Of a stretch of DNA of 64,000 bases, positions 1 through 64,000 are shown piece after piece. Where the stretch lies: assembly GCA_027366525.1 (NCBI GenBank), contig DAHXKG010000003.1, positions 164,997-228,996 of the forward strand, in the 5' to 3' direction. The position numbers were made by a program, and so were the translations under genes. The notes beneath the pieces are model-generated. The model did not search any database, had not been told where the DNA came from, and saw nothing but the letters and a program-made list of their open reading frames with translations. This DNA is from a candidate division FCPU426 bacterium. GTDB lineage: Bacteria; Oederibacteriota; Muellerivitia; Muellerivitales; DAHXKG01. Within the stretch, counting starts at the first letter, position 1. Every line of letters begins with the position of its first letter.

Positions 1-577
1 AGGCAGACGATAAGATGGGTACCAGTGGGTTGGGTGTTGGCAAGGTTTGAAGACGCTGGATATGCATCTCAATACCTCGCCAGACCTCTTTGAGTGAAAA
101 CACGGACTGCAGTTTTAAATAAAGTTGGGACGCATCAGGACGATTGGCACCGGTTAAAAGTCGCAGTGCCCCATCCTGGGCAAAAGCCGTTAAGATGAAG
201 TTTTGATTTTCTAAAAAACTATAAATTTCCAAATTCGTGAGGACCGCATGGGCATGAGATCGATGGTCTTCAATCCAATTGACGAAAATGATTAAGGCCT
301 GAGCCGTAGGATCTATCCAAATTTTTGAAAAGAAAAGGTTTGAAGAAGTGTAGGCATAATTGCCAACGAAGATATAACCCTTGTTTTTTAACGGTTCATG
401 GGCTTCCAATTGCCAAGCGGGTGTGTAACGATCGACAAGGCTGGGAGCAGCCACTTCGAGATGAATAGATGGCAAGGATGGAATTTCAAGACGAGAAGAA
501 GGTTTCGGGCGTGGGTGCCATATTAAAAAAATAAAGATCCCCATTCCCACTATCCAGATTAAAGCGCCTAGCCCCAT
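1..577 (-). CDS. hypothetical membrane-anchored protein, partial (runs off window start)
   Basis: Own translation of the minus strand from ATG at 577: MGLGALIWIVGMGIFIFLIWHPRPKP... has an N-terminal TM helix and stays open to position 1. No family recognised. Confidence 0.45.
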   Translation of the reverse strand, partial: MGLGALIWIVGMGIFIFLIWHPRPKPSSRLEIPSLPSIHLEVAAPSLVDRYTPAWQLEAHEPLKNKGYIFVGNYAYTSSNLFFSKIWIDPTAQALIIFVNWIEDHRSHAHAVLTNLEIYSFLENQNFILTAFAQDGALRLLTGANRPDASQLYLKLQSVFSLKEVWRGIEMHIQRLQTLPTPNPLVPILSSA

Positions 578-602
578 AAGAGTAGCTAATTCAAAAAAGA
601 CC

Positions 603-637
603 AAACCCAGAGAAAGTTATTATGTTTCTCTGGGTTT
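603..637 (-). terminator. rho-independent terminator downstream of the BI-1/YccA gene
   Basis: Inverted repeat aaacccagagaaa / tttctctgggttt. A T-run follows on the minus strand (A-run at 595-600 on plus). Confidence 0.6.
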
Positions 638-648
638 TTCAAGAACAA

Positions 649-1350
649 TTAACGACGTCTTCCACCGTTCATCAAAATCATGGCAATATCTACAAAAAGA
701 TTAATGAAATCCAGATAAAGTCCTAAGGTTGCGGCAACATACTCATCGCTTTGGTGACTATGCATAATGCGGGAAGTATCATAGAGAATAAATAAAGAAA
801 AAAGAACCGCTCCAATCCAAGCCAAAGCCAGTTCAAATATAGTGCTGTGAATAAAGAAACCGATGATGCCAAGGCCGATCATTGAAAAAAGTCCTACCAT
901 AATGAATCCACCCATAAAGGTAAAATCCTTTTGACTAATAAACACATAGGCGGTTAATCCAATAAAGATAGATCCGGTGATCCCCAACGCTTCAAAGATA
1001 GTATTAAAAGATCCGGTTTGAGCAACTGATACGGCGACTAAAGGTGCTAACCAAGCTCCGCTTAAAAAAGTGAATCCCAGAAGCGCTATGATGTTAATGA
1101 CCGGAACTTTTCTCACAGCCATGACTCCAAAAGTCATTCCAACAAACAAAATCAGTGTGATAATGGGGTGTTGGGCAACGAGTTGTAAAATTTCCGGGTT
1201 GGATAAAGTAACGACGGCACCCACTGCTCCCATAATTAAACCTACAAAAAATAATGAATATACTTTTTGAAGAAAAGCATTTTTAGAAAAAGCATCTTCG
1301 TAAGCAACGCTATTGGAAATAGGCTGATACGATCGTGAAAACAAGCCCAT
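649..1350 (-). CDS. Bax inhibitor-1/YccA family membrane protein
   Basis: 233 aa with about 7 TM segments. N-terminal FLQKVYSLFFVGL and a basic C-terminal tail are typical of the BI-1/YccA family. Confidence 0.8.
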   Translation of the reverse strand: MGLFSRSYQPISNSVAYEDAFSKNAFLQKVYSLFFVGLIMGAVGAVVTLSNPEILQLVAQHPIITLILFVGMTFGVMAVRKVPVINIIALLGFTFLSGAWLAPLVAVSVAQTGSFNTIFEALGITGSIFIGLTAYVFISQKDFTFMGGFIMVGLFSMIGLGIIGFFIHSTIFELALAWIGAVLFSLFILYDTSRIMHSHQSDEYVAATLGLYLDFINLFVDIAMILMNGGRRR

Positions 1351-1434
1351 GGACTACCCTCCTTGAAAAAACTTGATTAGGTTTATAATGATGTTAAATT
1401 CTAGAAAAGTCAAGATTTATGGGAGAGAAATCAT

Positions 1435-2142
1435 TTGGAAATACACGCCGTTATTTTTGATCTGGATGAAACCTTATTAGATAATTCGACATCGGCTGAC
1501 TTAGCGTGGAAACGATTTCAAAGCATGATTTCATCGCAAGGTCCGATACGAGGCTTAGGGTATGAGCTTGAACGATATTTTCCAACCGTGGCGAGTGAGA
1601 ACCGATTTTTATTAAACACCAATATCTCGCCTTTGCAATTTCGCATCAAAATATTTGAAAAGATATTAAAACGTTTTCGGGTCAAAGAATTTTTAGAACT
1701 GGCCCAGACCCTGGGACGAATTTTTGATATTTGTCAGCAATCAACCTTTACCCTGTTTCCCGAGGTGGGTTCGGTTTTGTCCAAAGTAAGTCAGCAAGTT
1801 CCAATAGCTTTACTTTCAAATGGTCAACATGACTATCAATATGAAAAATTAGTAGCAACCGGTATTAAATCTGTTTTTAAAAAAATTATTATTTCATCCG
1901 AATTGAAAATTGAAAAACCGCATCGAGACATTTTTTTAGAAATGTGTCATCAACTTTCAGTACGACCCGATCAGGCACTGATGGTTGGTGATAATTTACA
2001 GATCGATATCTGGGGAGGTTTTCAAGCCGGGCTTCAAGTCGCATGGTTAAATCGGAATCCGCTCCAACAGCGCGTGGAACCCTTACCACCAGATTTTTTA
2101 ATGTTAAAACAACTTGAGGAGTTAGCGTTCTTGTTCAAATGA
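1435..2142 (+). CDS. HAD-superfamily hydrolase
   Basis: DxDxT motif (VIFDLDETLLD), SNG motif, and C-terminal MVGDNLQIDIWGG (HAD motif IV). Confidence 0.8.
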   Translation: MEIHAVIFDLDETLLDNSTSADLAWKRFQSMISSQGPIRGLGYELERYFPTVASENRFLLNTNISPLQFRIKIFEKILKRFRVKEFLELAQTLGRIFDICQQSTFTLFPEVGSVLSKVSQQVPIALLSNGQHDYQYEKLVATGIKSVFKKIIISSELKIEKPHRDIFLEMCHQLSVRPDQALMVGDNLQIDIWGGFQAGLQVAWLNRNPLQQRVEPLPPDFLMLKQLEELAFLFK

Positions 2143-2414
2143 GATGTGTCACTCCTACCATAGGCTGAAGGCGATTTTTAAAGGTCCACACATTGCGTGT
2201 TTTTAAGAAATCATGAAAAGAATAATTTGGAAATCGATATATTTTCTTTTATACAATGGATAAAAATTAAAAAATGACTTTGATGTTCTTGAAAAGAATG
2301 GATATTTATGGTTTGAAAATAGATAATACTATTCAACACGGATCGGTGGTGGGCCCGAGATTTATTGATGAGAGAGAATTAAAGGGTTTTATAAATTTGG
2401 GTGGGAAAAGGTGA

Positions 2415-3971
2415 GTGATTAAATCATTATTAAAAAAATATGGGTGGATTTTAAATCCCGGCGAATGGCTTCTTTTGGCTTATTTTTTTATTTTTGAAAT
2501 GATGTCATTAGCTGCCGTCTTTGAGATGTTACCCCAAGCAGGAACGACGTTTTTATGGTCAACCGGATATTTTTTAATATGGATAATGTGGCTAGTATGG
2601 ATGATCCATAAAAATCCCAATCCAACTCGAACATGGGGTGTGATTCGAAATGCCGGATTATGGATGGGCATTGCGCTGTGTTATAACCTAATGAAATATT
2701 TAGTACCCACAATCCACCCAGGAAAAGATGATCAAGATTTATTTAATATTGAGCGCGCTGTTTGGGGACGCGGGCCCGCTTTATGGGGCCATGAATTATC
2801 TCAGCACATTAATTTAACGGATTTTTTTTGTTTTTTTTATTTAAGTCTATTTATTTGGCTGATTGGATTAGTCATTTATCATTTATGGATTCGAAGAGCC
2901 CTTTATCAGCGATTTATGTTGGGCTTAATATTGGTATATGGTGGTGGGTTTCTTGGGTATTTGATTTGTCCAGCGGTTGGACCTCGATTTGCTTTTGCCC
3001 AACAATGGGCATGGCTCCAAGGTGGATGGCTGTTTACGTGGACTAATTGGATAGTGCAATGGTTCGGATCAAAAATTGATGTTTTTCCAAGTTTACATGG
3101 GGCGATTTCAAGCTATTTACTTTTTTGGCAATCCCAAAATGATCGCCGGGGACTTCTTTGGGGTATTCCACTCACCTTGGGTATCTGGTGTTCAACCCTT
3201 TATTTGGGCTATCACTATCTTCCGGATTTGGCCAGTGGAGTTTGTTTAGCCATGATTAGCCTGTGGCTGGTTCCATTTTTGGAATACATTATCGATGCCT
3301 ATCAACCGAAAACTCGAGCATCCCATTACTGGTTAATTCGAGTGACTAAAAATCAAGGAGCTTATTTTGGAAAATTAATGAGTCGGCTTAGTCAGATTAT
3401 TGAGTTAGGTGGAGAAACGGCACCAGGGTTTGTTTTTTTGGGTGTTTCCAAATCTCAAAGTGAAAGTGAAGTCAAAAAGAGTTTAAAAAATTTAGGAGGA
3501 CCCTTTTGGATTCGACGATCTGATTTTTTAACGGCCGGCCAACAGAGTTTGCGATCGCTTAAACCATATTCCGAAGCACAAGTACTTCGAGTTTTATTTG
3601 AGAGCCGATTAAGTTTAAAACGGAATTTTTATATTGTTCAAAAAGCGTTGAAGGTGTCAGCGGTTGGATTATGCCGAACTTTTCCTCAAAAAGGATTAAA
3701 ATTATCCGATGTGGAAATTCGAATCACTTTGTTATCTAATGGGAATATGCAAACGATCCGCGTCCCTTCCAATAATAGATTTTTAAGTACCTACTTCAAT
3801 TGGCCTTGGGCTTTTTTTCAATCGCAGTTGGAAACTGTGGGGTTTGAATTATTTGACTTGGTTCAATTGACTCGAAAATTGTCTAATCAATGGAATATTT
3901 TTACAGAAGTAGAATGGTGCTTTTCGCAGGGAAGGTTTTTTGTTTTAGATGGGCGAGGGATTCGACAATAA
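2415..3971 (+). CDS. polytopic membrane protein with a PAP2-like core fused to a degenerate PPDK_N/ATP-grasp-like C-terminal domain
   Basis: Multiple TM helices. FPSLHGAISSY resembles PAP2_3/Aur1-like motifs. The C-terminus (APGFVFL ... IRRSDF ... EVEWCFSQGRFFVLDGRGI) resembles the PEP/pyruvate-binding domain. Confidence 0.45.
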   Translation: MIKSLLKKYGWILNPGEWLLLAYFFIFEMMSLAAVFEMLPQAGTTFLWSTGYFLIWIMWLVWMIHKNPNPTRTWGVIRNAGLWMGIALCYNLMKYLVPTIHPGKDDQDLFNIERAVWGRGPALWGHELSQHINLTDFFCFFYLSLFIWLIGLVIYHLWIRRALYQRFMLGLILVYGGGFLGYLICPAVGPRFAFAQQWAWLQGGWLFTWTNWIVQWFGSKIDVFPSLHGAISSYLLFWQSQNDRRGLLWGIPLTLGIWCSTLYLGYHYLPDLASGVCLAMISLWLVPFLEYIIDAYQPKTRASHYWLIRVTKNQGAYFGKLMSRLSQIIELGGETAPGFVFLGVSKSQSESEVKKSLKNLGGPFWIRRSDFLTAGQQSLRSLKPYSEAQVLRVLFESRLSLKRNFYIVQKALKVSAVGLCRTFPQKGLKLSDVEIRITLLSNGNMQTIRVPSNNRFLSTYFNWPWAFFQSQLETVGFELFDLVQLTRKLSNQWNIFTEVEWCFSQGRFFVLDGRGIRQ

Positions 3972-3981
3972 CAGATTGTGG

Positions 3982-4398
3982 ATGCAATCCAGGAGGGCAA
4001 TCGTGATCAAAAAGCTTTTTATTTTTATAGTGATACTTGGATTCTTGGTTTTTGTGGGAACCAATCAATGGTGTTTAACTCGATTAGGCATTTCACAGGG
4101 TTCTCATACTAGATCCATTCATCATGCATGGATGAAGGTGCATCAAACGTTGAATATGCTGAATCATAAATTTAAAAAAGCTTCACCTCAAATCGCCCGA
4201 TCCTCCTTGAAGGTGCTTCAAAAAATAAAAACGCCGGAACATCAATGGAAAAACAAGATGGAGCAAACCCGATCCCGGTTTTTAAAAACATGGAACAAGA
4301 TTAAGTGGAATATCCATCGGCTGATTCATGAATTCCGTTTAGGGATCACACAGCGAATAAAAAATTTCGAAAACAGTTTTCGAGCTTTAATTAAATGA
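3982..4398 (+). CDS. hypothetical single-pass membrane protein
   Basis: ORF in track. The internal ATG at 3982 avoids overlap with the upstream gene. One TM helix (LFIFIVILGFLVFV) and a basic C-terminal part. Confidence 0.4.
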   Translation: MQSRRAIVIKKLFIFIVILGFLVFVGTNQWCLTRLGISQGSHTRSIHHAWMKVHQTLNMLNHKFKKASPQIARSSLKVLQKIKTPEHQWKNKMEQTRSRFLKTWNKIKWNIHRLIHEFRLGITQRIKNFENSFRALIK

Positions 4399-5099
4399 TC
4401 CAACGCCCAATAGTATGGTTGGTAGCACTCGTGCTGCTACTTATGGGCATTTTCACCATAATGAGTTGTGTTTCCATGAATCCCAATGCGTATTTCGTTC
4501 CCATTAATCAACAAATATTTAATAGTAATGCGTTAGGCATGACTCAGTTATATCCTTGTCCGACTCGAAATTATCCATATCAGTTTATCGAGGCAACCGC
4601 CATTCCCAATCTTCAAACGATTGATTATGGGCTATACAGTGGATTAGTAACTAATCAACAGGAATTTAATTCAGATTGGAATGAAATTATTCCGGATCAA
4701 AGCCCGGATCCGACGTTGCCTTCCTTACTGCCGATGATTGGGATTGTTCCGCAAGCCCCGGAAACCACTACGTTAGAACCTGTAATTAATTGGAATACTA
4801 CCGAAGCGTTTTTCATTAATTTAGGCTTGGTGAGCAGTTCTTGTGAAAAAATTGTATTTGTGGGTATGACTACCGATTGTTTGAATATCTATATTACGCT
4901 TTCGAAATTTACGTATCTCAGTAACTGCTATCCCATCAATGAAGTTCCATTTTTTATATTTATTTTTCCCAAGACCAATCTTCCGATCATTGTTAAATGG
5001 ACTAATGATCCCACGGGGGACGGTATATCTAATCAAACGAAAATTCAAGAGGGACTCAATCCTTTGGAACCCTATATCACTCCAAGTCCCTCGCCATGA
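4395..5099 (+). CDS. putative lipoprotein
   Basis: Signal peptide with a lipobox-like IMSC. 4-nt overlap with the upstream ORF. Confidence 0.5.
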   Translation: MIQRPIVWLVALVLLLMGIFTIMSCVSMNPNAYFVPINQQIFNSNALGMTQLYPCPTRNYPYQFIEATAIPNLQTIDYGLYSGLVTNQQEFNSDWNEIIPDQSPDPTLPSLLPMIGIVPQAPETTTLEPVINWNTTEAFFINLGLVSSSCEKIVFVGMTTDCLNIYITLSKFTYLSNCYPINEVPFFIFIFPKTNLPIIVKWTNDPTGDGISNQTKIQEGLNPLEPYITPSPSP

Positions 5100-5545
5100 A
5101 AAAATTATTTTTGATTGCATTAATGATATTAGGCGTCGAATTGTTGAGTTCGCGCGTACAGGCGGTTCCGGTGGTTTCATTTCCCATTGCGTTTGCCAAT
5201 TATTATGTTTGGGCATATACGGAAGCCTATGAAGATCGATCTTTTGTTTATGCCGATACTACCGCGGGTATTGATGCGATGGGTTGGATTATTTTAGCGA
5301 CGACGGATCAGTATTCAGGCCTTTTTTTAATTAACATGGCCGCTATTTCGAAAACGGTTTATCCGGTTGTCCAACTTTTGGGAAAACCGATCTCCGCCGT
5401 TAAGCAACGAGCATGGATTGATATCGCCACTAATCTTACAACACTTTTATTGTTGAAATGGATGGGACATCCTGCGTTACAGGTTGAAAGTTTTCTGCCA
5501 GAAGATCGTTGGGTTCCGGGCATTCAAGTCGCTTATTCCTTCTGA
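5096..5545 (+). CDS. putative secreted protein
   Basis: Signal peptide MKKLFLIALMILGVELLSSRVQA. 4-nt overlap with the upstream ORF. Confidence 0.45.
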   Translation: MKKLFLIALMILGVELLSSRVQAVPVVSFPIAFANYYVWAYTEAYEDRSFVYADTTAGIDAMGWIILATTDQYSGLFLINMAAISKTVYPVVQLLGKPISAVKQRAWIDIATNLTTLLLLKWMGHPALQVESFLPEDRWVPGIQVAYSF

Positions 5546-6285
5546 GCGGATAGCGGCAGGGTATGAATACCACATTCAGTTTTGTCTTTATTGGCCCATC
5601 TTCCAGAACGGGGATCTTGACCAAGCTGGGCAGGTCGAGTGCAACAATCGGGCGAACATCCAATGGAAAGATAGCCTCGACTCCAAAGTGGATGATAAGG
5701 AAGGTCGAATTTTTTTGCATAATCCCACAACATTTTACTATTCCAATTTAAAAGCGGGCAAATCTTTGTCAGCCATCCATTGGGGTTAGATATGATTTCG
5801 ACAAATACCAGTTTTTGACGTGTATGGGACTGATCTCTTCGGACACCGGTAATCCAAGCGTCGTAATCTTGAAGAGCAGTTTGAAAAGGTTCTACTTTAT
5901 TCATGGCACAGCATTGATCCGGCTTTGTTTCATAAAGCTTGCCATATTGGTTTAAAAAGTCTTGGGTGTTTAGAGTCGGTTTTAAAATTCTCAAGTTAAG
6001 GTTTAATCTTTTCTGAAGATCGTTTAGGTGAAGGAGCGTTTCTGGAAAATGAAATCCGGTGTCAGTGAAAAGAACAGGAATATTGGGATCGATTTGCGTG
6101 ACTAAATGTAAAAGCACAGCAGATTCTGCTCCGAAGGAAGTGGAAATCATAATTTTTGAAGCAAACAGTTGAATAGCCCATTCCAAAATTTTAGAAGTTT
6201 CCCACGATTCTAATTGTTGATTAAAATAGGCCAATTGTTCTTTGGAAAAATTTTCGGGCTTAGTATGACTCAGTGGGTGATCCAT
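5533..6285 (-). CDS. cysH: phosphoadenosine phosphosulfate (PAPS) reductase
   Basis: 250 aa. PAPS-reductase fold motifs (SFGAESAVLLHL) and the diagnostic C-terminal ECGIH redox motif. Confidence 0.85.
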   Translation of the reverse strand: MDHPLSHTKPENFSKEQLAYFNQQLESWETSKILEWAIQLFASKIMISTSFGAESAVLLHLVTQIDPNIPVLFTDTGFHFPETLLHLNDLQKRLNLNLRILKPTLNTQDFLNQYGKLYETKPDQCCAMNKVEPFQTALQDYDAWITGVRRDQSHTRQKLVFVEIISNPNGWLTKICPLLNWNSKMLWDYAKKFDLPYHPLWSRGYLSIGCSPDCCTRPAQLGQDPRSGRWANKDKTECGIHTLPLSAQKE

Positions 6286-6808
6286 ATATAACGTTGACCT
6301 GATTTTCTGCCTCAGAAGAGACCAATTTATAATTTTAAGATAAAGCTTTGTAAGGTTAATGTAAAGATGATAAATTATGAAAAACTTATCAAGATGCTTA
6401 ATTTTTAAATGAACTCGCTTTGTAAAAGCGGACGATGGGGTAAAAATTAACGTATTTGAAATTAAGGCCCCACTGAAATGATGACCGCGGGCTTGTATAC
6501 CAGAAATATAGAGCGTTTTTATTGCAGATATTATAGATGGTTTAAAAAAGATTTTTGAAGCAGTCCGTTGGATTCGTGGAAACCATTTTGTGGCATTTTT
6601 ATCCTAGGGATCATTGAAGTTCAGATTCATTAGGGATTTCAGGATAGAATCAATAGTGCGTGGAAAAATTCCACCTTGGCAATTGCTTTTTAAGCAATAT
6701 CAATTTTTAAAAAGGTTTAATAAGTAGACTATAAAATATGGAAAATTTTTAAAAACTTTGATATCATTAATCTTTGTTTAATTGAATTCTCGTGGAGAAA
6801 AAAACACT

Positions 6809-7465
6809 ATGGAAAACCGAACTAAAAAAAGAAAAACTTCAAAGCGCGCCCCTCGAAAATCTGCAGAACCGGTTGCGCCAACCCCAACTCTTCAAGTGCC
6901 GAATTCCCCCGAACCAGAAGGTTCGAATTTTTTATTGATTTTAATCCTTATTTTAGGTTTAGGGTTTGTCGTAGGTGGTCCATTAATATGGTTGGGAGCT
7001 TTTAAAAAGCATAGTTATGCAGCTCCAACTCCCCAGAAGCTAGATATTACGATTAATGGAATTCGAGCAATTAGTGGGAATACCGGTTGGGTGGCTCATC
7101 CGATTCCATTTTTAAATCATAATATTGTCGGTGGACCTTTGAAGATTGGTAAGGTGACGTATCCTCATGGCATTGGAACTCATGCGCCATCGACGATTGT
7201 GTTTAATTTGGCTGGGCAAGTTAAAAAATTTTCATGTATGGCAGGTGCGGATATTGGTGGCAGTGGAGGCAATGACTCGATTTATTTCATGGTTAGAGGT
7301 GATGGTAAAAAACTATATCGTAGTCCAAAATTAACTGTTCAAAGTCCACCGGTTTCAATTCATTTAAATGTCACCGGCATCAAACAATTAAGCTTAATTG
7401 AAAATCCAACGGGAGATTATCATTGGTGTTGGGGAGATTGGGTGAACCTTCAATTCACACGATAA
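6809..7465 (+). CDS. membrane-anchored NPCBM domain protein
   Basis: YPHGIGTHAPS ... F ... GADIG ... F.V.GDGK.LY matches the NPCBM (GH98-associated carbohydrate-binding) pattern. GGAGA RBS lies 9 nt before the ATG at 6809. Confidence 0.65.
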   Translation: MENRTKKRKTSKRAPRKSAEPVAPTPTLQVPNSPEPEGSNFLLILILILGLGFVVGGPLIWLGAFKKHSYAAPTPQKLDITINGIRAISGNTGWVAHPIPFLNHNIVGGPLKIGKVTYPHGIGTHAPSTIVFNLAGQVKKFSCMAGADIGGSGGNDSIYFMVRGDGKKLYRSPKLTVQSPPVSIHLNVTGIKQLSLIENPTGDYHWCWGDWVNLQFTR

Positions 7466-7529
7466 TCAATCGTCGAGCTTGCAAGAGGATAAGAACTTAG
7501 TTCTTTTGGAGAACGCTGTGGCGAAATGA

Positions 7530-8237
7530 TTATTCGTGGATATGTTGATGAAAAAAATCCAACGATAAGTGCCATGCGAGTTGAGATGCAATAGGATGAT
7601 AACTCGCACGATCATCACAGTTAAATCCATGTTCAGCCTTTGATATTTCTGCAGTAACAAAGTCTTTGTCTGATGCTTTCAAAGCCTGTGTAAGTTGTAG
7701 AATGGCATCGGAAGGCGTACTCTTATCTTGTCCTCCCCAGAACAATAAAATCGGTGATTTTTGTTGAGAGGCTAACGAAATGCCTTTTTGAAGAATCTGA
7801 CTTCCATAAAAGGATACCGCAGCTTTTATATGGAGGGCGGTATTAGCTAAGTAGGAAACAAAACCTCCCATACAAAAACCAACACATCCAATTTGATTGG
7901 TTTGAAGTTCTTGTTGCATCCACGCGTAAGTTGCCTCACAATCTTTAATGATGTTTTCGGGAGTGAGGGCCTCCATGTGACTGCGAACTCCCATGAAATT
8001 ATCATAGGAACCTTCAAAACCAGCGGGTGCTGTGCGATGGAATAATTCCGGTGCAGCAGCCAGATAGCCTTCTTGGGCTAAACGTCGGACGACATTTTTA
8101 ATATGGCCATTCACTCCAAATGCCTCTTGAAAGACCAAAATTCCTTTTTGGGTATTGGTTTCCGGTTTGGCCGAAAACACTTGCATGGAAGTTGAACCTG
8201 GGATTGAAAGTGAGCAAGAGGATTCTGATATTTTCAT
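7530..8237 (-). CDS. dienelactone hydrolase family protein
   Basis: 235 aa alpha/beta hydrolase. Nucleophile elbow GFCMGG and a C-terminal H typical of DLH. Confidence 0.8.
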   Translation of the reverse strand: MKISESSCSLSIPGSTSMQVFSAKPETNTQKGILVFQEAFGVNGHIKNVVRRLAQEGYLAAAPELFHRTAPAGFEGSYDNFMGVRSHMEALTPENIIKDCEATYAWMQQELQTNQIGCVGFCMGGFVSYLANTALHIKAAVSFYGSQILQKGISLASQQKSPILLFWGGQDKSTPSDAILQLTQALKASDKDFVTAEISKAEHGFNCDDRASYHPIASQLAWHLSLDFFHQHIHE

Positions 8238-8379
8238 GGTAATCTCCTAAATGAAATTAAAATAGATTGAAAAAGTTAAAATCAGATTTATAGTTACATG
8301 AACTTCTTTTTTTTTTCAATATGTTAATTTAATTTTTTAAGTCATTTTTAAGACAATTATATGGCAGAAGGGGCCACCG

Positions 8380-9147
8380 ATGACAATGCCTGTTTTATTT
8401 GTAGGCCATGGATCACCAGAAAACGTGTTGAAAAACAACCCTTATACGCAAGCCTTGCAGAAATTAGGAAAAACGATTACTCCACGTCCAAAATTTATTG
8501 TCGTCATTTCAGCCCATTGGGTGACTTCAAATACGCGCGTATTAACCGAGGAGCATCCTTCCGTGATTCATGATTTTTATGGATTTCCACAAGCATTATA
8601 CCAATTTCAGTATTTACCTTTAGGCGCTTCTGCACAAGCTCAGCGACTTGCGAATCAACTCAACGTAAGTATAGATAAGGAATGGGGGTTGGACCATGGT
8701 GCTTGGAGTGTACTGGCTCATCTGTATCCGGATGCAAGTATTCCTGTTTTTCAATTAAGTATCGATAACCAAAAAAGCTTTTTGGACCATTTACAATTAG
8801 GTAAACAACTCAAATTTTTACGTGAAGAGGGTGCCTTAATTTTAGGGAGTGGCAATCTAACCCATAATCTTCAACACCTGTCTAGAAACATTGATGCTGA
8901 ACCATCGCAGTGGGCTCAAGTATTTGATCAAAAAGCGCAAACGGCGTTACAATTGCGGGATGAATATTTTTTGGTTCATCCGGATGCTTGGGGGAGCGAA
9001 CTTTTTCGTCAAGCGCATCCAACGCACGAGCATTATATTCCACTTTTGTATGTTTTAGGGGCTTCGACTCAAAACGATCAACTTTATTATCCCTACGAAG
9101 GATTTGAATATGGAACGCTTTCAATGCGCATGGTATTGTTCCAATAA
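8380..9147 (+). CDS. ygiD: 4,5-DOPA dioxygenase extradiol (class III extradiol dioxygenase)
   Basis: 255 aa. N-terminal LFVGHGSPEN and internal SAHW / GSGNLTHN motifs. Confidence 0.8.
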   Translation: MTMPVLFVGHGSPENVLKNNPYTQALQKLGKTITPRPKFIVVISAHWVTSNTRVLTEEHPSVIHDFYGFPQALYQFQYLPLGASAQAQRLANQLNVSIDKEWGLDHGAWSVLAHLYPDASIPVFQLSIDNQKSFLDHLQLGKQLKFLREEGALILGSGNLTHNLQHLSRNIDAEPSQWAQVFDQKAQTALQLRDEYFLVHPDAWGSELFRQAHPTHEHYIPLLYVLGASTQNDQLYYPYEGFEYGTLSMRMVLFQ

Positions 9148-9535
9148 TAGTTGAAACATTGCGACGACGGTTTTCGTCCAAAGAATGAAGTTAATTCCGT
9201 TCCCAATGTTTTCCAAAAAATAAAGTGAGGTATCAAAATTGTTTTAAAGGTTGGGTTAAGACTTTCGGGTTGATTTTTATAATAGTTTCTATTTCTAAAG
9301 GAAGCTTTAGAAGAATCGGAATACATAATAAATGGATTGAAATGAATAAAAAGATGAGAAGATGTAAAAGCTGTTAAAATATCAAAATTTCATGGGTAGA
9401 GGATTGCGATATTAAAATAAATCCAATCATGCTATTGCATTTTTAAAAAACAAACGCATAAAGTAATTTTAAAAATGGAAGTTTATTTCAATCAGTTCTA
9501 CAATGAAAATGCCAGACTAGATACTGATTGAATAG

Positions 9536-11095
9536 ATGGATAACGAGGTGAAAATGTCTAAATTACTTACTTTGGAAAATTCATTGCGCGAAGGTTTGGG
9601 AAGTCAGCGATCCGGGGTCCCATGCAGTCTTGTCATCTTTGGCGCATCAGGCGATTTGACCAAGCGCAAACTCGTACCTGCATTATTTAGCTTATATCAG
9701 AAACATTTACTTTCAACATCGTTTAGTTTAATCGGAACCTCTCGATCTCAATTAAGCACCGATGAGTTTAAGCACCGATTAAAATCAGCATTGGATGAAA
9801 AAATACCGGGCATTTCTTCAGCTCTTTGGGAGAGTTTTTCTCAGAATTTTCATTATCTGCCCTTAACCGGCGGGTTCAATAATTTAGCGGATTATCAGGC
9901 GCTTTCAAAACTGTTGAATGATCTGGATCAAAAAAATGATACGTTGGGCAATAAGATTTTTTATCTTTCAACGCCTCCGGAAGTTTTTGAGGATATCATT
10001 TCAAATTTAGGACGCGTCGAGCTCACGCGTGAGAAGAAAGGTTTTTCGCGCGTGATTATTGAAAAGCCATTCGGCCATGATTTAGCATCCGCCCAGATGC
10101 TGAATCAGAAAATTAAAAACGTTTTTAATGAGAATCAGATTTATCGAATTGATCATTATTTGGGAAAAGAAACGGTGCAAAATTTATTAGTCATGCGGTT
10201 TGCCAATTCAATTTTTGAACCCATTTGGAATCGCCGATATATTGATCATGTCCAAATTACAGCAGCTGAAGAAATCGGAATCGAAAATCGTGCAGGTTTT
10301 TATGAAACCTCAGGTGTTTTAAGAGACATGTTTCAAAACCATCTTTTTCAAATTTTATGTTTAGTGGCGATGGAACCTCCGATTTCTTTTGAAGCCAATG
10401 CCATTCGCGATGAAAAATTGAAAATTTTAAAATCGATTCGTCCTTTTGAAGAAGAAGAATTAAAAACCTCGGCCTGCCGTGGACAATATGGGGGTGGATA
10501 TTTAGGCGGCGAAAAAGTTGTCGCATACAGGGAGGAAGCGGGGGTCAATCCTTTATCAACCACACCAACATTTGCGGCTTTGAAAATTTATTTGGATACT
10601 TGGCGATGGGTAGGAGTGCCATTCTATTTACGGTCCGGTAAACGTCTGGCGAAACGAATTAGTGAAGTTGCTATTCAATTTAAAGAACCGCCGGATTTGC
10701 TTTTTAAAAACAATTTACAGGCCATTTCCCCAAATGTTTTAGTCATTCGGATTCAGCCGGACGAGGGCATAACACTTAAATTTGAAACTAAAGTTCCTGG
10801 CATGGCGTTTGAGGTTAGAAATGTCAATATGGATTTTCGATATGGAACGAGTTTTACGGTTGGGGCTCCAGAAGCTTACGAACGACTTTTATTGGACTGT
10901 ATGTTAGGTGATGCCACATTGTTCATCCGGAGTGATGAAGTTGAAGCGGCGTGGGAAGCGTTGATGCCGATTTTGAACTATTGGGAAACCACCTCGCCAC
11001 AAGAAGCATTCCCCAATTATGAAGCTGGAACTTGGGGTCCGGCGATGGCCGATGCGTTGTTCGTCAAACCTTGGAGAAAATGGAGAAGACTTTAA
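9536..11095 (+). CDS. zwf: glucose-6-phosphate dehydrogenase
   Basis: GASGDLTKRKL NADP site and RIDHYLGKE active-site motif. 519 aa. Confidence 0.95.
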   Translation: MDNEVKMSKLLTLENSLREGLGSQRSGVPCSLVIFGASGDLTKRKLVPALFSLYQKHLLSTSFSLIGTSRSQLSTDEFKHRLKSALDEKIPGISSALWESFSQNFHYLPLTGGFNNLADYQALSKLLNDLDQKNDTLGNKIFYLSTPPEVFEDIISNLGRVELTREKKGFSRVIIEKPFGHDLASAQMLNQKIKNVFNENQIYRIDHYLGKETVQNLLVMRFANSIFEPIWNRRYIDHVQITAAEEIGIENRAGFYETSGVLRDMFQNHLFQILCLVAMEPPISFEANAIRDEKLKILKSIRPFEEEELKTSACRGQYGGGYLGGEKVVAYREEAGVNPLSTTPTFAALKIYLDTWRWVGVPFYLRSGKRLAKRISEVAIQFKEPPDLLFKNNLQAISPNVLVIRIQPDEGITLKFETKVPGMAFEVRNVNMDFRYGTSFTVGAPEAYERLLLDCMLGDATLFIRSDEVEAAWEALMPILNYWETTSPQEAFPNYEAGTWGPAMADALFVKPWRKWRRL

Positions 11096-11098
11096 ATT

Positions 11099-12187
11099 AT
11101 GATTACTTCAAGCCAAATTGAAAAAGAACTATTGAATTTTTGGATTGATTCAGAAAATAAAGTTTCTCCTAAAAAAAGTTTTCAACGCATTTATACCACG
11201 AATGTAGTTGTTTATACTTCGAAACATCTTTTCGGGCATTACGCTGAAAATAGTTTGGGGGAATTGTCGACCCGACATCCGGGTCGTTATATTCTGATTC
11301 GTCCGGCTAATGATTTAAATACGGATCCAGTTCGTTTTTTTATTTCAGGTCACTTTCAAATTGGGGACAAAAATGAAAAACGGAATTGTTGTGAAATTAT
11401 AAAATTGGTTTCTCATTCACCTATTTTAAATCAGATGTATAGTTTTGCGTCGTCGTTACTAATGCCGGATTTACCTTTGGAATTTTGGTGGATTGGTCAA
11501 ATACCCCAAAACGATTTATTTTTTTCAAAAATGTCCAGCATTGCGGACCGGATCTGGGTGGATTCTCAGATATTTGAAAATCCCCTTTGGGATTTAAAAA
11601 ATTTCGAATTGAGTAGCCGAAAATACAATAAGGATATTTTATTAGGTGATTTAAATTGGATTCGTATTTATCGTTGGAGGGAAATAATAGCCGAATTATT
11701 TGATGGCGCTTGGAGTCGATACCTTTTAAGAATTAAAAATATTACGATTAAATTTGGTGAAGGTTTTTCCAGTTTTCGAGGCTTGCTAATGGCCTGTTGG
11801 ATGGCCGTGAATTTGAAGTGGAATTACATCGGCAAGGGTATTCAAACCTTCCCTGAGAAACTGGAATTTCAATCTTTAAATCGAGAGCCCATCACGGTTT
11901 ATTTTCAAAAGGTTAAAGATTCCGATGCGATGAATCGTTTATATTCGGTTGAGATTGAGACGAGTGAACCGGAAAAGGCGATTTTTCAAGTGAAACGGGA
12001 AAAGGATCCACAATGTGTTTTATCGCAGTCCATCGTTAATGGCGAGATCATTTTTTCTAGGACGACCTATTTTGAACATTTGCATTCTTCGCAACTTTTG
12101 CTGGAGGGTCTTAAACGGTTTGAGCCCGATAGGGTTTTTGAAAAGGTTTTACAACTGATTCGAACGATGGTCGAACTCCATGAATAA
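11099..12187 (+). CDS. opcA: OpcA-like G6PDH assembly/effector protein
   Basis: 362 aa, lying between zwf and pgl as in actinobacterial/cyanobacterial zwf-opcA-pgl clusters. 8-nt overlap with pgl. Confidence 0.65.
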   Translation: MITSSQIEKELLNFWIDSENKVSPKKSFQRIYTTNVVVYTSKHLFGHYAENSLGELSTRHPGRYILIRPANDLNTDPVRFFISGHFQIGDKNEKRNCCEIIKLVSHSPILNQMYSFASSLLMPDLPLEFWWIGQIPQNDLFFSKMSSIADRIWVDSQIFENPLWDLKNFELSSRKYNKDILLGDLNWIRIYRWREIIAELFDGAWSRYLLRIKNITIKFGEGFSSFRGLLMACWMAVNLKWNYIGKGIQTFPEKLEFQSLNREPITVYFQKVKDSDAMNRLYSVEIETSEPEKAIFQVKREKDPQCVLSQSIVNGEIIFSRTTYFEHLHSSQLLLEGLKRFEPDRVFEKVLQLIRTMVELHE

Positions 12188-12965
12188 ACCAAGTACTAAA
12201 TTAAAGGAACATCATTTGGGTTGGAAAGTTCCCACCCTGGAAGTTTTTTCAACTGCAGATCGCTTGTTTCAAAGGGTCGCAAAAGATTTTTCCAAGATTG
12301 CCAATCAATCGGTACTCGAAACTGGAAAATTTATAGTTGCTTTATCAGGCGGCACGACTCCCAAGCGATTATATGAAATCTTGGGAACAACTCGATTTCG
12401 CCAGTTGATTCCGTGGAAGCAAACCTATGTGATTTGGAGTGATGAGCGACATGTGCCTCGTACAAGTCCTCAAAGCAATTTCAAAATGGCATGGGAGGCT
12501 TTATTATCTAAAGTTCCGGTTGCCTCAAATCATATCTTGAAAATGACCGATGGAAAAGGTTCTGTTGCTCAAAAGGCGATTCAATATGAAAAAAAAATGC
12601 GGAAACTTCTTGCATCCCAGCCGATGGATTTAGTGCTCCTGGGGATGGGGGAAGACGGTCATACCGCAAGTCTTTTTCCAGGAAAGCAAGAAAGACTGGA
12701 AGCGCAAAAATGGGTCATTGGCTACTTTGTGGATGAAGAAAAACGGGAACGGATTTCACTTACGTTTCCGCTTTTAAATCAAGCTAAACGGATTTGGGTT
12801 TTAATTGAAGGTGATAAAAAATCACAGATGCTTGCAAAGGTATTGGAGGATTCGAAACGAAAGTATCCTATTCAACACTTGAATCCTACGCAAGGTCAAT
12901 TGGTTTTTAAAGTGGATGTCGCGGCTGCATCTCAATTAAGGAATAAGTATTTTATTTCCAAATAA
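12180..12965 (+). CDS. pgl: 6-phosphogluconolactonase
   Basis: LSGGTTP, W.DER.VP and GMGEDGHTASLFP motifs. Confidence 0.85.
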   Translation: MNKPSTKLKEHHLGWKVPTLEVFSTADRLFQRVAKDFSKIANQSVLETGKFIVALSGGTTPKRLYEILGTTRFRQLIPWKQTYVIWSDERHVPRTSPQSNFKMAWEALLSKVPVASNHILKMTDGKGSVAQKAIQYEKKMRKLLASQPMDLVLLGMGEDGHTASLFPGKQERLEAQKWVIGYFVDEEKRERISLTFPLLNQAKRIWVLIEGDKKSQMLAKVLEDSKRKYPIQHLNPTQGQLVFKVDVAAASQLRNKYFISK

Positions 12966-12966
12966 G

Positions 12967-14994
12967 TCATGCATTTAAATTCTGAGATTTTTTTAGACTG
13001 GTCAATGCTGCTTCCACGACTTTTTCAGCCGTGAAGCCTAACTGAGTCATGACAACAGGTCCAGGGGCGCTTGCACCAAATCGATCTAGACAGATCGTAG
13101 ATCCGCACTCTCCAATAATCGAATGCCATCCAAATGAAGAAGCAGCTTCAACGGCTACTCGAGCCTTAATGGATGGTGGGAGAACCTTTTTTTGATAATC
13201 GAGAGGTTGTTGTTTGAAGATTTCTAAGCTGGGTGCACTGACAACGCGTGTGGATATATTTTGGCTTTCGAGTTTTTTTTGTGCTTCTAAACACAAACCC
13301 ATTTCAGATCCTGTACCAATCAGAATAACTTGCGGCATTGCGGTTGAAGATTCTGAAAGGATGTAGAGCCCATGAAAAAGAGCGCTGGCGGGTGCATAAT
13401 TCGAGCGGTCTAAGGTGGGAACATTTTGACGTGAGAAAACTAAAATGGTCGGGTTGTTTTTATTTTGAATGGCATATTGCCATGCAACAGCAACTTCATT
13501 CGCATCGCAAGGTCGTATAACGGTTGCATGAGGGATTGATCTCAAACTAGCCAATGTTTCAACGGGCTGGTGGGTAGGCCCATCTTCGCCTTGACCAATA
13601 GAATCATGTGTAAAAACATAGATCACCGGCAAATGCATTAAATGGGATAGTCGTAAGGCGGGTTTTAAATAATCAGCGAACATAAGGAACGTCGCTCCGA
13701 AGGGCAAGATGCCACCATGGAGGGCCATGCCATTAAGGACAGCGGCCATGCCATGTTCTCGAATGCCAAAATGAAAATTTCTTCCCTGATAGTTATGAGC
13801 GGAAAAATCCACATCATTTTCAATCAGGGTCATCGTTGATCCGGCTAAATCGGCAGATCCTCCCATAAAGAAAGGCAATTCTTTGGCTAACATGTTTATA
13901 ACATGACCACTTGAGATTCTGGTTGCGGTCCCTTTTGGATCGGGTGGAAATAGGGGTATTTTTTTATCAAGATCACTTGGCAAATTATGTTTGAGCGCTT
14001 GCTCTAACAATAATGCTTTTTGAGGGAACTCAACAGTAAATTTGTTGAGAATTTGTTGCCATTGATTGACCCATGCCTTTCCACGCTCAATGGCAGTACG
14101 ACAACGTTGTTTAACATCTTCGGGTATATAAAAAGTAGGTTCTTGTGGCCAATTCAAGAATGTTTTGGTGGATTGAATTTGTTCAGGTGACAATGCCGAT
14201 CCGTGAACTTTGGGAGAGTCTTGTAATGGACTGCCGTATCCAATATGAGTTTGAATTGCAATAAGCGAGGGTTTATCATGTTCCATGTTAGCTTGAGCCA
14301 AAGCCTTTTCAATGGATACCAAATCGTTGCCATCCTCTACAAACTGAACATGCCATCCATAAGCTTCAAAACGCTTATGAATATTTTCTGAGAAAGTTAA
14401 ATCGGTATTTCCTTCAATCGTAATGTGGTTATCGTCGTAAATAACTTTAAGACGTCCTAATTTTAAATGTCCTGCCATGGAACAGGTTTCATGCGATATT
14501 CCCTCCATTAAATCACCATCGGATGCAATCACCCAAGTATTATGGTCAATAATAGGATAGCCCATTTCATTAATTCGAGTAGCTAAATTTCTTTCACCCA
14601 TAGCCATGCCAACCGCAGTCGCTAATCCTTGTCCTAATGGACCTGTTGTTGTTTCTACGCCTACAGTATGTCCATATTCGGGATGTCCGGGTGTTTTGCT
14701 GTTCCATTGCCTGAAATTTTTAATTTCATCTAAAGAAAGATCATATCCATAAAGGTGCAGGAGTGCATATAAAAGCATGGATCCATGACCCGCAGATAAA
14801 ACAAACCGATCTCGATTAAGCCAATCCGGGGATGAGGGTGAAAATTTTAAAAAGCGGCTGAATAAAACATAAGCTGTTGGAGCCATGCCCATCGGCATAC
14901 CGGGATGTCCACAGCCAGCTTTGCGCGTGGCATCAACTGCGAGCATTCGAATGGTATTGATAGCCAATAAGTCTGTTTGATCAAATTGAGACAT
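12967..14994 (-). CDS. tkt: transketolase
   Basis: 675 aa. GHPG, GDGDLMEG-type ThDP motif (SDGDLMEGISHE) and GEDGPTHQP. Confidence 0.95.
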   Translation of the reverse strand: MSQFDQTDLLAINTIRMLAVDATRKAGCGHPGMPMGMAPTAYVLFSRFLKFSPSSPDWLNRDRFVLSAGHGSMLLYALLHLYGYDLSLDEIKNFRQWNSKTPGHPEYGHTVGVETTTGPLGQGLATAVGMAMGERNLATRINEMGYPIIDHNTWVIASDGDLMEGISHETCSMAGHLKLGRLKVIYDDNHITIEGNTDLTFSENIHKRFEAYGWHVQFVEDGNDLVSIEKALAQANMEHDKPSLIAIQTHIGYGSPLQDSPKVHGSALSPEQIQSTKTFLNWPQEPTFYIPEDVKQRCRTAIERGKAWVNQWQQILNKFTVEFPQKALLLEQALKHNLPSDLDKKIPLFPPDPKGTATRISSGHVINMLAKELPFFMGGSADLAGSTMTLIENDVDFSAHNYQGRNFHFGIREHGMAAVLNGMALHGGILPFGATFLMFADYLKPALRLSHLMHLPVIYVFTHDSIGQGEDGPTHQPVETLASLRSIPHATVIRPCDANEVAVAWQYAIQNKNNPTILVFSRQNVPTLDRSNYAPASALFHGLYILSESSTAMPQVILIGTGSEMGLCLEAQKKLESQNISTRVVSAPSLEIFKQQPLDYQKKVLPPSIKARVAVEAASSFGWHSIIGECGSTICLDRFGASAPGPVVMTQLGFTAEKVVEAALTSLKKSQNLNA

Positions 14995-15039
14995 AGTTAA
15001 GCTCCTTAAGTTAGTAAGATAAAAAAATTAATGAAAAGT

Positions 15040-15471
15040 TTAATCGAGTGGTTGTCGACCTGCAAAACCTCCCTCTAAAGAATGCCAGTGTGTGATTGAA
15101 GGCTCGCCGAGAATCCAACATAGAAAGACGATTTCATTGTTTTTTAGATAGTAAAAATCAACTAAACCCTTTTCAAGATCCTTTAGTACGGCTCCAGTTT
15201 TTTTGAATTTATTAAAAGTATTTTCAAATAGGAAAATATGGCGTTCAAGAATTTGCATTTTCTGATCAATGTTTCTTTTTGAATGGAGGAATAATTGATT
15301 TTGATCATCAGTTCCAGTTAATTCTTCAATTTCAATATCCACCTGCATCTTGAATATTTGTTTTTTTTGTTCTTGAAGTGAATGCAGTAGAGGAATTAAG
15401 GTTGGTAAAAGTTGATTGGCATCATCTAAAGATAGAATTTTAATGTTCTTTTTATGATTATTTGATGGCAT
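15040..15471 (-). CDS. DUF2203 family protein
   Basis: C-terminal LCWILGEPSITHWHSLEGGFAGRQPL matches the conserved DUF2203 tail. Confidence 0.65.
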   Translation of the reverse strand: MPSNNHKKNIKILSLDDANQLLPTLIPLLHSLQEQKKQIFKMQVDIEIEELTGTDDQNQLFLHSKRNIDQKMQILERHIFLFENTFNKFKKTGAVLKDLEKGLVDFYYLKNNEIVFLCWILGEPSITHWHSLEGGFAGRQPLD

Positions 15472-16117
15472 AAAACCCTTGGCCTTTAATATGTATTCTC
15501 CTTATTTTAAGATGCTTAACTTATAAATAACAAGATGAAAGCGAAGTTTGAATATTATTTATAGATAGCGATTTTTCAAATGCCATCCCATTCCTTTATT
15601 ATTCTACCAGTGTTACTTTCAGTTGGTATTGAGATAACTTTCTGCCTATAGCCCTGTATTATTGACCCGTACCGCCAGTACCACTTGAACCACTTGTACT
15701 GCCAGTACCTTGTGTCTCCGTTTTCACTTGGAGTAGCTATATTAGTATTTTCAGCAGTCGCTGTAGGTGTGGCAAAACTGGGTACGAAGGAAGTTATCGA
15801 GAAAATTTTTGTTGGAAGCCAAGTTGGACTGTTTTGAACAAGCGTACGGCCCAATAGACGTCACCAACAAAAACATAAATGCCAGTATCTTCTTTATAAT
15901 TGATCTCCTAGAGCTGTAATGTTGCAATAGGTTTTAAAAATTCAAAAAATTTATTACTTATTTGTATTTGAATCGTCATTTAAATTTAAAGTATACAATA
16001 TATTCTTAATTGGCGACTAGGGTCATATTTATGAATTTTCTAAATTGATTTTACTAAAGGTTGTGTTAGGAAAGGTTTTTTAGAGGTTAAAATTATTTTA
16101 GAATACGATGAAAACAG

Positions 16118-16154
16118 TTGACATTTATTATTAAATAATATAAATTATTATTTA
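16118..16154 (+). promoter_or_regulatory. putative promoter with overlapping Fur/PerR-type operator
   Basis: TTGACA at 16118-16123. Perfect 9-bp inverted repeat TAAATAATA(16132-16140)/TATTATTTA(16146-16154). The regulator ATG is at 16157, so there is no room for an SD sequence. Confidence 0.45.
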
Positions 16155-16156
16155 AT

Positions 16157-16612
16157 ATGAAATATTCAATAGACACCCAACAAAGTTTAATGGAGGCTTT
16201 TCAAGCGACATGCCAAGCCGAAGGCGTTCCATTCACTATTCAGCGCAAAACAGTTCTGGAAGTTTTGATGGATCGGGAAGATCATCCAACAGCAGATCAA
16301 GTTTATGATGATGTAATCAAAAAAATTCCGACCGTATCTAAAGCGACCGTCTATCGCACATTGGAAATGCTGGCACGAATAAAGGTAATTCAAAGAGCGA
16401 GTCATCTAGGGTCTACTACCAGATATGATTCAAATACACAACAACATCATCATTTGATTTGCTTGAAATGCGATAAAATTTTGGATTACCCGATTGAAAA
16501 AATAAATTTGATTAATTATCCCAAAGAAGCGCAGGGATTTGAAATCGTTAATTACTCGATTTATTTCAGTGGGTATTGTTTGGATTGCAAAAAAAAATAT
16601 AACATTTCATGA
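16157..16612 (+). CDS. Fur family transcriptional regulator (PerR-like)
   Basis: 151 aa. wHTH (ATVYRTLE), HHHLIC.KC and C..C zinc motifs. Sits upstream of dps and a peroxiredoxin. Confidence 0.85.
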   Translation: MKYSIDTQQSLMEAFQATCQAEGVPFTIQRKTVLEVLMDREDHPTADQVYDDVIKKIPTVSKATVYRTLEMLARIKVIQRASHLGSTTRYDSNTQQHHHLICLKCDKILDYPIEKINLINYPKEAQGFEIVNYSIYFSGYCLDCKKKYNIS

Positions 16613-16629
16613 CCGATGGAGGAAAAAAA

Positions 16630-17106
16630 ATGAAACCGAATATTGGAATTAAGGACCCAAGCCGTGAAGCCGTAGGCAAAATACTAAATACTATTTTAGC
16701 CGATGAGTATTTGCTTTATACCAAAACCCGCAATTATCATTGGAATGTAGTAGGCCTGCAATTTAATGATTTGCACAAATTCTTTGAAACACAATATGAG
16801 GAACTCGATGATATTGTGGATGATGTTGCAGAGCGAGGAAGGGCGTTAGGTATAGCGGCTTTGGGATCCTTAGGTGAATTTTTAAAACAGAGTCGCCTTA
16901 AAGAGCAAGCGAGGAAACCATTGAATGCTAAATCCATGATTATTCAACTGCTTAACGATCATGAGACCATTATTCGATTGCTAAGAGAAGATTTGGAAAA
17001 AGTTGCAAATGATTTTCATGATATAGGAACCAATGATTTTCTGACAGGAGTTATGGAAAAACATGAAAAAATGGCATGGATGCTTCGGGCCTTTGCTGAA
17101 GCATAA
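16630..17106 (+). CDS. dps: Dps family DNA-protection/ferroxidase protein
   Basis: NYHWNV.G..F..LH..FE..Y ferroxidase motif. GGAGG RBS lies 7 nt before the ATG at 16630. The ORF in the track starts at 16609. Confidence 0.9.
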   Translation: MKPNIGIKDPSREAVGKILNTILADEYLLYTKTRNYHWNVVGLQFNDLHKFFETQYEELDDIVDDVAERGRALGIAALGSLGEFLKQSRLKEQARKPLNAKSMIIQLLNDHETIIRLLREDLEKVANDFHDIGTNDFLTGVMEKHEKMAWMLRAFAEA

Positions 17107-17200
17107 ATCTGAGAATCTTTCATGCTCGTTTGATATAGAATTTTAAAAACGTCGAACGGGTAGTTGAAGTTAAAAAATTAAATTATTTAAGGAGGATGTT

Positions 17201-17722
17201 ATGGCAGCGCAAGTCACACAAAAAGCTCCAGAATTTCAAGGACAAGCAGTTATGCCCAATGGAGAATTTAAAGATATTAAGTTGTCAGACTATAAGGGAA
17301 AATGGGTGGTTTTGTTTTTTTACCCACTCGATTTTACCTTTGTTTGTCCCACGGAAATTCGGGCTTTTAATGAAAAGTATGAAGAATTTAAAAAAATGAA
17401 TGCAGAAGTGATTACGGCTTCGACCGATAGTGTCTATAGCCATAAAGCATGGCAAGAAAACGGATTAGGCAAGCTAAAGTTTCCGCATTTGAGTGACACG
17501 AATCTTCAAACCTCACGATCCTATGGGGTTCTATTGGAAGATCAAGGTATTGCTTTACGGGGCACCTTTATTATTAATCCAGAAGGCGTTCTCAAGCATG
17601 TCACCATTAACGATACTGCGGTAGGGCGTTCTGTAGAAGAAACGCAGCGGACCTTGGCAGCCTTCCAAACGGGGAAACTAGCTCCATGCGGGTGGACGCC
17701 AGGACAAAAAACGATTAACTAA
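17201..17722 (+). CDS. typical 2-Cys peroxiredoxin (AhpC/Prx1 type)
   Basis: FTFVCPTE peroxidatic Cys motif and a C-terminal PCGW resolving Cys. AGGAGG RBS upstream. Confidence 0.9.
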   Translation: MAAQVTQKAPEFQGQAVMPNGEFKDIKLSDYKGKWVVLFFYPLDFTFVCPTEIRAFNEKYEEFKKMNAEVITASTDSVYSHKAWQENGLGKLKFPHLSDTNLQTSRSYGVLLEDQGIALRGTFIINPEGVLKHVTINDTAVGRSVEETQRTLAAFQTGKLAPCGWTPGQKTIN

Positions 17723-17750
17723 TTTTAATGGCGTAGTCGATCAGTTAAAA

Positions 17751-17790
17751 AGCCGAAGAACGAAGATCAAGTTCTTTGGCTTTTTATTTT
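17751..17790 (+). terminator. rho-independent terminator after the peroxiredoxin gene
   Basis: Hairpin agccgaagaac / gttctttggct followed by a T-run. An A-run upstream makes it potentially bidirectional. Confidence 0.6.
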
Positions 17791-18914
17791 TAATTGATCG
17801 GAGGCCGAGCGGTCGAAACATCCGATTCATCCGGGGGCAATATGGAGTTAGAGGAATTAGGTTTGATTAAAATGGATGAGGCTTTAAGAAACGGGTAAAA
17901 AATTGGTTTTTTAAATCGAGTCAAAGCTAAATGGGTTGAAAAACCCATAGATGCAAAAGCAGTGTTCTGGATTTCTTCGCGGCAAATCGAGTATAACGGA
18001 TGATCAACAACGAGTTGAGAACGATAAATTGAAAATAATGATAAATAAGTGGGCGACTCAAGATGAACTTGTATTTTTTTAGGATAGGCAATGCCGAAAA
18101 AACTATGTGTAGTTTTAAGGACCGATAAAGATTTAGGTTTGATCCACTGAGGGTCATGGGAGAAATTCCAAGTAATAAATTGTCCGATAAGAATATCCAA
18201 ATCTTTGGGTTTGAAAAAAATATAATTCATACCCCCGGTTTTTGAAATATGAAATCCACGGTCCAATTGATCGGCCAATTGGAACAGGGGAATAGACCCA
18301 TAGTGGTGATCATGATGACCATGGCCCAGGAATGGAAGGGACTTTATGCAGGCTCCAGAATCTAAGTTTACCCATTCGCATATACCATCGACTTGGCAAA
18401 ATGGAGCTGTAGCAATCCATTGGTGAGTGAGGTATTCTGAAAAAGAAAAAGAAGCTTTAAACGGAACCAAGGTGGTGAAGATTAATTTCAAACGAAAAAG
18501 TTGACCGGATTTTCGAGAAGGAGCTTGAGCGGTTAATGTGTAAGTCAAAGGGGCACCCTTGGATTCGACAAAACGATTATAACCCATCCGCATGGCAGTT
18601 TGATCGTCAGAGGCTACAGAAAGTGAAAGGGGGAATTCCTGGAGTGAATCACAAATAATTTTCCGGTTTTGAACGACTAAAATTTTTAAGCCATTAAATT
18701 CAGAAGATTGAAAAGGAATTTGAGTTGAGGGTAGTTGTTTAAAATAACGATGCAGGGCCTCGAGATAATAACCCGAAAAGATAGTGCCAATGTGGAACTG
18801 GACGCAAATGAAGATATCTTGCGTCGGGTCATAACACTCGAAATTCCACCACTGGTAAGCGCCAGGTGAATTGACGATAGGTCGAGGATTGTCTGTATTT
18901 GAAGAAAGGTTCAT
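17790..18914 (-). CDS. CrtC-like (carotenoid 1,2-hydratase family) protein
   Basis: N-terminal PGAYQWWNFECYD ... GTIFSGYY resembles the Y.WWY.D ... FSPYY signature of hydroxyneurosporene synthase-like proteins. Confidence 0.45.
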   Translation of the reverse strand: MNLSSNTDNPRPIVNSPGAYQWWNFECYDPTQDIFICVQFHIGTIFSGYYLEALHRYFKQLPSTQIPFQSSEFNGLKILVVQNRKIICDSLQEFPLSLSVASDDQTAMRMGYNRFVESKGAPLTYTLTAQAPSRKSGQLFRLKLIFTTLVPFKASFSFSEYLTHQWIATAPFCQVDGICEWVNLDSGACIKSLPFLGHGHHDHHYGSIPLFQLADQLDRGFHISKTGGMNYIFFKPKDLDILIGQFITWNFSHDPQWIKPKSLSVLKTTHSFFGIAYPKKIQVHLESPTYLSLFSIYRSQLVVDHPLYSICREEIQNTAFASMGFSTHLALTRFKKPIFYPFLKASSILIKPNSSNSILPPDESDVSTARPPIN

Positions 18915-20075
18915 GTGATTATTATCTGTTCAATTATTTGGGTAGCCGTATCCATCCAAATGTTATGTTGTACTTGGATCAATGTTAAAACTATAACAAA
19001 ATTAAATCCAAAAATTAACAAAGATTTGAATTCATGGCCGATGGTATCTGTTTGTATTCCTGCCCGGAATGAAGAGCGAAATATCGAACAATGCCTGAAA
19101 AGTATTTTATTGCAGGATTATCCCCAATTCGAAGTTTTGGTATTAAATGACCAGTCAATTGATCGTACACGGCACATTGTTCAATCCTATCAGCATACGC
19201 ATCAACAGGTGAAACTCCTGGATGGAAAGCCGTTACCGCCCGAATGGAAAGGGAAACCCTGGGCTTGCGAACAACTTTCACAAGCTGCTCAAGGGGAATA
19301 TTTATGGTTTGTGGATGCCGATACATGGTATGAAAAATCAGCGCTTTCAAATTCCATGATTGAAATGGATCAAACCCAAGCCGATCTTTTGACCGTCATC
19401 AACAAGCAAATCACGAAAACATGGGCAGAAATATTAGTTGTTCCGGTAATGATTTTTTCCATTATTGGATTTTTCCCGATAACGGATTCTGGGTTTTTGA
19501 AGAAAAAAACAAAGGGGTGGGGTGGTGCGAATGGTCAGTTCTTGCTTTTCAAGCGCAGCTCCTACCATGCGATTAAAGGCCATCAAGCAGTCAAAAACGA
19601 GATTGTCGAGGATATTCAAATAGGACAAAAAATGATTCAAAACGGATTCAAAACGATCACGCGGAATGCCTCTCAGTGGGCTTATTGCCGAATGTATAAT
19701 TCTTTTGGAGAAGTTTGGGATGGATTTTCAAAAAACATGTTTCCCGCCTTCAATTTTTCGTTATGGAGAGCGGCTGGAGCCTTGGGCCTTTTTTTCTTGA
19801 TAACAATTTTACCCTATGGCTTGGTTTTTTTTATGCATGGATGGATTGAAGTGGTTATTATTGGATTAATCGGCGTAGAGGAAGTAGTGCGGTGGACTCA
19901 GGCTGTTCTATATCAACTGCCGAAAAGCTCAGTTGTATTGCATCCCCTGGGATGTTTGATTTATTTTTTAATTGGATTGAATTCAATCAGATGGTACAAA
20001 TGGTTAAAAAAGGGTTTTTGGAAAGGTCGGGAAATCACCTCCTCAAGACCAGAAAACCATAAAAAGATTTGTTGA
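18915..20075 (+). CDS. membrane glycosyltransferase family 2
   Basis: VSVCIPARNEERNI, LNDQSIDRT and DAD motifs, with C-terminal TM helices. The start is uncertain: GTG at 18915 abuts the divergent gene, and ATG at 18960 is an alternative. Confidence 0.8.
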   Translation: MIIICSIIWVAVSIQMLCCTWINVKTITKLNPKINKDLNSWPMVSVCIPARNEERNIEQCLKSILLQDYPQFEVLVLNDQSIDRTRHIVQSYQHTHQQVKLLDGKPLPPEWKGKPWACEQLSQAAQGEYLWFVDADTWYEKSALSNSMIEMDQTQADLLTVINKQITKTWAEILVVPVMIFSIIGFFPITDSGFLKKKTKGWGGANGQFLLFKRSSYHAIKGHQAVKNEIVEDIQIGQKMIQNGFKTITRNASQWAYCRMYNSFGEVWDGFSKNMFPAFNFSLWRAAGALGLFFLITILPYGLVFFMHGWIEVVIIGLIGVEEVVRWTQAVLYQLPKSSVVLHPLGCLIYFLIGLNSIRWYKWLKKGFWKGREITSSRPENHKKIC

Positions 20076-20560
20076 AACGCATAACGAATTTTTAAAAACG
20101 AAAAAATGTCAATCAAAAATTTTTTAGAGTCTTCAACATTTAGATAGGCTTCATGTTTTTAAACAAGTTACCTGATCATGTTAATGGTGGGTTTCATTCG
20201 GAGTAAATTAGTTTATTTTTACAAAGTGATTTTTATGTGAAATCCAGATCTTCAATGCAACAGTTCACGCGGCAGCCGATTACTGAATCTGATTTGGAAA
20301 TCTGGGCGTGTCACTAGGTTCATGATGAAGGAAACGTTGCGACAAGTTAGCCAACCAAAACTCCGTGTGATATAAATGTTGTCAAAAGTCATTGTTTATT
20401 AATGGGGCAAGTGATATTCTTTAAAAACTTGTCATTGCGTTATTTTCGAAATGCCTTAAAGTTTCCTCAAGAAATGAAATGCTAGTTCGAGCTTTTGATA
20501 AAAGCTCAATCCCCGAACGATAAGTGGGGGAAAAATGATGAGAATAGGGAATATATTATT

Positions 20561-21379
20561 ATGATGAATGCTCGTGATTTGAAACCGGTTATTCAGGTGG
20601 AAAACTTTTCAAAAAGTTTTGGATCAGTGAAAGCAGTTGATAATATCAGCTTTCAAGTTATTCCTGGAGAATGTTTTGGGCTATTGGGACCCAATGGAGC
20701 TGGAAAATCGACTACAATTAAAATGCTAATTACATTATTGCCGCCCGATGCAGGAACGGCAATTGTGAATGGATTTTCTATTACCAGTCAGGGTGCTCAT
20801 GTTCGGGAATCCATTGGATATGTTCCGCAGTCGCTTTCGGTTGATGGTGTTTTGACAGGCTATGAAAATCTCATGTTTTTTGGAAAACTTTATGGCTGGA
20901 GTGAGAAACAACTCAAGGATCGTGTACCGCTAGTTTTGGAATTAATGGATTTAAAAGAGGCGGCTCATCGTCAGGTTGCACATTATTCTGGGGGCATGGT
21001 TCGTCGGTTGGAAATTGGTCAGGCTATTTTACATCAACCCGCCGTTGTTTTTTTGGATGAACCAACAGTGGGATTGGATCCTGTTGCCCGCCATGCACTT
21101 TGGAAACATATTCAGGAGTTACGTCGACATCATTTGGTAACTTTGTTTTTAACCACGCATTATATGGATGAAGCGCAGGAGCTATGCTCTCATATTGCCA
21201 TTATGAATCACGGAAAAATTGTAGTTAATGGAACCCTACAAGAACTCCGGAAAATAGCGAAACTACCCAAAGCAAGTATGAATGATTTGTTTGTTCGATT
21301 TGTTGGTCCAATTGATTCAGAGAAAGGAGATCTTAATAATGTCTCAAAAATCCGCCGAATCGCTCGTCGGCTCAGTTAG
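20561..21379 (+). CDS. ABC transporter ATP-binding protein (ABC-2/DrrA type)
   Basis: Walker A GPNGAGKST, signature YSGGMVRRL and Walker B VVFLDEPT. ATG at 20561 chosen inside the longer track ORF. Confidence 0.9.
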   Translation: MMNARDLKPVIQVENFSKSFGSVKAVDNISFQVIPGECFGLLGPNGAGKSTTIKMLITLLPPDAGTAIVNGFSITSQGAHVRESIGYVPQSLSVDGVLTGYENLMFFGKLYGWSEKQLKDRVPLVLELMDLKEAAHRQVAHYSGGMVRRLEIGQAILHQPAVVFLDEPTVGLDPVARHALWKHIQELRRHHLVTLFLTTHYMDEAQELCSHIAIMNHGKIVVNGTLQELRKIAKLPKASMNDLFVRFVGPIDSEKGDLNNVSKIRRIARRLS

Positions 21380-22154
21380 ACGATGTGGCCCCTTTGTACT
21401 TTATTTATATCATGTTTGGACTATTATTGAGTTGGAAACCTTAAAGATTTTTAAGGATCCAACCGAAATCATTTCTCGAAGTATTCAACCGGCTCTTTGG
21501 TTGATATTATTTGGAGAGGCTTTTAGTCGAATTCACATGGTTCCGACAGGCCAAGTGAGTTACTTAGCGTTTTTAACCCCCGGCATACTAGCTCAATCGA
21601 TTGCTTTTGTATCTATTTTTAATGGATTAGCCATTATCTGGGAAAAAGATATGGGCATTTTGCAAAAAATTCTGACGACGCCGGTTAAACGATCGGCTTT
21701 AGTGCTTGGAAAAATGTTGGCTTCGACCGTTCGATCATTTAGTCAGTTAATTGTAGTAATTATTGTGGCTTCCACACTGGGTGTTCATTTAAAGTGGAGT
21801 TTTGATCGCGTGGTGGGTCTTTTGGGATTTACCATTTTAGGATCTGTTTTTTTTACAGGTTTTTCAATGATTATTGCAGCCTTGGTTAAAACTCGCGAAC
21901 GAATGATGGGAATTGGTCAATTAGTTACCATGCCGTTATTTTTTACATCTAGTGCGCTTTATCCCATATCCATTATGCCTAAATGGCTTCAAACCTTAGC
22001 GAAAATAAATCCATTAAGCTATTTGGTTAATGGACTTCGAGGACTTTTTTTAAGTACGTCCTATGCCCAAGGGACTGATATTGGAATTTTATTAATGGTT
22101 TCCCTATTGGTTTGGATTTGGGGAACGATTCAATATCCACGATTATTAATTTGA
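21339..22154 (+). CDS. ABC-2 type transporter permease
   Basis: 6-TM ABC-2 pattern. AGGAGA RBS before the ATG at 21339. Overlaps the end of the ATPase gene. Confidence 0.85.
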   Translation: MSQKSAESLVGSVRRCGPFVLYLYHVWTIIELETLKIFKDPTEIISRSIQPALWLILFGEAFSRIHMVPTGQVSYLAFLTPGILAQSIAFVSIFNGLAIIWEKDMGILQKILTTPVKRSALVLGKMLASTVRSFSQLIVVIIVASTLGVHLKWSFDRVVGLLGFTILGSVFFTGFSMIIAALVKTRERMMGIGQLVTMPLFFTSSALYPISIMPKWLQTLAKINPLSYLVNGLRGLFLSTSYAQGTDIGILLMVSLLVWIWGTIQYPRLLI

Positions 22155-22847
22155 AGAATAAAATATTTCAATTGATTCAAACCTAGGGATTGTTCTAGTC
22201 GGGCTTGAATATTTCGAAACCAAAGAAGTCTTCAGATGGCATAAAATACGATTCAAAGCATCCTCCAAAAAGCTGTTCTTCAAACAGAAAAATATATTTA
22301 TCGGGCATTCGGGTTCACCGGGTTTTTTCCAGAGGGAGCATCATCTTCTTCGCTTAGAGGATGTGGAGACCATGAAACCCAAGTTTATTCTTTTGGGGCT
22401 AGGCTCGGGATACCCATCGGAGGCTCATTATGTCGAGATTCATTTTCCGGAATTTTATTGAGACTTATGTCCATTAGTTCTTGAGTATCGTTTTTTTGAA
22501 CAGAGTCGAGTCCATTGAATTTGAATCCGGCTTGTTCATTCCATTAATCATTAATTTTAGAAGGGATCTGTATGAAATCCTTAATTCTAATGGCATTGGC
22601 TCATCGCTGCAGCAACCTGGGTTATTTTATGCGTGGGATGGCGTTTGCTACAAAGCGTTTGAGTTGGGATTTTGTTTTAACATCGTTAAAATGACAAAAT
22701 AGGACATGAATAAAATCGAAGGGGTTATCGTGAATAATAGTTCTAATGATAATGCGAGTAATTAAACAAAGATTTTTGGAGTAGAAGTGGATACATTCAT
22801 TTAGGATTAAAAATGATAAGAAAATTCATCCAAAAGAATCACTCGGT

Positions 22848-23174
22848 TTAAGAATGATTGGGAGAAGAGGTTGAGTCGGAAATTTTTGATTTGGTAACAT
22901 ATAATTTTTGAAGTGTTTCTAAAGTGGTTTTAAGAACTTTTTGCTCCTCGGAGTTTAGATTATCTTTTGTTTTTTGAGCAAGCGCAACAAGCATGTTGAT
23001 ACTGGTTCGTGCTCGGGGTAAATTAATTTCTTTGGTTTTCAAAAATGGATTACTTAATTCACCTAGATCCATTTGAGCGGAGGACGCGATCATTAAAATC
23101 AAATCAATCAAATAATAATCTTGAGAATCGGATGAATCCATTGAGTCATTATTTTCAGAGCTATTTAATGCCAT
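22848..23174 (-). CDS. DUF1844 domain protein
   Basis: LILMIASSAQMDLG ... ARTSINMLVALAQKTKDNLNSEE matches the DUF1844 consensus. Confidence 0.65.
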   Translation of the reverse strand: MALNSSENNDSMDSSDSQDYYLIDLILMIASSAQMDLGELSNPFLKTKEINLPRARTSINMLVALAQKTKDNLNSEEQKVLKTTLETLQKLYVTKSKISDSTSSPNHS

Positions 23175-23183
23175 GAGATCCCA

Positions 23184-23750
23184 TTAATGAAATAGTTTTT
23201 TCCAAAAATGATGACGCGAGTTCTTCGATTGGAACTTTTTGGGATTTCCTGTAAAGCCACTAATGGGAGATAGCCCGCCGCCTAATGGGGGATTTGATTT
23301 AAAATTGCCCGGGGGTAAATTTTTGTGATGCTGATTGTGAAGGTAATACCATATTCCTAAAATAATTAAAAGGATCAAAAGAAGAATAATCCATAACCAA
23401 CTTGAGGATTTTTCTTTTTTTGCCGTTGAAGAAGAATTAATCGCTAGTGTTGGCATGGGCTGTACGGTAGCTTGAGCATGAAGTGTCGTAGGTTTTTTGG
23501 CAATTAAGTGTTGTCGCATAGGTAAGCGCGAAGTGGACTGTTTATGGGGAATGATTTTTGAAACTGTTGGTTGCGGTTGAGGTGTTGGCGTTGGTTTTAC
23601 AGGAACTTGAAGGCTTGGCATAGAAGCGGCCACCGATGGGGGAGCATTTTTTTCACTTTTAATATTCGATTTACCACAAGCGGGTAATGAAAGGGTAATT
23701 AAACCTGTCAGTAGCAAGGCCCAACGATAAATGGAATTAGAATGTTTCAT
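23184..23750 (-). CDS. proline-rich lipoprotein with C-terminal TM segment
   Basis: Signal peptide with lipobox LPAC, a Pro/Thr-rich linker and a hydrophobic stretch WLWIILLLILLIILGIWYYL. Confidence 0.5.
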   Translation of the reverse strand: MKHSNSIYRWALLLTGLITLSLPACGKSNIKSEKNAPPSVAASMPSLQVPVKPTPTPQPQPTVSKIIPHKQSTSRLPMRQHLIAKKPTTLHAQATVQPMPTLAINSSSTAKKEKSSSWLWIILLLILLIILGIWYYLHNQHHKNLPPGNFKSNPPLGGGLSPISGFTGNPKKFQSKNSRHHFWKKLFH

Positions 23751-24295
23751 AAAATCCTTTATTCATATTTATAATATTGTAACCCAATTTATTAAAAAAA
23801 TCGATCAAGTTAACTAAAATAATGTATAAAAAACAGGGGTACAAATTATGACAAAATAATCTTTTTAAAAAGGAGTCTCGCGATTGTTATTTAAACTGCG
23901 ATTGTTTTATAAAAGTGAAAGAATTTAACGTATAAGCAAATGCTAGGTTAGTGAAAATTTTTTATCAAAGTTAGTATCTTAAATCACCATAATATTTTTA
24001 GTGGAAAGTTAAAGCGTGCTTAAAGTATTAGACAACTAGCTAGATTTTAAATCAGGGGCATCAAATTTTTAAAATACTGATAATTTAAACCTTGTTTTAA
24101 TAGAGTTGCAAATGCAGTCGGAAGTTTAACCACGATTATTCACATACATTACACTGGTTTTTGTTTTGAAAATTTCAGTTTTTAAATCACTCTGGTTCAA
24201 AATAAATTGAGTAAAAAAGAAAGCCTCCGACTAAAGTAAAATGGGATGGATGACAGGCCAAAACGACGGTTATTGGCCGTCACTCTTCAAACATC

Positions 24296-25075
24296 CGGAG
24301 GCGCATGTCGAGGGTACCCCCGACCAGTCTTTTTGCCCAAGTTCTGAAAATCGTGGAACGTTCAATTTTTGAACGGATCGTACGAGAAACGAAGCCGAGA
24401 AACATGCCAAAGGGTTTAGCTGCTGGGGTCCGTTAGTTTCCATGATGTTTTGCCAAATGGAGACTGCCCATTCCTTAGGTGAAATCAGCCATGGTTTGAA
24501 AACCGCTGTAGGTACTCAATCCTCTGGGACTTCCGTCGGTCTCTGCCAAATCCGTGCTAGCCTATGCCAATTCCGTCAGGCCTTGGCAGGTGTATCAGGC
24601 AGTGTTCAACCGCCCTTTGGGAGAGTATCAAAAGAAAGCCGCTACGCACAAACGAAGTTTCATTTCAAAAGTCCGATCTACAACCTCAATGCCACTACGA
24701 GATTGATCTTCGTCTTTCGTTATATAACTGGGCGAAGTTTCGCAGAGTCAAAGGGGCGATCAAACTTCATCTTCTCCTAGACCACCAAGGTTATTTACCT
24801 TCGTGGGGATTAGTGAGTGATGGAAAAGCTCATGAGGTCAAAATCGCACAAAAGCTTGATTTTCCAGCGGATTACATCGTGGTGATGGATCGAGGTTATT
24901 TGGATTTCAACCTTTTAGCTCGTTGACCCCTTCAGAAAATCGGGTGGGCGACTCGAGCCAAGATCAACTTGGCTTATGAAGTAGTCCCCAAAATGCTCAT
25001 CCCTTGGCAGTAACGTTTTGAAAGACGAATGGGTTCATTTACAGGCTTCCTGCTGCACTCGTCCTATGCGATGAA
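24296..25075 (+). pseudogene. IS4-family (DUF4372 + DDE_Tnp_1) transposase remnant, multiply frameshifted and 3-prime truncated
   Basis: Transposase-like segments lie in three different frames: LFAQVLKIVERSIFERIVRETKPRNMPKGFSCWG, KLHLLLDHQGYLPSWGLVSDGKAHEVKIAQKL...VMDRGYLDFNL and WATRAKINLAYEVV. The C-terminal catalytic part is absent. Confidence 0.7.
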
Positions 25076-25152
25076 GTAAGCCATTCATTGTGTGAACAAT
25101 GATTTTAAGTATAATTGAAGGGAAGGTTTTTATACACGAGGGAAGGGAAACT

Positions 25153-25815
25153 ATGGAAAAACATACTCCATATTTCAAGGTTTTGGATGCTTTTCAACAG
25201 TCTTCCAGTTGTGGATTATGTCTTCTTGAAAAAGATGCACTGCGTTCTTATCTAGAAGCTTTTTTATATGAAAATGTCAATGATCCTAAATCTCGAGCAA
25301 TCTTAAAAGCATCCCGGGGTTATTGTTCTTCCCACACCGATGAGTTAGTCGGACGTCATGATGTTTTAGCGCTCTCCATTTTATATCGCGATCAATGCCT
25401 TGAAGCAGATTCCTTTTTAGAAAAAAATAAAAAATTCAAAAATCAATACAAAAAATGGAATCAGCACGAATTTTGTCCAGCCTGTAAACAAGCCCAACAG
25501 ATTCGGAAACATTACCTAGGGATTTTAATCCAGGGACTCCAGGAAGAAGAACTCCGGACGGCCTTTTTAAATCATTTTCAGATATGCATGAAACATTTTT
25601 TGTTGATAACAGACCAGCTTCAAGATTCTTCTTTTAAAAAACAAATAGTGCAAAAAATGCAGATGCAATTAAAATTTCTGGCTCAGGAGTTGGATCAATA
25701 CTGTCAGGACATTCAAAAAAATGCCAATGGAAGTTTATTGGATTCTCCTTATCATTCTTCTTGGAAGCGGGCGATTGAAGCAGTGGCTGGACAGCCTGGC
25801 GTTTTTATTGTTTAA
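25153..25815 (+). CDS. Cys-rich hypothetical protein (possibly DUF6062-like)
   Basis: CGLC ... GYCSSH ... CPAC ... CMKH ligand pattern. ATG at 25153 follows a purine-rich RBS. Confidence 0.45.
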   Translation: MEKHTPYFKVLDAFQQSSSCGLCLLEKDALRSYLEAFLYENVNDPKSRAILKASRGYCSSHTDELVGRHDVLALSILYRDQCLEADSFLEKNKKFKNQYKKWNQHEFCPACKQAQQIRKHYLGILIQGLQEEELRTAFLNHFQICMKHFLLITDQLQDSSFKKQIVQKMQMQLKFLAQELDQYCQDIQKNANGSLLDSPYHSSWKRAIEAVAGQPGVFIV

Positions 25816-26220
25816 GAAAATCTGATTTCATTGAATTTTTTTATTTTAATTCACCTACTTAAATTTATTTCAGGACGCTCGCTTCGATTTTTTTCGAACA
25901 AAAAAGATGTATTGAGAGAGGGACATCAGGATTAGGATATAAGTAGTAATGATTTTCTGCTTTGACTTAAAAAAATATAACAGTTCAATCTGCAGTGAAA
26001 AGAAGAATCGGAAAATAATATTAATTTGATTCGACGCTAACTTTTGACGTGGATCAAAACGAGTAAAGACAGGGTCGGCATAGCCGAAATTAAATTAGAA
26101 TGGCGGTCATGAGTGAGTTAAAGAAGGAGTTTAAAGGAGCGGAGTGCCGTCTACGTTGAGCTGAACTCAAATTAGATAAACACAAGGGACGATATGGACA
26201 TCGCCCATTGTGGGCAGATT

Positions 26221-26382
26221 TTATTTTCGCAGGCGTTCGACTGAACGTATGGTGATTTCCAGGTTGCAACTGTTGTTTTCCTTACACCATGCTTCACATT
26301 TTTCAGCGGTTTCTTTCTCTGTGTAATGAAGTCCACATTCGTGGCATTGATACAATTCGATTGATTTTTTGAGGTCATCCAT
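26221..26382 (-). CDS. small Cys-rich protein (53 aa), not in the ORF track
   Basis: Own translation: MDDLKKSIELYQCHECGLHYTEKETAEKCEAWCKENNSCNLEITIRSVERLRK. It has a zinc-ribbon-like CxxC plus CxxxC. The 68-aa track ORF in another frame looks spurious. Confidence 0.45.
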   Translation of the reverse strand: MDDLKKSIELYQCHECGLHYTEKETAEKCEAWCKENNSCNLEITIRSVERLRK

Positions 26383-26530
26383 TAACTATTTCTCGTCTCC
26401 AATTTTAGAGATACTCGATTTTGCATTGAATAAGTTTAAAACATTTTGATTTCAATATGAACTAGAAAGCATGAGTAAACATGCGTATGAAATGGAAGGC
26501 AAAAGACCAAATTGTTCGATGAAAAGACAA

Positions 26531-26624
<94 letters not shown>

Positions 26625-26653
26625 TCATGATTCAAGTTGTTTAATAGGATAAT

Positions 26654-26739
26654 TGGCGGAGGGTGCAGGACTCGAACCTGCAAGGGGTTTCCCCCGGTGG
26701 ATTTCAAGTCCACTGCCTTACCAGTTAGACTAACCCTCC
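26654..26739 (-). tRNA. tRNA-Ser (anticodon UGA), CCA encoded
   Basis: The reverse complement has acceptor GGAGGGT/ACCCTCC, anticodon stem GTGGA/TCCAC with loop CTTGAAA (anticodon TGA), long variable arm, GGTTCGAGTCC T-arm and CCA. Confidence 0.9.
26701..26739. repeat. attL-type direct repeat (5-prime half of tRNA-Ser(UGA))
   Basis: atttcaagtccactgccttaccagttagactaaccctcc recurs at 57642-57680 with one mismatch (26735 C vs 57676 T). Confidence 0.85.
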
Positions 26740-26746
26740 ATCTCCC

Positions 26747-27521
26747 TCAAACTCTTACAGCACCATCATTTTTTAAAACCATTCGCTGATTGAACACCAC
26801 TGAAACTTCTGGAGTCCTATAGGTGTCCTTCAACTCTTTAAACCGTCTCACTTTGGCCAACGCGTTCTGGCGGTCTTCCCGATCAATCCGGTCGTACTTC
26901 CAAAAGACCGCATAGGTCTTATGTCCGGAAATCGACATAATTGTCGTATCACTTAAACCGGACTTTCTAAAGTTCGTAATCGCATAGTTCCGTAAATCAT
27001 GGAAATGAAAGTTTGTAATATTAGCACGGACGCACGCTTTTAGAAAAGCCGTTCTTGGGTCTTTTATTCTCCGACCCCTGAAATTGAAAACATAGGGATT
27101 CCCCAAAACTTTGGGTATTCTCCTGAAAAGATTTGCAAAATTCTCATCCAGGGGAATTTCCCGTTCTTCCTGTGTTTTGGTGTCTGTGGATCTCGAGGTA
27201 GGAACGCCTTCCCTTAAATCCACATTCTCCCATTTCAATCCCAGCACCTCACCCCGTCTCATTCCTGTGTCATAAGCCAACTGAACGACTGGCCGGATAT
27301 GGGGAGAGCAATGGTCTAACAATCTTTAGGTATTCCTCAGAAGCCAGAGTTCGATTTCGGGAAGTCTCCCGAAACATTTTTAACCCTTCAACCAGATTCC
27401 GATAAACCTGCCGGTTTAAAACTGCTCTGCGAGCGATCGAGAAAATATCTTTTTTCATCCTTCCGAAAATATCGTGGAAGCCATGGGCATAGGTTGACTC
27501 ATGTTTTCTCCTAACGTTCAC
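26747..27521 (-). pseudogene. tyrosine recombinase/integrase, frameshifted
   Basis: Two overlapping ORFs in different frames (27270-27521 and 26747-27322) together give the catalytic domain: TGMRRGE (R), HDLRN (HxxR), SGH and a C-terminal Tyr region. The frameshift is near 27300. Confidence 0.8.
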
Positions 27522-27799
27522 AGCAAGACGTATTATATCAATTAACCCTCCTAAAGAAAGAGGATTTTTGAAAACATTTAAGAAGACGGAAAATCAAACC
27601 CTCGGATGCACTTTAGGATGGGCTTCAGGTTTTGATTTCCTTTTTCAATAGACCAATCAAATTTTGAAGGAAGGTTTCAGCCAATAACCGGTAATAAGGT
27701 TGCCGCTACTGGTGTCATAATAAAGGACCGTATAAACACGGTTAGCAATCGCCTCGGGGTCATCATCATAAAGATGGTTGTAGGTATGGGATTTGTTTT

Positions 27800-28419
27800 T
27801 ATCCACTAGGTTGAACTGGTAACCAAAGGAAATACGCCATCAATCCTAGAAAGGCCACGGGTGGGAACCTTACCTGTTCCAGAAGCCGCTTTGAGGGAAG
27901 CTGTTCTCAATGCGGTTATTCACAAAGATTATTCGATCTATACCACTATTCAGATCAGTGTTTATGACGACAAGTTGATGATTTGGAATCCGGGCGAACT
28001 GCCCCACCAATGGACACTTGGAAAATTGAAAGGCAAACATGAATCCAGACCTTTCAATCCTGATATTGCTAAACGCTTTTTTTAGGGCAGGTATGATTAA
28101 ATCATGGGGTCGTGGGATTGAACGCATATTTGAAGCTTGCCGGGTAGCTAAATGCCCTAAACCTCAATTTCGCCCGGATCATTCAGGGTTATGGGTAGAA
28201 TTTCAGTTTCCTAAAACGACGGTAGAAACGACAGTAAAAACACATTCATTGATTTTGGAATATTTGGAAAAAAAGCTGAAAGCGACTTTAGCTGAAGTAG
28301 CTTTTGGAATAAATAAATCGCTACGTGCGGTTGAGCGAGCAGCTTCCAGATTGGTTAAAGAAAATAAGCTTCGTTTTATTGGGTCGCGCAAAGGTGGACA
28401 TTGGGAGGTTTTGAAATGA
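27800..28419 (+). pseudogene. C-terminal fragment of a Schlafen/AlbA_2-HATPase_c_4-wHTH protein (COG2865-like), frameshifted
   Basis: LREAVLNAVIHKDYS ... NPDIAKRFF then, in the next frame, RAGMIKSWGRGIERI ... GSRKGGHWEVLK. The frame change sits at a T7 run (28077-28083). The N-terminal AlbA_2 part is absent. Confidence 0.7.
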
Positions 28420-28694
28420 AACGGGACCAATTTGAGAGGAAAATAAATATTGATGATAATGGTCCTGGGCGAATTAAGGATGGTCGTTTTTCCCATGAGG
28501 GTTGTTTAATGGCGAATGACTACGAAATCGTAAAACTTTCGCCTGCTAGTCCAGAGGTTTATGAGCAATTAGGAAGCAAGTCAAAGTTTTGGTTGCGCTT
28601 GGAAGTCGATCCAAAACCGTGACTTGTGCGTCTTCAGCCGTCTTTGGAGAATCCTTGGTTTGGAAATTGTAACAGTTTAGGTTCCTCACTTGAC

Positions 28695-28955
28695 CTAGTT
28701 TGAAGTGATGGTCAACATTAGGTTGGCCCGTCTTCTTTGCTCCAACGTCCATTGTTTTTTCGCTGCCCGATTGGCTAAAATTTCTTCCCACCGTCTTTCA
28801 TAAACATCTATCGGGCTCACGTTTTTCAACGACTCGTACGGTATCCTATTGTACTGCTCTACCGTTTCCTTGATAGCTTTTCCAATTCCGCCGGACTCTG
28901 ATACACCAATCAGATTTACTTCTTCTTTGATTCTCCGATTCAGTTTCTCCAGCAT
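28695..28955 (-). pseudogene. transposase C-terminal remnant (rve/integrase-core type)
   Basis: YNRIPYESLKNVSPIDVY resembles the YN..RPH..L...TP tail of IS3/IS481-type DDE transposases. No catalytic core is present. Confidence 0.5.
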
Positions 28956-29051
28956 CCTCCTAGGTCTTTAGAAATCTTGGTCGATTCCTAGTTTGACCCA
29001 CGGGGAGCTGCTCCTTCAATTCAAATGTGCGAAATATATTCTACGTTATCC

Positions 29052-30632
29052 TTATACTCTGGCTGATTTGATTTTATTAAGACGTACCTTATATCCAAGT
29101 CCCTCCAGCCGTTGATGTGCATTTTTAAGACTTACTTTACTGAAGAAAGGGAGGTCAAGCGGGTGATTCGAGTAGCTGATGATTCCGTAGACTACTTCGT
29201 AATCATCTGTTCTAGGCCGGGATCTAGGATCTGCCAGTTTATAAGCCGAAGGTAGTTTGTCGTTTACTTTTACCCTAAACTCCGAGTCTCGTGCAAATAG
29301 TTCCCCGGAAACTATCCCCTGAAAAAAAAGATGACTAAGTGGAGCAGAATTACCATATCGCTTTATGTGTATAAGCTTTTTATCTAAAGTGAGAATATCG
29401 CAAAATTCAATTTGTCCGTGAGTCCCACCATGATAAATTATGTCACGATCCATACAATGAGCCCCGAGTGTGGCCGCCGCAGCTACGTTATAACTCCTTT
29501 CATCCGCTTGTGTACAATTAGGAAGCGTAATACTTGAGGCTACAACCGTCTCATAATCACGTGTAATGTGATTTTTAAACGATTTGTCCACTTGGTACCA
29601 CTTCCCATTGTTAAGAACAAATAATTCTTCAACGTGTTCGATTTCTGCGTACGTGCATTTATAAGCAGACCAATGTTCTGAAACGTTATTATTTGCAAGT
29701 GAAAACATAAAAACGGAGTCTTTCTTTAATGTATCTACGTCCGTCAGTGGAGTTCCCATCTCGTCTAAATAAGAATCCATTCCGATATCGGGGTGGAGAT
29801 CACCTCGTGTCTGACGACAATAACGGAAGCCTTCAAGGTCTTCCCAATTGATAACTTCTGGCACAGACATCCATATTTTTCTCAAATCCCGATTTTGAAT
29901 CTTTTGAATAAGAATTTCATCGAGCTGACTAATGACAGCCGTATTCTTTATTTCCGCAATTTGGTCTATCCAACCAAAATTGATCTTGTAATCTGTACTC
30001 TTGTAACGTTCATAACAATGCCTTAAAAAAGCAACTATATTTGTTATATCAACACGAGCAGAAGTTGTAAGAGCATCCTTTCCTGTAATAGTCTTACCAA
30101 GAATCGAATCATTAGTCTTCGCAGTAACAGAACTAATGAGGTCCTGTTCAATATCAATCCCAAATTCACTTGCAGTGACTTCTCGGCCCATTTGCTCACG
30201 TGTCTGTTTGGGGACAGAACCAAGGGTTGTTTTGTCGATGCTTCGAAGGCTTCCGGCATTTGCAGAGTTTAAAACAACTTTGAGCCCGAATCGTTCTTCG
30301 ATGACATTATCTTTAAGCAAAAACTTTCCGCCCCCAAAGGTAATTGCGAAATACCGCGTCTGATTTTCACAAGTAATAGGAACTAGAAGAGTGCCACGAG
30401 CAATGGATGAAAAAAGAGGAATGTCATTTGGCAAAGCACCACCAAAAAACTTTTGAATCCAATCGGGTTTAAATTGATGCGATTCTGAAAAAATAAAAGT
30501 TCCAACACCATCTATGGTGGCTCGTTTAGCCTCATCTTCTACAATATTTATAAGATCTGTCTGTTCCGACTTAAGCATATAAACCGAAATCTTGTTTGTT
30601 TTGACCAGACTTGTTCTTGGCATAATAGCCAA
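29052..30632 (-). CDS. TIGR04141/DUF6119-like sporadically distributed protein
   Basis: 526 aa. N-terminal ISVYMLK start and a C-terminal IEFCDIL ... LIHIKR nuclease-like motif as remembered for this family. Not verified by search. Confidence 0.5.
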   Translation of the reverse strand: MAIMPRTSLVKTNKISVYMLKSEQTDLINIVEDEAKRATIDGVGTFIFSESHQFKPDWIQKFFGGALPNDIPLFSSIARGTLLVPITCENQTRYFAITFGGGKFLLKDNVIEERFGLKVVLNSANAGSLRSIDKTTLGSVPKQTREQMGREVTASEFGIDIEQDLISSVTAKTNDSILGKTITGKDALTTSARVDITNIVAFLRHCYERYKSTDYKINFGWIDQIAEIKNTAVISQLDEILIQKIQNRDLRKIWMSVPEVINWEDLEGFRYCRQTRGDLHPDIGMDSYLDEMGTPLTDVDTLKKDSVFMFSLANNNVSEHWSAYKCTYAEIEHVEELFVLNNGKWYQVDKSFKNHITRDYETVVASSITLPNCTQADERSYNVAAAATLGAHCMDRDIIYHGGTHGQIEFCDILTLDKKLIHIKRYGNSAPLSHLFFQGIVSGELFARDSEFRVKVNDKLPSAYKLADPRSRPRTDDYEVVYGIISYSNHPLDLPFFSKVSLKNAHQRLEGLGYKVRLNKIKSARV

Positions 30633-30848
30633 AATACTCTTTTCCTAAAGAAACACAAGATTGAAAGATTAAGGGGTCAAGCTGGTTAAAACACCAACCC
30701 CTTCGACTGGTTTGATTGCGGTTACAGACATGTTGTCGATTTATGGGCTTCTACAGAGTGCTTGGCCATTTGGGGTGGTGACAAGCATCTGGTCAATCAT
30801 TGCCGTGAGAAGATGGTGTTCTAACCGGGAGATACCTGTCCGCTTTTA

Positions 30849-31373
30849 CTATTTTTTCTTAAAAATTCCACGATTTTTTCCAAAACCCTCAATTGCCTTC
30901 CCAGTGCGGACATGTCTTCTAAAAGAAAGTAAAACTTCCCAAGGCAATTCACTTATGTTTTCCGCAACATCAAAATAGTAAAGTGGTTTCCCTTCTTCCA
31001 GTCTCTCTAAGGTTTTTTTATCCAATTCAACATTATCGGGATTGTCTCCCCACAAATCCTCATAATCACACCAATATATTTTTTCATACCAAACAATAAA
31101 ATGGCTGTAACAACCGGATTCTCTAATAACAGAAGGATATAATGTAATTTTTCCTCTTTTTTTGTAAAAACGCCAAGCGGGACCAACACGGGGATCTAAA
31201 TTAAGTATTACTTCTTCTCCACAACCACTTGGGCAAAGCAAAATAAACAATCGCGGAATTTTTCTTACTACAAGAACTCCATCACCAGGCTTAATCAATA
31301 AAGGTTTTACGTCATCGCGCGATTCAACAACACCTTTAAATTGAATCTCATTCGCCCTTTGGCTTTCCACCAT
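30849..31373 (-). CDS. DUF6527-like putative zinc-binding protein
   Basis: CPSGCGE ... W ... TLYPSV ... GCYSHF.V matches the remembered DUF6527 pattern (CxxxC ... CxxH). Last gene of the Ubl operon, 15 nt after the preceding gene. Confidence 0.5.
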   Translation of the reverse strand: MVESQRANEIQFKGVVESRDDVKPLLIKPGDGVLVVRKIPRLFILLCPSGCGEEVILNLDPRVGPAWRFYKKRGKITLYPSVIRESGCYSHFIVWYEKIYWCDYEDLWGDNPDNVELDKKTLERLEEGKPLYYFDVAENISELPWEVLLSFRRHVRTGKAIEGFGKNRGIFKKK

Positions 31374-31388
31374 TTCCGTGTCCTTAAT

Positions 31389-32852
31389 TCAAAGAGTAGC
31401 AAGATGAATTATTATTTTTTCAGCAAGCAAATAAATAAAAGATTTTCGAAAATCATCTCTATCAGAACTAGCGACAGTTCCAGAAATACTTAATAATCTC
31501 ATCGCTAAAGTAAAACTATACTCTTCTTTTGTAGAAGTTTGTGTGAACGCAATTTCTCTAACCTTCTTTATGCTTTGCCATAGTTTTTCTTCTGTGTCAC
31601 CAAGACCAAGCGTGGTCGGCATTTGAACCATTAAAAATTCCGGAGAATAAATTTTTAAAACAAACTTTTTCCAATCGGTTTTACTTAAGTTTTTACCACC
31701 AGGTAAATTTATTCGTTCAACAGAAATGCTTACTTCTAAAGCCGCACAATCTTCATTAATTGGACCCCAGTCAACCGACGCAAAATCTATAAGTACCGCT
31801 TCTTCGGAACGGACCATTATATTTTTCCCATGTAAATCCCTGTGAATAAGTGTATTTGTATAATTGAAATCTTTGACCTTTATTTGAATTAATGATTTCA
31901 GCTCTTTGGGCGTTATCATCGCCCCCAATTTAATAATTTTTTTAAACCTTTGTAATATTTTTTTTGAGCTAAAATTGCCAGGTTTTCCCTTTGTTTGCGT
32001 AGTCTGTCGTCGCCAACAATTTAAAGTTATATCAAATAAATGATTAATTTCCTTTTTTGCTCTTCCTTTTTGGGCCAAATCTAACAATAAATCAGCATCT
32101 ATATAATCGCCCACAATCAAACCCTTTTCAAAACCCGAAATACATCTTTTTAAGTCAAGATGGGGTCTCAGGTTAAATGGGATAAAATTATTTACATATT
32201 TTTCATAATTCATTATTTCTTTTTTCTGATTTTCAACACTTTCAATTTTTAAAAAAAACGGTAATGGGATTAGTGGTTTTGGGGCCAAGCCAACTATTTG
32301 TCCATTGACCTCAAATATTTTTGCTTCGGTTCTCCCACCAGAAAGGTTGCGAACTGTTATCAAACAAAAATCCGAAAAAGCTCTTTTTAATAAAAGTTTT
32401 TCATTTTTCGTTAACTTAATCTTGGAAGATGAGTCATTTATATTCAATTCGACATGTGGGGAGGACATTGGTTCGTGACGGGCAAATATTTCAGCAATTT
32501 TAGAAGGTTTTTCATCCCACAAGAGCGAAAAGTGTTGATGGTTTATAAGCGATGGAAATTTCTCATCTAAAATATCCCTTGTTAATTGGAAATAGAAGTT
32601 ATTTGGAACGTGAGCAATAACAAATAATCCATAATCTAAAGCTATTGGTGAAAAGTTTTGTATTCCTTCTAAATATTGTTTTGGTTTATTGCCATGATTA
32701 AAAACTATTCCTCTGGCAGATGAAAGAGCATTTTTAATCCCATTCAAATTCACACGCTCAAAATCTAGATTTCTTTCTATAAATGGTTCGAGAGAAATAT
32801 TTACAGCTGGACCTATCCAGAGTATTTTTTTGCGAATAAATCTTTCATTCAT
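31389..32852 (-). CDS. protein-kinase-like/APH-fold protein with an unassigned N-terminal domain
   Basis: LSGGRTEAKIFEV (Gly-loop plus Lys), IHRDLHGKNIMV catalytic loop and LIDFASV (DFG-like). The ATG at 32852 gives an 8-nt overlap with the E1 stop. The track ORF starts at 32897. Confidence 0.6.
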   Translation of the reverse strand: MNERFIRKKILWIGPAVNISLEPFIERNLDFERVNLNGIKNALSSARGIVFNHGNKPKQYLEGIQNFSPIALDYGLFVIAHVPNNFYFQLTRDILDEKFPSLINHQHFSLLWDEKPSKIAEIFARHEPMSSPHVELNINDSSSKIKLTKNEKLLLKRAFSDFCLITVRNLSGGRTEAKIFEVNGQIVGLAPKPLIPLPFFLKIESVENQKKEIMNYEKYVNNFIPFNLRPHLDLKRCISGFEKGLIVGDYIDADLLLDLAQKGRAKKEINHLFDITLNCWRRQTTQTKGKPGNFSSKKILQRFKKIIKLGAMITPKELKSLIQIKVKDFNYTNTLIHRDLHGKNIMVRSEEAVLIDFASVDWGPINEDCAALEVSISVERINLPGGKNLSKTDWKKFVLKIYSPEFLMVQMPTTLGLGDTEEKLWQSIKKVREIAFTQTSTKEEYSFTLAMRLLSISGTVASSDRDDFRKSFIYLLAEKIIIHLATL

Positions 32853-34179
32853 TTTGTCTTGCGGGCAAAGGCCATTCATCGCCCCGACCAAACGCACCCC
32901 TTGGAGAACAAACTATACAAACTGGGTCGATAGGTGCAGAAGCCGGGCGTAGTTTCCCGGTGATTCCATCATAAGTTTGAAACCTAGCCTTGAAAGGTAC
33001 ACCTGTAACGAATCCCAAAAACATTGTTATTGCAAAAGAAACCATTGTTGAATTTAGGGAAATTACACTCGGAGCAGGAATGTTATCTCCAATAAAATAA
33101 GGATCTTTTTGTCGCTGAAAAGAAGTCATTAAATCATACCTGATGGCATCCGGGTCTAATGTTCCTGAACAGGTCAAACAACCTAGGCCCGGTGAAAGCA
33201 TTTGAGTTCGGCCAGTAATATGAGTCACTTGATGGTTTTGTGCTGTTATGCTCACACCAATATCAATACACGGGATAAAATATTGATAACTTAATTGGTT
33301 TAAAATTGCTCTACTTCCATGACTATCGGTACAACAAAAAATAAAATCCACATCCTTTAAAAGCAGTGCAACCTTAGCATCCAAAATACTCCCTTTAACT
33401 TTTTTAATCTCTGCCTCATTATTTACAAATTTAATTAGTCGGTTTGCGATATCCACTTTCGGACGATTTAAATCTTTTTTATTTGCCCCCACTACTCGGT
33501 TTAGGTTCGAAACTTCAATTACATCTGGATCGATTAATAAATAATTTTTTACTCCTAAATAAGCCAATTGCTGTATTACTAATGAACCAGTTCCCCCAAG
33601 TCCAACAATACCTAACTTCAAATCTCTTAAAAAATGTTGCCCCAGGGGTCCAAAGGCACGAATTTGTCTGTCAAATTGTTTTATTTGGCCAAACTTAGTC
33701 TCTTCATTTGAATGGGACCAAATGTTTGGTCCAACCTCCATCACTCGGATTTTTTTAAACGTTCCTAAAAACCGGGCTGTACAACCATTAGGTCCCACAA
33801 CTAAAGCAATATGAGGACCCAAAACATTTCTTTTTTCTAAAAAAACGCATAATGTTTTCTCCCCTTTGTCATCAATAGGTGAAAAACGAGGATTATTTAT
33901 ACTCCCGGGATGAGTGTGGACAAAAACCAAACCTTTATTATTGAGTTTTGCTTTTTTTACTATTGGAGCTAAAAATTCTGGTTTTAATTGACAATCGACG
34001 CCAGTTTTTTTGAGATAAGCTTCATCCGTCGGTAAATGAATATCATTGACTAGAATTCTAAATCCACTTTTTGTTTTAACAGGGGTAGTTACCAAAATTG
34101 CAGCCGATTCAGTTGAATGACTAAGCAATAAAGTTTTTAATCCAGAAAATACTTGTCCCGGAAATATTAAGTCGTTCAT
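32845..34179 (-). CDS. JAB/JAMM peptidase fused to ThiF/E1-like adenylyltransferase
   Basis: JAMM motif HTHPGSINNPRFSPID (HxH...SxxD). E1 Rossmann GIVGLGGTGS, SNLNR, CCTDSHGSR, and CLTC plus CIVC zinc pairs. Confidence 0.85.
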   Translation of the reverse strand: MNDLIFPGQVFSGLKTLLLSHSTESAAILVTTPVKTKSGFRILVNDIHLPTDEAYLKKTGVDCQLKPEFLAPIVKKAKLNNKGLVFVHTHPGSINNPRFSPIDDKGEKTLCVFLEKRNVLGPHIALVVGPNGCTARFLGTFKKIRVMEVGPNIWSHSNEETKFGQIKQFDRQIRAFGPLGQHFLRDLKLGIVGLGGTGSLVIQQLAYLGVKNYLLIDPDVIEVSNLNRVVGANKKDLNRPKVDIANRLIKFVNNEAEIKKVKGSILDAKVALLLKDVDFIFCCTDSHGSRAILNQLSYQYFIPCIDIGVSITAQNHQVTHITGRTQMLSPGLGCLTCSGTLDPDAIRYDLMTSFQRQKDPYFIGDNIPAPSVISLNSTMVSFAITMFLGFVTGVPFKARFQTYDGITGKLRPASAPIDPVCIVCSPRGAFGRGDEWPLPARQNE

Positions 34180-34559
34180 TGGCTGTCTTTAAGTCTTGTT
34201 TGTATAACATGAAAAAAGGTTGAAAGATTATCTTGGCTTGGATTCCATTGACCTAAATGCCATGAAAACCAAAGATGCGGAGGTAAATCTAGAGCTTCTG
34301 GTATCGCTTGGAGCTGGGCATTTTTTGGAATACCTCCATTTTTTAGCCTTAAGGTTGGTTCCGCCCAAAAACAATCTGGTTTTGCATATGGAAATCCTAC
34401 TGGAGCGATAAATTTAATATCGATTTTATCACGGGACCAGCCAGGAGAGAGTTTTACAGAAGGTACTGTAATTAAATAAGCACCACTGGGAAACTTTCTT
34501 TGAAAAACTTCTGGGCATTCGGATTTTAAAATTGCAAACTGCTCTTCAAAAGGTGTCAT
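34176..34559 (-). CDS. prokaryotic E2-like (UBC-fold) protein
   Basis: 127 aa with a single candidate catalytic Cys in GFPYAKPDCFWAEP. 4-nt overlaps with both neighbours. Context lies between the Ubl and E1 genes. Confidence 0.6.
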   Translation of the reverse strand: MTPFEEQFAILKSECPEVFQRKFPSGAYLITVPSVKLSPGWSRDKIDIKFIAPVGFPYAKPDCFWAEPTLRLKNGGIPKNAQLQAIPEALDLPPHLWFSWHLGQWNPSQDNLSTFFHVIQTRLKDSQ

Positions 34560-34852
34560 TTTAAACCAAAAGTTGCCGGTGGAACTGTATAGAAATGACG
34601 AATTCCCTTGTCCTGGTCATTATCATGATCTGCATCACTTCCTGGTTTTAAGTCTACCGTTTGAGTATCTGCTATCTGCTTATCTTCGGAATCTTTATCC
34701 CGATCTTCTAAGAAAAGTTGATACGTATTGTTTGGGCTTGGTAATTTTGATTTTATTTGCGCGCCAGTTAAACTTCGATCTTGGGATTCATATTTTTTCC
34801 CATCAACATAATAAACATATTTTTCTTTTTTCTCGGATGTATCCGCACTCAT
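34556..34852 (-). CDS. multiubiquitin-type beta-grasp (Ubl) protein
   Basis: 98 aa. YVYYVDGKKYESQDRSLTGAQI ... YQLFL resembles the multiubiquitin domain. Ends ...PPATFGLK. First gene of the operon. Confidence 0.55.
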   Translation of the reverse strand: MSADTSEKKEKYVYYVDGKKYESQDRSLTGAQIKSKLPSPNNTYQLFLEDRDKDSEDKQIADTQTVDLKPGSDADHDNDQDKGIRHFYTVPPATFGLK

Positions 34853-34904
34853 TTTTTTCCCCTTTGCTCCAAAAATGTTGAATTTATTTGAAGAATTTTT
34901 TAAC

Positions 34905-34913
34905 AGTATAACA
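34905..34913 (-). promoter_or_regulatory. possible extended -10 promoter element for the Ubl operon
   Basis: Minus strand reads TGTTATACT about 50 nt upstream of the Ubl ATG, with a purine-rich RBS (AAGGGG) before the start. Confidence 0.3.
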
Positions 34914-35168
34914 CAAAAAAGAAGTTTAATTTGATCGCAATTCTCCCTTTGTAAATACTTTCAGGCAAGTTCCCGGCTCTTAAATCAAAATTAAAGCTTC
35001 GCTGCACGACCACCTCTAATCCCCGGCACTGGCCGGAGATTTCGGTTGTGTCCAGAATGTTTCGCGCATTTTATCAGGATAGGCCTGCGTGGGCCGCAAG
35101 TCGTTATCTTAATCCGCATTTTTTAAAAGCCTCAAAATAACCCAAAATTATCTTTGTGTTTTTGAAGA

Positions 35169-38100
35169 TCATTCCTTTTCAAAACCCTGGTCTTTAAACT
35201 TCAAAGTTCTACTGTTTTCTGTAACAATTCGGATTACGTTATCCGGCGTTCCATTTGGGATTTCAGCTTCAATTTCAAGCGTCACCTTCAATTTGGAGCC
35301 CATTAACCCTGCCAAATGGGCAATGACTTCATCTGCCACGCGACTAGCATCCCGTCCCACTCTAGTAGGATCAAGTTTGACTGTTCCATGAAAACGCTTA
35401 GGAGATGCTAATACATTGGTTCTTGATTTTCCTTCTGGTTTTTCTGACGAATCCGTAGTTAAAGATGGAGAGGCTGTGGAAGATCCTGCTTGAGAAGCCA
35501 CAGCCTGTCTTGTCGCAAGTTGTTGGTTGGCGACTTCTGATTTCACCAGAAGCCCTGTATTATCTTCTGGTATTCCAATTCGCTCCCCACACCGCAATCC
35601 CTTGAATTGTCCGGTAGCCTCGTCTTTGCTTTCGGCATAGGCAAAAGATTCCTGTGCCCAAGTCAAAAGGGTCAACCCACTTGTGATGGCTTCCCGTAAA
35701 ACCGCGTTGTTGGTCAAGCGGGGGAGGTAAAGATATCGAGCAAAATCTTCTATAAGTTGTCGAATAGACACGGAATCACCGCGCCAAAGAGGAACATTAT
35801 CCAAATCTAATCGAAGTCTGGTACCAGCTAAGGCCGTCACCAACAGTTCTTCGTTCTTTAACTTCTTACTAGCCCTAGCCGCTAAAGGATCAGTGCCTGT
35901 CAGACGGATAGCGTTCCATGTGATGGGTTTTTCTGCGTCTATCTGAACCGGCACCAAGAGCCATTGGTAGGCTTCCGGCAAACGGCTCTTGACCACACTA
36001 TCAGTTGAATTTCTTTGATTCTCTGCCTGTTTAACTTGATGCGGGTCGAGATTCAAAGCCTCGCTGTCATCAAGTATGGATTCCCATGCCAAATAACGAC
36101 TGATAGCTTCTACCAAATCCTGCAAACGGGCTTGATCTACCGCTAAAAAAACCAATGTATTACGGAACAAACGGGGGGTGTTACCCCGATTTTCCAAGAT
36201 AGCTTTAGCTTGAGCTTCGGCTTTATTATTTGGGTCTTTGCTATAGGGGTAATCAGAACCCAACACCACCAGCCGTGCATCCATGTCGTCGGGGACATCT
36301 TGGCCGGATTGGGGAGCGGAATGAACTCTTGGAAAATCACCTTTAGTCTTGAGATCAGTTTGTAAACGTTTTTCCAATTCATGTGCCAAGGCATCTAGGT
36401 CACGCCTTTTCTGTTCAGCTCGGTCTTCTGCGATTTTGGTGACGGTAGGTTGGGTGGAATACCAGTAACGAGTTCCATCCTGATAAAGATAAGTTGCGGC
36501 GGAAGATAAACGCCTCAAAGCATCCCCAAACACAGCAGGAGTTTCTCCAGGCATGACACAACCTAATTTAACCTGACGGTCTTCCAAACCCCGGTTGGCC
36601 GCTGCGGCAGTCGGGGCAGAACCTAAATAAATAGTCCTCGCGACCCTGCGGCAAGCAGCGTATTTTCCCAGGTTTGGCACTTCGCCATCAATACGGCGTG
36701 GGAGAGCATCTGGCCCATCCACATCTTTATCCAAGACCGGAACCCAGTTATCGGAAAGATACCGTGTCAACTCGAACTGAACTTGGGGGTCATCAATGGG
36801 GATATTCGAGGGAAGAATCAAAGGGTTTTTGTCGTTGTTCTTCCAAAGGCTGTGGATGACGGCGGCCATCAGGCGCAAAACACCGCGAGTCCTTTGGAAC
36901 TTCACCAAAGTGGACCAGTCGATATAAAGTCGATCAAACACCTCTGGATGAATTGGATAAGCTGCCCTCAAGCGTTTTTCGTAATCGGCGTTTCTACATT
37001 CAAGCGGAAATTCTTGGTGTTGGGTTCGATAAAAATCATAAAAACCCTGGGCAACAGTGTCTCTGGCTATAAATTGATTTTTATCGAGGATCGGTTCAAA
37101 CAAGCGGCGGCGAACAATCTCAAACCCTTCCTCAGCTCCAGCAGGCCGCCACGATGCCTCCACCCGGCCCACAGCATTCCGCAACCGGGCCAAAGCCACC
37201 CGGCCTCGTTCACCACCGACTTCCACGTCATCGGCCACCGCATGGGGTGAACCGGTTGTATCCGAGGCAGGTAAGCTGATAACTAGAAGGCATTGTTTGG
37301 CCAATTTAGCCGATTCCGTAAGAGTCTGGGCAAAGGTGAAATGGGTCTCAAAACTTCCTCCCGGAAGATCCGCTTGATCGTGAAGCTGCCTGGCATAGGC
37401 TACCCATTCGTCTACGAGAATAAGACAAGGGCCATATTCATTGAATAATTCACGCAATGCGTCACCAGGACTCGTAGCCTTTTCATCATCCGCTTGGATA
37501 CGAGCAAAAGCTTTCTTGCCCCCTAGTTGCCAAGCTAGTTCGCCCCAAAGGGTTCGTACTACGGTGCCATCTGATTTAACAGAAGGGTTTCCAGGTGAAA
37601 TTCGATTTCCCACCAAAACTACTCGTTTAGCGCTAACAGGTTTATCGGCACCCGCTTGTTTCAATATTTCATCCATGCCGGGAAGTTCCGTGGGTTTGAT
37701 CCCGGAAAAAAGATGATAGAGGGCCAGCATCGAATGGGTTTTGCCGCCGCCGAAGTTCGTTTGAAGTTGAATGACTGGATCTCCACCTTTTCCCGTCAGG
37801 CGTTGAAGAGCTCCTCTCAAAAGATGTTTGAGACTCTCGGTCAGGTAAGTCCGTCGGTAAAACTCAATGGGGTTTTTATATTCCTCGCTACCTTCCCCTA
37901 AGTGAACCTGCCAGAGATCAGCAGCAAACTCGGCCTGCTGGTAATGACCATTAGCCACATCCTTGTGAGGGGTCACCACCTCGCGCCAAGGAGGAAGTTG
38001 GTGGGTGGCTGTACTTTCTATGACCGTTCCAACCGTTTTTCGTTTCTCCTGACGGACTTGCTCATCAAAACGAACCCGGAGAAGCTCCATTTTCATCTTT

Positions 38101-38498
38101 TCAATATCTTCTACTTGAGGAGCAGAAACTGCGGCCAATAAGCGTCCCACGGAATCAAACACCCGATAAGCCTCATCCGTGGAAAAGGGTTGTTGATGAG
38201 CCCAGTTATTCTGGTGGTCTATTAGCTCACTGACTAAAGACCTCTCAGCCCTTCCCAAGGTTTTTGCAAAAACTTCGGTCCATTGATTCCACATCACAAC
38301 TAGAAGGTTAGTGACATCCCAATTGGGCTTATTCTCTGTGCCAAACAGGTTGGTTTGAGTAGAACCAACCGATTTCTTGGCGATCTCAAACCATTGTTGG
38401 GCGTGCTGGGTACGCATCTCCCGTTCGACAAACGGTTGAAGACCTTCGCGGAGAAGTTCCAATGCTTTACCGACTCGTTCGTGGTTTGTTGATGCCAT
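35169..38498 (-). CDS. Swt1-like HEPN + DUF499 P-loop ATPase (anti-phage associated)
   Basis: 1109 aa. N-terminal HEPN-like helix pair ending NNWAHQQPFS, Walker A FGGGKTHS and Walker B LILVDEW. Sits 3 nt after the DUF1156 gene. Confidence 0.85.
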   Translation of the reverse strand: MASTNHERVGKALELLREGLQPFVEREMRTQHAQQWFEIAKKSVGSTQTNLFGTENKPNWDVTNLLVVMWNQWTEVFAKTLGRAERSLVSELIDHQNNWAHQQPFSTDEAYRVFDSVGRLLAAVSAPQVEDIEKMKMELLRVRFDEQVRQEKRKTVGTVIESTATHQLPPWREVVTPHKDVANGHYQQAEFAADLWQVHLGEGSEEYKNPIEFYRRTYLTESLKHLLRGALQRLTGKGGDPVIQLQTNFGGGKTHSMLALYHLFSGIKPTELPGMDEILKQAGADKPVSAKRVVLVGNRISPGNPSVKSDGTVVRTLWGELAWQLGGKKAFARIQADDEKATSPGDALRELFNEYGPCLILVDEWVAYARQLHDQADLPGGSFETHFTFAQTLTESAKLAKQCLLVISLPASDTTGSPHAVADDVEVGGERGRVALARLRNAVGRVEASWRPAGAEEGFEIVRRRLFEPILDKNQFIARDTVAQGFYDFYRTQHQEFPLECRNADYEKRLRAAYPIHPEVFDRLYIDWSTLVKFQRTRGVLRLMAAVIHSLWKNNDKNPLILPSNIPIDDPQVQFELTRYLSDNWVPVLDKDVDGPDALPRRIDGEVPNLGKYAACRRVARTIYLGSAPTAAAANRGLEDRQVKLGCVMPGETPAVFGDALRRLSSAATYLYQDGTRYWYSTQPTVTKIAEDRAEQKRRDLDALAHELEKRLQTDLKTKGDFPRVHSAPQSGQDVPDDMDARLVVLGSDYPYSKDPNNKAEAQAKAILENRGNTPRLFRNTLVFLAVDQARLQDLVEAISRYLAWESILDDSEALNLDPHQVKQAENQRNSTDSVVKSRLPEAYQWLLVPVQIDAEKPITWNAIRLTGTDPLAARASKKLKNEELLVTALAGTRLRLDLDNVPLWRGDSVSIRQLIEDFARYLYLPRLTNNAVLREAITSGLTLLTWAQESFAYAESKDEATGQFKGLRCGERIGIPEDNTGLLVKSEVANQQLATRQAVASQAGSSTASPSLTTDSSEKPEGKSRTNVLASPKRFHGTVKLDPTRVGRDASRVADEVIAHLAGLMGSKLKVTLEIEAEIPNGTPDNVIRIVTENSRTLKFKDQGFEKE

Positions 38499-38501
38499 TG
38501 T

Positions 38502-41396
38502 TTAGGATTCCTTACTTTCAAATAGACCGGTTTGTTCATGTGGCACTTTACCGACTTCACGGGCCAAACGGGTAATTTCTGGCCAGCTTTGGACCAAAGC
38601 ATTATAGCTTAAAGCTTCTTGAGATCGTTTCTTGCGCTCACAGATGGAGTAAAGTCTATAAGCCAATTCACGAGCTGTTTCGGCTTTACTCCCGAGTTTG
38701 CTAACCAGCACTGCCGCCGCCGATTCCCCTTTTGCCAAAACACGTACCAAGTGATGCACTGTTTCCCATGCCGTCAAACGGTCATCCTTAGCGAGATCCC
38801 AGTTATCCGACAGTTCTTCAGGCTTTAGCAAACGCACCTTCCCACGTTTGGATTCCAGGATTCCGGTCTCTTCTAAGCCATGAACACTTGTGTTTTTGGC
38901 TTTGCTAAGAGTTTCCGCTACCCCATATTCTCCGGCAGCAAAACCTTGTTGTTCAAACCAAGCCAAAGCCCAACGGCTATAGGCATCAAAATCGCCTCCC
39001 TGTTCGGCCAACGTCTCATCCATCACTTGGTTAATCAAAGCCAAGGCTTCTCGAACGGGTACCGCTTTACCTTCCGTATCAATCACTTTTGAAAAACGTG
39101 TAAATATCGCCATTCCAGGGCCTATGGAAGCCTGAGCCAAATCCACTGGAGCAATATTGCTCTGTTGTAGTTTTTGAAGGGCTGACGGCAATTCGGACTT
39201 CAATTCTGCCAAAAAATCACGACGTGTTACGGTAGGTGCATCATGATTATTTTTTCTGCAGACCAAAACAACACTCGTTGCTAAAGCCGCAATATTCTTT
39301 TTTAGATTTCCAGTATATTCAGTTTTTATAGGCCATGTTCCGCTAACAGAAAATCCAGCTGAAATTACCGCATCAAGAAAAGTCTCCCAACCAGTGCTTG
39401 CAGTCCCACCTTCACTTTTATTTTCGGATTGTTTAAAAGCATAGTAAATGGTTACAGGAAATAATAAATGACTCCTTTCCGAAAGACACCGCATTGCATT
39501 CGTCATCCCATTTAAGAAAAATTTTTCAGCCGCATCTTTATTACCATGTCTATATGGTGTCGCAACTAATTCTTCAGCCTTCGGAACAGCAAGAGTTCCA
39601 AAAAGTTCAGGGAAAATGTTTTTCAAAGATCTACGCAACCAAACATAAAAAAAGTCCGAAAGATCTGCATAGCCAATATTGTCATAGTACGGGGGATCAG
39701 TAGATATCAGTTTATTTAAGCTGATTGTCTGTGTTGCTGCGTCAATTTGGTTTGCAAAACTTTTGGGTTTAGCTGGAGCCGTTAAAATTTGTTTGGCAGC
39801 TTGGTCAATGCCTGCTAAATAATTTCCAGAAGATTCGCTAAAAGGATTTGCTTCTGCAAAATCCCAAACCATCGGGAGGGCTTGCCGACCAAAAGTGCTT
39901 GTAATAGTATCTCGACCACCGTGCCAAGAACATATGGAAGACCAGTAATTAGCCCCTTTATCAATTGCAAAACTCAAATAAACTCCTACCGCATCCGCAT
40001 AAGCCGTTGCACCAAGACCACCGTCGGCCAGTGGTTTGGAATCATCGGGCATGCCTGCAGAAATAGCGTCTTTCTTAACTTCTTCACGGGCTTCTTGGAT
40101 TAAATCAGAAAAAGTCGTTAAGGCCACAAGTTGGCGAGAAGTAAATATTTCATGCCAGAATTTAATTCCATAACCACGACCACTCACTAGATTTGGTGTA
40201 TTCTGATTCATTTCTTCTTCTGGTTTCCATTTCGGTTTAGCTTGCCATACTATTGTTTCGTGTCTGGAAGTTGGGCAAAGATATATTCTCCCATTTTTTC
40301 CCTCTGCAACTATTGCCATGAGTTTGGAGCCAATTCGACCTTTCTTCCCTTCTTCTTTTATATAAGAACTTTCTATAGGAACTCCTGACATTAAGCATTT
40401 GAAGTTAGCACCCTGGGCAAGTTTTGTACCGTTTCGGATTTCAGCAATATTTTTAGGTTTACCAACCTTCACATTGAAGTGATACACGCCGTTTTGAATT
40501 GCCGGTTCCACATAGGCTTCCTTGCCAGGTTTGGTCGAGAGCATAAAGGTTGAAGCGAGTGGTACTTCCACTTTTGCAAAAGCAGGATTGGGGCTTTTCA
40601 CTGTACGGGCCCAAAGCCAAGCAATGACCGTTAGCTTTTGACCTAAATAGGGTTTGAGATCAGGCCGTTCTTTCACCATTTCTTTTGTGATTTCAATCTT
40701 TGGATAGAGATATCCAATTTTCTTTTCCGCCTCATCTCGCATCCATTGACCGTAATAACGAACATCTTCAGCTAACCCTTGAGTTCCTTTCCATGAGCGT
40801 TCAATTAAATCTTTACCCTTATTAGCCTCGAAGTTAACAGGTGACTTGTCGGCAAACTTGGGTGGTATTTCAATCATGGCCTTGTTAATTAAAACAGCTA
40901 CGGGGTTCAAGTCACTGGCATAAGATTCCAAACCCAATCGTTGAGCCTCTAAGGGTAACGCCCCACCCCCAGCAAAGGGATCATGGAAAGCTGGAAGCTT
41001 GTCTCTGTTGAATAACTCTTTTGCTTGCGGATGGTCTGCGTTGTCCGCACAAGTACGCCGCCAGCTATTCCAAATTTCAGTCCTGGCCCTATTTAGAACT
41101 TCTTCGTTGGTTGTGTTTTCCCATTGCACGAGTTCTTCGATGATCTTGAAAAGTCTCTTCCGTTCTTTTTCTTGCGCTTTTTCAGTTGGAAAAAGGTCAG
41201 GCCACTCCGAAGGATCATCTACCATCTGAGCAAAAATAACCGCCCGTGCCGCCGCCAAAGGCCGTCTCGCCCACCACAAATGAAGCGTGCTCGGATGGCC
41301 ATGCCGAATGGATTTTTCTCTTGCGGAAGCCTTATTGATAGTTTCCAAGGGAAGCGCCACTTCAATAAGTTTTTTTCTATTTTTACTTGGATTCAT
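38502..41396 (-). CDS. DUF1156 domain DNA methyltransferase (N6-adenine/N4-cytosine type)
   Basis: N-terminal IEVALPLETIN...REKSIRHGHPSTLHLWWARRP (DUF1156), motif I DPFAGGGA and motif IV TDPPYYDNIGYADLSDFFYVWLR. Confidence 0.9.
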   Translation of the reverse strand: MNPSKNRKKLIEVALPLETINKASAREKSIRHGHPSTLHLWWARRPLAAARAVIFAQMVDDPSEWPDLFPTEKAQEKERKRLFKIIEELVQWENTTNEEVLNRARTEIWNSWRRTCADNADHPQAKELFNRDKLPAFHDPFAGGGALPLEAQRLGLESYASDLNPVAVLINKAMIEIPPKFADKSPVNFEANKGKDLIERSWKGTQGLAEDVRYYGQWMRDEAEKKIGYLYPKIEITKEMVKERPDLKPYLGQKLTVIAWLWARTVKSPNPAFAKVEVPLASTFMLSTKPGKEAYVEPAIQNGVYHFNVKVGKPKNIAEIRNGTKLAQGANFKCLMSGVPIESSYIKEEGKKGRIGSKLMAIVAEGKNGRIYLCPTSRHETIVWQAKPKWKPEEEMNQNTPNLVSGRGYGIKFWHEIFTSRQLVALTTFSDLIQEAREEVKKDAISAGMPDDSKPLADGGLGATAYADAVGVYLSFAIDKGANYWSSICSWHGGRDTITSTFGRQALPMVWDFAEANPFSESSGNYLAGIDQAAKQILTAPAKPKSFANQIDAATQTISLNKLISTDPPYYDNIGYADLSDFFYVWLRRSLKNIFPELFGTLAVPKAEELVATPYRHGNKDAAEKFFLNGMTNAMRCLSERSHLLFPVTIYYAFKQSENKSEGGTASTGWETFLDAVISAGFSVSGTWPIKTEYTGNLKKNIAALATSVVLVCRKNNHDAPTVTRRDFLAELKSELPSALQKLQQSNIAPVDLAQASIGPGMAIFTRFSKVIDTEGKAVPVREALALINQVMDETLAEQGGDFDAYSRWALAWFEQQGFAAGEYGVAETLSKAKNTSVHGLEETGILESKRGKVRLLKPEELSDNWDLAKDDRLTAWETVHHLVRVLAKGESAAAVLVSKLGSKAETARELAYRLYSICERKKRSQEALSYNALVQSWPEITRLAREVGKVPHEQTGLFESKES

Positions 41397-41800
41397 AAAA
41401 CTTCCGTTCGAAATGGAAATTTTCCAGGATGCGATTCGGAAACCTGTACTTTTCTCAAAATGGTTCCATCCTTGAAAAAACTGCCGATAAAATCAGAAAT
41501 GTTCTCTGATTTCGGTGATTCCTTAGGCTCAAGACTCATAAGTTCGCTACCGTTTCCTTCTCTCATCACCTTCAAAAAGCTCTTCAAAACATCAATTTCT
41601 ATTCCCATTATTTGAAAAATCATTCCACGACGGAAAAGCCTAAAAAATCCATACCGCAAGTCTTCCATCCAATCTTCCTCATCGAAAATTAAGTTTTTTG
41701 AAATTTTAGGCCGAATTGTATTGATTCGTACAGCATATTTTTTGGAATCAATTTCAACCACCGGGAACCGAGTTTCTTCCCTCAAATTGTTAAAACCCAT
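41393..41800 (-). CDS. hypothetical protein, embedded in the Hma-like operon
   Basis: 135 aa, AT-rich. 4-nt overlap with the methylase start and 19-nt overlap with the upstream gene. No family recognised. Confidence 0.5.
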   Translation of the reverse strand: MGFNNLREETRFPVVEIDSKKYAVRINTIRPKISKNLIFDEEDWMEDLRYGFFRLFRRGMIFQIMGIEIDVLKSFLKVMREGNGSELMSLEPKESPKSENISDFIGSFFKDGTILRKVQVSESHPGKFPFRTEVL

Positions 41801-42486
41801 TCCGAAAAGCCAATTGGTATGATTAGCCTGTCGAATTGAATGCGTTCGATATTCAATTGTTCAAGCCCATTCTTCAAATTGCGCTTAATTCGAGGGTTTG
41901 TATTAGATGTAACAAAACCACCTTTTGACTCCACAAGTGCCCTTTCAACCGGGTTATTAGAAGTAGAGTGCTTTTCAAAAATAAAATCCGATGTCCTTTT
42001 CCTTTTCAAAGCACGCTTAGCAATAGCAAGTCCATCTTTTTCAGCTGAATTCAAGAAGTCCGAAAACCTGTTTACATAGGCATATCCTTGATCATCTAAA
42101 AATAGCAGGGTCATACTTTGAGCCAGCCTGCCGGACAAACTGGTCCTCGAAAAATCAGTGTAAGTGTTTGACATTCCAGTTGTTAATCTCAAATTATCAG
42201 CATTCCAATCTAAAAGACCTATGTTTCTGATGAAGAATCCGAATGTCGAAAGAGTCCCTAAAAACGGAGAAAAGCGGCTGGCGAAATCAGCCTTCTTCGT
42301 CGTATGAGCCAAACGCCAAAAATCCAACTGAAGTTCTTTGGTTTCGGGGCTTATCGTCAAAGGTCTTCTTATCTTTCTCCACTTTGATTGGACGGTTTTC
42401 TTATCCAATTCAAAAACGGGCAAACGACTTCGGCCACTCAAAGCGCTTAAAGAATTAAATAAATTAGCAACATCAAAAGGAAACAT
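41782..42486 (-). CDS. hypothetical protein with a possible PD-(D/E)xK nuclease motif
   Basis: 234 aa, AT-rich. TSDFIFEK ... ALVESKGG gives a D...ExK arrangement. Confidence 0.4.
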   Translation of the reverse strand: MFPFDVANLFNSLSALSGRSRLPVFELDKKTVQSKWRKIRRPLTISPETKELQLDFWRLAHTTKKADFASRFSPFLGTLSTFGFFIRNIGLLDWNADNLRLTTGMSNTYTDFSRTSLSGRLAQSMTLLFLDDQGYAYVNRFSDFLNSAEKDGLAIAKRALKRKRTSDFIFEKHSTSNNPVERALVESKGGFVTSNTNPRIKRNLKNGLEQLNIERIQFDRLIIPIGFSEWVLTI

Positions 42487-42536
42487 TAATGACCTTTCTA
42501 TAATCAGTTTTTTTGCTTAAATAGGATTCTCGCCTA

Positions 42537-42743
42537 TTACTTGAGCACCTTCCAATACCCGCCCTTGTCCGGTCCGACACGACGTAAAAAATATTTTTTT
42601 CTCAGCTTAGCGATGTTTTGCTCCACCTTTCGATGTGAAATACCCACTTGCTCCGCGACCTCTCTTGCGGGAGCATCTGGTTTTTGCTGAAGGTATGCCA
42701 TAATCCGTTCTTGGTTTTTCGTTAATCGATCTCCGACCTTTTT
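42537..42743 (-). other. winged-helix (wHTH) coding segment lying in frame immediately after the TAG stop of the upstream gene
   Basis: Own codon-by-codon translation after TAG(42744-42746): KKVGDRLTKNQERIMAYLQQKPDAPAREVAEQVGISHRKVEQNIAKLRKKYFLRRVGPDKGGYWKVLK then a stop. It parallels the C-terminus of the fragment copy at 28260-28419. Confidence 0.7.
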
Positions 42744-43991
42744 CTACGACCCTTTCTCCGACCCCACCGAGCTCTGAGTCTCGCTAAACCCCTGAACTAT
42801 TTTAGCCATAAAGGTAACGATAAGAGACCCCTGCCTCTCCTGGAAAATCGGTGGCTTGGCCCCATGTTTTTGGCACATAGCGATGACCCGATTGGTTCCA
42901 CGTCCCCAAACTTCGACAGCCCCCGTACGATGGAATGCCTCGGCGATCAATGGATTGGGCGGTTTGGAATCGTGTTTGCCTGAAAGCTGTTCCAAAGTGA
43001 TGCCGGTTGGCAAACGCCCATCGCTGTGAATTTCAATCCGATCATCGAATACCGCAATAGAAACGTAACCGGAATAATAAGAATAATCCCGATGCATGAC
43101 CGCATTGAGGAGAATTTCCCGTAACGCATCCAAGGGCACCGGAAATCGGTCTTCCCGGAATATTTCTCCTTCCGGAAACCTTGCACCCAAAGGCATGGTT
43201 CGTTTCAGGAACTCCATCCCTTCCCGGACCATAGAAAAGGCGTTCATGTGCTCTTGTCGGTTATCCACGATTTCGTCGGTAACTTCGATTCCCCGAAAGC
43301 GTCCCATCTTGAGGAGACATTGGGGATAGTCTGGAAGGAGTTTCTTGCCGTAAAGAACTTGGGCGGCCTGGGTCAGGATGCCATCTTTTCGCAATCCCAG
43401 ACGATCCAGGATTTCTCCAATATCCCGGCTGGTCTCGGGTGAAATACGGTTCTGCTGGATGGCCAAATCCCGCGTTCGCAGTATTTCCCGGCGATCTAAG
43501 TCCTTCAGGGCTAATCCTTCAGCGGGAAAGTTTTCCCAACGGCGCTTGGAATGGCCGCGTTCAACCAAAAGTTTTTCGTATTTGACTTGGGGCATCCGCT
43601 TGGTGGAACTTCCCACCCTCTCGTAGGCACGACCCTCATAGCTGACAGGTTTGAGATCCTGTCCATCCTCGACTTGGGCCACAATAACCTCGTGGCCCGT
43701 CTTGAGTTTGACACGATGGAGGGAAACATGGGCCGGAGGCTCAAAACGATCCGTGGCCTGGGCAATCTCCTGCAAGGTGCGATCCGAGGCCGTTTGACCA
43801 TCGATAGTGCCGTCTTCTCGAACATCGAAAAGAACCACACCACCTGATCCGTTCAGAAAAGCACAAAGCGTTTGCATTCCTTCCTTCAATTCACTGGTCG
43901 AGCGTTTGAACTCAAGTGTCGAGCCTTCACCCATACGAACAAGAGACTGGAGTCGATGGATAGTAAAAGTCTCTCCCGGAATTTTCTTCAT
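42744..43991 (-). CDS. Schlafen/AlbA_2 + HATPase_c_4 protein (COG2865-like), ends at an in-frame amber codon
   Basis: LEFKRS ... AFLNGSGGVVLFDV (AlbA_2), LREILLNAVMHRDYS and NPLIAEAFHRTGAVEVWGRGTNRV (HATPase_c_4). 4-nt overlap with the helicase stop. Confidence 0.8.
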   Translation of the reverse strand: MKKIPGETFTIHRLQSLVRMGEGSTLEFKRSTSELKEGMQTLCAFLNGSGGVVLFDVREDGTIDGQTASDRTLQEIAQATDRFEPPAHVSLHRVKLKTGHEVIVAQVEDGQDLKPVSYEGRAYERVGSSTKRMPQVKYEKLLVERGHSKRRWENFPAEGLALKDLDRREILRTRDLAIQQNRISPETSRDIGEILDRLGLRKDGILTQAAQVLYGKKLLPDYPQCLLKMGRFRGIEVTDEIVDNRQEHMNAFSMVREGMEFLKRTMPLGARFPEGEIFREDRFPVPLDALREILLNAVMHRDYSYYSGYVSIAVFDDRIEIHSDGRLPTGITLEQLSGKHDSKPPNPLIAEAFHRTGAVEVWGRGTNRVIAMCQKHGAKPPIFQERQGSLIVTFMAKIVQGFSETQSSVGSEKGS

Positions 43992-46900
43992 GAGGGTTCC
44001 TCCGCCTTCTCCAAAAGCTCAGAAAAGTTATAATTGACGCTGGTCACTCCAAAATCAGGCTCACGTTTGAATGGGTTGCGGATGTAATGCACTTTGTGGT
44101 TATCATCCATGAATTCCACGATGGCGAGGATAAAATCTTCCGGTTTATTCATTGAATAGAGAATTTCATTTCGGGTAACCGTTACTGTATCCGCTCCAGT
44201 GATTCGCCCCTTCACCTCAATAAATCGCAACTTTCCGGTTCCTGGTATTCGGCTCTCAATATCATATCCCAATTTTTCAGTTTCCCTATCTTTGGGATCA
44301 AACCCGAGCTTCCGCTCAATTTCCATAATGATTTCACGGGCTTTAGCGGCTGAGGCTTGGGTATCGGTAGTTGTGGTGGTGGCCTGAGTATTGGACATCT
44401 TGGCAATGAGGCCGGCAGGAATCACCAGAAGTCCACCTAATACAACGGGTGGCAAAGGTGATAACTGGGTTTCCAGCTTAAGATCTTCCAACCTTTTTTG
44501 AAGACGGGCTTGCAAGTTGTCAGCACGCTTGCGTGCTTCATTGGAATTTAATCTTGCATTTGCCTTTCCGGCTTGCTCCTGAAGCTTTAAATCTTCCGCC
44601 CGATGATCCCAGTAATTAATTTCTTTAGTCAATCGTTCTTTTACGGCTGCTTCCGTTTTCTGGATTAAAGCAATCTTCTGTGATCGTATTTCTTCAAAAT
44701 GGTCTGGGACAATCTTGCTAATAGCATAGGTTTGGGCTTTTGGTTCAAGTTCTTTAGTAATCCATGTACATTCGGGCCGATTTAGAAAAACTTCTATTTT
44801 GGGTTCTTCTGATTTTAATGGGCGATAATCAAGATAGGGGGCATAATTCAGATGACGGGCATTACCGGCAGCATCAATTTCCACATAAAGCATTTTTTTT
44901 GAAACTACCCTTCGGTCTCCGGATCGAGTGATGCTTGCATCTTGAATGGCATGTTCCAAATAGAAAAGAATCCTGGGCTGGTCATTTGAATCCAAGTCAT
45001 CAACTAAAACTGCGCCCCGTTTTAAAAGATCACGATGTCTTTCAATAATCAGATCAAGGGTTGAATCCAATAATGGATGCCCTGGGCATATAAAAGCTGC
45101 TGGGATTTGACCCTGAGGAGCAATTAGACACTTTTCAAATGTAATTCGTTCATAACGCGGAACTACTGCTTCACCAATACCTAAAAGCCTATCCCGATTG
45201 CGAACAGGAGCCGGAACAAAGGATAATTCATAGCGACGTGGTTCTTTCTGCTTGGAATTGCCTCCTAATTGCTGAAAGGCTTCCAAAAAGAACGATTCAA
45301 TGTAATGGGGTTGGAGACGGCGAGCTTCTGCTCGTTCCATTTGTTCACGGATTTTATAAACCCGGCTTACATCCATCACGTCCTGGGCCAAAGCTTGTTC
45401 TTCGATTAGGGTTTGAAGCTCTTCTTTGTTGAAAGCATTGGCTACCACCTTATTTAAATAAGCTTTTACTTCGGGATTTTCACCATAACGAATGGCTTCA
45501 ATTAACAATTCCCGCAGGGGCTTACCATCAAATACTAATTTCCCCAGCACATCAAAGACCTGACCACCTAAGGCATTTCGCGCTTCTTCTAACTTGCTCA
45601 ATAGAGTCAGATAAACTTCACCTTCCCTAGTGCCATCTGCCACCAAGTTCCATAAGTGACAGACTTCGGTTTGACCGATACGGTGAATACGACCAAAACG
45701 TTGTTCAATACGGTTAGGATTCCAAGGCAGATCGTAATTCACCATCAGGTGGGCACGTTGAAGGTTGATACCTTCCCCGGCGGCATCAGTGGCCAGCAAC
45801 ACCTGAACTAGAGGATCATGGCGGAAAGCTTCCTGGGATTTAGTTCTCTCTTCTCGACCCATTCCACCATGAATAAGGACTACCGCTTCTTGGCGTCCTA
45901 AAAGGCTGGTTGTCTTTTGGTGTAAGTAATTCAAGGTGTCACGGTGTTCGGTGAAAATAATCAATTTTTGATGTGGCGAAGGCTTTGGGGGTGGAATAGA
46001 TCCAGAACCGTACGGATCTGGGGAGTCACTCATTTTAGAAGCAAAGATTTCGTGCAAAAGTTGGGATAGTTCAATCCACTTTTTATCTTCACCACTTCTT
46101 TTGACTGTGAGTGATAAATTTTCCAGACGGGTAAGAGTTTCAATTTCGACCTTGAGTTCAAATATTGAATGGGCAGCTGTCGCTTGATCAACAATCTCGG
46201 ATTCTTTTTCTTCTATTTCATCTGATGGCGCGTCATCAATATCCTCAAGGTCTTCATCATCAAGGACCGGGGTGTCTTTATTGATATCTGTGGGAGGGAC
46301 TGAACCCCGTTGAATAAGTTCCAGTTCCCGCAACTTACTTTCAAGACGTTCTCTCCTTCGTTTTAAAGATTGATAAATAGCTTCGGGTGATGACGCAAGC
46401 CGCCTTTGGAGGATGGTTAGTGCAAAACCTACAGTGCCGGAACGTTTATCATTTTGGAGTTTTTCCACCCGGTTAAATTCTTCTCGGACGTAGTTTGTTA
46501 CTTCAGCATAGAGACGAGCCTCAATATCCGAGAGTTTATAGGAAATGGTACGGGCTATTCTTTGAGGAAACAGGGGTTTGGCGTCAAATTTAAGAAGATT
46601 TTCTTTCACCATCCGGCGCATAAGATCTGATACATCAGATGTGTGCACACCATCCCTGAACTTTCCTTCAAACCGATCACCGTCTAGTAAGGCCATAAAA
46701 AGCTGGAAGTCTTCCTCTTTGCCGTTATGTGGCGTAGCGGTCATAAGAAGAAAGTGTCGGGTAATTCTTGATAGTTCTTGTCCCAGACGATAACGTTTGG
46801 TGTATTTAACTTCACCGCCAAAAAAAGTTGCGGACATCTTGTGAGCCTCGTCACAAATAATTAAATCCCATCTGGCTTCAGGTACTAATAGTTTGGCTTG

Positions 46901-47545
46901 GACTTCCTCGTCCCGGCTGAGTTTATCCAATCGGGCAATAACTAGATTGTTTTCAAGAAACCAATTTCCCGTTCGGGATGATTCCAATTTGTCATTGGTT
47001 AAGATGTCAAAGGGAAGATGAAATCTGCGAAATAATTCATCCTGCCAGTTTTCGGCAAGACTTCCTGGGCATACAACCAAACACCGTTGAAGATCGCCAC
47101 GGGCAATCAATTCTTTAATAAATAAACCCGCCATGATGGTTTTACCGGCTCCAGGGTCGTCAGCCAGAAGAAACCGCAAGGGTTGTCTTGGGAGCATCTT
47201 TTCATAAACGGCGGTTATCTGATGTGGAAGTGGTTCAACTTCGGAAGTGTGTACGGCTAGAACAGGGTCGAATAAATGGGCTAAACGGATACGATGGGCT
47301 TCGGAAACTAAACGGAAAAGCCCACCATCACCATCAAAACTCCAGGGGCGTCCCTTCTCTGCTATTTCAATGCGGGATTCATCCTGCCGATAGACGAGTT
47401 GGTTCCCAATTTTTCCTGAAGGGTCTTTATAAGTAAGCTCAACTGCATCAGTGCCATACCACTGGATGTTAACTACGGTAATAAGACAATTGGGCAATAT
47501 GCCACTAACGGATGTGTTTGGTAGTAAATCTTCTAATTTTGCCAT
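43988..47545 (-). CDS. SNF2/superfamily-2 helicase with C-terminal DUF3883 nuclease-like domain
   Basis: LADDPGAGKT (motif I), ICDEAHKM (motif II), MTATPHNG and QRFGRIHRIGQ (motif VI). C-terminal RFIEVKGR...VTVTRNE is typical of DUF3883. Confidence 0.9.
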   Translation of the reverse strand: MAKLEDLLPNTSVSGILPNCLITVVNIQWYGTDAVELTYKDPSGKIGNQLVYRQDESRIEIAEKGRPWSFDGDGGLFRLVSEAHRIRLAHLFDPVLAVHTSEVEPLPHQITAVYEKMLPRQPLRFLLADDPGAGKTIMAGLFIKELIARGDLQRCLVVCPGSLAENWQDELFRRFHLPFDILTNDKLESSRTGNWFLENNLVIARLDKLSRDEEVQAKLLVPEARWDLIICDEAHKMSATFFGGEVKYTKRYRLGQELSRITRHFLLMTATPHNGKEEDFQLFMALLDGDRFEGKFRDGVHTSDVSDLMRRMVKENLLKFDAKPLFPQRIARTISYKLSDIEARLYAEVTNYVREEFNRVEKLQNDKRSGTVGFALTILQRRLASSPEAIYQSLKRRRERLESKLRELELIQRGSVPPTDINKDTPVLDDEDLEDIDDAPSDEIEEKESEIVDQATAAHSIFELKVEIETLTRLENLSLTVKRSGEDKKWIELSQLLHEIFASKMSDSPDPYGSGSIPPPKPSPHQKLIIFTEHRDTLNYLHQKTTSLLGRQEAVVLIHGGMGREERTKSQEAFRHDPLVQVLLATDAAGEGINLQRAHLMVNYDLPWNPNRIEQRFGRIHRIGQTEVCHLWNLVADGTREGEVYLTLLSKLEEARNALGGQVFDVLGKLVFDGKPLRELLIEAIRYGENPEVKAYLNKVVANAFNKEELQTLIEEQALAQDVMDVSRVYKIREQMERAEARRLQPHYIESFFLEAFQQLGGNSKQKEPRRYELSFVPAPVRNRDRLLGIGEAVVPRYERITFEKCLIAPQGQIPAAFICPGHPLLDSTLDLIIERHRDLLKRGAVLVDDLDSNDQPRILFYLEHAIQDASITRSGDRRVVSKKMLYVEIDAAGNARHLNYAPYLDYRPLKSEEPKIEVFLNRPECTWITKELEPKAQTYAISKIVPDHFEEIRSQKIALIQKTEAAVKERLTKEINYWDHRAEDLKLQEQAGKANARLNSNEARKRADNLQARLQKRLEDLKLETQLSPLPPVVLGGLLVIPAGLIAKMSNTQATTTTTDTQASAAKAREIIMEIERKLGFDPKDRETEKLGYDIESRIPGTGKLRFIEVKGRITGADTVTVTRNEILYSMNKPEDFILAIVEFMDDNHKVHYIRNPFKREPDFGVTSVNYNFSELLEKAEEPS

Positions 47546-47560
47546 GTTAAAACCTTACTA

Positions 47561-48142
47561 TTAGTTAATTAAATAAAAAGCTCTTCGATATTTTGTGACA
47601 TCCAAAACAGTTTCATTGTTTAATTCGGCAAAGTTTCTTTTTTTCCATAAATACCAATGATCATCATGTTTAGAGTGGGCTATGTACATTTTTGCTTTGG
47701 GACCCTTCTTTGAATTGGTGTGGATAGCGGAAAGTATTAAAGATTTAAAAACGGTGATCGGGAAAATGAAAATATTGTCTTTGTAACCTGTTATTGGATC
47801 GGCCATAACATAAGCTAAAAAAAGATGAGGATTGGAATGTTTAAAATCATCTAAGTTGAAAAAACGCCATGATGTGTAATCGAAATTTTTTCTTTCCCAT
47901 GCGAGGGCACAATTAAAAAGTCGTCCGTATTTTATCTGGACTTCAAAATATCGAATTTCACTTTCAGTCTTCTTTCGTAATATCAAATCCACTTTATCCA
48001 CATCCAAATACCGAGAGTAGGGATTGAATCCATTTTCAAAAAACTCGAATTTTGCGATTGTCTCTCCAAGAATTTCGTAATGTCCTGCCTTGGAATACTC
48101 ATTTTTAGAGCGATTTTTTAATTGGGGTAGTTGGATATCCAT
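47561..48142 (-). CDS. hypothetical protein with PD-(D/E)xK-like core
   Basis: 193 aa, AT-rich. LDVDKVDLIL ... YFEVQIKYG gives D...ExK spacing. 15 nt upstream of the helicase gene on the same strand. Confidence 0.4.
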   Translation of the reverse strand: MDIQLPQLKNRSKNEYSKAGHYEILGETIAKFEFFENGFNPYSRYLDVDKVDLILRKKTESEIRYFEVQIKYGRLFNCALAWERKNFDYTSWRFFNLDDFKHSNPHLFLAYVMADPITGYKDNIFIFPITVFKSLILSAIHTNSKKGPKAKMYIAHSKHDDHWYLWKKRNFAELNNETVLDVTKYRRAFYLIN

Positions 48143-48507
48143 TAAACAATTTTAACCCTTCCCCCCTATTTGGTAAATTGGAAACCGCACGTTCAATTTG
48201 CCCCCAACGATTTATTTTTATGCCTAAAGCCACGTCAGATAAAGTAGATTTAGGGATACGAGTTATCTTGGAAGCATAGTCTAAAAAATAACACAACCTT
48301 GAAAACAGGCCTTTTATCCCACGAAAATAGGGAACCCGCCGACACCTTTGTCGGTATGCTGACATGACCAAAGGTGGTTTGCTGATGGAATGGGTATAAA
48401 AAAGTGATTGTAGAAACAATTCCTTCAACAATTTGATTAATTTATCTTCACCTAAAGAGTTTGATATTTTCCAAATAACAGAGAACGATATTTTATAACA
48501 AATTTAT

Positions 48508-48834
48508 TTACTGGATAACTAATCTTAAACCAAGTGCCTGAATGATTTCTTGAAACCGCTTAATTTTCCAGGCCTCTTCCGAGTCCTTCAAGATTAATTG
48601 AAGCCGCCATTCACTTAAATGGGCTTTTTTAGCAATTCGTTTCATTCCCCCATTGGCTCGAATGACATCTTGAAACATGAGCTGCATTTCTTCCGGATCT
48701 TCTTTCTTTAAAGCTTGTGTTAAATATTTTCCCTTTTCATTCAGCCCCTTAAGTTTCTTCAAGTCTTTTGAGTTCAATTTTCTTCCTCCTAAGTTTTTAT
48801 TCTTTATAATCTTTTGAAAAACTCTTTGATTCAT
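48508..48834 (-). CDS. putative addiction-module antidote protein (TIGR02684/HigA-like), apparently orphan
   Basis: C-terminal VIRANGGMKRIAKKAHLS ... IIQALGLRLVI resembles the TIGR02684 consensus. No toxin ORF upstream. Confidence 0.45.
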   Translation of the reverse strand: MNQRVFQKIIKNKNLGGRKLNSKDLKKLKGLNEKGKYLTQALKKEDPEEMQLMFQDVIRANGGMKRIAKKAHLSEWRLQLILKDSEEAWKIKRFQEIIQALGLRLVIQ

Positions 48835-48970
48835 CTCATGTTCGAATGTGGTAGGTTATTCGAAAAAGAAACCACAAATAAACAAACGAGTGAAAAAACG
48901 ATTAATTTCTACAAATTCTCAATGTTCGAAATTGACTATCGGCAACTATTAAATCAAAAAATATATGAAG

Positions 48971-49049
48971 TTGCCAATTGACAACTATTAATTATATCTT
49001 TTGAAATTGCCGAAAGGCAACCATTTTATTAGGGTTGCCATCATATAAT
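48971..49049 (+). promoter_or_regulatory. two 14-bp TTGCC-N4-GGCAA-type palindromes plus a TATAAT box upstream of the XRE gene
   Basis: TTGCCAATTGACAA (48971-48984), TTGCCGAAAGGCAA (49007-49020) and TATAAT (49044-49049), 6 nt before the ATG at 49056. A direct repeat CAACTATTAA occurs at 48943-48952 and 48982-48991. Confidence 0.4.
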
Positions 49050-49055
49050 TCAGGC

Positions 49056-49262
49056 ATGTCACAATATGCTAAAAAAGCTGTCAAAAACTTACGAAAGATG
49101 ATCGTAGATAGTGGACTAACGATTGAACAAGTTGCTGTTGGTTCAGGAATCGACAAGGGGACCATATCCCGTTATCTCTCGGGTAAACGGGAACCTAAGG
49201 TTTCATATCTAGAAAAGATTGCCGAATATTTGAAACAAGACTTTACGAATTTTTTTAGATAA
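49056..49262 (+). CDS. XRE-family HTH regulator
   Basis: LTIEQVAVGSGIDKGTISRYLSGKREP is a classical HTH_3. ATG at 49056 chosen; the track ORF begins at a TTG at 49035. Confidence 0.75.
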   Translation: MSQYAKKAVKNLRKMIVDSGLTIEQVAVGSGIDKGTISRYLSGKREPKVSYLEKIAEYLKQDFTNFFR

Positions 49263-49425
49263 TTATTGATTTCCTTTTTCTCGAAAGAATAGAACGCTAA
49301 TAAAAGGCATAAACCGCGATGAAGAGATTCACCTTGGTAATATGCATGCCCAAAAAGGTTAAATATTTTTTTAAATCTTTCTTCATTTGCTTTCTCTAAG
49401 TATTTATTTGCCCTATCTGAAAGGC

Positions 49426-49764
49426 TCATCTTTTGATTCCTTTTTCCTCGTAGGTTTGAACAAGGAAAACTGCTAAAGTCCCAGCTAAATTAACTGCCAA
49501 TGAAGAATGTCGTTGTGAAGGAGGTGTTGTTGCAATGCCTCTTCCGTGAGCATCACCATATTTATTTCGGAAAGCCGCAAGGCCATCAACGGTTGTTTGG
49601 CATCCACCTAGAATTTGTTTAATTATCGGGTCATTATGTTGGTCAGGGGCAAGATTCAATTTGAGAGTTGCTTGCTTAAAAAGTTTTGGTAAATCCCAAT
49701 CCTCTTCATAAGCCACAGAAGCTTTTTCAAGAATGAATTTATATACGGTTTCTAGCAATGACAC
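49426..49764 (-). CDS. Abi_C (abortive infection C-terminal) domain protein
   Basis: ILGGCQTTVDGLAAFRNKYGDAHGRG ... RHSSLAVNLAGTLAVFL matches the Abi_C signature (RN..GDAHG). Confidence 0.75.
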   Translation of the reverse strand: MSLLETVYKFILEKASVAYEEDWDLPKLFKQATLKLNLAPDQHNDPIIKQILGGCQTTVDGLAAFRNKYGDAHGRGIATTPPSQRHSSLAVNLAGTLAVFLVQTYEEKGIKR

Positions 49765-50698
49765 TTACGATCTCTAGGATTTCATTATCTGAGTTTTCTA
49801 ACGGGCCCCCATTTTCATCCGCCAAGAAAATATGTTTAACACCACTTTGGGAAACAACTCTTGCTTTAATTTTCTTTACCTCCAAATCATATGGCAAACT
49901 TATCGCCAAACATTTAATTTCACCGGATGCTTTCTGCATTTGATCTGCTTTGGTTCTCAAACTCTCGCTTACATGATGGATTAATTCTCTATTTTTTTGT
50001 CTACGAACAGTACACTCCAAATGACCGAAAAATTCATTTTCAAAATAAATTTCAAAGTCAGTGGTTTTTACTCCTTCTTTTTCTAAAACAAATTTTAAGA
50101 TTATGTTTTGGTTTTTCAAATCAAGGGCGACAGAAAATTCAAAACAAACATCCTCAGGATTCAAGGAAGGAGTTAATGCCTTTTTCACTTTGCTTCGAAA
50201 CAAAGATTCATCGTTTTGATCTTTAAGCCAATAAATATAAGAACCCAACTTCCTATAAAAATTAAAAATTATTGACCAAAATATTTCACGAGAATCATTA
50301 AATTTCTTCAACTCCCGAGAATCACGAATTATCGTAAAAAAAGCGGCCCTTTCAGAAACAACCAAATCTTGCCCTGCTTTAGAAAATCCCGCCTGAACAA
50401 TTCCCGCGTCTTCTGGTGAAACAGGGATAATTTCATTTAACTTCGACATGTATTTTTCTCTAATGTTTTCTAGGAGCTTCGAGATTTCCTCTGATGATAA
50501 ATTTTCACTCGATGAATCAAAATGAATTAATGTTCCTTCTAATAAATCGGAATGGATTTCAAATTCTTCCGAATATTTGGAATTTTTTCCTAAATAATTG
50601 TAAAGAAAAACAATTGAAGAAAACAAATAATCAACTGGATTGCTTTCAGCATTTCGATAGTCTTTTAAAATTTCTTTATCAACAATAACTTCGAGCAT
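49739..50698 (-). CDS. hypothetical protein upstream of the Abi_C ORF, possibly its detached N-terminal region
   Basis: 319 aa, AT-rich. Overlaps the Abi_C ORF by 26 nt in another frame. No family recognised. Confidence 0.45.
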   Translation of the reverse strand: MLEVIVDKEILKDYRNAESNPVDYLFSSIVFLYNYLGKNSKYSEEFEIHSDLLEGTLIHFDSSSENLSSEEISKLLENIREKYMSKLNEIIPVSPEDAGIVQAGFSKAGQDLVVSERAAFFTIIRDSRELKKFNDSREIFWSIIFNFYRKLGSYIYWLKDQNDESLFRSKVKKALTPSLNPEDVCFEFSVALDLKNQNIILKFVLEKEGVKTTDFEIYFENEFFGHLECTVRRQKNRELIHHVSESLRTKADQMQKASGEIKCLAISLPYDLEVKKIKARVVSQSGVKHIFLADENGGPLENSDNEILEIVSVIARNRI

Positions 50699-50783
50699 TT
50701 AAATTATTCCTAATCTAAAGGCAAACCATAGGCTACCTGAATCAAGTTGTTCTGATAGCCGTTGCGAAGCATTAGTTCGTAAT

Positions 50784-51209
50784 TCAATTTCGCACTCCAA
50801 CTATATAAATGCCAAATTTAACCAGTAAGTGCAACACAGTACCAAAAGACTTCCACCAAAGTTTTAAAGCCAAGACATTTTCTGGGTCTATTATTAAGTC
50901 GTCTTTCGATGGACTTAAATTCCGCCAAGACACTTTAGCAAGGTCGGTCTTTTTTGGCAAATACCGACGAACGAGGTCGATTGAATTTTCAACAGCTCCC
51001 TTCTTCCAACTGTGAAACGGGGCACAAAAATATGATTTCGTCCCAAAAGCCCGATTTGTTCTCAAGTGATAGGCATTCTCGGTGCCGTTGTCATAGGTCA
51101 AACTCATACGAGCTTGGGAAGGAAGGCTCGCTAAAGCATCCTTGAGGCGGCGATTCATATGGGAAGCCCGCACTATAAAAAACGTACACGTGTATACTTT
51201 TAGGATCAA
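50784..51209 (-). pseudogene. IS30-family transposase C-terminal remnant
   Basis: LTYDNGTENAYH ... YFCAPFHSWKKGAVENSIDLVRRYLPKKTDL matches the IS30 DDE C-terminal region (DNG.E ... SWQRG..EN.N). The N-terminal half is missing. Confidence 0.7.
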
Positions 51210-51344
51210 AAAGCATTATTTTAAGGGGGAAAACAGTCTTTTCGGATGATTGGAGGATGGCCCATTTCTGAAATCGTTATTTAAACGATTCGCCCCTTTG
51301 GGGACCCTTGGACACACCTGTTTTAAAATCCGCCCCAAATTGGG

Positions 51345-52205
51345 TTAGGAAGTTAAATAAATAATCGCGTTACCCAATTTTGCTTCCTGGGCGATTTCCA
51401 ACCAAAGTTTGTCATGTGTTAAAAATTTACAATTTGGTCCTAAGTAAATAAGTAATTCGCGATCGATTAGATCATTATGCTTTGGCGTTCTCATAAATGA
51501 ACTGAGTAAATAACCCGCATACATTCTTAAATAATAATTCAGTCTTTCAAAAGCCAGGTTGAATTGATAACCGGACGGTTCCATTTCCAAATTCATTGCT
51601 CCATATTCACTTAATGCAATTCTGAATCTGCTATTTAGGAAAATATCCAAATATTCTTTGCTGAACACATTTTCTTTCAATTGATTTAGACGCGCATCAT
51701 TCGGTTGTAACATCCTTCCGCTTTTACGTGCCGTTAAATAACCAGGTAATAATTTTTTTTTCAGTTCTTCCATATTAGCTATTGCAAATTGGCATGCAGA
51801 ATTTTTTTCTTCGCTAAGACTTTTAACCATACTTTCTGCGTCACCAAATTGTTCGTAGGCAAAAAAAACCATTAAGGGTTTGACGCGATCTTCAACCTTA
51901 ATTCTGGGCTCATAATTTGGTATTTCCCATGCTTCTGTAAGATGTTCATATGGAGAAGGTAGTATTTCATCAACATCGGCAAATGTTCTTATAACCGCTT
52001 GATGAAATTCAAAGTTTTGGGGATTAGAGGAGGCAATAATTTCTATTGCAGAAAGTGGACTCGCCAAAAGCTTGCCGTATTTTTGCTTAAGATACGAACT
52101 GAAATATTTGTTTTGAGCGAGGCTATAGAAAACATTCGTATCAAGTACAGTTCCCACACAATCAGTAAACATTTTTGCCTTTCTATTGGATCTTAATGAG
52201 CTCAA
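51345..52205 (-). CDS. PIN-like domain protein with a large internal insertion
   Basis: N-terminal VLDTNVF, SPLSAIEI, and C-terminal NDLIDRELL ... FLTHDKLW resemble the four PIN acidic positions. About 170 aa lie between them. Confidence 0.45.
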   Translation of the reverse strand: MSSLRSNRKAKMFTDCVGTVLDTNVFYSLAQNKYFSSYLKQKYGKLLASPLSAIEIIASSNPQNFEFHQAVIRTFADVDEILPSPYEHLTEAWEIPNYEPRIKVEDRVKPLMVFFAYEQFGDAESMVKSLSEEKNSACQFAIANMEELKKKLLPGYLTARKSGRMLQPNDARLNQLKENVFSKEYLDIFLNSRFRIALSEYGAMNLEMEPSGYQFNLAFERLNYYLRMYAGYLLSSFMRTPKHNDLIDRELLIYLGPNCKFLTHDKLWLEIAQEAKLGNAIIYLTS

Positions 52206-52217
52206 GGCACAGTCGTC

Positions 52218-52487
52218 CTACTTGCTCTTCATGGCCGCCTTAAGCAATAGAAAAAGTGCCGCCGCCACTCCTGCCCCAATCAAAATTCCAGCTAGAGTTT
52301 TTTGAACTTCCTTGTCTTGTGCCGACTTCTCAAAATTTTCCATAAGCATTATTTGATGAGTGTTCGGTTGATATTCTCCACTTTCCCATCGAACTACTGT
52401 TATTGGGTGTGCGCCAAAGAGCTTTCCAAATTGGGCTTGTGTAAGACCCAATTTCTTACGAAGTTCTAAGATTTGTTCTCTGGTCAC
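52218..52487 (-). CDS. XRE-family HTH protein with C-terminal TM helix
   Basis: GTG start after a GAGAGGAA RBS. LGLTQAQFGKLFGAHPITVVRWESG is the HTH. The C-terminus ILIGAGVAAALFLLL is hydrophobic. Confidence 0.7.
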   Translation of the reverse strand: MTREQILELRKKLGLTQAQFGKLFGAHPITVVRWESGEYQPNTHQIMLMENFEKSAQDKEVQKTLAGILIGAGVAAALFLLLKAAMKSK

Positions 52488-52498
52488 TGATTCCTCTC

Positions 52499-52528
52499 TT
52501 GACAGCTAGTAGATACTAGTATAGTATC
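52499..52528 (+). promoter_or_regulatory. promoter with embedded palindromic operator in a divergent intergenic region
   Basis: TTGACA (52499-52504), 17-nt spacer, TAGTAT (52522-52527). Perfect inverted repeat GATACTA-gta-TAGTATC at 52512-52528. Confidence 0.45.
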
Positions 52529-52592
52529 CACTAAATTGCTAGTACCTCTTTATATTCACCGTTGGTTGAGCCAACGGGGAAAGGAGAAAACC

Positions 52593-52811
52593 ATGGACCA
52601 TATATGCCCGAAATGCGGGAAGATCGTGAAATATCTCCCTTATGGCAAAATAGCCGCCGCTGGTGTAACAAGTCTTGTCGGTGCAAAAGCGGCTAAAAGT
52701 TTTGAGGGTGTTGTTTTAACGGCGTTGGTAACTTTTGGTATCGGTGCGTTGGTAGATCAAGTTAATAAGACTTGCCCGACCTGTGGGGTTTTGTTTCAAG
52801 CCGTAGCTTAA
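52593..52811 (+). CDS. small zinc-ribbon membrane protein
   Basis: 72 aa from the ATG at 52593 (AGGAG RBS). CPKC ... CPTC flank two hydrophobic segments. Confidence 0.45.
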   Translation: MDHICPKCGKIVKYLPYGKIAAAGVTSLVGAKAAKSFEGVVLTALVTFGIGALVDQVNKTCPTCGVLFQAVA

Positions 52812-52834
52812 CAACTCCAACCAACCAAATAAAA

Positions 52835-52860
52835 AGCCCTTGCAAACAAAGCCAAGGGCT
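52835..52860. terminator. bidirectional rho-independent terminator between convergent genes
   Basis: Hairpin agcccttg / caagggct flanked by an A-run and a T-run. Confidence 0.6.
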
Positions 52861-52886
52861 TTTTATTTTTACCATCTACATATGGA

Positions 52887-55800
52887 TTAAACGTTGTCCA
52901 TTCTCCTTTTATGCTTATCAACAATCCTTTTCGCCTCTGAATCATACTCATCTGCCAAATCTCTTAAAATACTGGCCAAACACGGGAATCCAGCATTTTC
53001 AACATCATTAGCTTTCTTCCTATAATTTTCAGCAAGGTCATTATCTGCCTTACCATTTGTGTCAACAAAATGAGCTCCACGAGCATTAAATAATGCTGTT
53101 CTGAATCCCAATCTCATTTCATCGTAATTCTGGTCGTCGAGAACAGATGCGACTTCTTTATGTATCCATAACCCACTTGGGTCTTGTGGACTATGTATCA
53201 GTGCGTGGCCAATTCTTATTAAAGCGACTTCTAAATGACCAGACTCCGTACATGATTTAACAACTGAGTCAATCCACATTTTAAAGTTCTCTGCTACAAA
53301 AGAACCATCCGGTTTCATGCCAGGGATAATTCGCCACCTTTCGAGCAAAGTGAATGCGTTATTCGCAAGAGCTTTTTCACTTTCCGAATATTCTTTTTTT
53401 ATTCTTGGTTGTTTTTTTGAAAAAAACATGAATCGGATCAACTTACAAAACAAATTCGGATCCTCGCTGAGTCGTTGTTCCACAGTGATGGGTTTTACCC
53501 TACTCGAAAGACTATCCAGCATTTCTAGATATGCCCATTCAACTTTAAATAAATCAGTCTTATCTGTACTTGGATCATCTTGGAGAGCTTTAATAACTTC
53601 TTCGACTTCGTAACTTGTTATAGAACTGACTGGTTCTTTTGATGAGACGCCAGCCAGTAGGGTTTTTACAGCCCGTGATTTATCCAAAGGTTGACCATCA
53701 TGTATTGTTTTGTTAATACAATATATCGCGGCCAAAGGTCTTCCAGCTTCCAACAACCCATCAATTGCCGTTGTAAAATCGCCACTTGCCTGAAAAATAT
53801 TTGCGGGAGCATTCTTCCAGTAATCAATCTCTTTATCCCCTAGTAATTTCCTAACCCTTTTCCAAGTTTCGGGCATGAAAAACAAATAGATCAGAAATTT
53901 TAATTTCTGGGTATTGGTCCAACTCTCTTCAACGATTTTATCTACCCATGTCCATTTTTGTATCCAGTATCTCCCCTTGACGTAACCATCAACGAATTGA
54001 CCTATGCTTTTTGAATCAGCGTCCAGGAATTTTGGAATAACAGCCAAATCCGTTGAATCATTACCAGCCATACCAAAAGAAAGTCCGATGTTGTACGGAG
54101 ATTCAACCATTTCAACGAATCGAATAATGGATTCGATTCCACCTTGTCCCCAAATCTCCAATAGAGCCTTTTGCCTTTTTTCTTGTAATTCTTTTTCCTG
54201 CTCTTTATAACTTTTCTTTTCATCGAAGTAATCAAAATTCTTAGTATCAAACAACCTTTGATTTTTCTCCAAAAGGTCCGTTGGTTCTAATGACTTCGCG
54301 ATTGATTCAAGATTAGTAACTACATCTGCTGGTAATGCCCATTTAGCATCGTTGAATCGTTTGTGACGTGCGATAAATGTCATAAGTTGTTTCCACAGTA
54401 TTGATTTTTCATCTTCTGTTTTGCCATTTATTTCATCTGATTGTAAAAGTTTCAAAAATTCGTCAAACGCTGGTCTAGTGAGATGATCCAAAAACGAAAT
54501 CAATTCAACCAGTCTTTCAAACCTTTCTTTCGCCATTTCAACTGTCAAATTGGCACAGAAGTTTGAAAGTTTCCAATATTCCGCATTAGGAACCTTTACT
54601 GGTTGATCTCCTTCAAAACCATCTTTCCATTTAGGTTTATATGAATAGCTCGATGCCGTAGTTTGATTAGGAAGAAGACTTATCAAGAGTTTCCAAGCAA
54701 CATCTGGTACTTCTTTCCTCAATGTTTGAAGTGCAATTTTTCTTTTTTCAATCGGTGCTTTTGTTTGCGGCAACCAAGGTAGAAATATTGTTGTGAGAGA
54801 CCTTGAAGGACGATTAGCCCAATTTCCACCAGGATCTTTCGATGCCAGGGTTCCAAGAATAATGGTTACAGGAACCAAGTAACGTTCATCCCAAGCAAGA
54901 GTTTCTAAGGCCCAGAGCAATCCAGTGATATATGTTCTGCCAGAAAATCCGCTCCGTTCTTGTGCAAGCAATTCATCAAATGGGCTTGGCGATTGTTTTA
55001 AGGCGATTTCTACTACACTTAAGAACTCATCCGGAGAGGACTCCGCAAGCAATGGAAGTAAATCGTTGAGGCTTCCCCATATACTCCATTCAACACCTGC
55101 CAGAGTTTTTTTAACCACATGCCGCGCAATAACCTTTGGTTTTTCATTTGTGAAATTGGTTAGTGCTTCCGGCCGACTGCCTAATAAGGACAATCCTTCA
55201 GCAATACCTTTTCGAATATTCCTGGATTGCGTTAATACTTTCTTTTTGGAACCGGCCATAAATCTTTCCTCCGGTTTCAAGTCAAATTGAAGGTCCCTTT
55301 CTTTCAAAACTTTAACTGCTACTTTGCCTAAAGCTTCCAAGTGTTCATCAAATATCCAAGAGCCTAACGATAACCACAAATTCAATCGATCTGAAACAAC
55401 CCATATTCCATTTTTAAAGGAAAGGGGGCTCCCATCTTTTTGAAAGAGTATTCTTAGTTTGGCAATCCAATCGTCATAACCATCCTTCCATAACAGGCTA
55501 ATAACTTCTTTGTCTGAATCTGAATTTTCATTCCAAGAGCCAACAAGATTTGCAATTGCCAACGCTTGAGCATTTTGGTCTCTACTCCAATCAATTTTTC
55601 CTGGTAGTAGAGGAGGTTCTATCAGTTCGGGTGGAACTGTTTCTGTAGGTTTTTTTCGAAACAAGTTCTTAATTTCATCGGACAAAGAATCAATAGTTAT
55701 TACACCGGCGTTCTGATTTGCATCAGAAATCTCTTTTACTAACAGCGCCCAAAGGCTTTGAGCATTTTCTTGCGATATTTGTCCAATATGCGAAAGAATC

Positions 55801-56528
55801 AATGAAAGATTTGTGCTAGAGGGACTATCTAAATCGGAACCAAGTAAATAAAAGTGTTTGAGGAAATCGAAAAATTGTTCGTCCGAAATGTCAGTATTGT
55901 TGTTTGCTTTTTTTAGTTGGTCACGAAATGATTTTAATTTTCTCTGATTTTTAATGCCAAAGAACTTCGCTTTTTCTGTCTTGTTCAAAAAATCTTTTAC
56001 ATCTGCGGCCGACCGGGCAATATCAAGAATTCTTCTTACATCAACTGATGCCTTCGAAGACTCTGTAATAAGCGTGATTGAATCTCTTCCCTTAATAAAT
56101 GTCGTAGGATTATTGAAATCCTTCCATGCCGCTGAAATCACTTCTCCGAACACCTTGTTACTATCTGTAAAAGAAACAGTATGTTTAATCTGCCCGAGAA
56201 TTCGCCGGGGCCCACCATTGTCATTGGACTCAATAAAAACTATTAGGTCATCGATGTTATATCCATCTACTTTTCCTTGTAATCTGATTTTTACGATTCT
56301 TCCTGGAAAACAAGAAATATTTCCTCCGGTAAGCATCAAAACAAGGAATGATGCTTGGACATTTTCTTCAAAATGAATTCCACCGCCACCTGTTGAGAAA
56401 GGGTTGCTAAGTTTTTTTAATTGCGAGCCCTTTTTTTTTACTTGACGTGTTGGTTTATTTCCGAGTCGCATTATTTTTAGGGGTCGCTTAAGATTTTTTT
56501 TGTTTTTATTATTTCGTTTTTTGGGCAT
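52887..56528 (-). CDS. large protein: Lys-rich tail, PD-(D/E)xK/Cap4-like nuclease head, long alpha-helical repeat body, no P-loop
   Basis: 1213 aa. STGGGGIHFEENVQASFLVLML ... NIDDLIVFIE ... ILGQIKH resembles DUF4297/Cap4-type nuclease heads (D...QxK). The rest is helix-rich with no Walker A seen. Confidence 0.5.
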   Translation of the reverse strand: MPKKRNNKNKKNLKRPLKIMRLGNKPTRQVKKKGSQLKKLSNPFSTGGGGIHFEENVQASFLVLMLTGGNISCFPGRIVKIRLQGKVDGYNIDDLIVFIESNDNGGPRRILGQIKHTVSFTDSNKVFGEVISAAWKDFNNPTTFIKGRDSITLITESSKASVDVRRILDIARSAADVKDFLNKTEKAKFFGIKNQRKLKSFRDQLKKANNNTDISDEQFFDFLKHFYLLGSDLDSPSSTNLSLILSHIGQISQENAQSLWALLVKEISDANQNAGVITIDSLSDEIKNLFRKKPTETVPPELIEPPLLPGKIDWSRDQNAQALAIANLVGSWNENSDSDKEVISLLWKDGYDDWIAKLRILFQKDGSPLSFKNGIWVVSDRLNLWLSLGSWIFDEHLEALGKVAVKVLKERDLQFDLKPEERFMAGSKKKVLTQSRNIRKGIAEGLSLLGSRPEALTNFTNEKPKVIARHVVKKTLAGVEWSIWGSLNDLLPLLAESSPDEFLSVVEIALKQSPSPFDELLAQERSGFSGRTYITGLLWALETLAWDERYLVPVTIILGTLASKDPGGNWANRPSRSLTTIFLPWLPQTKAPIEKRKIALQTLRKEVPDVAWKLLISLLPNQTTASSYSYKPKWKDGFEGDQPVKVPNAEYWKLSNFCANLTVEMAKERFERLVELISFLDHLTRPAFDEFLKLLQSDEINGKTEDEKSILWKQLMTFIARHKRFNDAKWALPADVVTNLESIAKSLEPTDLLEKNQRLFDTKNFDYFDEKKSYKEQEKELQEKRQKALLEIWGQGGIESIIRFVEMVESPYNIGLSFGMAGNDSTDLAVIPKFLDADSKSIGQFVDGYVKGRYWIQKWTWVDKIVEESWTNTQKLKFLIYLFFMPETWKRVRKLLGDKEIDYWKNAPANIFQASGDFTTAIDGLLEAGRPLAAIYCINKTIHDGQPLDKSRAVKTLLAGVSSKEPVSSITSYEVEEVIKALQDDPSTDKTDLFKVEWAYLEMLDSLSSRVKPITVEQRLSEDPNLFCKLIRFMFFSKKQPRIKKEYSESEKALANNAFTLLERWRIIPGMKPDGSFVAENFKMWIDSVVKSCTESGHLEVALIRIGHALIHSPQDPSGLWIHKEVASVLDDQNYDEMRLGFRTALFNARGAHFVDTNGKADNDLAENYRKKANDVENAGFPCLASILRDLADEYDSEAKRIVDKHKRRMDNV

Positions 56529-56808
56529 TTGTAATGATCAATTTTTTTTTAGTTTTGTTTCTCTTCATCCGGGTTTCTTCCGCGACACCGTATTGTTTGT
56601 CGAGACCTTGATGTTTAGATACATAATGATATCTTTAGACTTTTTCTAATTCATTCTTTATTTTTTTTCTTGGTTTCGTTGTTACATAAAATCCTTTTTG
56701 ACGCCAAGATTTGGTTTTGGTATAACCCATTTTAATACCAACATTAATACAGTTTTTGTAATTCATGGCATAAGCCATTGCATCTTTGTTATTTTGAAGG
56801 TGCCATAC

Positions 56809-57303
56809 TTAAATTAACAATAACCCATTCATTTTTTGATATTTTTGGTCCATGGAGAAGGACTCTTGACTGGATGCTTTAAGTTGAATGGGGCGGGAAA
56901 TGTATTTTGGATTTTGTTTTTCTTGGTCCAAGTACGCAATAAGGTCAATACCATGATCTCGAATAGGACTTGCAACTTCAATTCCAGCCTTCATTAATTC
57001 GTTAATGATCCAATTACGCCCTAAAATTTCCACTACTTGAGATTCAAGACGATTTGGTTTGAGAAGGAAAAGGGGACTAGGAGGACATCTCCAAAATCGT
57101 AGCTTGTCGTAGATGGCATCTTCAGGGTTATCCCAGACCCAGGCAAAAGACTTTTCGGAGAGCTTGGACGCGACTCTAGTCAATTGCCAGTTTGATTCCT
57201 CGTGGCCCAAGAATTCCACGAAATCCTCAACTTCGTTGATCTTGTCAGCCGAAAGGACTTCAATTTTCTTGATAAGTGTCATCACGTTTTTTCTAGTATA
57301 CAT
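56809..57303 (-). pseudogene. chimeric/truncated ORF: antitoxin-like N-terminus joined to a PD-(D/E)xK-like core
   Basis: LIKKIEVLSADKINEVEDFVEFL ... WDNPEDAIYDKL looks like a complete DUF2281-type antitoxin. It is followed by ...IRDHGIDLIAYLD ... RPIQLKAS (D...QxK). The ORF ends abruptly near the island edge. Confidence 0.35.
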
Positions 57304-57641
57304 TTATTCAATTATACCCGCTACCCACACATTCTCAAAAGTCGAAAACTAAAAATCATAAAGGGGTTTATATTTGCTTTTATTCGGAGATGGCATCCCT
57401 CTATCGTTTCTGGAATCCATACTTGATGTGCGAATAGGGATGATGCCATCGGGTTAAGGTGTCCTATAGGAGTCCTTTGTATCCATTGTTAACCATCCTT
57501 TACCGTCAGAAACCGTCAAAATCCATCAATAAGAAAAAGGCTCCTGTTGGCATTAGTTATAAAACCATTGCAAACAAAAGTCTTTATTTTGCTGGGGAAC
57601 AGTAAATTTTAAACTAGGAAATGGGTGGAAAGGCTAAAAGT

Positions 57642-57680
57642 ATTTCAAGTCCACTGCCTTACCAGTTAGACTAACTCTCC
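57642..57680. repeat. attR-type direct repeat (orphan copy of the tRNA-Ser(UGA) 5-prime half)
   Basis: 38/39 identity to 26701-26739. No tRNA 3-prime half follows. The mismatch (57676) would break acceptor-stem pairing. Confidence 0.85.
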
Positions 57681-57784
57681 TAAAATGGTTTAAAGTTGCT
57701 TTTATGGTTAGAAGCCTAGGTACTAAAAATCGCCTGAAAAATCATTTATGAAAAGGAACATCTCGTAAATTGAAGAAAATTACA

Positions 57785-58774
57785 TTAGTCGCGATTAACC
57801 ATCTTTTGCATGGTTTCATTATAACGATTGCCAGCAATGGGGATAGAATCCAGAATTGCTTGAATTTCAGCAAGATCAGTTTGAGTTAATTGAAATTTTA
57901 CGGACTGTGCATTTTCTTCTAAATGGTGTACTTGAGTAGTTCCTGGAATTGGGACAATGTCGGATCCTTGATGAAGCACCCAAGCAAGAGCGATTTGTGC
58001 AGGAGTCATTTTTTTAGAAAGCGCAATTTTTTGAATCGCATGAACCAAGTGAATATTTTTTTTGAAGTTTTCTCCTTGGAATCGCGGTAAGGTTCGTCGC
58101 ATATCTCCTGGTGTAAAATCCTCGGGTTTTTGAATAGTTCCTGTTAGAAAGCCTCGTCCAACAGGACTAAAAGCAACAAGTCCAATATTTAATTCACGTA
58201 AGGTGGGAAGAATAGTTTCTTTTAAGTTAAGTTCCCAAAGTGAAAATTCGCTTTGAAGCGCGGTAATCGGAAAAATCGCATGGGCTCGCCGAAGAATCTG
58301 AGAGCCGACTTCACTTAATCCCAGGAAGCGCACTTTACCGTCTCGAACCAGTTTAGCCATGGCGCCCATAGTTTCTTCAATAGGCGTTTGAGGATCCAAA
58401 CGATGCAGGTAAAGTAAATCAATTACATCGGTTTGAAGACGTTGAAGCGATCCCTCTACGGATTTAAAAACGGCTTGAGGAGAGGCATCTAAGTTTTCAG
58501 GACTACTTTTTCCATTTTTCCAAGCAAACTTGGTAGCAATAATGACTTGATGTCGATGATGCTTTAATACTTGTCCAATAAGCTCTTCGTTAAGGTAAGG
58601 TCCATAAGCCTCAGCGGTGTCCCAAAAATGGATTCCAAGCTCTAAAGCACGTTCTAGAGTTTGAAGATTATTTGATGTATGCGAGGGGCCGTAACTATAA
58701 TTCATTCCCATACAACCTAATCCAATGGCAGAAACTTCTAAACCTTGATTTCCTAATTTGCGCTTTTCCATCAC
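57785..58774 (-). CDS. aldo/keto reductase
   Basis: 329 aa. LGNQGLEVSAIGLGCMGM, FWDTAEAYG and C-terminal IPGT motifs. Confidence 0.9.
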   Translation of the reverse strand: MMEKRKLGNQGLEVSAIGLGCMGMNYSYGPSHTSNNLQTLERALELGIHFWDTAEAYGPYLNEELIGQVLKHHRHQVIIATKFAWKNGKSSPENLDASPQAVFKSVEGSLQRLQTDVIDLLYLHRLDPQTPIEETMGAMAKLVRDGKVRFLGLSEVGSQILRRAHAIFPITALQSEFSLWELNLKETILPTLRELNIGLVAFSPVGRGFLTGTIQKPEDFTPGDMRRTLPRFQGENFKKNIHLVHAIQKIALSKKMTPAQIALAWVLHQGSDIVPIPGTTQVHHLEENAQSVKFQLTQTDLAEIQAILDSIPIAGNRYNETMQKMVNRD

Positions 58775-58795
58775 GGGTTCCCTTTATAAAAAAAA

Positions 58796-59653
58796 TTAGT
58801 GTATCAAATGAAAACCAAAAACGACTACCGCGGCGAACAAACAATAAACTCCAAAAATGCCCCACCGGTTTGATTTTAACCAAGAGGAAAGCCACTTTAA
58901 GGCTAATAATCCTGCTAAAAAGCTAAAAATCATGCCGAAAAGGCTCGGGTAAAAGAGTGACCCTAATTGAGCATAGGAAATTCCTTGAGTTAAATGGATT
59001 TTTAAAACTCGGTAAACTTCACGCAGAATAACGGGAGGGGTTAAAAGCAGGGCTAATGCGAAACTGAATTCTTCACCCACCATTTTATCGATGCCAAAGA
59101 TTAGGGCAAGTGAGATGGTGGCGCCGGATCTGGAAAATCCTCGAAAAGGCAACGCCAGACCTTGGATCAAACCGATCCAAAGTGCTTCTTTGAATCCCAG
59201 AGGACGGGAGGTGGTATGTTTTTTTTGTTTCCAGGCAGCATAAAGAATTAAAATTCCACCGGCCACTAATGAAATTGACATAAGAGTCAGATTTCCGAAT
59301 AGACTTTCCACTTGAGGATGGGCCGAATGGCGTAAAATAACTTTTTCAATCAGAATCAAAAAAAAGATTCCCAACATACCCGTTGCAAAGGTAGCGAGAA
59401 CCAATTGTTTGATAAATAACCAAGTTTGAGCAGACGATTGAAAGTAGCGTTTTTTCCAGTCATTCCAAAAATAAATTAAAACGGAAAACATGGTTCCCGT
59501 ATGGAGCATGACGAGAAACAGGGTCATTTCAGGCCGGGTTGGATTAATGCCCATTAGTTTTTCAGCAACAATGACATGTGCCGAACTGGAGATGGGAAGA
59601 AGTTCGGCCATACCTTGAATAAATGCCAAGACAATAATTTGTAAAAAATTCAT
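58796..59653 (-). CDS. uppP: undecaprenyl-diphosphate phosphatase
   Basis: N-terminal IQGMAELLPISSSAHVIV and SRSGATI motifs. 8 TM segments. Confidence 0.9.
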   Translation of the reverse strand: MNFLQIIVLAFIQGMAELLPISSSAHVIVAEKLMGINPTRPEMTLFLVMLHTGTMFSVLIYFWNDWKKRYFQSSAQTWLFIKQLVLATFATGMLGIFFLILIEKVILRHSAHPQVESLFGNLTLMSISLVAGGILILYAAWKQKKHTTSRPLGFKEALWIGLIQGLALPFRGFSRSGATISLALIFGIDKMVGEEFSFALALLLTPPVILREVYRVLKIHLTQGISYAQLGSLFYPSLFGMIFSFLAGLLALKWLSSWLKSNRWGIFGVYCLFAAVVVFGFHLIH

Positions 59654-59703
59654 GTCGCCTCCAAAAATTTTGATTTTTTAACCATACATGGAGATTGAAT
59701 CGA

Positions 59704-60168
59704 CTAAGGAGCAGTCAGCTCTATTTTTTGAAGCTTGATTTTTAGTTTTTTTGAAAAATCAAAGATACGTTCATCCCGATAAAATTCACCGTAATAAATG
59801 GTGCGCATACCGGTATTGGCAATCATTTTGAAACAATTCCAGCAGGGTGAAGCCGTAATATAAATTTCACTTCCTTCGAGTCGAACCCCATGACGAGCGG
59901 CTTGAATAATGGCATTTGCTTCCGCATGGATCGTTGCAATGCAATGGCCCTCGCACATGAGATGACCGACATCATCACAATGAGGCATACCCTTGATACT
60001 CCCATTATAGCCGGTTGATAAGATGGTTTTTTCTCTGACGATTACGGCGCCGACATGTTTTCGATCACAAGTGGAACGACTAGCGACTTCTTGAGCAATA
60101 TTCATGAAATAGTCATTCCACCCCACGCGTTGCTTTTTTTTAGTCGGGGTGCTTTTGTTTTTTTTCAA
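59704..60168 (-). CDS. dCMP deaminase (ComEB/CMP-dCMP deaminase family)
   Basis: HAEANAI and PCWNC zinc motifs. 154 aa. Confidence 0.85.
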   Translation of the reverse strand: MKKNKSTPTKKKQRVGWNDYFMNIAQEVASRSTCDRKHVGAVIVREKTILSTGYNGSIKGMPHCDDVGHLMCEGHCIATIHAEANAIIQAARHGVRLEGSEIYITASPCWNCFKMIANTGMRTIYYGEFYRDERIFDFSKKLKIKLQKIELTAP

Positions 60169-60169
60169 A

Positions 60170-61099
60170 TCACGGCCTCACAATTGAGGGATCAATGGCA
60201 TAGACAAATAATTTTTGGCAAGGATGCCACGTTTGCTTGGCATAAGCCAAAGTTTCTAAAAATTCCGCATCGCCGGTATTGACAAACGGAAAATCCAGGA
60301 TCCGATTACAAACATTTACAAATATATAAGTCGATAATCCTTTCAAAGTCAAGTCGGTAATTTCAAAGTAAATGCCGAAGGTATTTGAGGAAAGAGGGGA
60401 GCCGATCAAGTAAGCCGATAAGTGTTGATTCACCCAGACGACCCAGGCGTGGAGTCCCCAGTCTTCAATATGATCGAGTGCAAGTTCGTGAGCCCATTGC
60501 GAGGACTGCATCATTTGAACGGCTTGGGGATGGGACTGGCGTTGAATTTTTTGTTGATACCAGTTGGACCAAAGGGTTTTACAGGCGTTAAGATCTGATT
60601 TTAAAAAGGGTCTAAAAAGCAAGTTGTGATTTTTTTCGAGATGATTTTTTTCAGCACGTCGAGAACGGTAATGGTTGCCTTTCAAAGCAGCCAGTTGCGT
60701 AGTTGGATAAAGATATTCAAAAAAAACAGGACGGATATTATAGCCCCAGGCCATGACTTGGGGTTTTTGGTTTTCGGTAAGTCCCTCAATACGGGAAATT
60801 CCTGGACCCGGGCCATTCATTTTTTCCATAAACTGAAAAGCCAATTGCAAAGCATCGAAGGTTAATGGTGTTGGCAAAATGGGACAATAAACATAGTTGC
60901 CGTATTGTGCGAAGATCCAGTGTGTTTGGCTGGATTGAGAATAGGACCAATAATAATGGAAGGCTTTGCCCCAAGTCAGAAAGGAGATCAGGGAGGACGC
61001 AAGGGATGGAGATGGAAAAATCGATTTCAAATCCTCCCAATGATCTCCAAGTGGCTCACTGCGATCAAAATAGTTCGACGCAAGAGAGAGAAACGACAA
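60170..61099 (-). CDS. DUF2156-like (lysyl-PG synthase C-terminal-like) protein
   Basis: 309 aa. LKGNHYRSRRAEKNHLEK resembles the G.K...R...N.F motif of DUF2156. Confidence 0.45.
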   Translation of the reverse strand: MSFLSLASNYFDRSEPLGDHWEDLKSIFPSPSLASSLISFLTWGKAFHYYWSYSQSSQTHWIFAQYGNYVYCPILPTPLTFDALQLAFQFMEKMNGPGPGISRIEGLTENQKPQVMAWGYNIRPVFFEYLYPTTQLAALKGNHYRSRRAEKNHLEKNHNLLFRPFLKSDLNACKTLWSNWYQQKIQRQSHPQAVQMMQSSQWAHELALDHIEDWGLHAWVVWVNQHLSAYLIGSPLSSNTFGIYFEITDLTLKGLSTYIFVNVCNRILDFPFVNTGDAEFLETLAYAKQTWHPCQKLFVYAIDPSIVRP

Positions 61100-61110
61100 G
61101 GTTTTGGAAC

Positions 61111-61863
61111 CTAAGAAGTTTCATTGGTAAGCAAGCGAGCAATTTCCCGGCGTAATCCATAACTTAATCGATGGGCGCGTGTGGGCGGATGATAGTTTTC
61201 CAGGTATTTGGGAAGATGATCAAGGGTGACCACCCCATGCTCGGCACTGGTGACGGAGGAAGCATCTCCCTGGGGATGCGCAAAAACCACAATACCTTGA
61301 ATCCAGATTTGAGAACATTCTTGGGCCCATCGCGGCGTTAAATGGGATTCGAGATAACTTCGAAGATGATAAATTTGAGTCGCCACTTGTTTTAAAGGAT
61401 TGTAGAATCCGCGTTTGTAACGCGAGCGGGTTTTTCGGGCACGTTTATGAAGCGTCCATTCGCGATCATCGGGCAATCCAATAATTTTTCCTCGGAGGTA
61501 TTTTGTTTCGATACAAAAGATCGCTTGGTGGGTAATGAGACAATGATCAATTTCACGCATTTTATGTCCGGATTCGAATTGGATGGAGTGAATCACGCGT
61601 GCATCCATTGTGAGGTTGTCTAAAATTTTAGCGACCAAGGCTTCGCCTTCGGATCCTTTGCCCACAATTCGATTGCGATGACGAGCGACTTTAAAACTCC
61701 AAATCGCCCCAATAAGCAGGATGCACGAACCTAAAAGCCCCCAGGGCCAAAAATAAAAACTCAAACCGATGGCGACTGCTAAAAACAAGAACGAAATCCA
61801 CCGCCATCGCATAACCCAGCGAATAGCTCGGGGTGGACGAAGCTGGCGTAAAGTTGCAACCAT
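61111..61863 (-). CDS. NERD domain membrane protein
   Basis: Two N-terminal TM helices. EIDHCLITHQAIFCIETKYLRGKI is the NERD core. Confidence 0.75.
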   Translation of the reverse strand: MVATLRQLRPPRAIRWVMRWRWISFLFLAVAIGLSFYFWPWGLLGSCILLIGAIWSFKVARHRNRIVGKGSEGEALVAKILDNLTMDARVIHSIQFESGHKMREIDHCLITHQAIFCIETKYLRGKIIGLPDDREWTLHKRARKTRSRYKRGFYNPLKQVATQIYHLRSYLESHLTPRWAQECSQIWIQGIVVFAHPQGDASSVTSAEHGVVTLDHLPKYLENYHPPTRAHRLSYGLRREIARLLTNETS

Positions 61864-61866
61864 AAA

Positions 61867-62391
61867 TTAATTACCTTTCTGAATCGATAATGGACGAGTC
61901 AAAATCACTTCTTCTTGAAATGGAGCCACAAAGCTTAAATGTGATGCAATGAGTTGTGATTTCAAAGGCTGTTCAAGATAATTTTGGATCCAATCCAAAT
62001 AAGCGGGGATACGCGTGGATTCCTTCTCCGATTGGATTTCCGGACACTTCGTATCCAAACCAATTAAAATACCGGTTTGATTGGGATTCCACATAACCAC
62101 CACCGGGTAGATGGAACAATCGAGAGGTCGTGCATGATAAATCTGACACGTGTGATCCGCATGATGAAAAAAGGAACATTGGTAACCATGTTGACAGGTT
62201 GTTAAGGCTGCTTTGGTTTCAGAGGATGAATCCCGAAAAAAATTCGAGGGCAGTTGGAGATGTTCAATTTCCGCGCGTTCTTCAGGAAAGAAAAAAGGGG
62301 ATAAGGGAGATTGTTTTTCCGGAAAGCGACAACAAACGGGACAATTTAAACAAACGTCACTCGCAATCAATTGAGGCACCTGAGGATTCAT
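61867..62391 (-). CDS. YkgJ-family cysteine-cluster protein
   Basis: CLNCPVCCRFPE (CxxCxxCC) and further Cys/His residues. 174 aa. Confidence 0.65.
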   Translation of the reverse strand: MNPQVPQLIASDVCLNCPVCCRFPEKQSPLSPFFFPEERAEIEHLQLPSNFFRDSSSETKAALTTCQHGYQCSFFHHADHTCQIYHARPLDCSIYPVVVMWNPNQTGILIGLDTKCPEIQSEKESTRIPAYLDWIQNYLEQPLKSQLIASHLSFVAPFQEEVILTRPLSIQKGN

Positions 62392-62419
62392 TTTAGTATG
62401 TACTCACTTGGTCAAATTG

Positions 62420-62632
62420 TTAAAAATTATAAATGCCAATGCCAATGATAAATAAGCTTCCAATAATTAATAGAGGGGCGAGGGTCATGGAGCCTTTGGC
62501 TAGAACCATATAGCCAATAACCATGATGCCCACTCCAATCGAAACGGCAAGTTTACCCCAAAAATTCCATTTGGGACCCCCGACGGGGTTTTTGGGTTTT
62601 TCAGAATTTGACAATAGTTCGATCTCCTTCAA
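62420..62632 (-). CDS. small two-TM membrane protein
   Basis: 70 aa with two hydrophobic helices. No family recognised. Confidence 0.4.
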   Translation of the reverse strand: MKEIELLSNSEKPKNPVGGPKWNFWGKLAVSIGVGIMVIGYMVLAKGSMTLAPLLIIGSLFIIGIGIYNF

Positions 62633-62912
62633 TCATCCATAAGCATGGCTATTAATTTTTGAAATAATTTTTTAAAATACGATTCATTTAAAATTTATAA
62701 AAACGATTAGTATAAAAACTAGTATACAAATCTTTTTATGATTATTCACTGTAAAAAGTCAATACACAATGATAAATTGATCCTGAAGCCATTGACCCCT
62801 AAATCAAGAGTGAAGCATCAATTTTTAATCGTTCAACCTAATCTTGAGCATAGCATTGAATCCAAAGTCGATGATTTAATATAAAGATTCCAGGCATTCA
62901 GAAAGAGGATCC

Positions 62913-64000
62913 ATGACCCCCGCGATTCACTTGGTCACCAGTATGTTGTATTTGATTCTTCTTTCACGAATTTTGGGCCCGCTTGTTGGACGGTTGGGCC
63001 AGCCGCCTTTAATTGGGGAAATTTTGGCTGGCATTATCTTAGGGCCGGCATTGTTGCACTTAGTTTTACCGACGGTGGCTTTGCAAGGGGTTTCCAAGCT
63101 GGCTTTATTTCTCATCATGTTTTCCGCAGGATTGGAAATGGATTTTTACCGGGTCTTGAATTCATTTAAACTCAAGAATGTGTTTGTTGCCCTGCTGGCC
63201 TTTTTTATTCCTTTAGTCTTGGGATGTTTGACGGGTAAACTATTCAGCCTCCATACGACCCAGGCTTTGTTTTTAGGATTATGTATTTCATTAACGGCAT
63301 TACCGGTCACGTTGAAAATCCTTGAAAATTTCAATCTTTTACAAACAGAAATGGCGCAATTAGCAGTTTCGGTTTCCATTCTTAATGATGTCATTGCGTT
63401 GATGGCATTGGGGGTTTTAATTGTTTTGCCGGAGCAGAAGAGTTTGGCCACCACCATAAAAATTATTCTTACGACGTCTCTCAAGTTGGCTATTTTTAGC
63501 GGCTTAATTCTTTTAATTTATCAAATGTTGAAGTGGATGAAACGCTGGGTGAACATTCAGAAATGGATGGATGATTTAGTGCGGGTCTTTGGCCCCGAAG
63601 CCCGCTTTAGTTTAGCCGTCATTTTTGTTTTGATGTTTAGCACCGTCAGCCAAAATTTGGGCTTTCATTCCCTTATTGGAACTTTTTTTGGAGCGCTTCT
63701 GATTGATCGGAACATTTTTGGGATCAAGCATTTTTCCAGGCTGGAAGAAACGGTAAATTCTATTTCAACGGGATTCTTAACGCCCATTTATTTCGCCTTT
63801 TTGGGCTTAAACTTTCAGCCGTCTAAAATTACATCCTGGGTTTTATTAGTTGTCATTATTATCGTTTCGTTCGGTAGTAAACTTTTTGCAGGATATTGGG
63901 GAGGAAAATTTATTCATTTATCTGAAACGGATGCCTGGGGATTGGGCGTTATTCTGAATGGGCGCGGTATTATGGAATTGGCAGTCGCGAATATTGCTTT
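62913..64000 (+). CDS. cation:proton antiporter (CPA2/Kef-type), partial, runs off window end
   Basis: Own translation from the ATG at 62913: MTPAIHLVTSMLYLILLSRILGPLVGRLGQPPLIGEILAGIILGPALL... is a typical Na_H_Exchanger N-terminus. It is absent from the track because no stop falls in the window. Confidence 0.8.
   Translation, partial: MTPAIHLVTSMLYLILLSRILGPLVGRLGQPPLIGEILAGIILGPALLHLVLPTVALQGVSKLALFLIMFSAGLEMDFYRVLNSFKLKNVFVALLAFFIPLVLGCLTGKLFSLHTTQALFLGLCISLTALPVTLKILENFNLLQTEMAQLAVSVSILNDVIALMALGVLIVLPEQKSLATTIKIILTTSLKLAIFSGLILLIYQMLKWMKRWVNIQKWMDDLVRVFGPEARFSLAVIFVLMFSTVSQNLGFHSLIGTFFGALLIDRNIFGIKHFSRLEETVNSISTGFLTPIYFAFLGLNFQPSKITSWVLLVVIIIVSFGSKLFAGYWGGKFIHLSETDAWGLGVILNGRGIMELAVANIA

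Follow-up and report, generated by a model that had tools for sequence, protein, structure and literature searches.

Bub, a bacterial ubiquitination-like pathway, was earlier named 6E.1/DUF6527. Its Type I form has been characterised biochemically, through crystal structures (PDB 9ea4, 9eae) and conjugation assays performed both in vitro and in cells (Ye et al., bioRxiv 10.1101/2024.11.21.623953). By the published definition, the ubiquitin-like protein (Ubl) of a Type I system is always fused to the E2, and these fused-AB Type I operons, together with Type II, account for most of the described Bub operons; a kinase is absent from the published descriptions. Phage protection has so far been shown for no Bub operon, even among the characterised ones (Chambers et al. 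2026).

The locus discussed here consists of five co-directional minus-strand open reading frames within positions 30849–34913 of the window, that is, of the whole 64,000-nt stretch of DNA that was analysed. With a probability of roughly 0.8, we read it as a Type I-like Bub (6E.1/DUF6527) protein-conjugation operon, from a sub-clade with one additional conserved gene. The assignment follows from the Pfam matches of the four core proteins and from the PDB, where the best E1 match and the only E2 matches are BubCD and BubB, respectively. The Ubl, the E2, the JAB–E1 fusion and BubE together make up a Type I-like Bub core, and the published catalytic residues are all kept: Asp62, Ser99 and His101 in the E2, Tyr361 in the E1, and Ser81 and His91 in BubE. 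The genes run in the order bubA–bubB–bubCD–kinase–bubE, with overlaps of 4, 4 and 8 nt at the first three junctions and a 15-nt gap at the last. In its reading frames, overlaps and gap this layout reproduces that of an earlier, sequence-only reading of the same DNA, whose five fold assignments were borne out by Pfam profile search and PDB alignments. That reading also held that such a system had no experimental description, which is incorrect for the fused JAB–E1/multiubiquitin/DUF6527 core (Ye et al., bioRxiv 10.1101/2024.11.21.623953) and appears to hold for the kinase gene; we found no paper describing the kinase in Bub operons. The locus thus departs from the published Type I description in its separate Ubl and E2 genes and in its fifth gene, the kinase.

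The Ubl gene, bubA (34556–34852, minus strand), encodes a 98-aa protein with a single β-grasp domain, which matches Multi_ubiq in Pfam (2.9e-8) and, weakly, the Bub multi-ubiquitin proteins 9cd2 and 9d59 in the PDB. The N-terminus of the protein is rich in Lys; the protein also contains an acidic insert, and its C-terminus reads YTVPPATFG96, followed by a two-residue LK tail. Gly96 is invariant (41/41 relatives), and in 67 related loci the Ubl ends in VPPAxFG plus 0–7 tail residues, with some relatives stopping exactly at the Gly. Unlike published Type I Bub, in which Ubl and E2 are fused, the two are encoded here by split genes, as they are in 67/67 related metagenome loci; we found no mention of such a split in the Bub papers.

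The E2-like, UBC-fold protein is accordingly the product of a separate gene, bubB (34176–34559, minus strand; 127 aa). It matches Prok-E2_E in Pfam (7.5e-9), and its sole PDB matches are to Citrobacter BubB (9eae_C and 9eav_D, E=0.03). In the alignment to the latter, D62 falls on D299 and S99-x-H101 on S333-x-H335, and each of these residues is found in 72/72 relatives. Since they are both invariant and so aligned, the predicted active site is Asp62/Ser99/His101, and the chemistry expected of it is an oxyester on the Ser. The sequence-only reading had instead nominated the Cys of AKPDCFW as catalytic. This residue, Cys63 (PDCFW), adjoins the active-site Asp62 and is kept in 68/72 relatives (94%), which lends something to a canonical Cys-thioester cascade, with Cys63 as the E2 acceptor and an E1 nucleophile in CCTDSHG or CLTC. 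We consider such a cascade improbable, however, as the position is taken by Ser or Thr in 4/72 relatives and by Met in Citrobacter BubB, while the structural equivalent of the E2 catalytic Cys is, in the Bub paper (Ye et al.), an invariant Ser – here S99.

The next gene, bubCD (32845–34179, minus strand; 444 aa), comprises an N-terminal JAB/JAMM metallopeptidase domain (33685–34179; residues about 1–165) and a C-terminal E1 adenylation domain (32845–33684; residues about 166–444). Its best PDB match is Citrobacter BubCD (9ea4, E=5.4e-32), aligned over both domains (residues 17–389), with MoeB at 2.8e-18; in Pfam it matches ThiF (1.2e-37). On its own, the JAB domain scores 0.003 against Prok-JAB, under the family cut-off, and it is the alignment to the Citrobacter BubCD structure, together with the invariant JAMM residues (Glu24, His88, His90, Ser100 and Asp103, in 74–75 of 75 relatives), that confirms its identity – and, with it, the proposed JAB–E1 fusion with an intact JAMM motif.

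The E1 domain contains a GLGGTGS nucleotide loop, Arg228, Asp285, Tyr361 in the crossover loop and the CxxC pairs C334/C337 and C421/C424; Y361, R228, D285, C334 and C337 are present in 75/75 relatives, and C421 and C424 in 73–74 of 75. E1 enzymes of the MoeB/ThiF type have a structural Zn site made of two CxxC pairs, and the CLTC and CIVC motifs, noted in the earlier reading and lying ~85 residues apart, fit a site of this kind, which again speaks against a thioester cascade. The equivalent of the published nucleophile is Tyr361: in the alignment to Citrobacter BubCD, R228 falls on R227 and Y361 on the catalytic Y370, mutation of which abolishes conjugation (Ye et al., bioRxiv 10.1101/2024.11.21.623953). 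In favour of the cascade, the invariant C334 and C337 are positioned at the start of the crossover region, and, given this placement and the 94% conservation of Cys63 in the E2, thiols may contribute to Bub chemistry. The MoeB-like CxxC pairs, along with matches of 1e-22 to the ThiF/MoeB models of NCBIfam (far under the curated cut-offs), might also suggest a sulfur-carrier or cofactor/peptide-biosynthesis system of the ThiF/MoeB type rather than protein conjugation. To this we give hardly any credence: the cluster encodes an E2 as well as two peptidases, JAB and the deconjugating BubE, rhodanese, ThiG/H and MoaE partners are absent, the nearest structural relative is BubCD, and the surroundings are a defence island.

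The last gene of the operon, bubE (30849–31373, minus strand; 174 aa), had been taken for an extra, DUF6527-like gene; it is a core component that defines Bub, the Ser–His protease BubE, and matches DUF6527 in Pfam at 1.8e-16 (PF20137, which the precomputed Pfam annotation calls BubE). The protein, which is extended at its C-terminus, is predicted to act as a peptidase through a Ser81–His91 dyad and to hold a metal site at Cys47/Cys51/Cys88. Its Ser(+7)Cys(+3)His spacing matches S92/C99/H102 of the Citrobacter protein, C47, C51, S81, C88 and H91 are each found in 60/60 relatives, and three of the four published Bub zinc cysteines are kept.

By homology to the Citrobacter system, the JAB domain of BubCD would trim the Leu97–Lys98 tail of the Ubl and so expose Gly96, which the E1 domain would adenylate, the Ubl then forming an oxyester on the crossover-loop Tyr361. 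From there, the Ubl would pass to Ser99 of the E2, with His101 and Asp62 assisting, and on to lysines of target proteins; BubE, through Ser81/His91, would take it off these targets and thereby restrain the pathway.

The fifth gene (31389–32852, minus strand) encodes a two-domain kinase-fold protein of 487 aa from its ATG; the mechanical list of open reading frames gives a 502-aa GTG form, and the database protein P0001 and all homologues favour the 487-aa form. The first 8 nt of the gene overlap the end of bubCD, and the kinase, with its receiver/flavodoxin-like N-terminal domain, would be translationally coupled to bubCD. The protein matches TCAD9 (4.5e-11) and APH (5.9e-6) in Pfam, and its AF2 model (pLDDT 92, pTM 0.88) has APH(3')-Ia, amicoumacin kinase, MTR kinase and choline kinase as top Foldseek matches, with a probability of 1.0. 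Residues ~150–487 are APH/choline-kinase-like, with a Gly loop (G172-G173), Lys202, Glu212, His337-x-Asp339...Asn344 and Asp356; the HRDLHGKN and IDFA motifs picked out earlier are thus real by both the structure model and Foldseek. K202, E212, H337, D339, N344 and D356 are invariant (33/33 and 53/53 relatives). Residues ~1–125 form a flavodoxin/receiver-like α/β domain without the phospho-acceptor Asp (model pLDDT 88; CheY/flavodoxin matches weak). Given the AF2 pLDDT, the Foldseek matches and the invariant catalytic residues, the kinase is probably active.

All 12 independent, non-duplicate loci found via kinase homologues, sampled down to 25% identity, are Bub operons, 10 with five genes and 2 clipped at contig ends; among the metagenome loci of the BubCD clade, the kinase is present in 67 of the 70 evaluable. 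Because the gene set recurs in this way, whether loci are found through the kinase or through BubCD, the five-gene arrangement is far beyond chance, and gene-neighbourhood analysis confirmed the predicted co-occurrence of the two genes once regarded as extra with E1/E2 across genomes. The kinase is a conserved fifth component of these operons. Clustered at 50% identity, its family (E<=1e-30) comprises 554 clusters, and it occurs also in cultured rhizobia, on plasmids; the sampled Bub operons with a family member span Alpha- and Betaproteobacteria, Planctomycetota and a Terriglobales MAG. An unrelated passenger, such as an aminoglycoside- or antibiotic-resistance-type phosphotransferase inserted in a Bub operon, might be suspected from the RefSeq label of the homologues ('phosphotransferase') and from the antibiotic kinases among the best fold matches. 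It is nevertheless very unlikely, as the gene is embedded in the operon with a stop/start overlap, all sampled family members lie in Bub operons, across the groups just named, the kinase recurs in nearly the whole clade, its N-terminal domain is family-specific and missing from APH enzymes, and it is retained where gene order is altered (L010, L062 and L096).

A possible, if rather doubtful, alternative makes the kinase the effector: a small-molecule, nucleic-acid or cell-envelope-precursor kinase, switched by Ubl conjugation and controlled by the Bub core, in analogy to the Cap2 priming of CD-NTase in Type II CBASS. Such a role would suit its invariant catalytic residues and its nearest structures, which are only small-molecule kinases (APH(3'), amicoumacin, MTR, choline and homoserine kinase), and published Bub operons contain no obvious effector. 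However, the kinase is absent from three or four clade members (L099, L107, L113, L121), which shows that the core does not need it in order to be maintained; most described Bub operons are kinase-free in publications, no substrate candidate or transporter gene lies nearby, and there is no sign of the kinase as a conjugation target. We tentatively take the kinase to be an integral subunit of the Bub pathway, with a role in regulation or specificity, although its closest structural relatives by Foldseek make a protein substrate somewhat awkward. No conserved Ser, Thr or Tyr in the Ubl separates kinase-plus from kinase-less operons.

The intergenic region 5' of bubA (34853–35168, minus strand; 316 nt), presumed to hold the promoter and read directly, contains an extended -10-like TGtTATACT at 34913–34905, a weak candidate picked out by eye; a consensus scan of the region found no two-hexamer promoter. 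No regulator gene adjoins bubA here; among about 51 related loci, 13 have a BrxR/CapW-like regulator immediately upstream. As the sequence-only reading had observed, the operon is more AT-rich than its Hma neighbours (GC 0.345–0.359 vs 0.465–0.508). These neighbours are HmaA/B/C, with hmaC upstream of bubA; ~4 kb downstream there are two tRNA-Ser genes together with a fragment of an integrase, in agreement with the defence-island context proposed earlier, and no att repeat marking the island borders was found. Elsewhere, related Bub loci have R-M, toxin-antitoxin and CBASS genes as neighbours. The core pathway is already known; new here are the conserved kinase-fold gene and the split of Ubl and E2. 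Judged by its genomic context, the operon is most likely a stress or anti-phage module.

In the five-gene operon, the four core genes belong to a system that is already known, and what sets the operon apart is its fifth gene, for a kinase-fold protein, together with the separation of the genes for the ubiquitin-like protein (Ubl) and the E2. The sequence-only reading had described five minus-strand genes with overlaps of 4, 4 and 8 nt and a single 15-nt gap, a layout borne out by the ORF list: Ubl (bubA, 34556–34852, 98 aa), E2 (bubB, 34176–34559, 127 aa), a JAB–E1 fusion (bubCD, 32845–34179, 444 aa), the kinase-fold gene (31389–32897) and a DUF6527 gene (bubE, 30849–31373, 174 aa), all on the minus strand. 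The ORF list gives the kinase 502 aa from a GTG start; from the ATG at 32852 it has 487 aa, and this shorter form is the one under which the protein is entered in the database (P0001) and the one that its homologues match over the full length. The operon is also AT-richer than the neighbouring Hma block, as that reading had noticed, with a GC content of 0.345–0.359 against 0.465–0.508 in the upstream block.

The Ubl, E2, E1 and JAB folds proposed from the sequence are supported by Pfam – which returned Multi_ubiq for the Ubl (2.9e-8), Prok-E2_E for the E2, ThiF for the E1 and DUF6527 for BubE (1.8e-16) – and by matches to experimental structures. Searched against the PDB, the JAB–E1 protein finds Citrobacter BubCD (9ea4) as its best match, over residues 17–389 and thus both domains (E = 5.4e-32), with MoeB far weaker (2.8e-18); the E2 matches Citrobacter BubB only, and the weak matches of the Ubl include Bub multi-ubiquitin proteins. 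As in Type I Bub systems, a single ORF, here of 444 aa, joins an N-terminal JAB/JAMM peptidase to an E1 adenylation domain of the homodimeric type. Since the Pfam families and the matches to BubCD and BubB fit the published description, the four core genes are a known and experimentally described system. These 6E/DUF6527 operons of Iyer, Burroughs and Aravind were renamed Bub (bacterial ubiquitination-like) in two preprints from the Corbett laboratory, which characterised them biochemically, so that the initial statement that the fused JAB–E1/multiubiquitin type lacked an experimental description is outdated.

Gene families and gene order are common to the window and to the Type I Bub operon of Citrobacter sp. 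RHBSTW-00271 (PDB 9ea4, 9eae and 9eav), and the surroundings are similar too, with defence islands and CapW/BrxR-type regulators, although protein identity is low (about 30% in the E1 alignment). The neighbourhood was first described computationally by Iyer, Burroughs and Aravind (2006) as class 6e (polyUbl / inactive E2 / JAB–E1 / metal-binding 'Y'); in the part of that paper available to us, some members have a solo Ubl and an unfused E2, protein Y – now BubE – carries a Cys/His-rich metal-binding signature, the E2 is taken as inactive and a kinase is not among the conserved genes.

Other ubiquitin-like systems fit less well. The Bil (bacterial ISG15-like) Type I and II operons likewise contain Ubl, E2, E1 and JAB genes and act against phage through Ubl conjugation, but, going by summaries of Chambers et al. 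(2024) and Hor et al. (2024), their JAB and E1 are separate, their E1 has an IAD–AAD–CYS architecture with a catalytic Cys, their E2 also uses a Cys, and neither DUF6527 nor a kinase belongs to them. The JAB–E1 fusion, the single adenylation domain and an E2 that aligns with the Ser-type BubB exclude a Bil system for the window. Type II CBASS and 6A–MBL systems (Cap2–Cap3) are excluded as well, as the operon has no E2–E1 fusion and encodes neither a CD-NTase nor an MBL partner; PADLOC gave no match for the Ubl and E2 and only a weak CBASS-type E1–E2 match for the E1, and this match, like that of NCBIfam cap2_3, is confined to the adenylation core (1e-12 to 1e-5).

A fusion of Ubl to E2, as a BubAB pre-protein, has been stated for all Type I Bub operons (Ye et al., bioRxiv 10.1101/2024.11.21.623953). 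Citrobacter indeed makes one BubAB pre-protein, with three β-grasp domains in its Ubl, whereas in the window each of the two proteins has its own ORF, the two ORFs overlapping by 4 nt and being translationally coupled, and the Ubl has a single β-grasp domain. The two proteins are equally unfused at every one of the 67 related metagenome loci that allowed an assessment, and on rhizobial plasmids according to their RefSeq annotation; the split thus corrects the published generalisation of a constant BubAB fusion in Type I Bub. Throughout the clade, the Ubl is a single β-grasp domain with a median length of 87 aa, and its C-terminus is made up of a VPPAxFG motif that hardly varies and a tail of 0–7 variable residues: LK in the window, and nothing at all in some relatives, which end exactly at the Gly. 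This residue, G96 in the window, is invariant in 41/41 relatives. The JAB domain is thus kept even where few or no tail residues need removal, and its retention beside an unfused Ubl with such a short tail suggests that it presumably trims that tail instead of separating a fusion.

Individual relatives vary the Ubl further. At L001, the locus of the closest relative (kinase 49% identical), the Ubl carries a His/Glu/Lys-rich insertion of about 25 residues (HHPEHKKHDEHEHH...), in the same loop that holds an acidic DADHDNDQDK insert in the window Ubl, and bubCD is broken by an apparent frameshift into ORFs of 285 and 138 aa (L001, 5673–7008 and 4928–5296). The Ubl of L107, another related locus, has a long, coiled-coil-like N-terminal extension.

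According to the published mechanism, the JAB domain cuts BubAB behind a conserved Gly, the Ubl is adenylated by the E1 and taken over by Tyr370 of its crossover loop as nucleophile, the E2 uses Ser333 with assistance from His335 and Asp299, and BubE, a Ser92–His102 protease with a Cys4 zinc site, takes the conjugates off (Ye et al., bioRxiv 10.1101/2024.11.21.623953). ATP-dependent Ubl conjugation via oxyester intermediates has been demonstrated in the Citrobacter and E. coli ZDHYS365 systems only. We mapped the window residues onto Citrobacter through alignments of E1 and E2 and, for BubE, through residue spacing, and then counted their conservation among relatives. The two systems share the Asp, Ser and His of the E2, the crossover Tyr and adenylation Arg of the E1, the JAMM site and the Ser–His dyad of BubE. 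Asp62, Ser99 and His101 of the E2 (Citrobacter D299, S333 and H335) are each present in 72/72 relatives, as are Tyr361 (Y370), Arg228 (R227) and Asp285 of the E1 in 75/75; Glu24, His88, His90, Ser100 and Asp103 of the JAB domain (Citrobacter E28, H91, H93 and D104) are found in 74–75 of 75. In BubE, Ser81 and His91 (S92 and H102), Cys88 (C99) and the pair Cys47 and Cys51, which correspond to two of Citrobacter C57, C59 and C61, are conserved in 60/60.

The sequence-only reading had proposed a cysteine for catalysis. Its candidate catalytic Cys of the E2 (Cys63, in PDCFW) is Cys in 68 of 72 relatives, Ser or Thr in the other 4 and Met in Citrobacter, and is therefore no obligatory nucleophile. 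The CLTC and CIVC motifs that it listed for the E1 form two CxxC pairs, C334/C337 and C421/C424, both invariant and arranged like the structural zinc site in MoeB/ThiF-type E1s. For Type I Bub, the crossover loop of the E1 is described as free of Cys. The first pair lies about 24 residues before Tyr361, where the crossover-loop region begins, and together with the second it looks like a putative Zn site; both are missing from Citrobacter BubCD in the alignment. Thus, set against the Bub preprints and the residue mapping, several mechanistic ideas of that reading, from the Cys chemistry to the absence of prior work, were wrong.

A difference in cysteines extends to BubE, which has four in Citrobacter and three conserved ones in the window clade: C47, C51 and C88 are the only invariant cysteines among the relatives, nothing corresponds to Citrobacter C59, and position 102 is occupied by Cys in 31 of 60 relatives and by Phe in 21. 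The observation comes from BubE residues 47–102 and from loci L058–L137 of the related operons; the metal site may be completed by His91, which is also the proposed catalytic base, or by some other residue.

By residue-level homology to Citrobacter, a pathway can be proposed in which JAB trimming would expose Gly96 of the Ubl, and the E1 would adenylate it; the Ubl would then pass as an oxyester to Tyr361 of the E1, from there, again as an oxyester, to Ser99 of the E2, and finally, as an isopeptide, to a target lysine. BubE would reverse the modification.

The kinase gene, placed between bubCD and bubE, departs from the published Type I Bub architecture, and its distribution was followed from two directions. 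A search with the kinase in an index of 5.8 billion proteins gave 42 homologues; the eight looked up, together with four loci in GTDB genomes (the yield of a search with narrow peptide patterns from a five-sequence kinase alignment), make 12 independent, non-duplicate loci. All 12 hold a Bub operon, at kinase identities down to 25%, and the full set of Ubl, E2, JAB–E1, kinase and BubE is present at ten of them, the remaining two (L008 and L009) being those that end at contig ends. Starting from BubCD, a metagenome scan returned at least 542 relatives, and among the best 80 loci, 70 of which were evaluable, the kinase follows directly behind bubCD in 67. Three or four loci of the clade lack it (L107, L113, L121 and probably L099). 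Rearrangement did not remove it: it is retained in a Novosphingobium MAG with the order A–B–CD–E–kinase (L010, 4208–8497), at a locus where it stands behind bubE on the opposite strand (L096, 2071–4134) and at one where bubE lies upstream on the opposite strand (L062, 4313–4831).

These counts – 12/12 loci from the side of the kinase and 67/70 from that of BubCD – confirm the co-occurrence of the kinase and DUF6527 genes with E1 and E2, which had been proposed as a check on the operon, and make the kinase a conserved, family-specific fifth component; its conservation across a large Bub sub-clade rules out that it is a passenger. The family is large: when 1.84 billion cluster representatives (50% identity) were searched with a profile, 554 clusters matched at E ≤ 1e-30, and nearly all the clusters among the matches listed are full-length, at about 470–550 aa. 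In cultured hosts, the operon occurs on plasmids of Mesorhizobium, Rhizobium and Bradyrhizobium, where RefSeq names its products multiubiquitin, E2-UBC, ThiF, phosphotransferase and DUF6527; examples are the operons of Mesorhizobium sp. 131-2-5 (NZ_AP023251.1) and Bradyrhizobium guangxiense p53363 (NZ_CP022220.1). Scanning IMG/VR with BubCD found no Bub operon and only distant ThiF-domain matches – short adenylation-core segments of up to ~50% identity, none of them full-length – and the system is therefore not detectably phage-borne in that collection.

As to what kind of kinase this is, Pfam matched it to APH and TCAD9, the latter with 43.0 bits against a cut-off of 40 and over only 48 residues (profile positions 294–341 of 429). 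A PDB sequence search returned nothing useful (E about 0.8), and the branch was found only by structure prediction and Foldseek: the AlphaFold2 model (pLDDT 92, pTM 0.88) matches, with probability 1.0, APH(3')-Ia, amicoumacin kinase (AmiN), 5-methylthioribose kinase, choline kinase and homoserine kinase. As modelled, the protein is thus a bilobal, APH/ChoK-like kinase, and within the protein-kinase-like superfamily it falls into the branch of small-molecule kinases. Its Gly-rich loop and Lys202, Glu212, His337, Asp339, Asn344 and Asp356 are invariant in a 33-sequence alignment, the six residues also in 53/53 further relatives, and judging from this conservation the enzyme is apparently active. 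Taken with its distribution, there is good support for a large Bub sub-clade that combines unfused Ubl and E2 with an integral, apparently active APH-like kinase. That the catalytic residues are invariant speaks against a role as a non-catalytic adaptor.

Two known groups of kinases had to be considered as its identity. With the APH/choline-kinase-like branch and TCAD9, it shares the fold, the Lys, the Glu, the HxDxxxxN motif and the DFG-like Asp; TCAD9 kinases, however, are partnered by vWA, MoxR and VMAP, whereas the window kinase has an Ubl-conjugation operon as its partner and an extra N-terminal domain. Rare active APH-like kinases have been described as effectors of vWA–MoxR ternary systems, as the origin of TCAD9, and Ubl operons are not mentioned there (Kaur et al. 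2020). As the profile match spans just those 48 residues, and genes for vWA, MoxR and VMAP are absent from all sampled kinase neighbourhoods, a TCAD9 ternary-system kinase is excluded. The second group is CapK, a GHKL-fold HTH–STAS kinase that regulates transcription; many Bub operons have its gene upstream of them, together with that of its STAS–wHTH substrate CapS (PMC13373217). CapK is thus genetically tied to Bub operons, as is the window kinase, but it stands upstream with a STAS substrate, while the window kinase lies inside the operon, has a protein-kinase-like fold and has no STAS gene as partner; the differences in fold and gene position reject this identity.

The N-terminal domain of the kinase (residues 1–125), modelled alone, forms five β–α units (pLDDT 88). 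Pfam found no match in it, and a fold search gave only weak ones (E ≥ 3e-3) to CheY-type receivers, flavodoxins and PpnN/SLOG-like domains. We do not call it a receiver, given the weak and generic nature of these matches and the lack, as read from the alignment, of the acidic pocket and phospho-acceptor Asp of canonical receivers; it is described here as a flavodoxin/receiver-like domain that may have a ligand.

The genomic surroundings agree in part with what had been proposed from the sequence. A defence-island context stands, as a complete Hma system lies upstream of the operon (35169–47545, minus strand), with HmaA at 43988–47545, HmaB at 38502–41396 and HmaC at 35169–38498 (each minus). 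HmaC begins with a Swt1-like HEPN domain (HEPN_Swt1, residues 11–125), which the PADLOC HmaC profile, matching from residue 168, leaves uncovered, and two minus-strand genes are inserted between hmaA and hmaB: a Schlafen/AlbA_2 plus HATPase_c_4 gene (42744–43991) and an unannotated 234-aa ORF (41782–42486). On the other side, 216 nt downstream of bubE, lies a gene for a 526-aa DUF6119/TIGR04141 'sporadically distributed protein' (29052–30632, minus; E about 1e-137), probably an independent island gene because it is not kept beside Bub operons at other loci.

Beyond it, the stretch 26533–28419 holds tandem tRNA-Ser(GCT) and tRNA-Ser(TGA) genes first, a 191-aa phage-integrase-family ORF (26747–27322) and two overlapping ORFs (27861–28085 and 28039–28419) that look like a frameshifted AlbA_2/HATPase_c_4 gene; these are apparently what is left of an integrative element. 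That the island is tRNA-linked, as the sequence-only reading had it, is only loosely supported, since the integrase fragment is found 5' of the tRNA-Ser genes and a search for att-type direct repeats delimiting the island found nothing convincing. An 86-aa ORF (28695–28955, minus; …YNRIPYESLKNVSPIDVY…), which by the look of its sequence resembles the C-terminus of an integrase or DDE transposase, may be a further mobile-element remnant between tRNA and defence genes.

Around the window operon itself, a scan for consensus promoters and terminators found nothing above shuffled expectation, and no CapW, CapH/CapP or CapK/CapS regulator adjoins it. Among about 51 related loci with sufficient upstream sequence, 13 have a BrxR/CapW-like WYL regulator directly upstream of the Ubl gene (L079, L098, L101, L106, L108, L114, L116, L118, L120, L122, L124, L131 and L132; a segment of L005, 3918–4808, is listed with this observation), HTH+Peptidase_M78 (CapH/CapP-like) genes lie near a few other kinase-type Bub operons, and the operons of other relatives adjoin R-M, RES–Xre and CBASS genes. 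By association only, these neighbours point to a stress or immune role. Phage protection by Bub operons is not demonstrated (Chambers et al. 2026, PMC13373217); their pathways conjugate the Ubl by an unusual oxyester chemistry, and a target, a trigger and a phage-defence phenotype are not reported (PMC13373217). The word 'kinase' does not occur in the two Bub preprints, and we found no description of a kinase inside Bub/6E operons in the literature, an earlier listing, for example in Table S1 of Ye et al., being possible.

What the kinase does can be read in two main ways. Its fold neighbours favour an effector or small-molecule kinase under the control of conjugation. We favour instead a regulatory or specificity subunit that would phosphorylate a pathway component or target, for three reasons: the tight translational coupling of the kinase to bubCD, its exclusive co-occurrence with Bub operons, and the fact that the nucleophiles of the pathway are hydroxyls, which a kinase could block. 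In the Ubl, the conservation of Ser, Thr and Tyr did not differ between kinase-plus and kinase-less operons (four loci of the latter kind). In its most far-reaching form, the proposal is that a large, previously unnoticed Bub sub-clade recruited a dedicated, active kinase as a fifth subunit that phosphorylates the Ubl, Tyr361/Ser99, BubE or a target and thereby switches conjugation, with the N-terminal domain possibly sensing a ligand or partner; it is a tentative one, to which we would give roughly three chances in ten.

In eukaryotes, PINK1 and phospho-ubiquitin signalling provide a case of a kinase functionally coupled to ubiquitin-type conjugation, though the parallel is one of analogy only, PINK1 having no homology to the window kinase beyond the superfamily fold. 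If the proposal is true, bacteria would have in this operon their own form of ubiquitin signalling regulated by phosphorylation. The kinase would also be, to our knowledge, the first known protein-kinase-like enzyme hard-wired to a prokaryotic ubiquitin-like cascade. With hundreds of 50%-identity clusters, plasmids of cultured rhizobia included, the kinase sub-clade offers a new experimental handle, and the substrate of the kinase may show what the Bub pathway senses or modifies.
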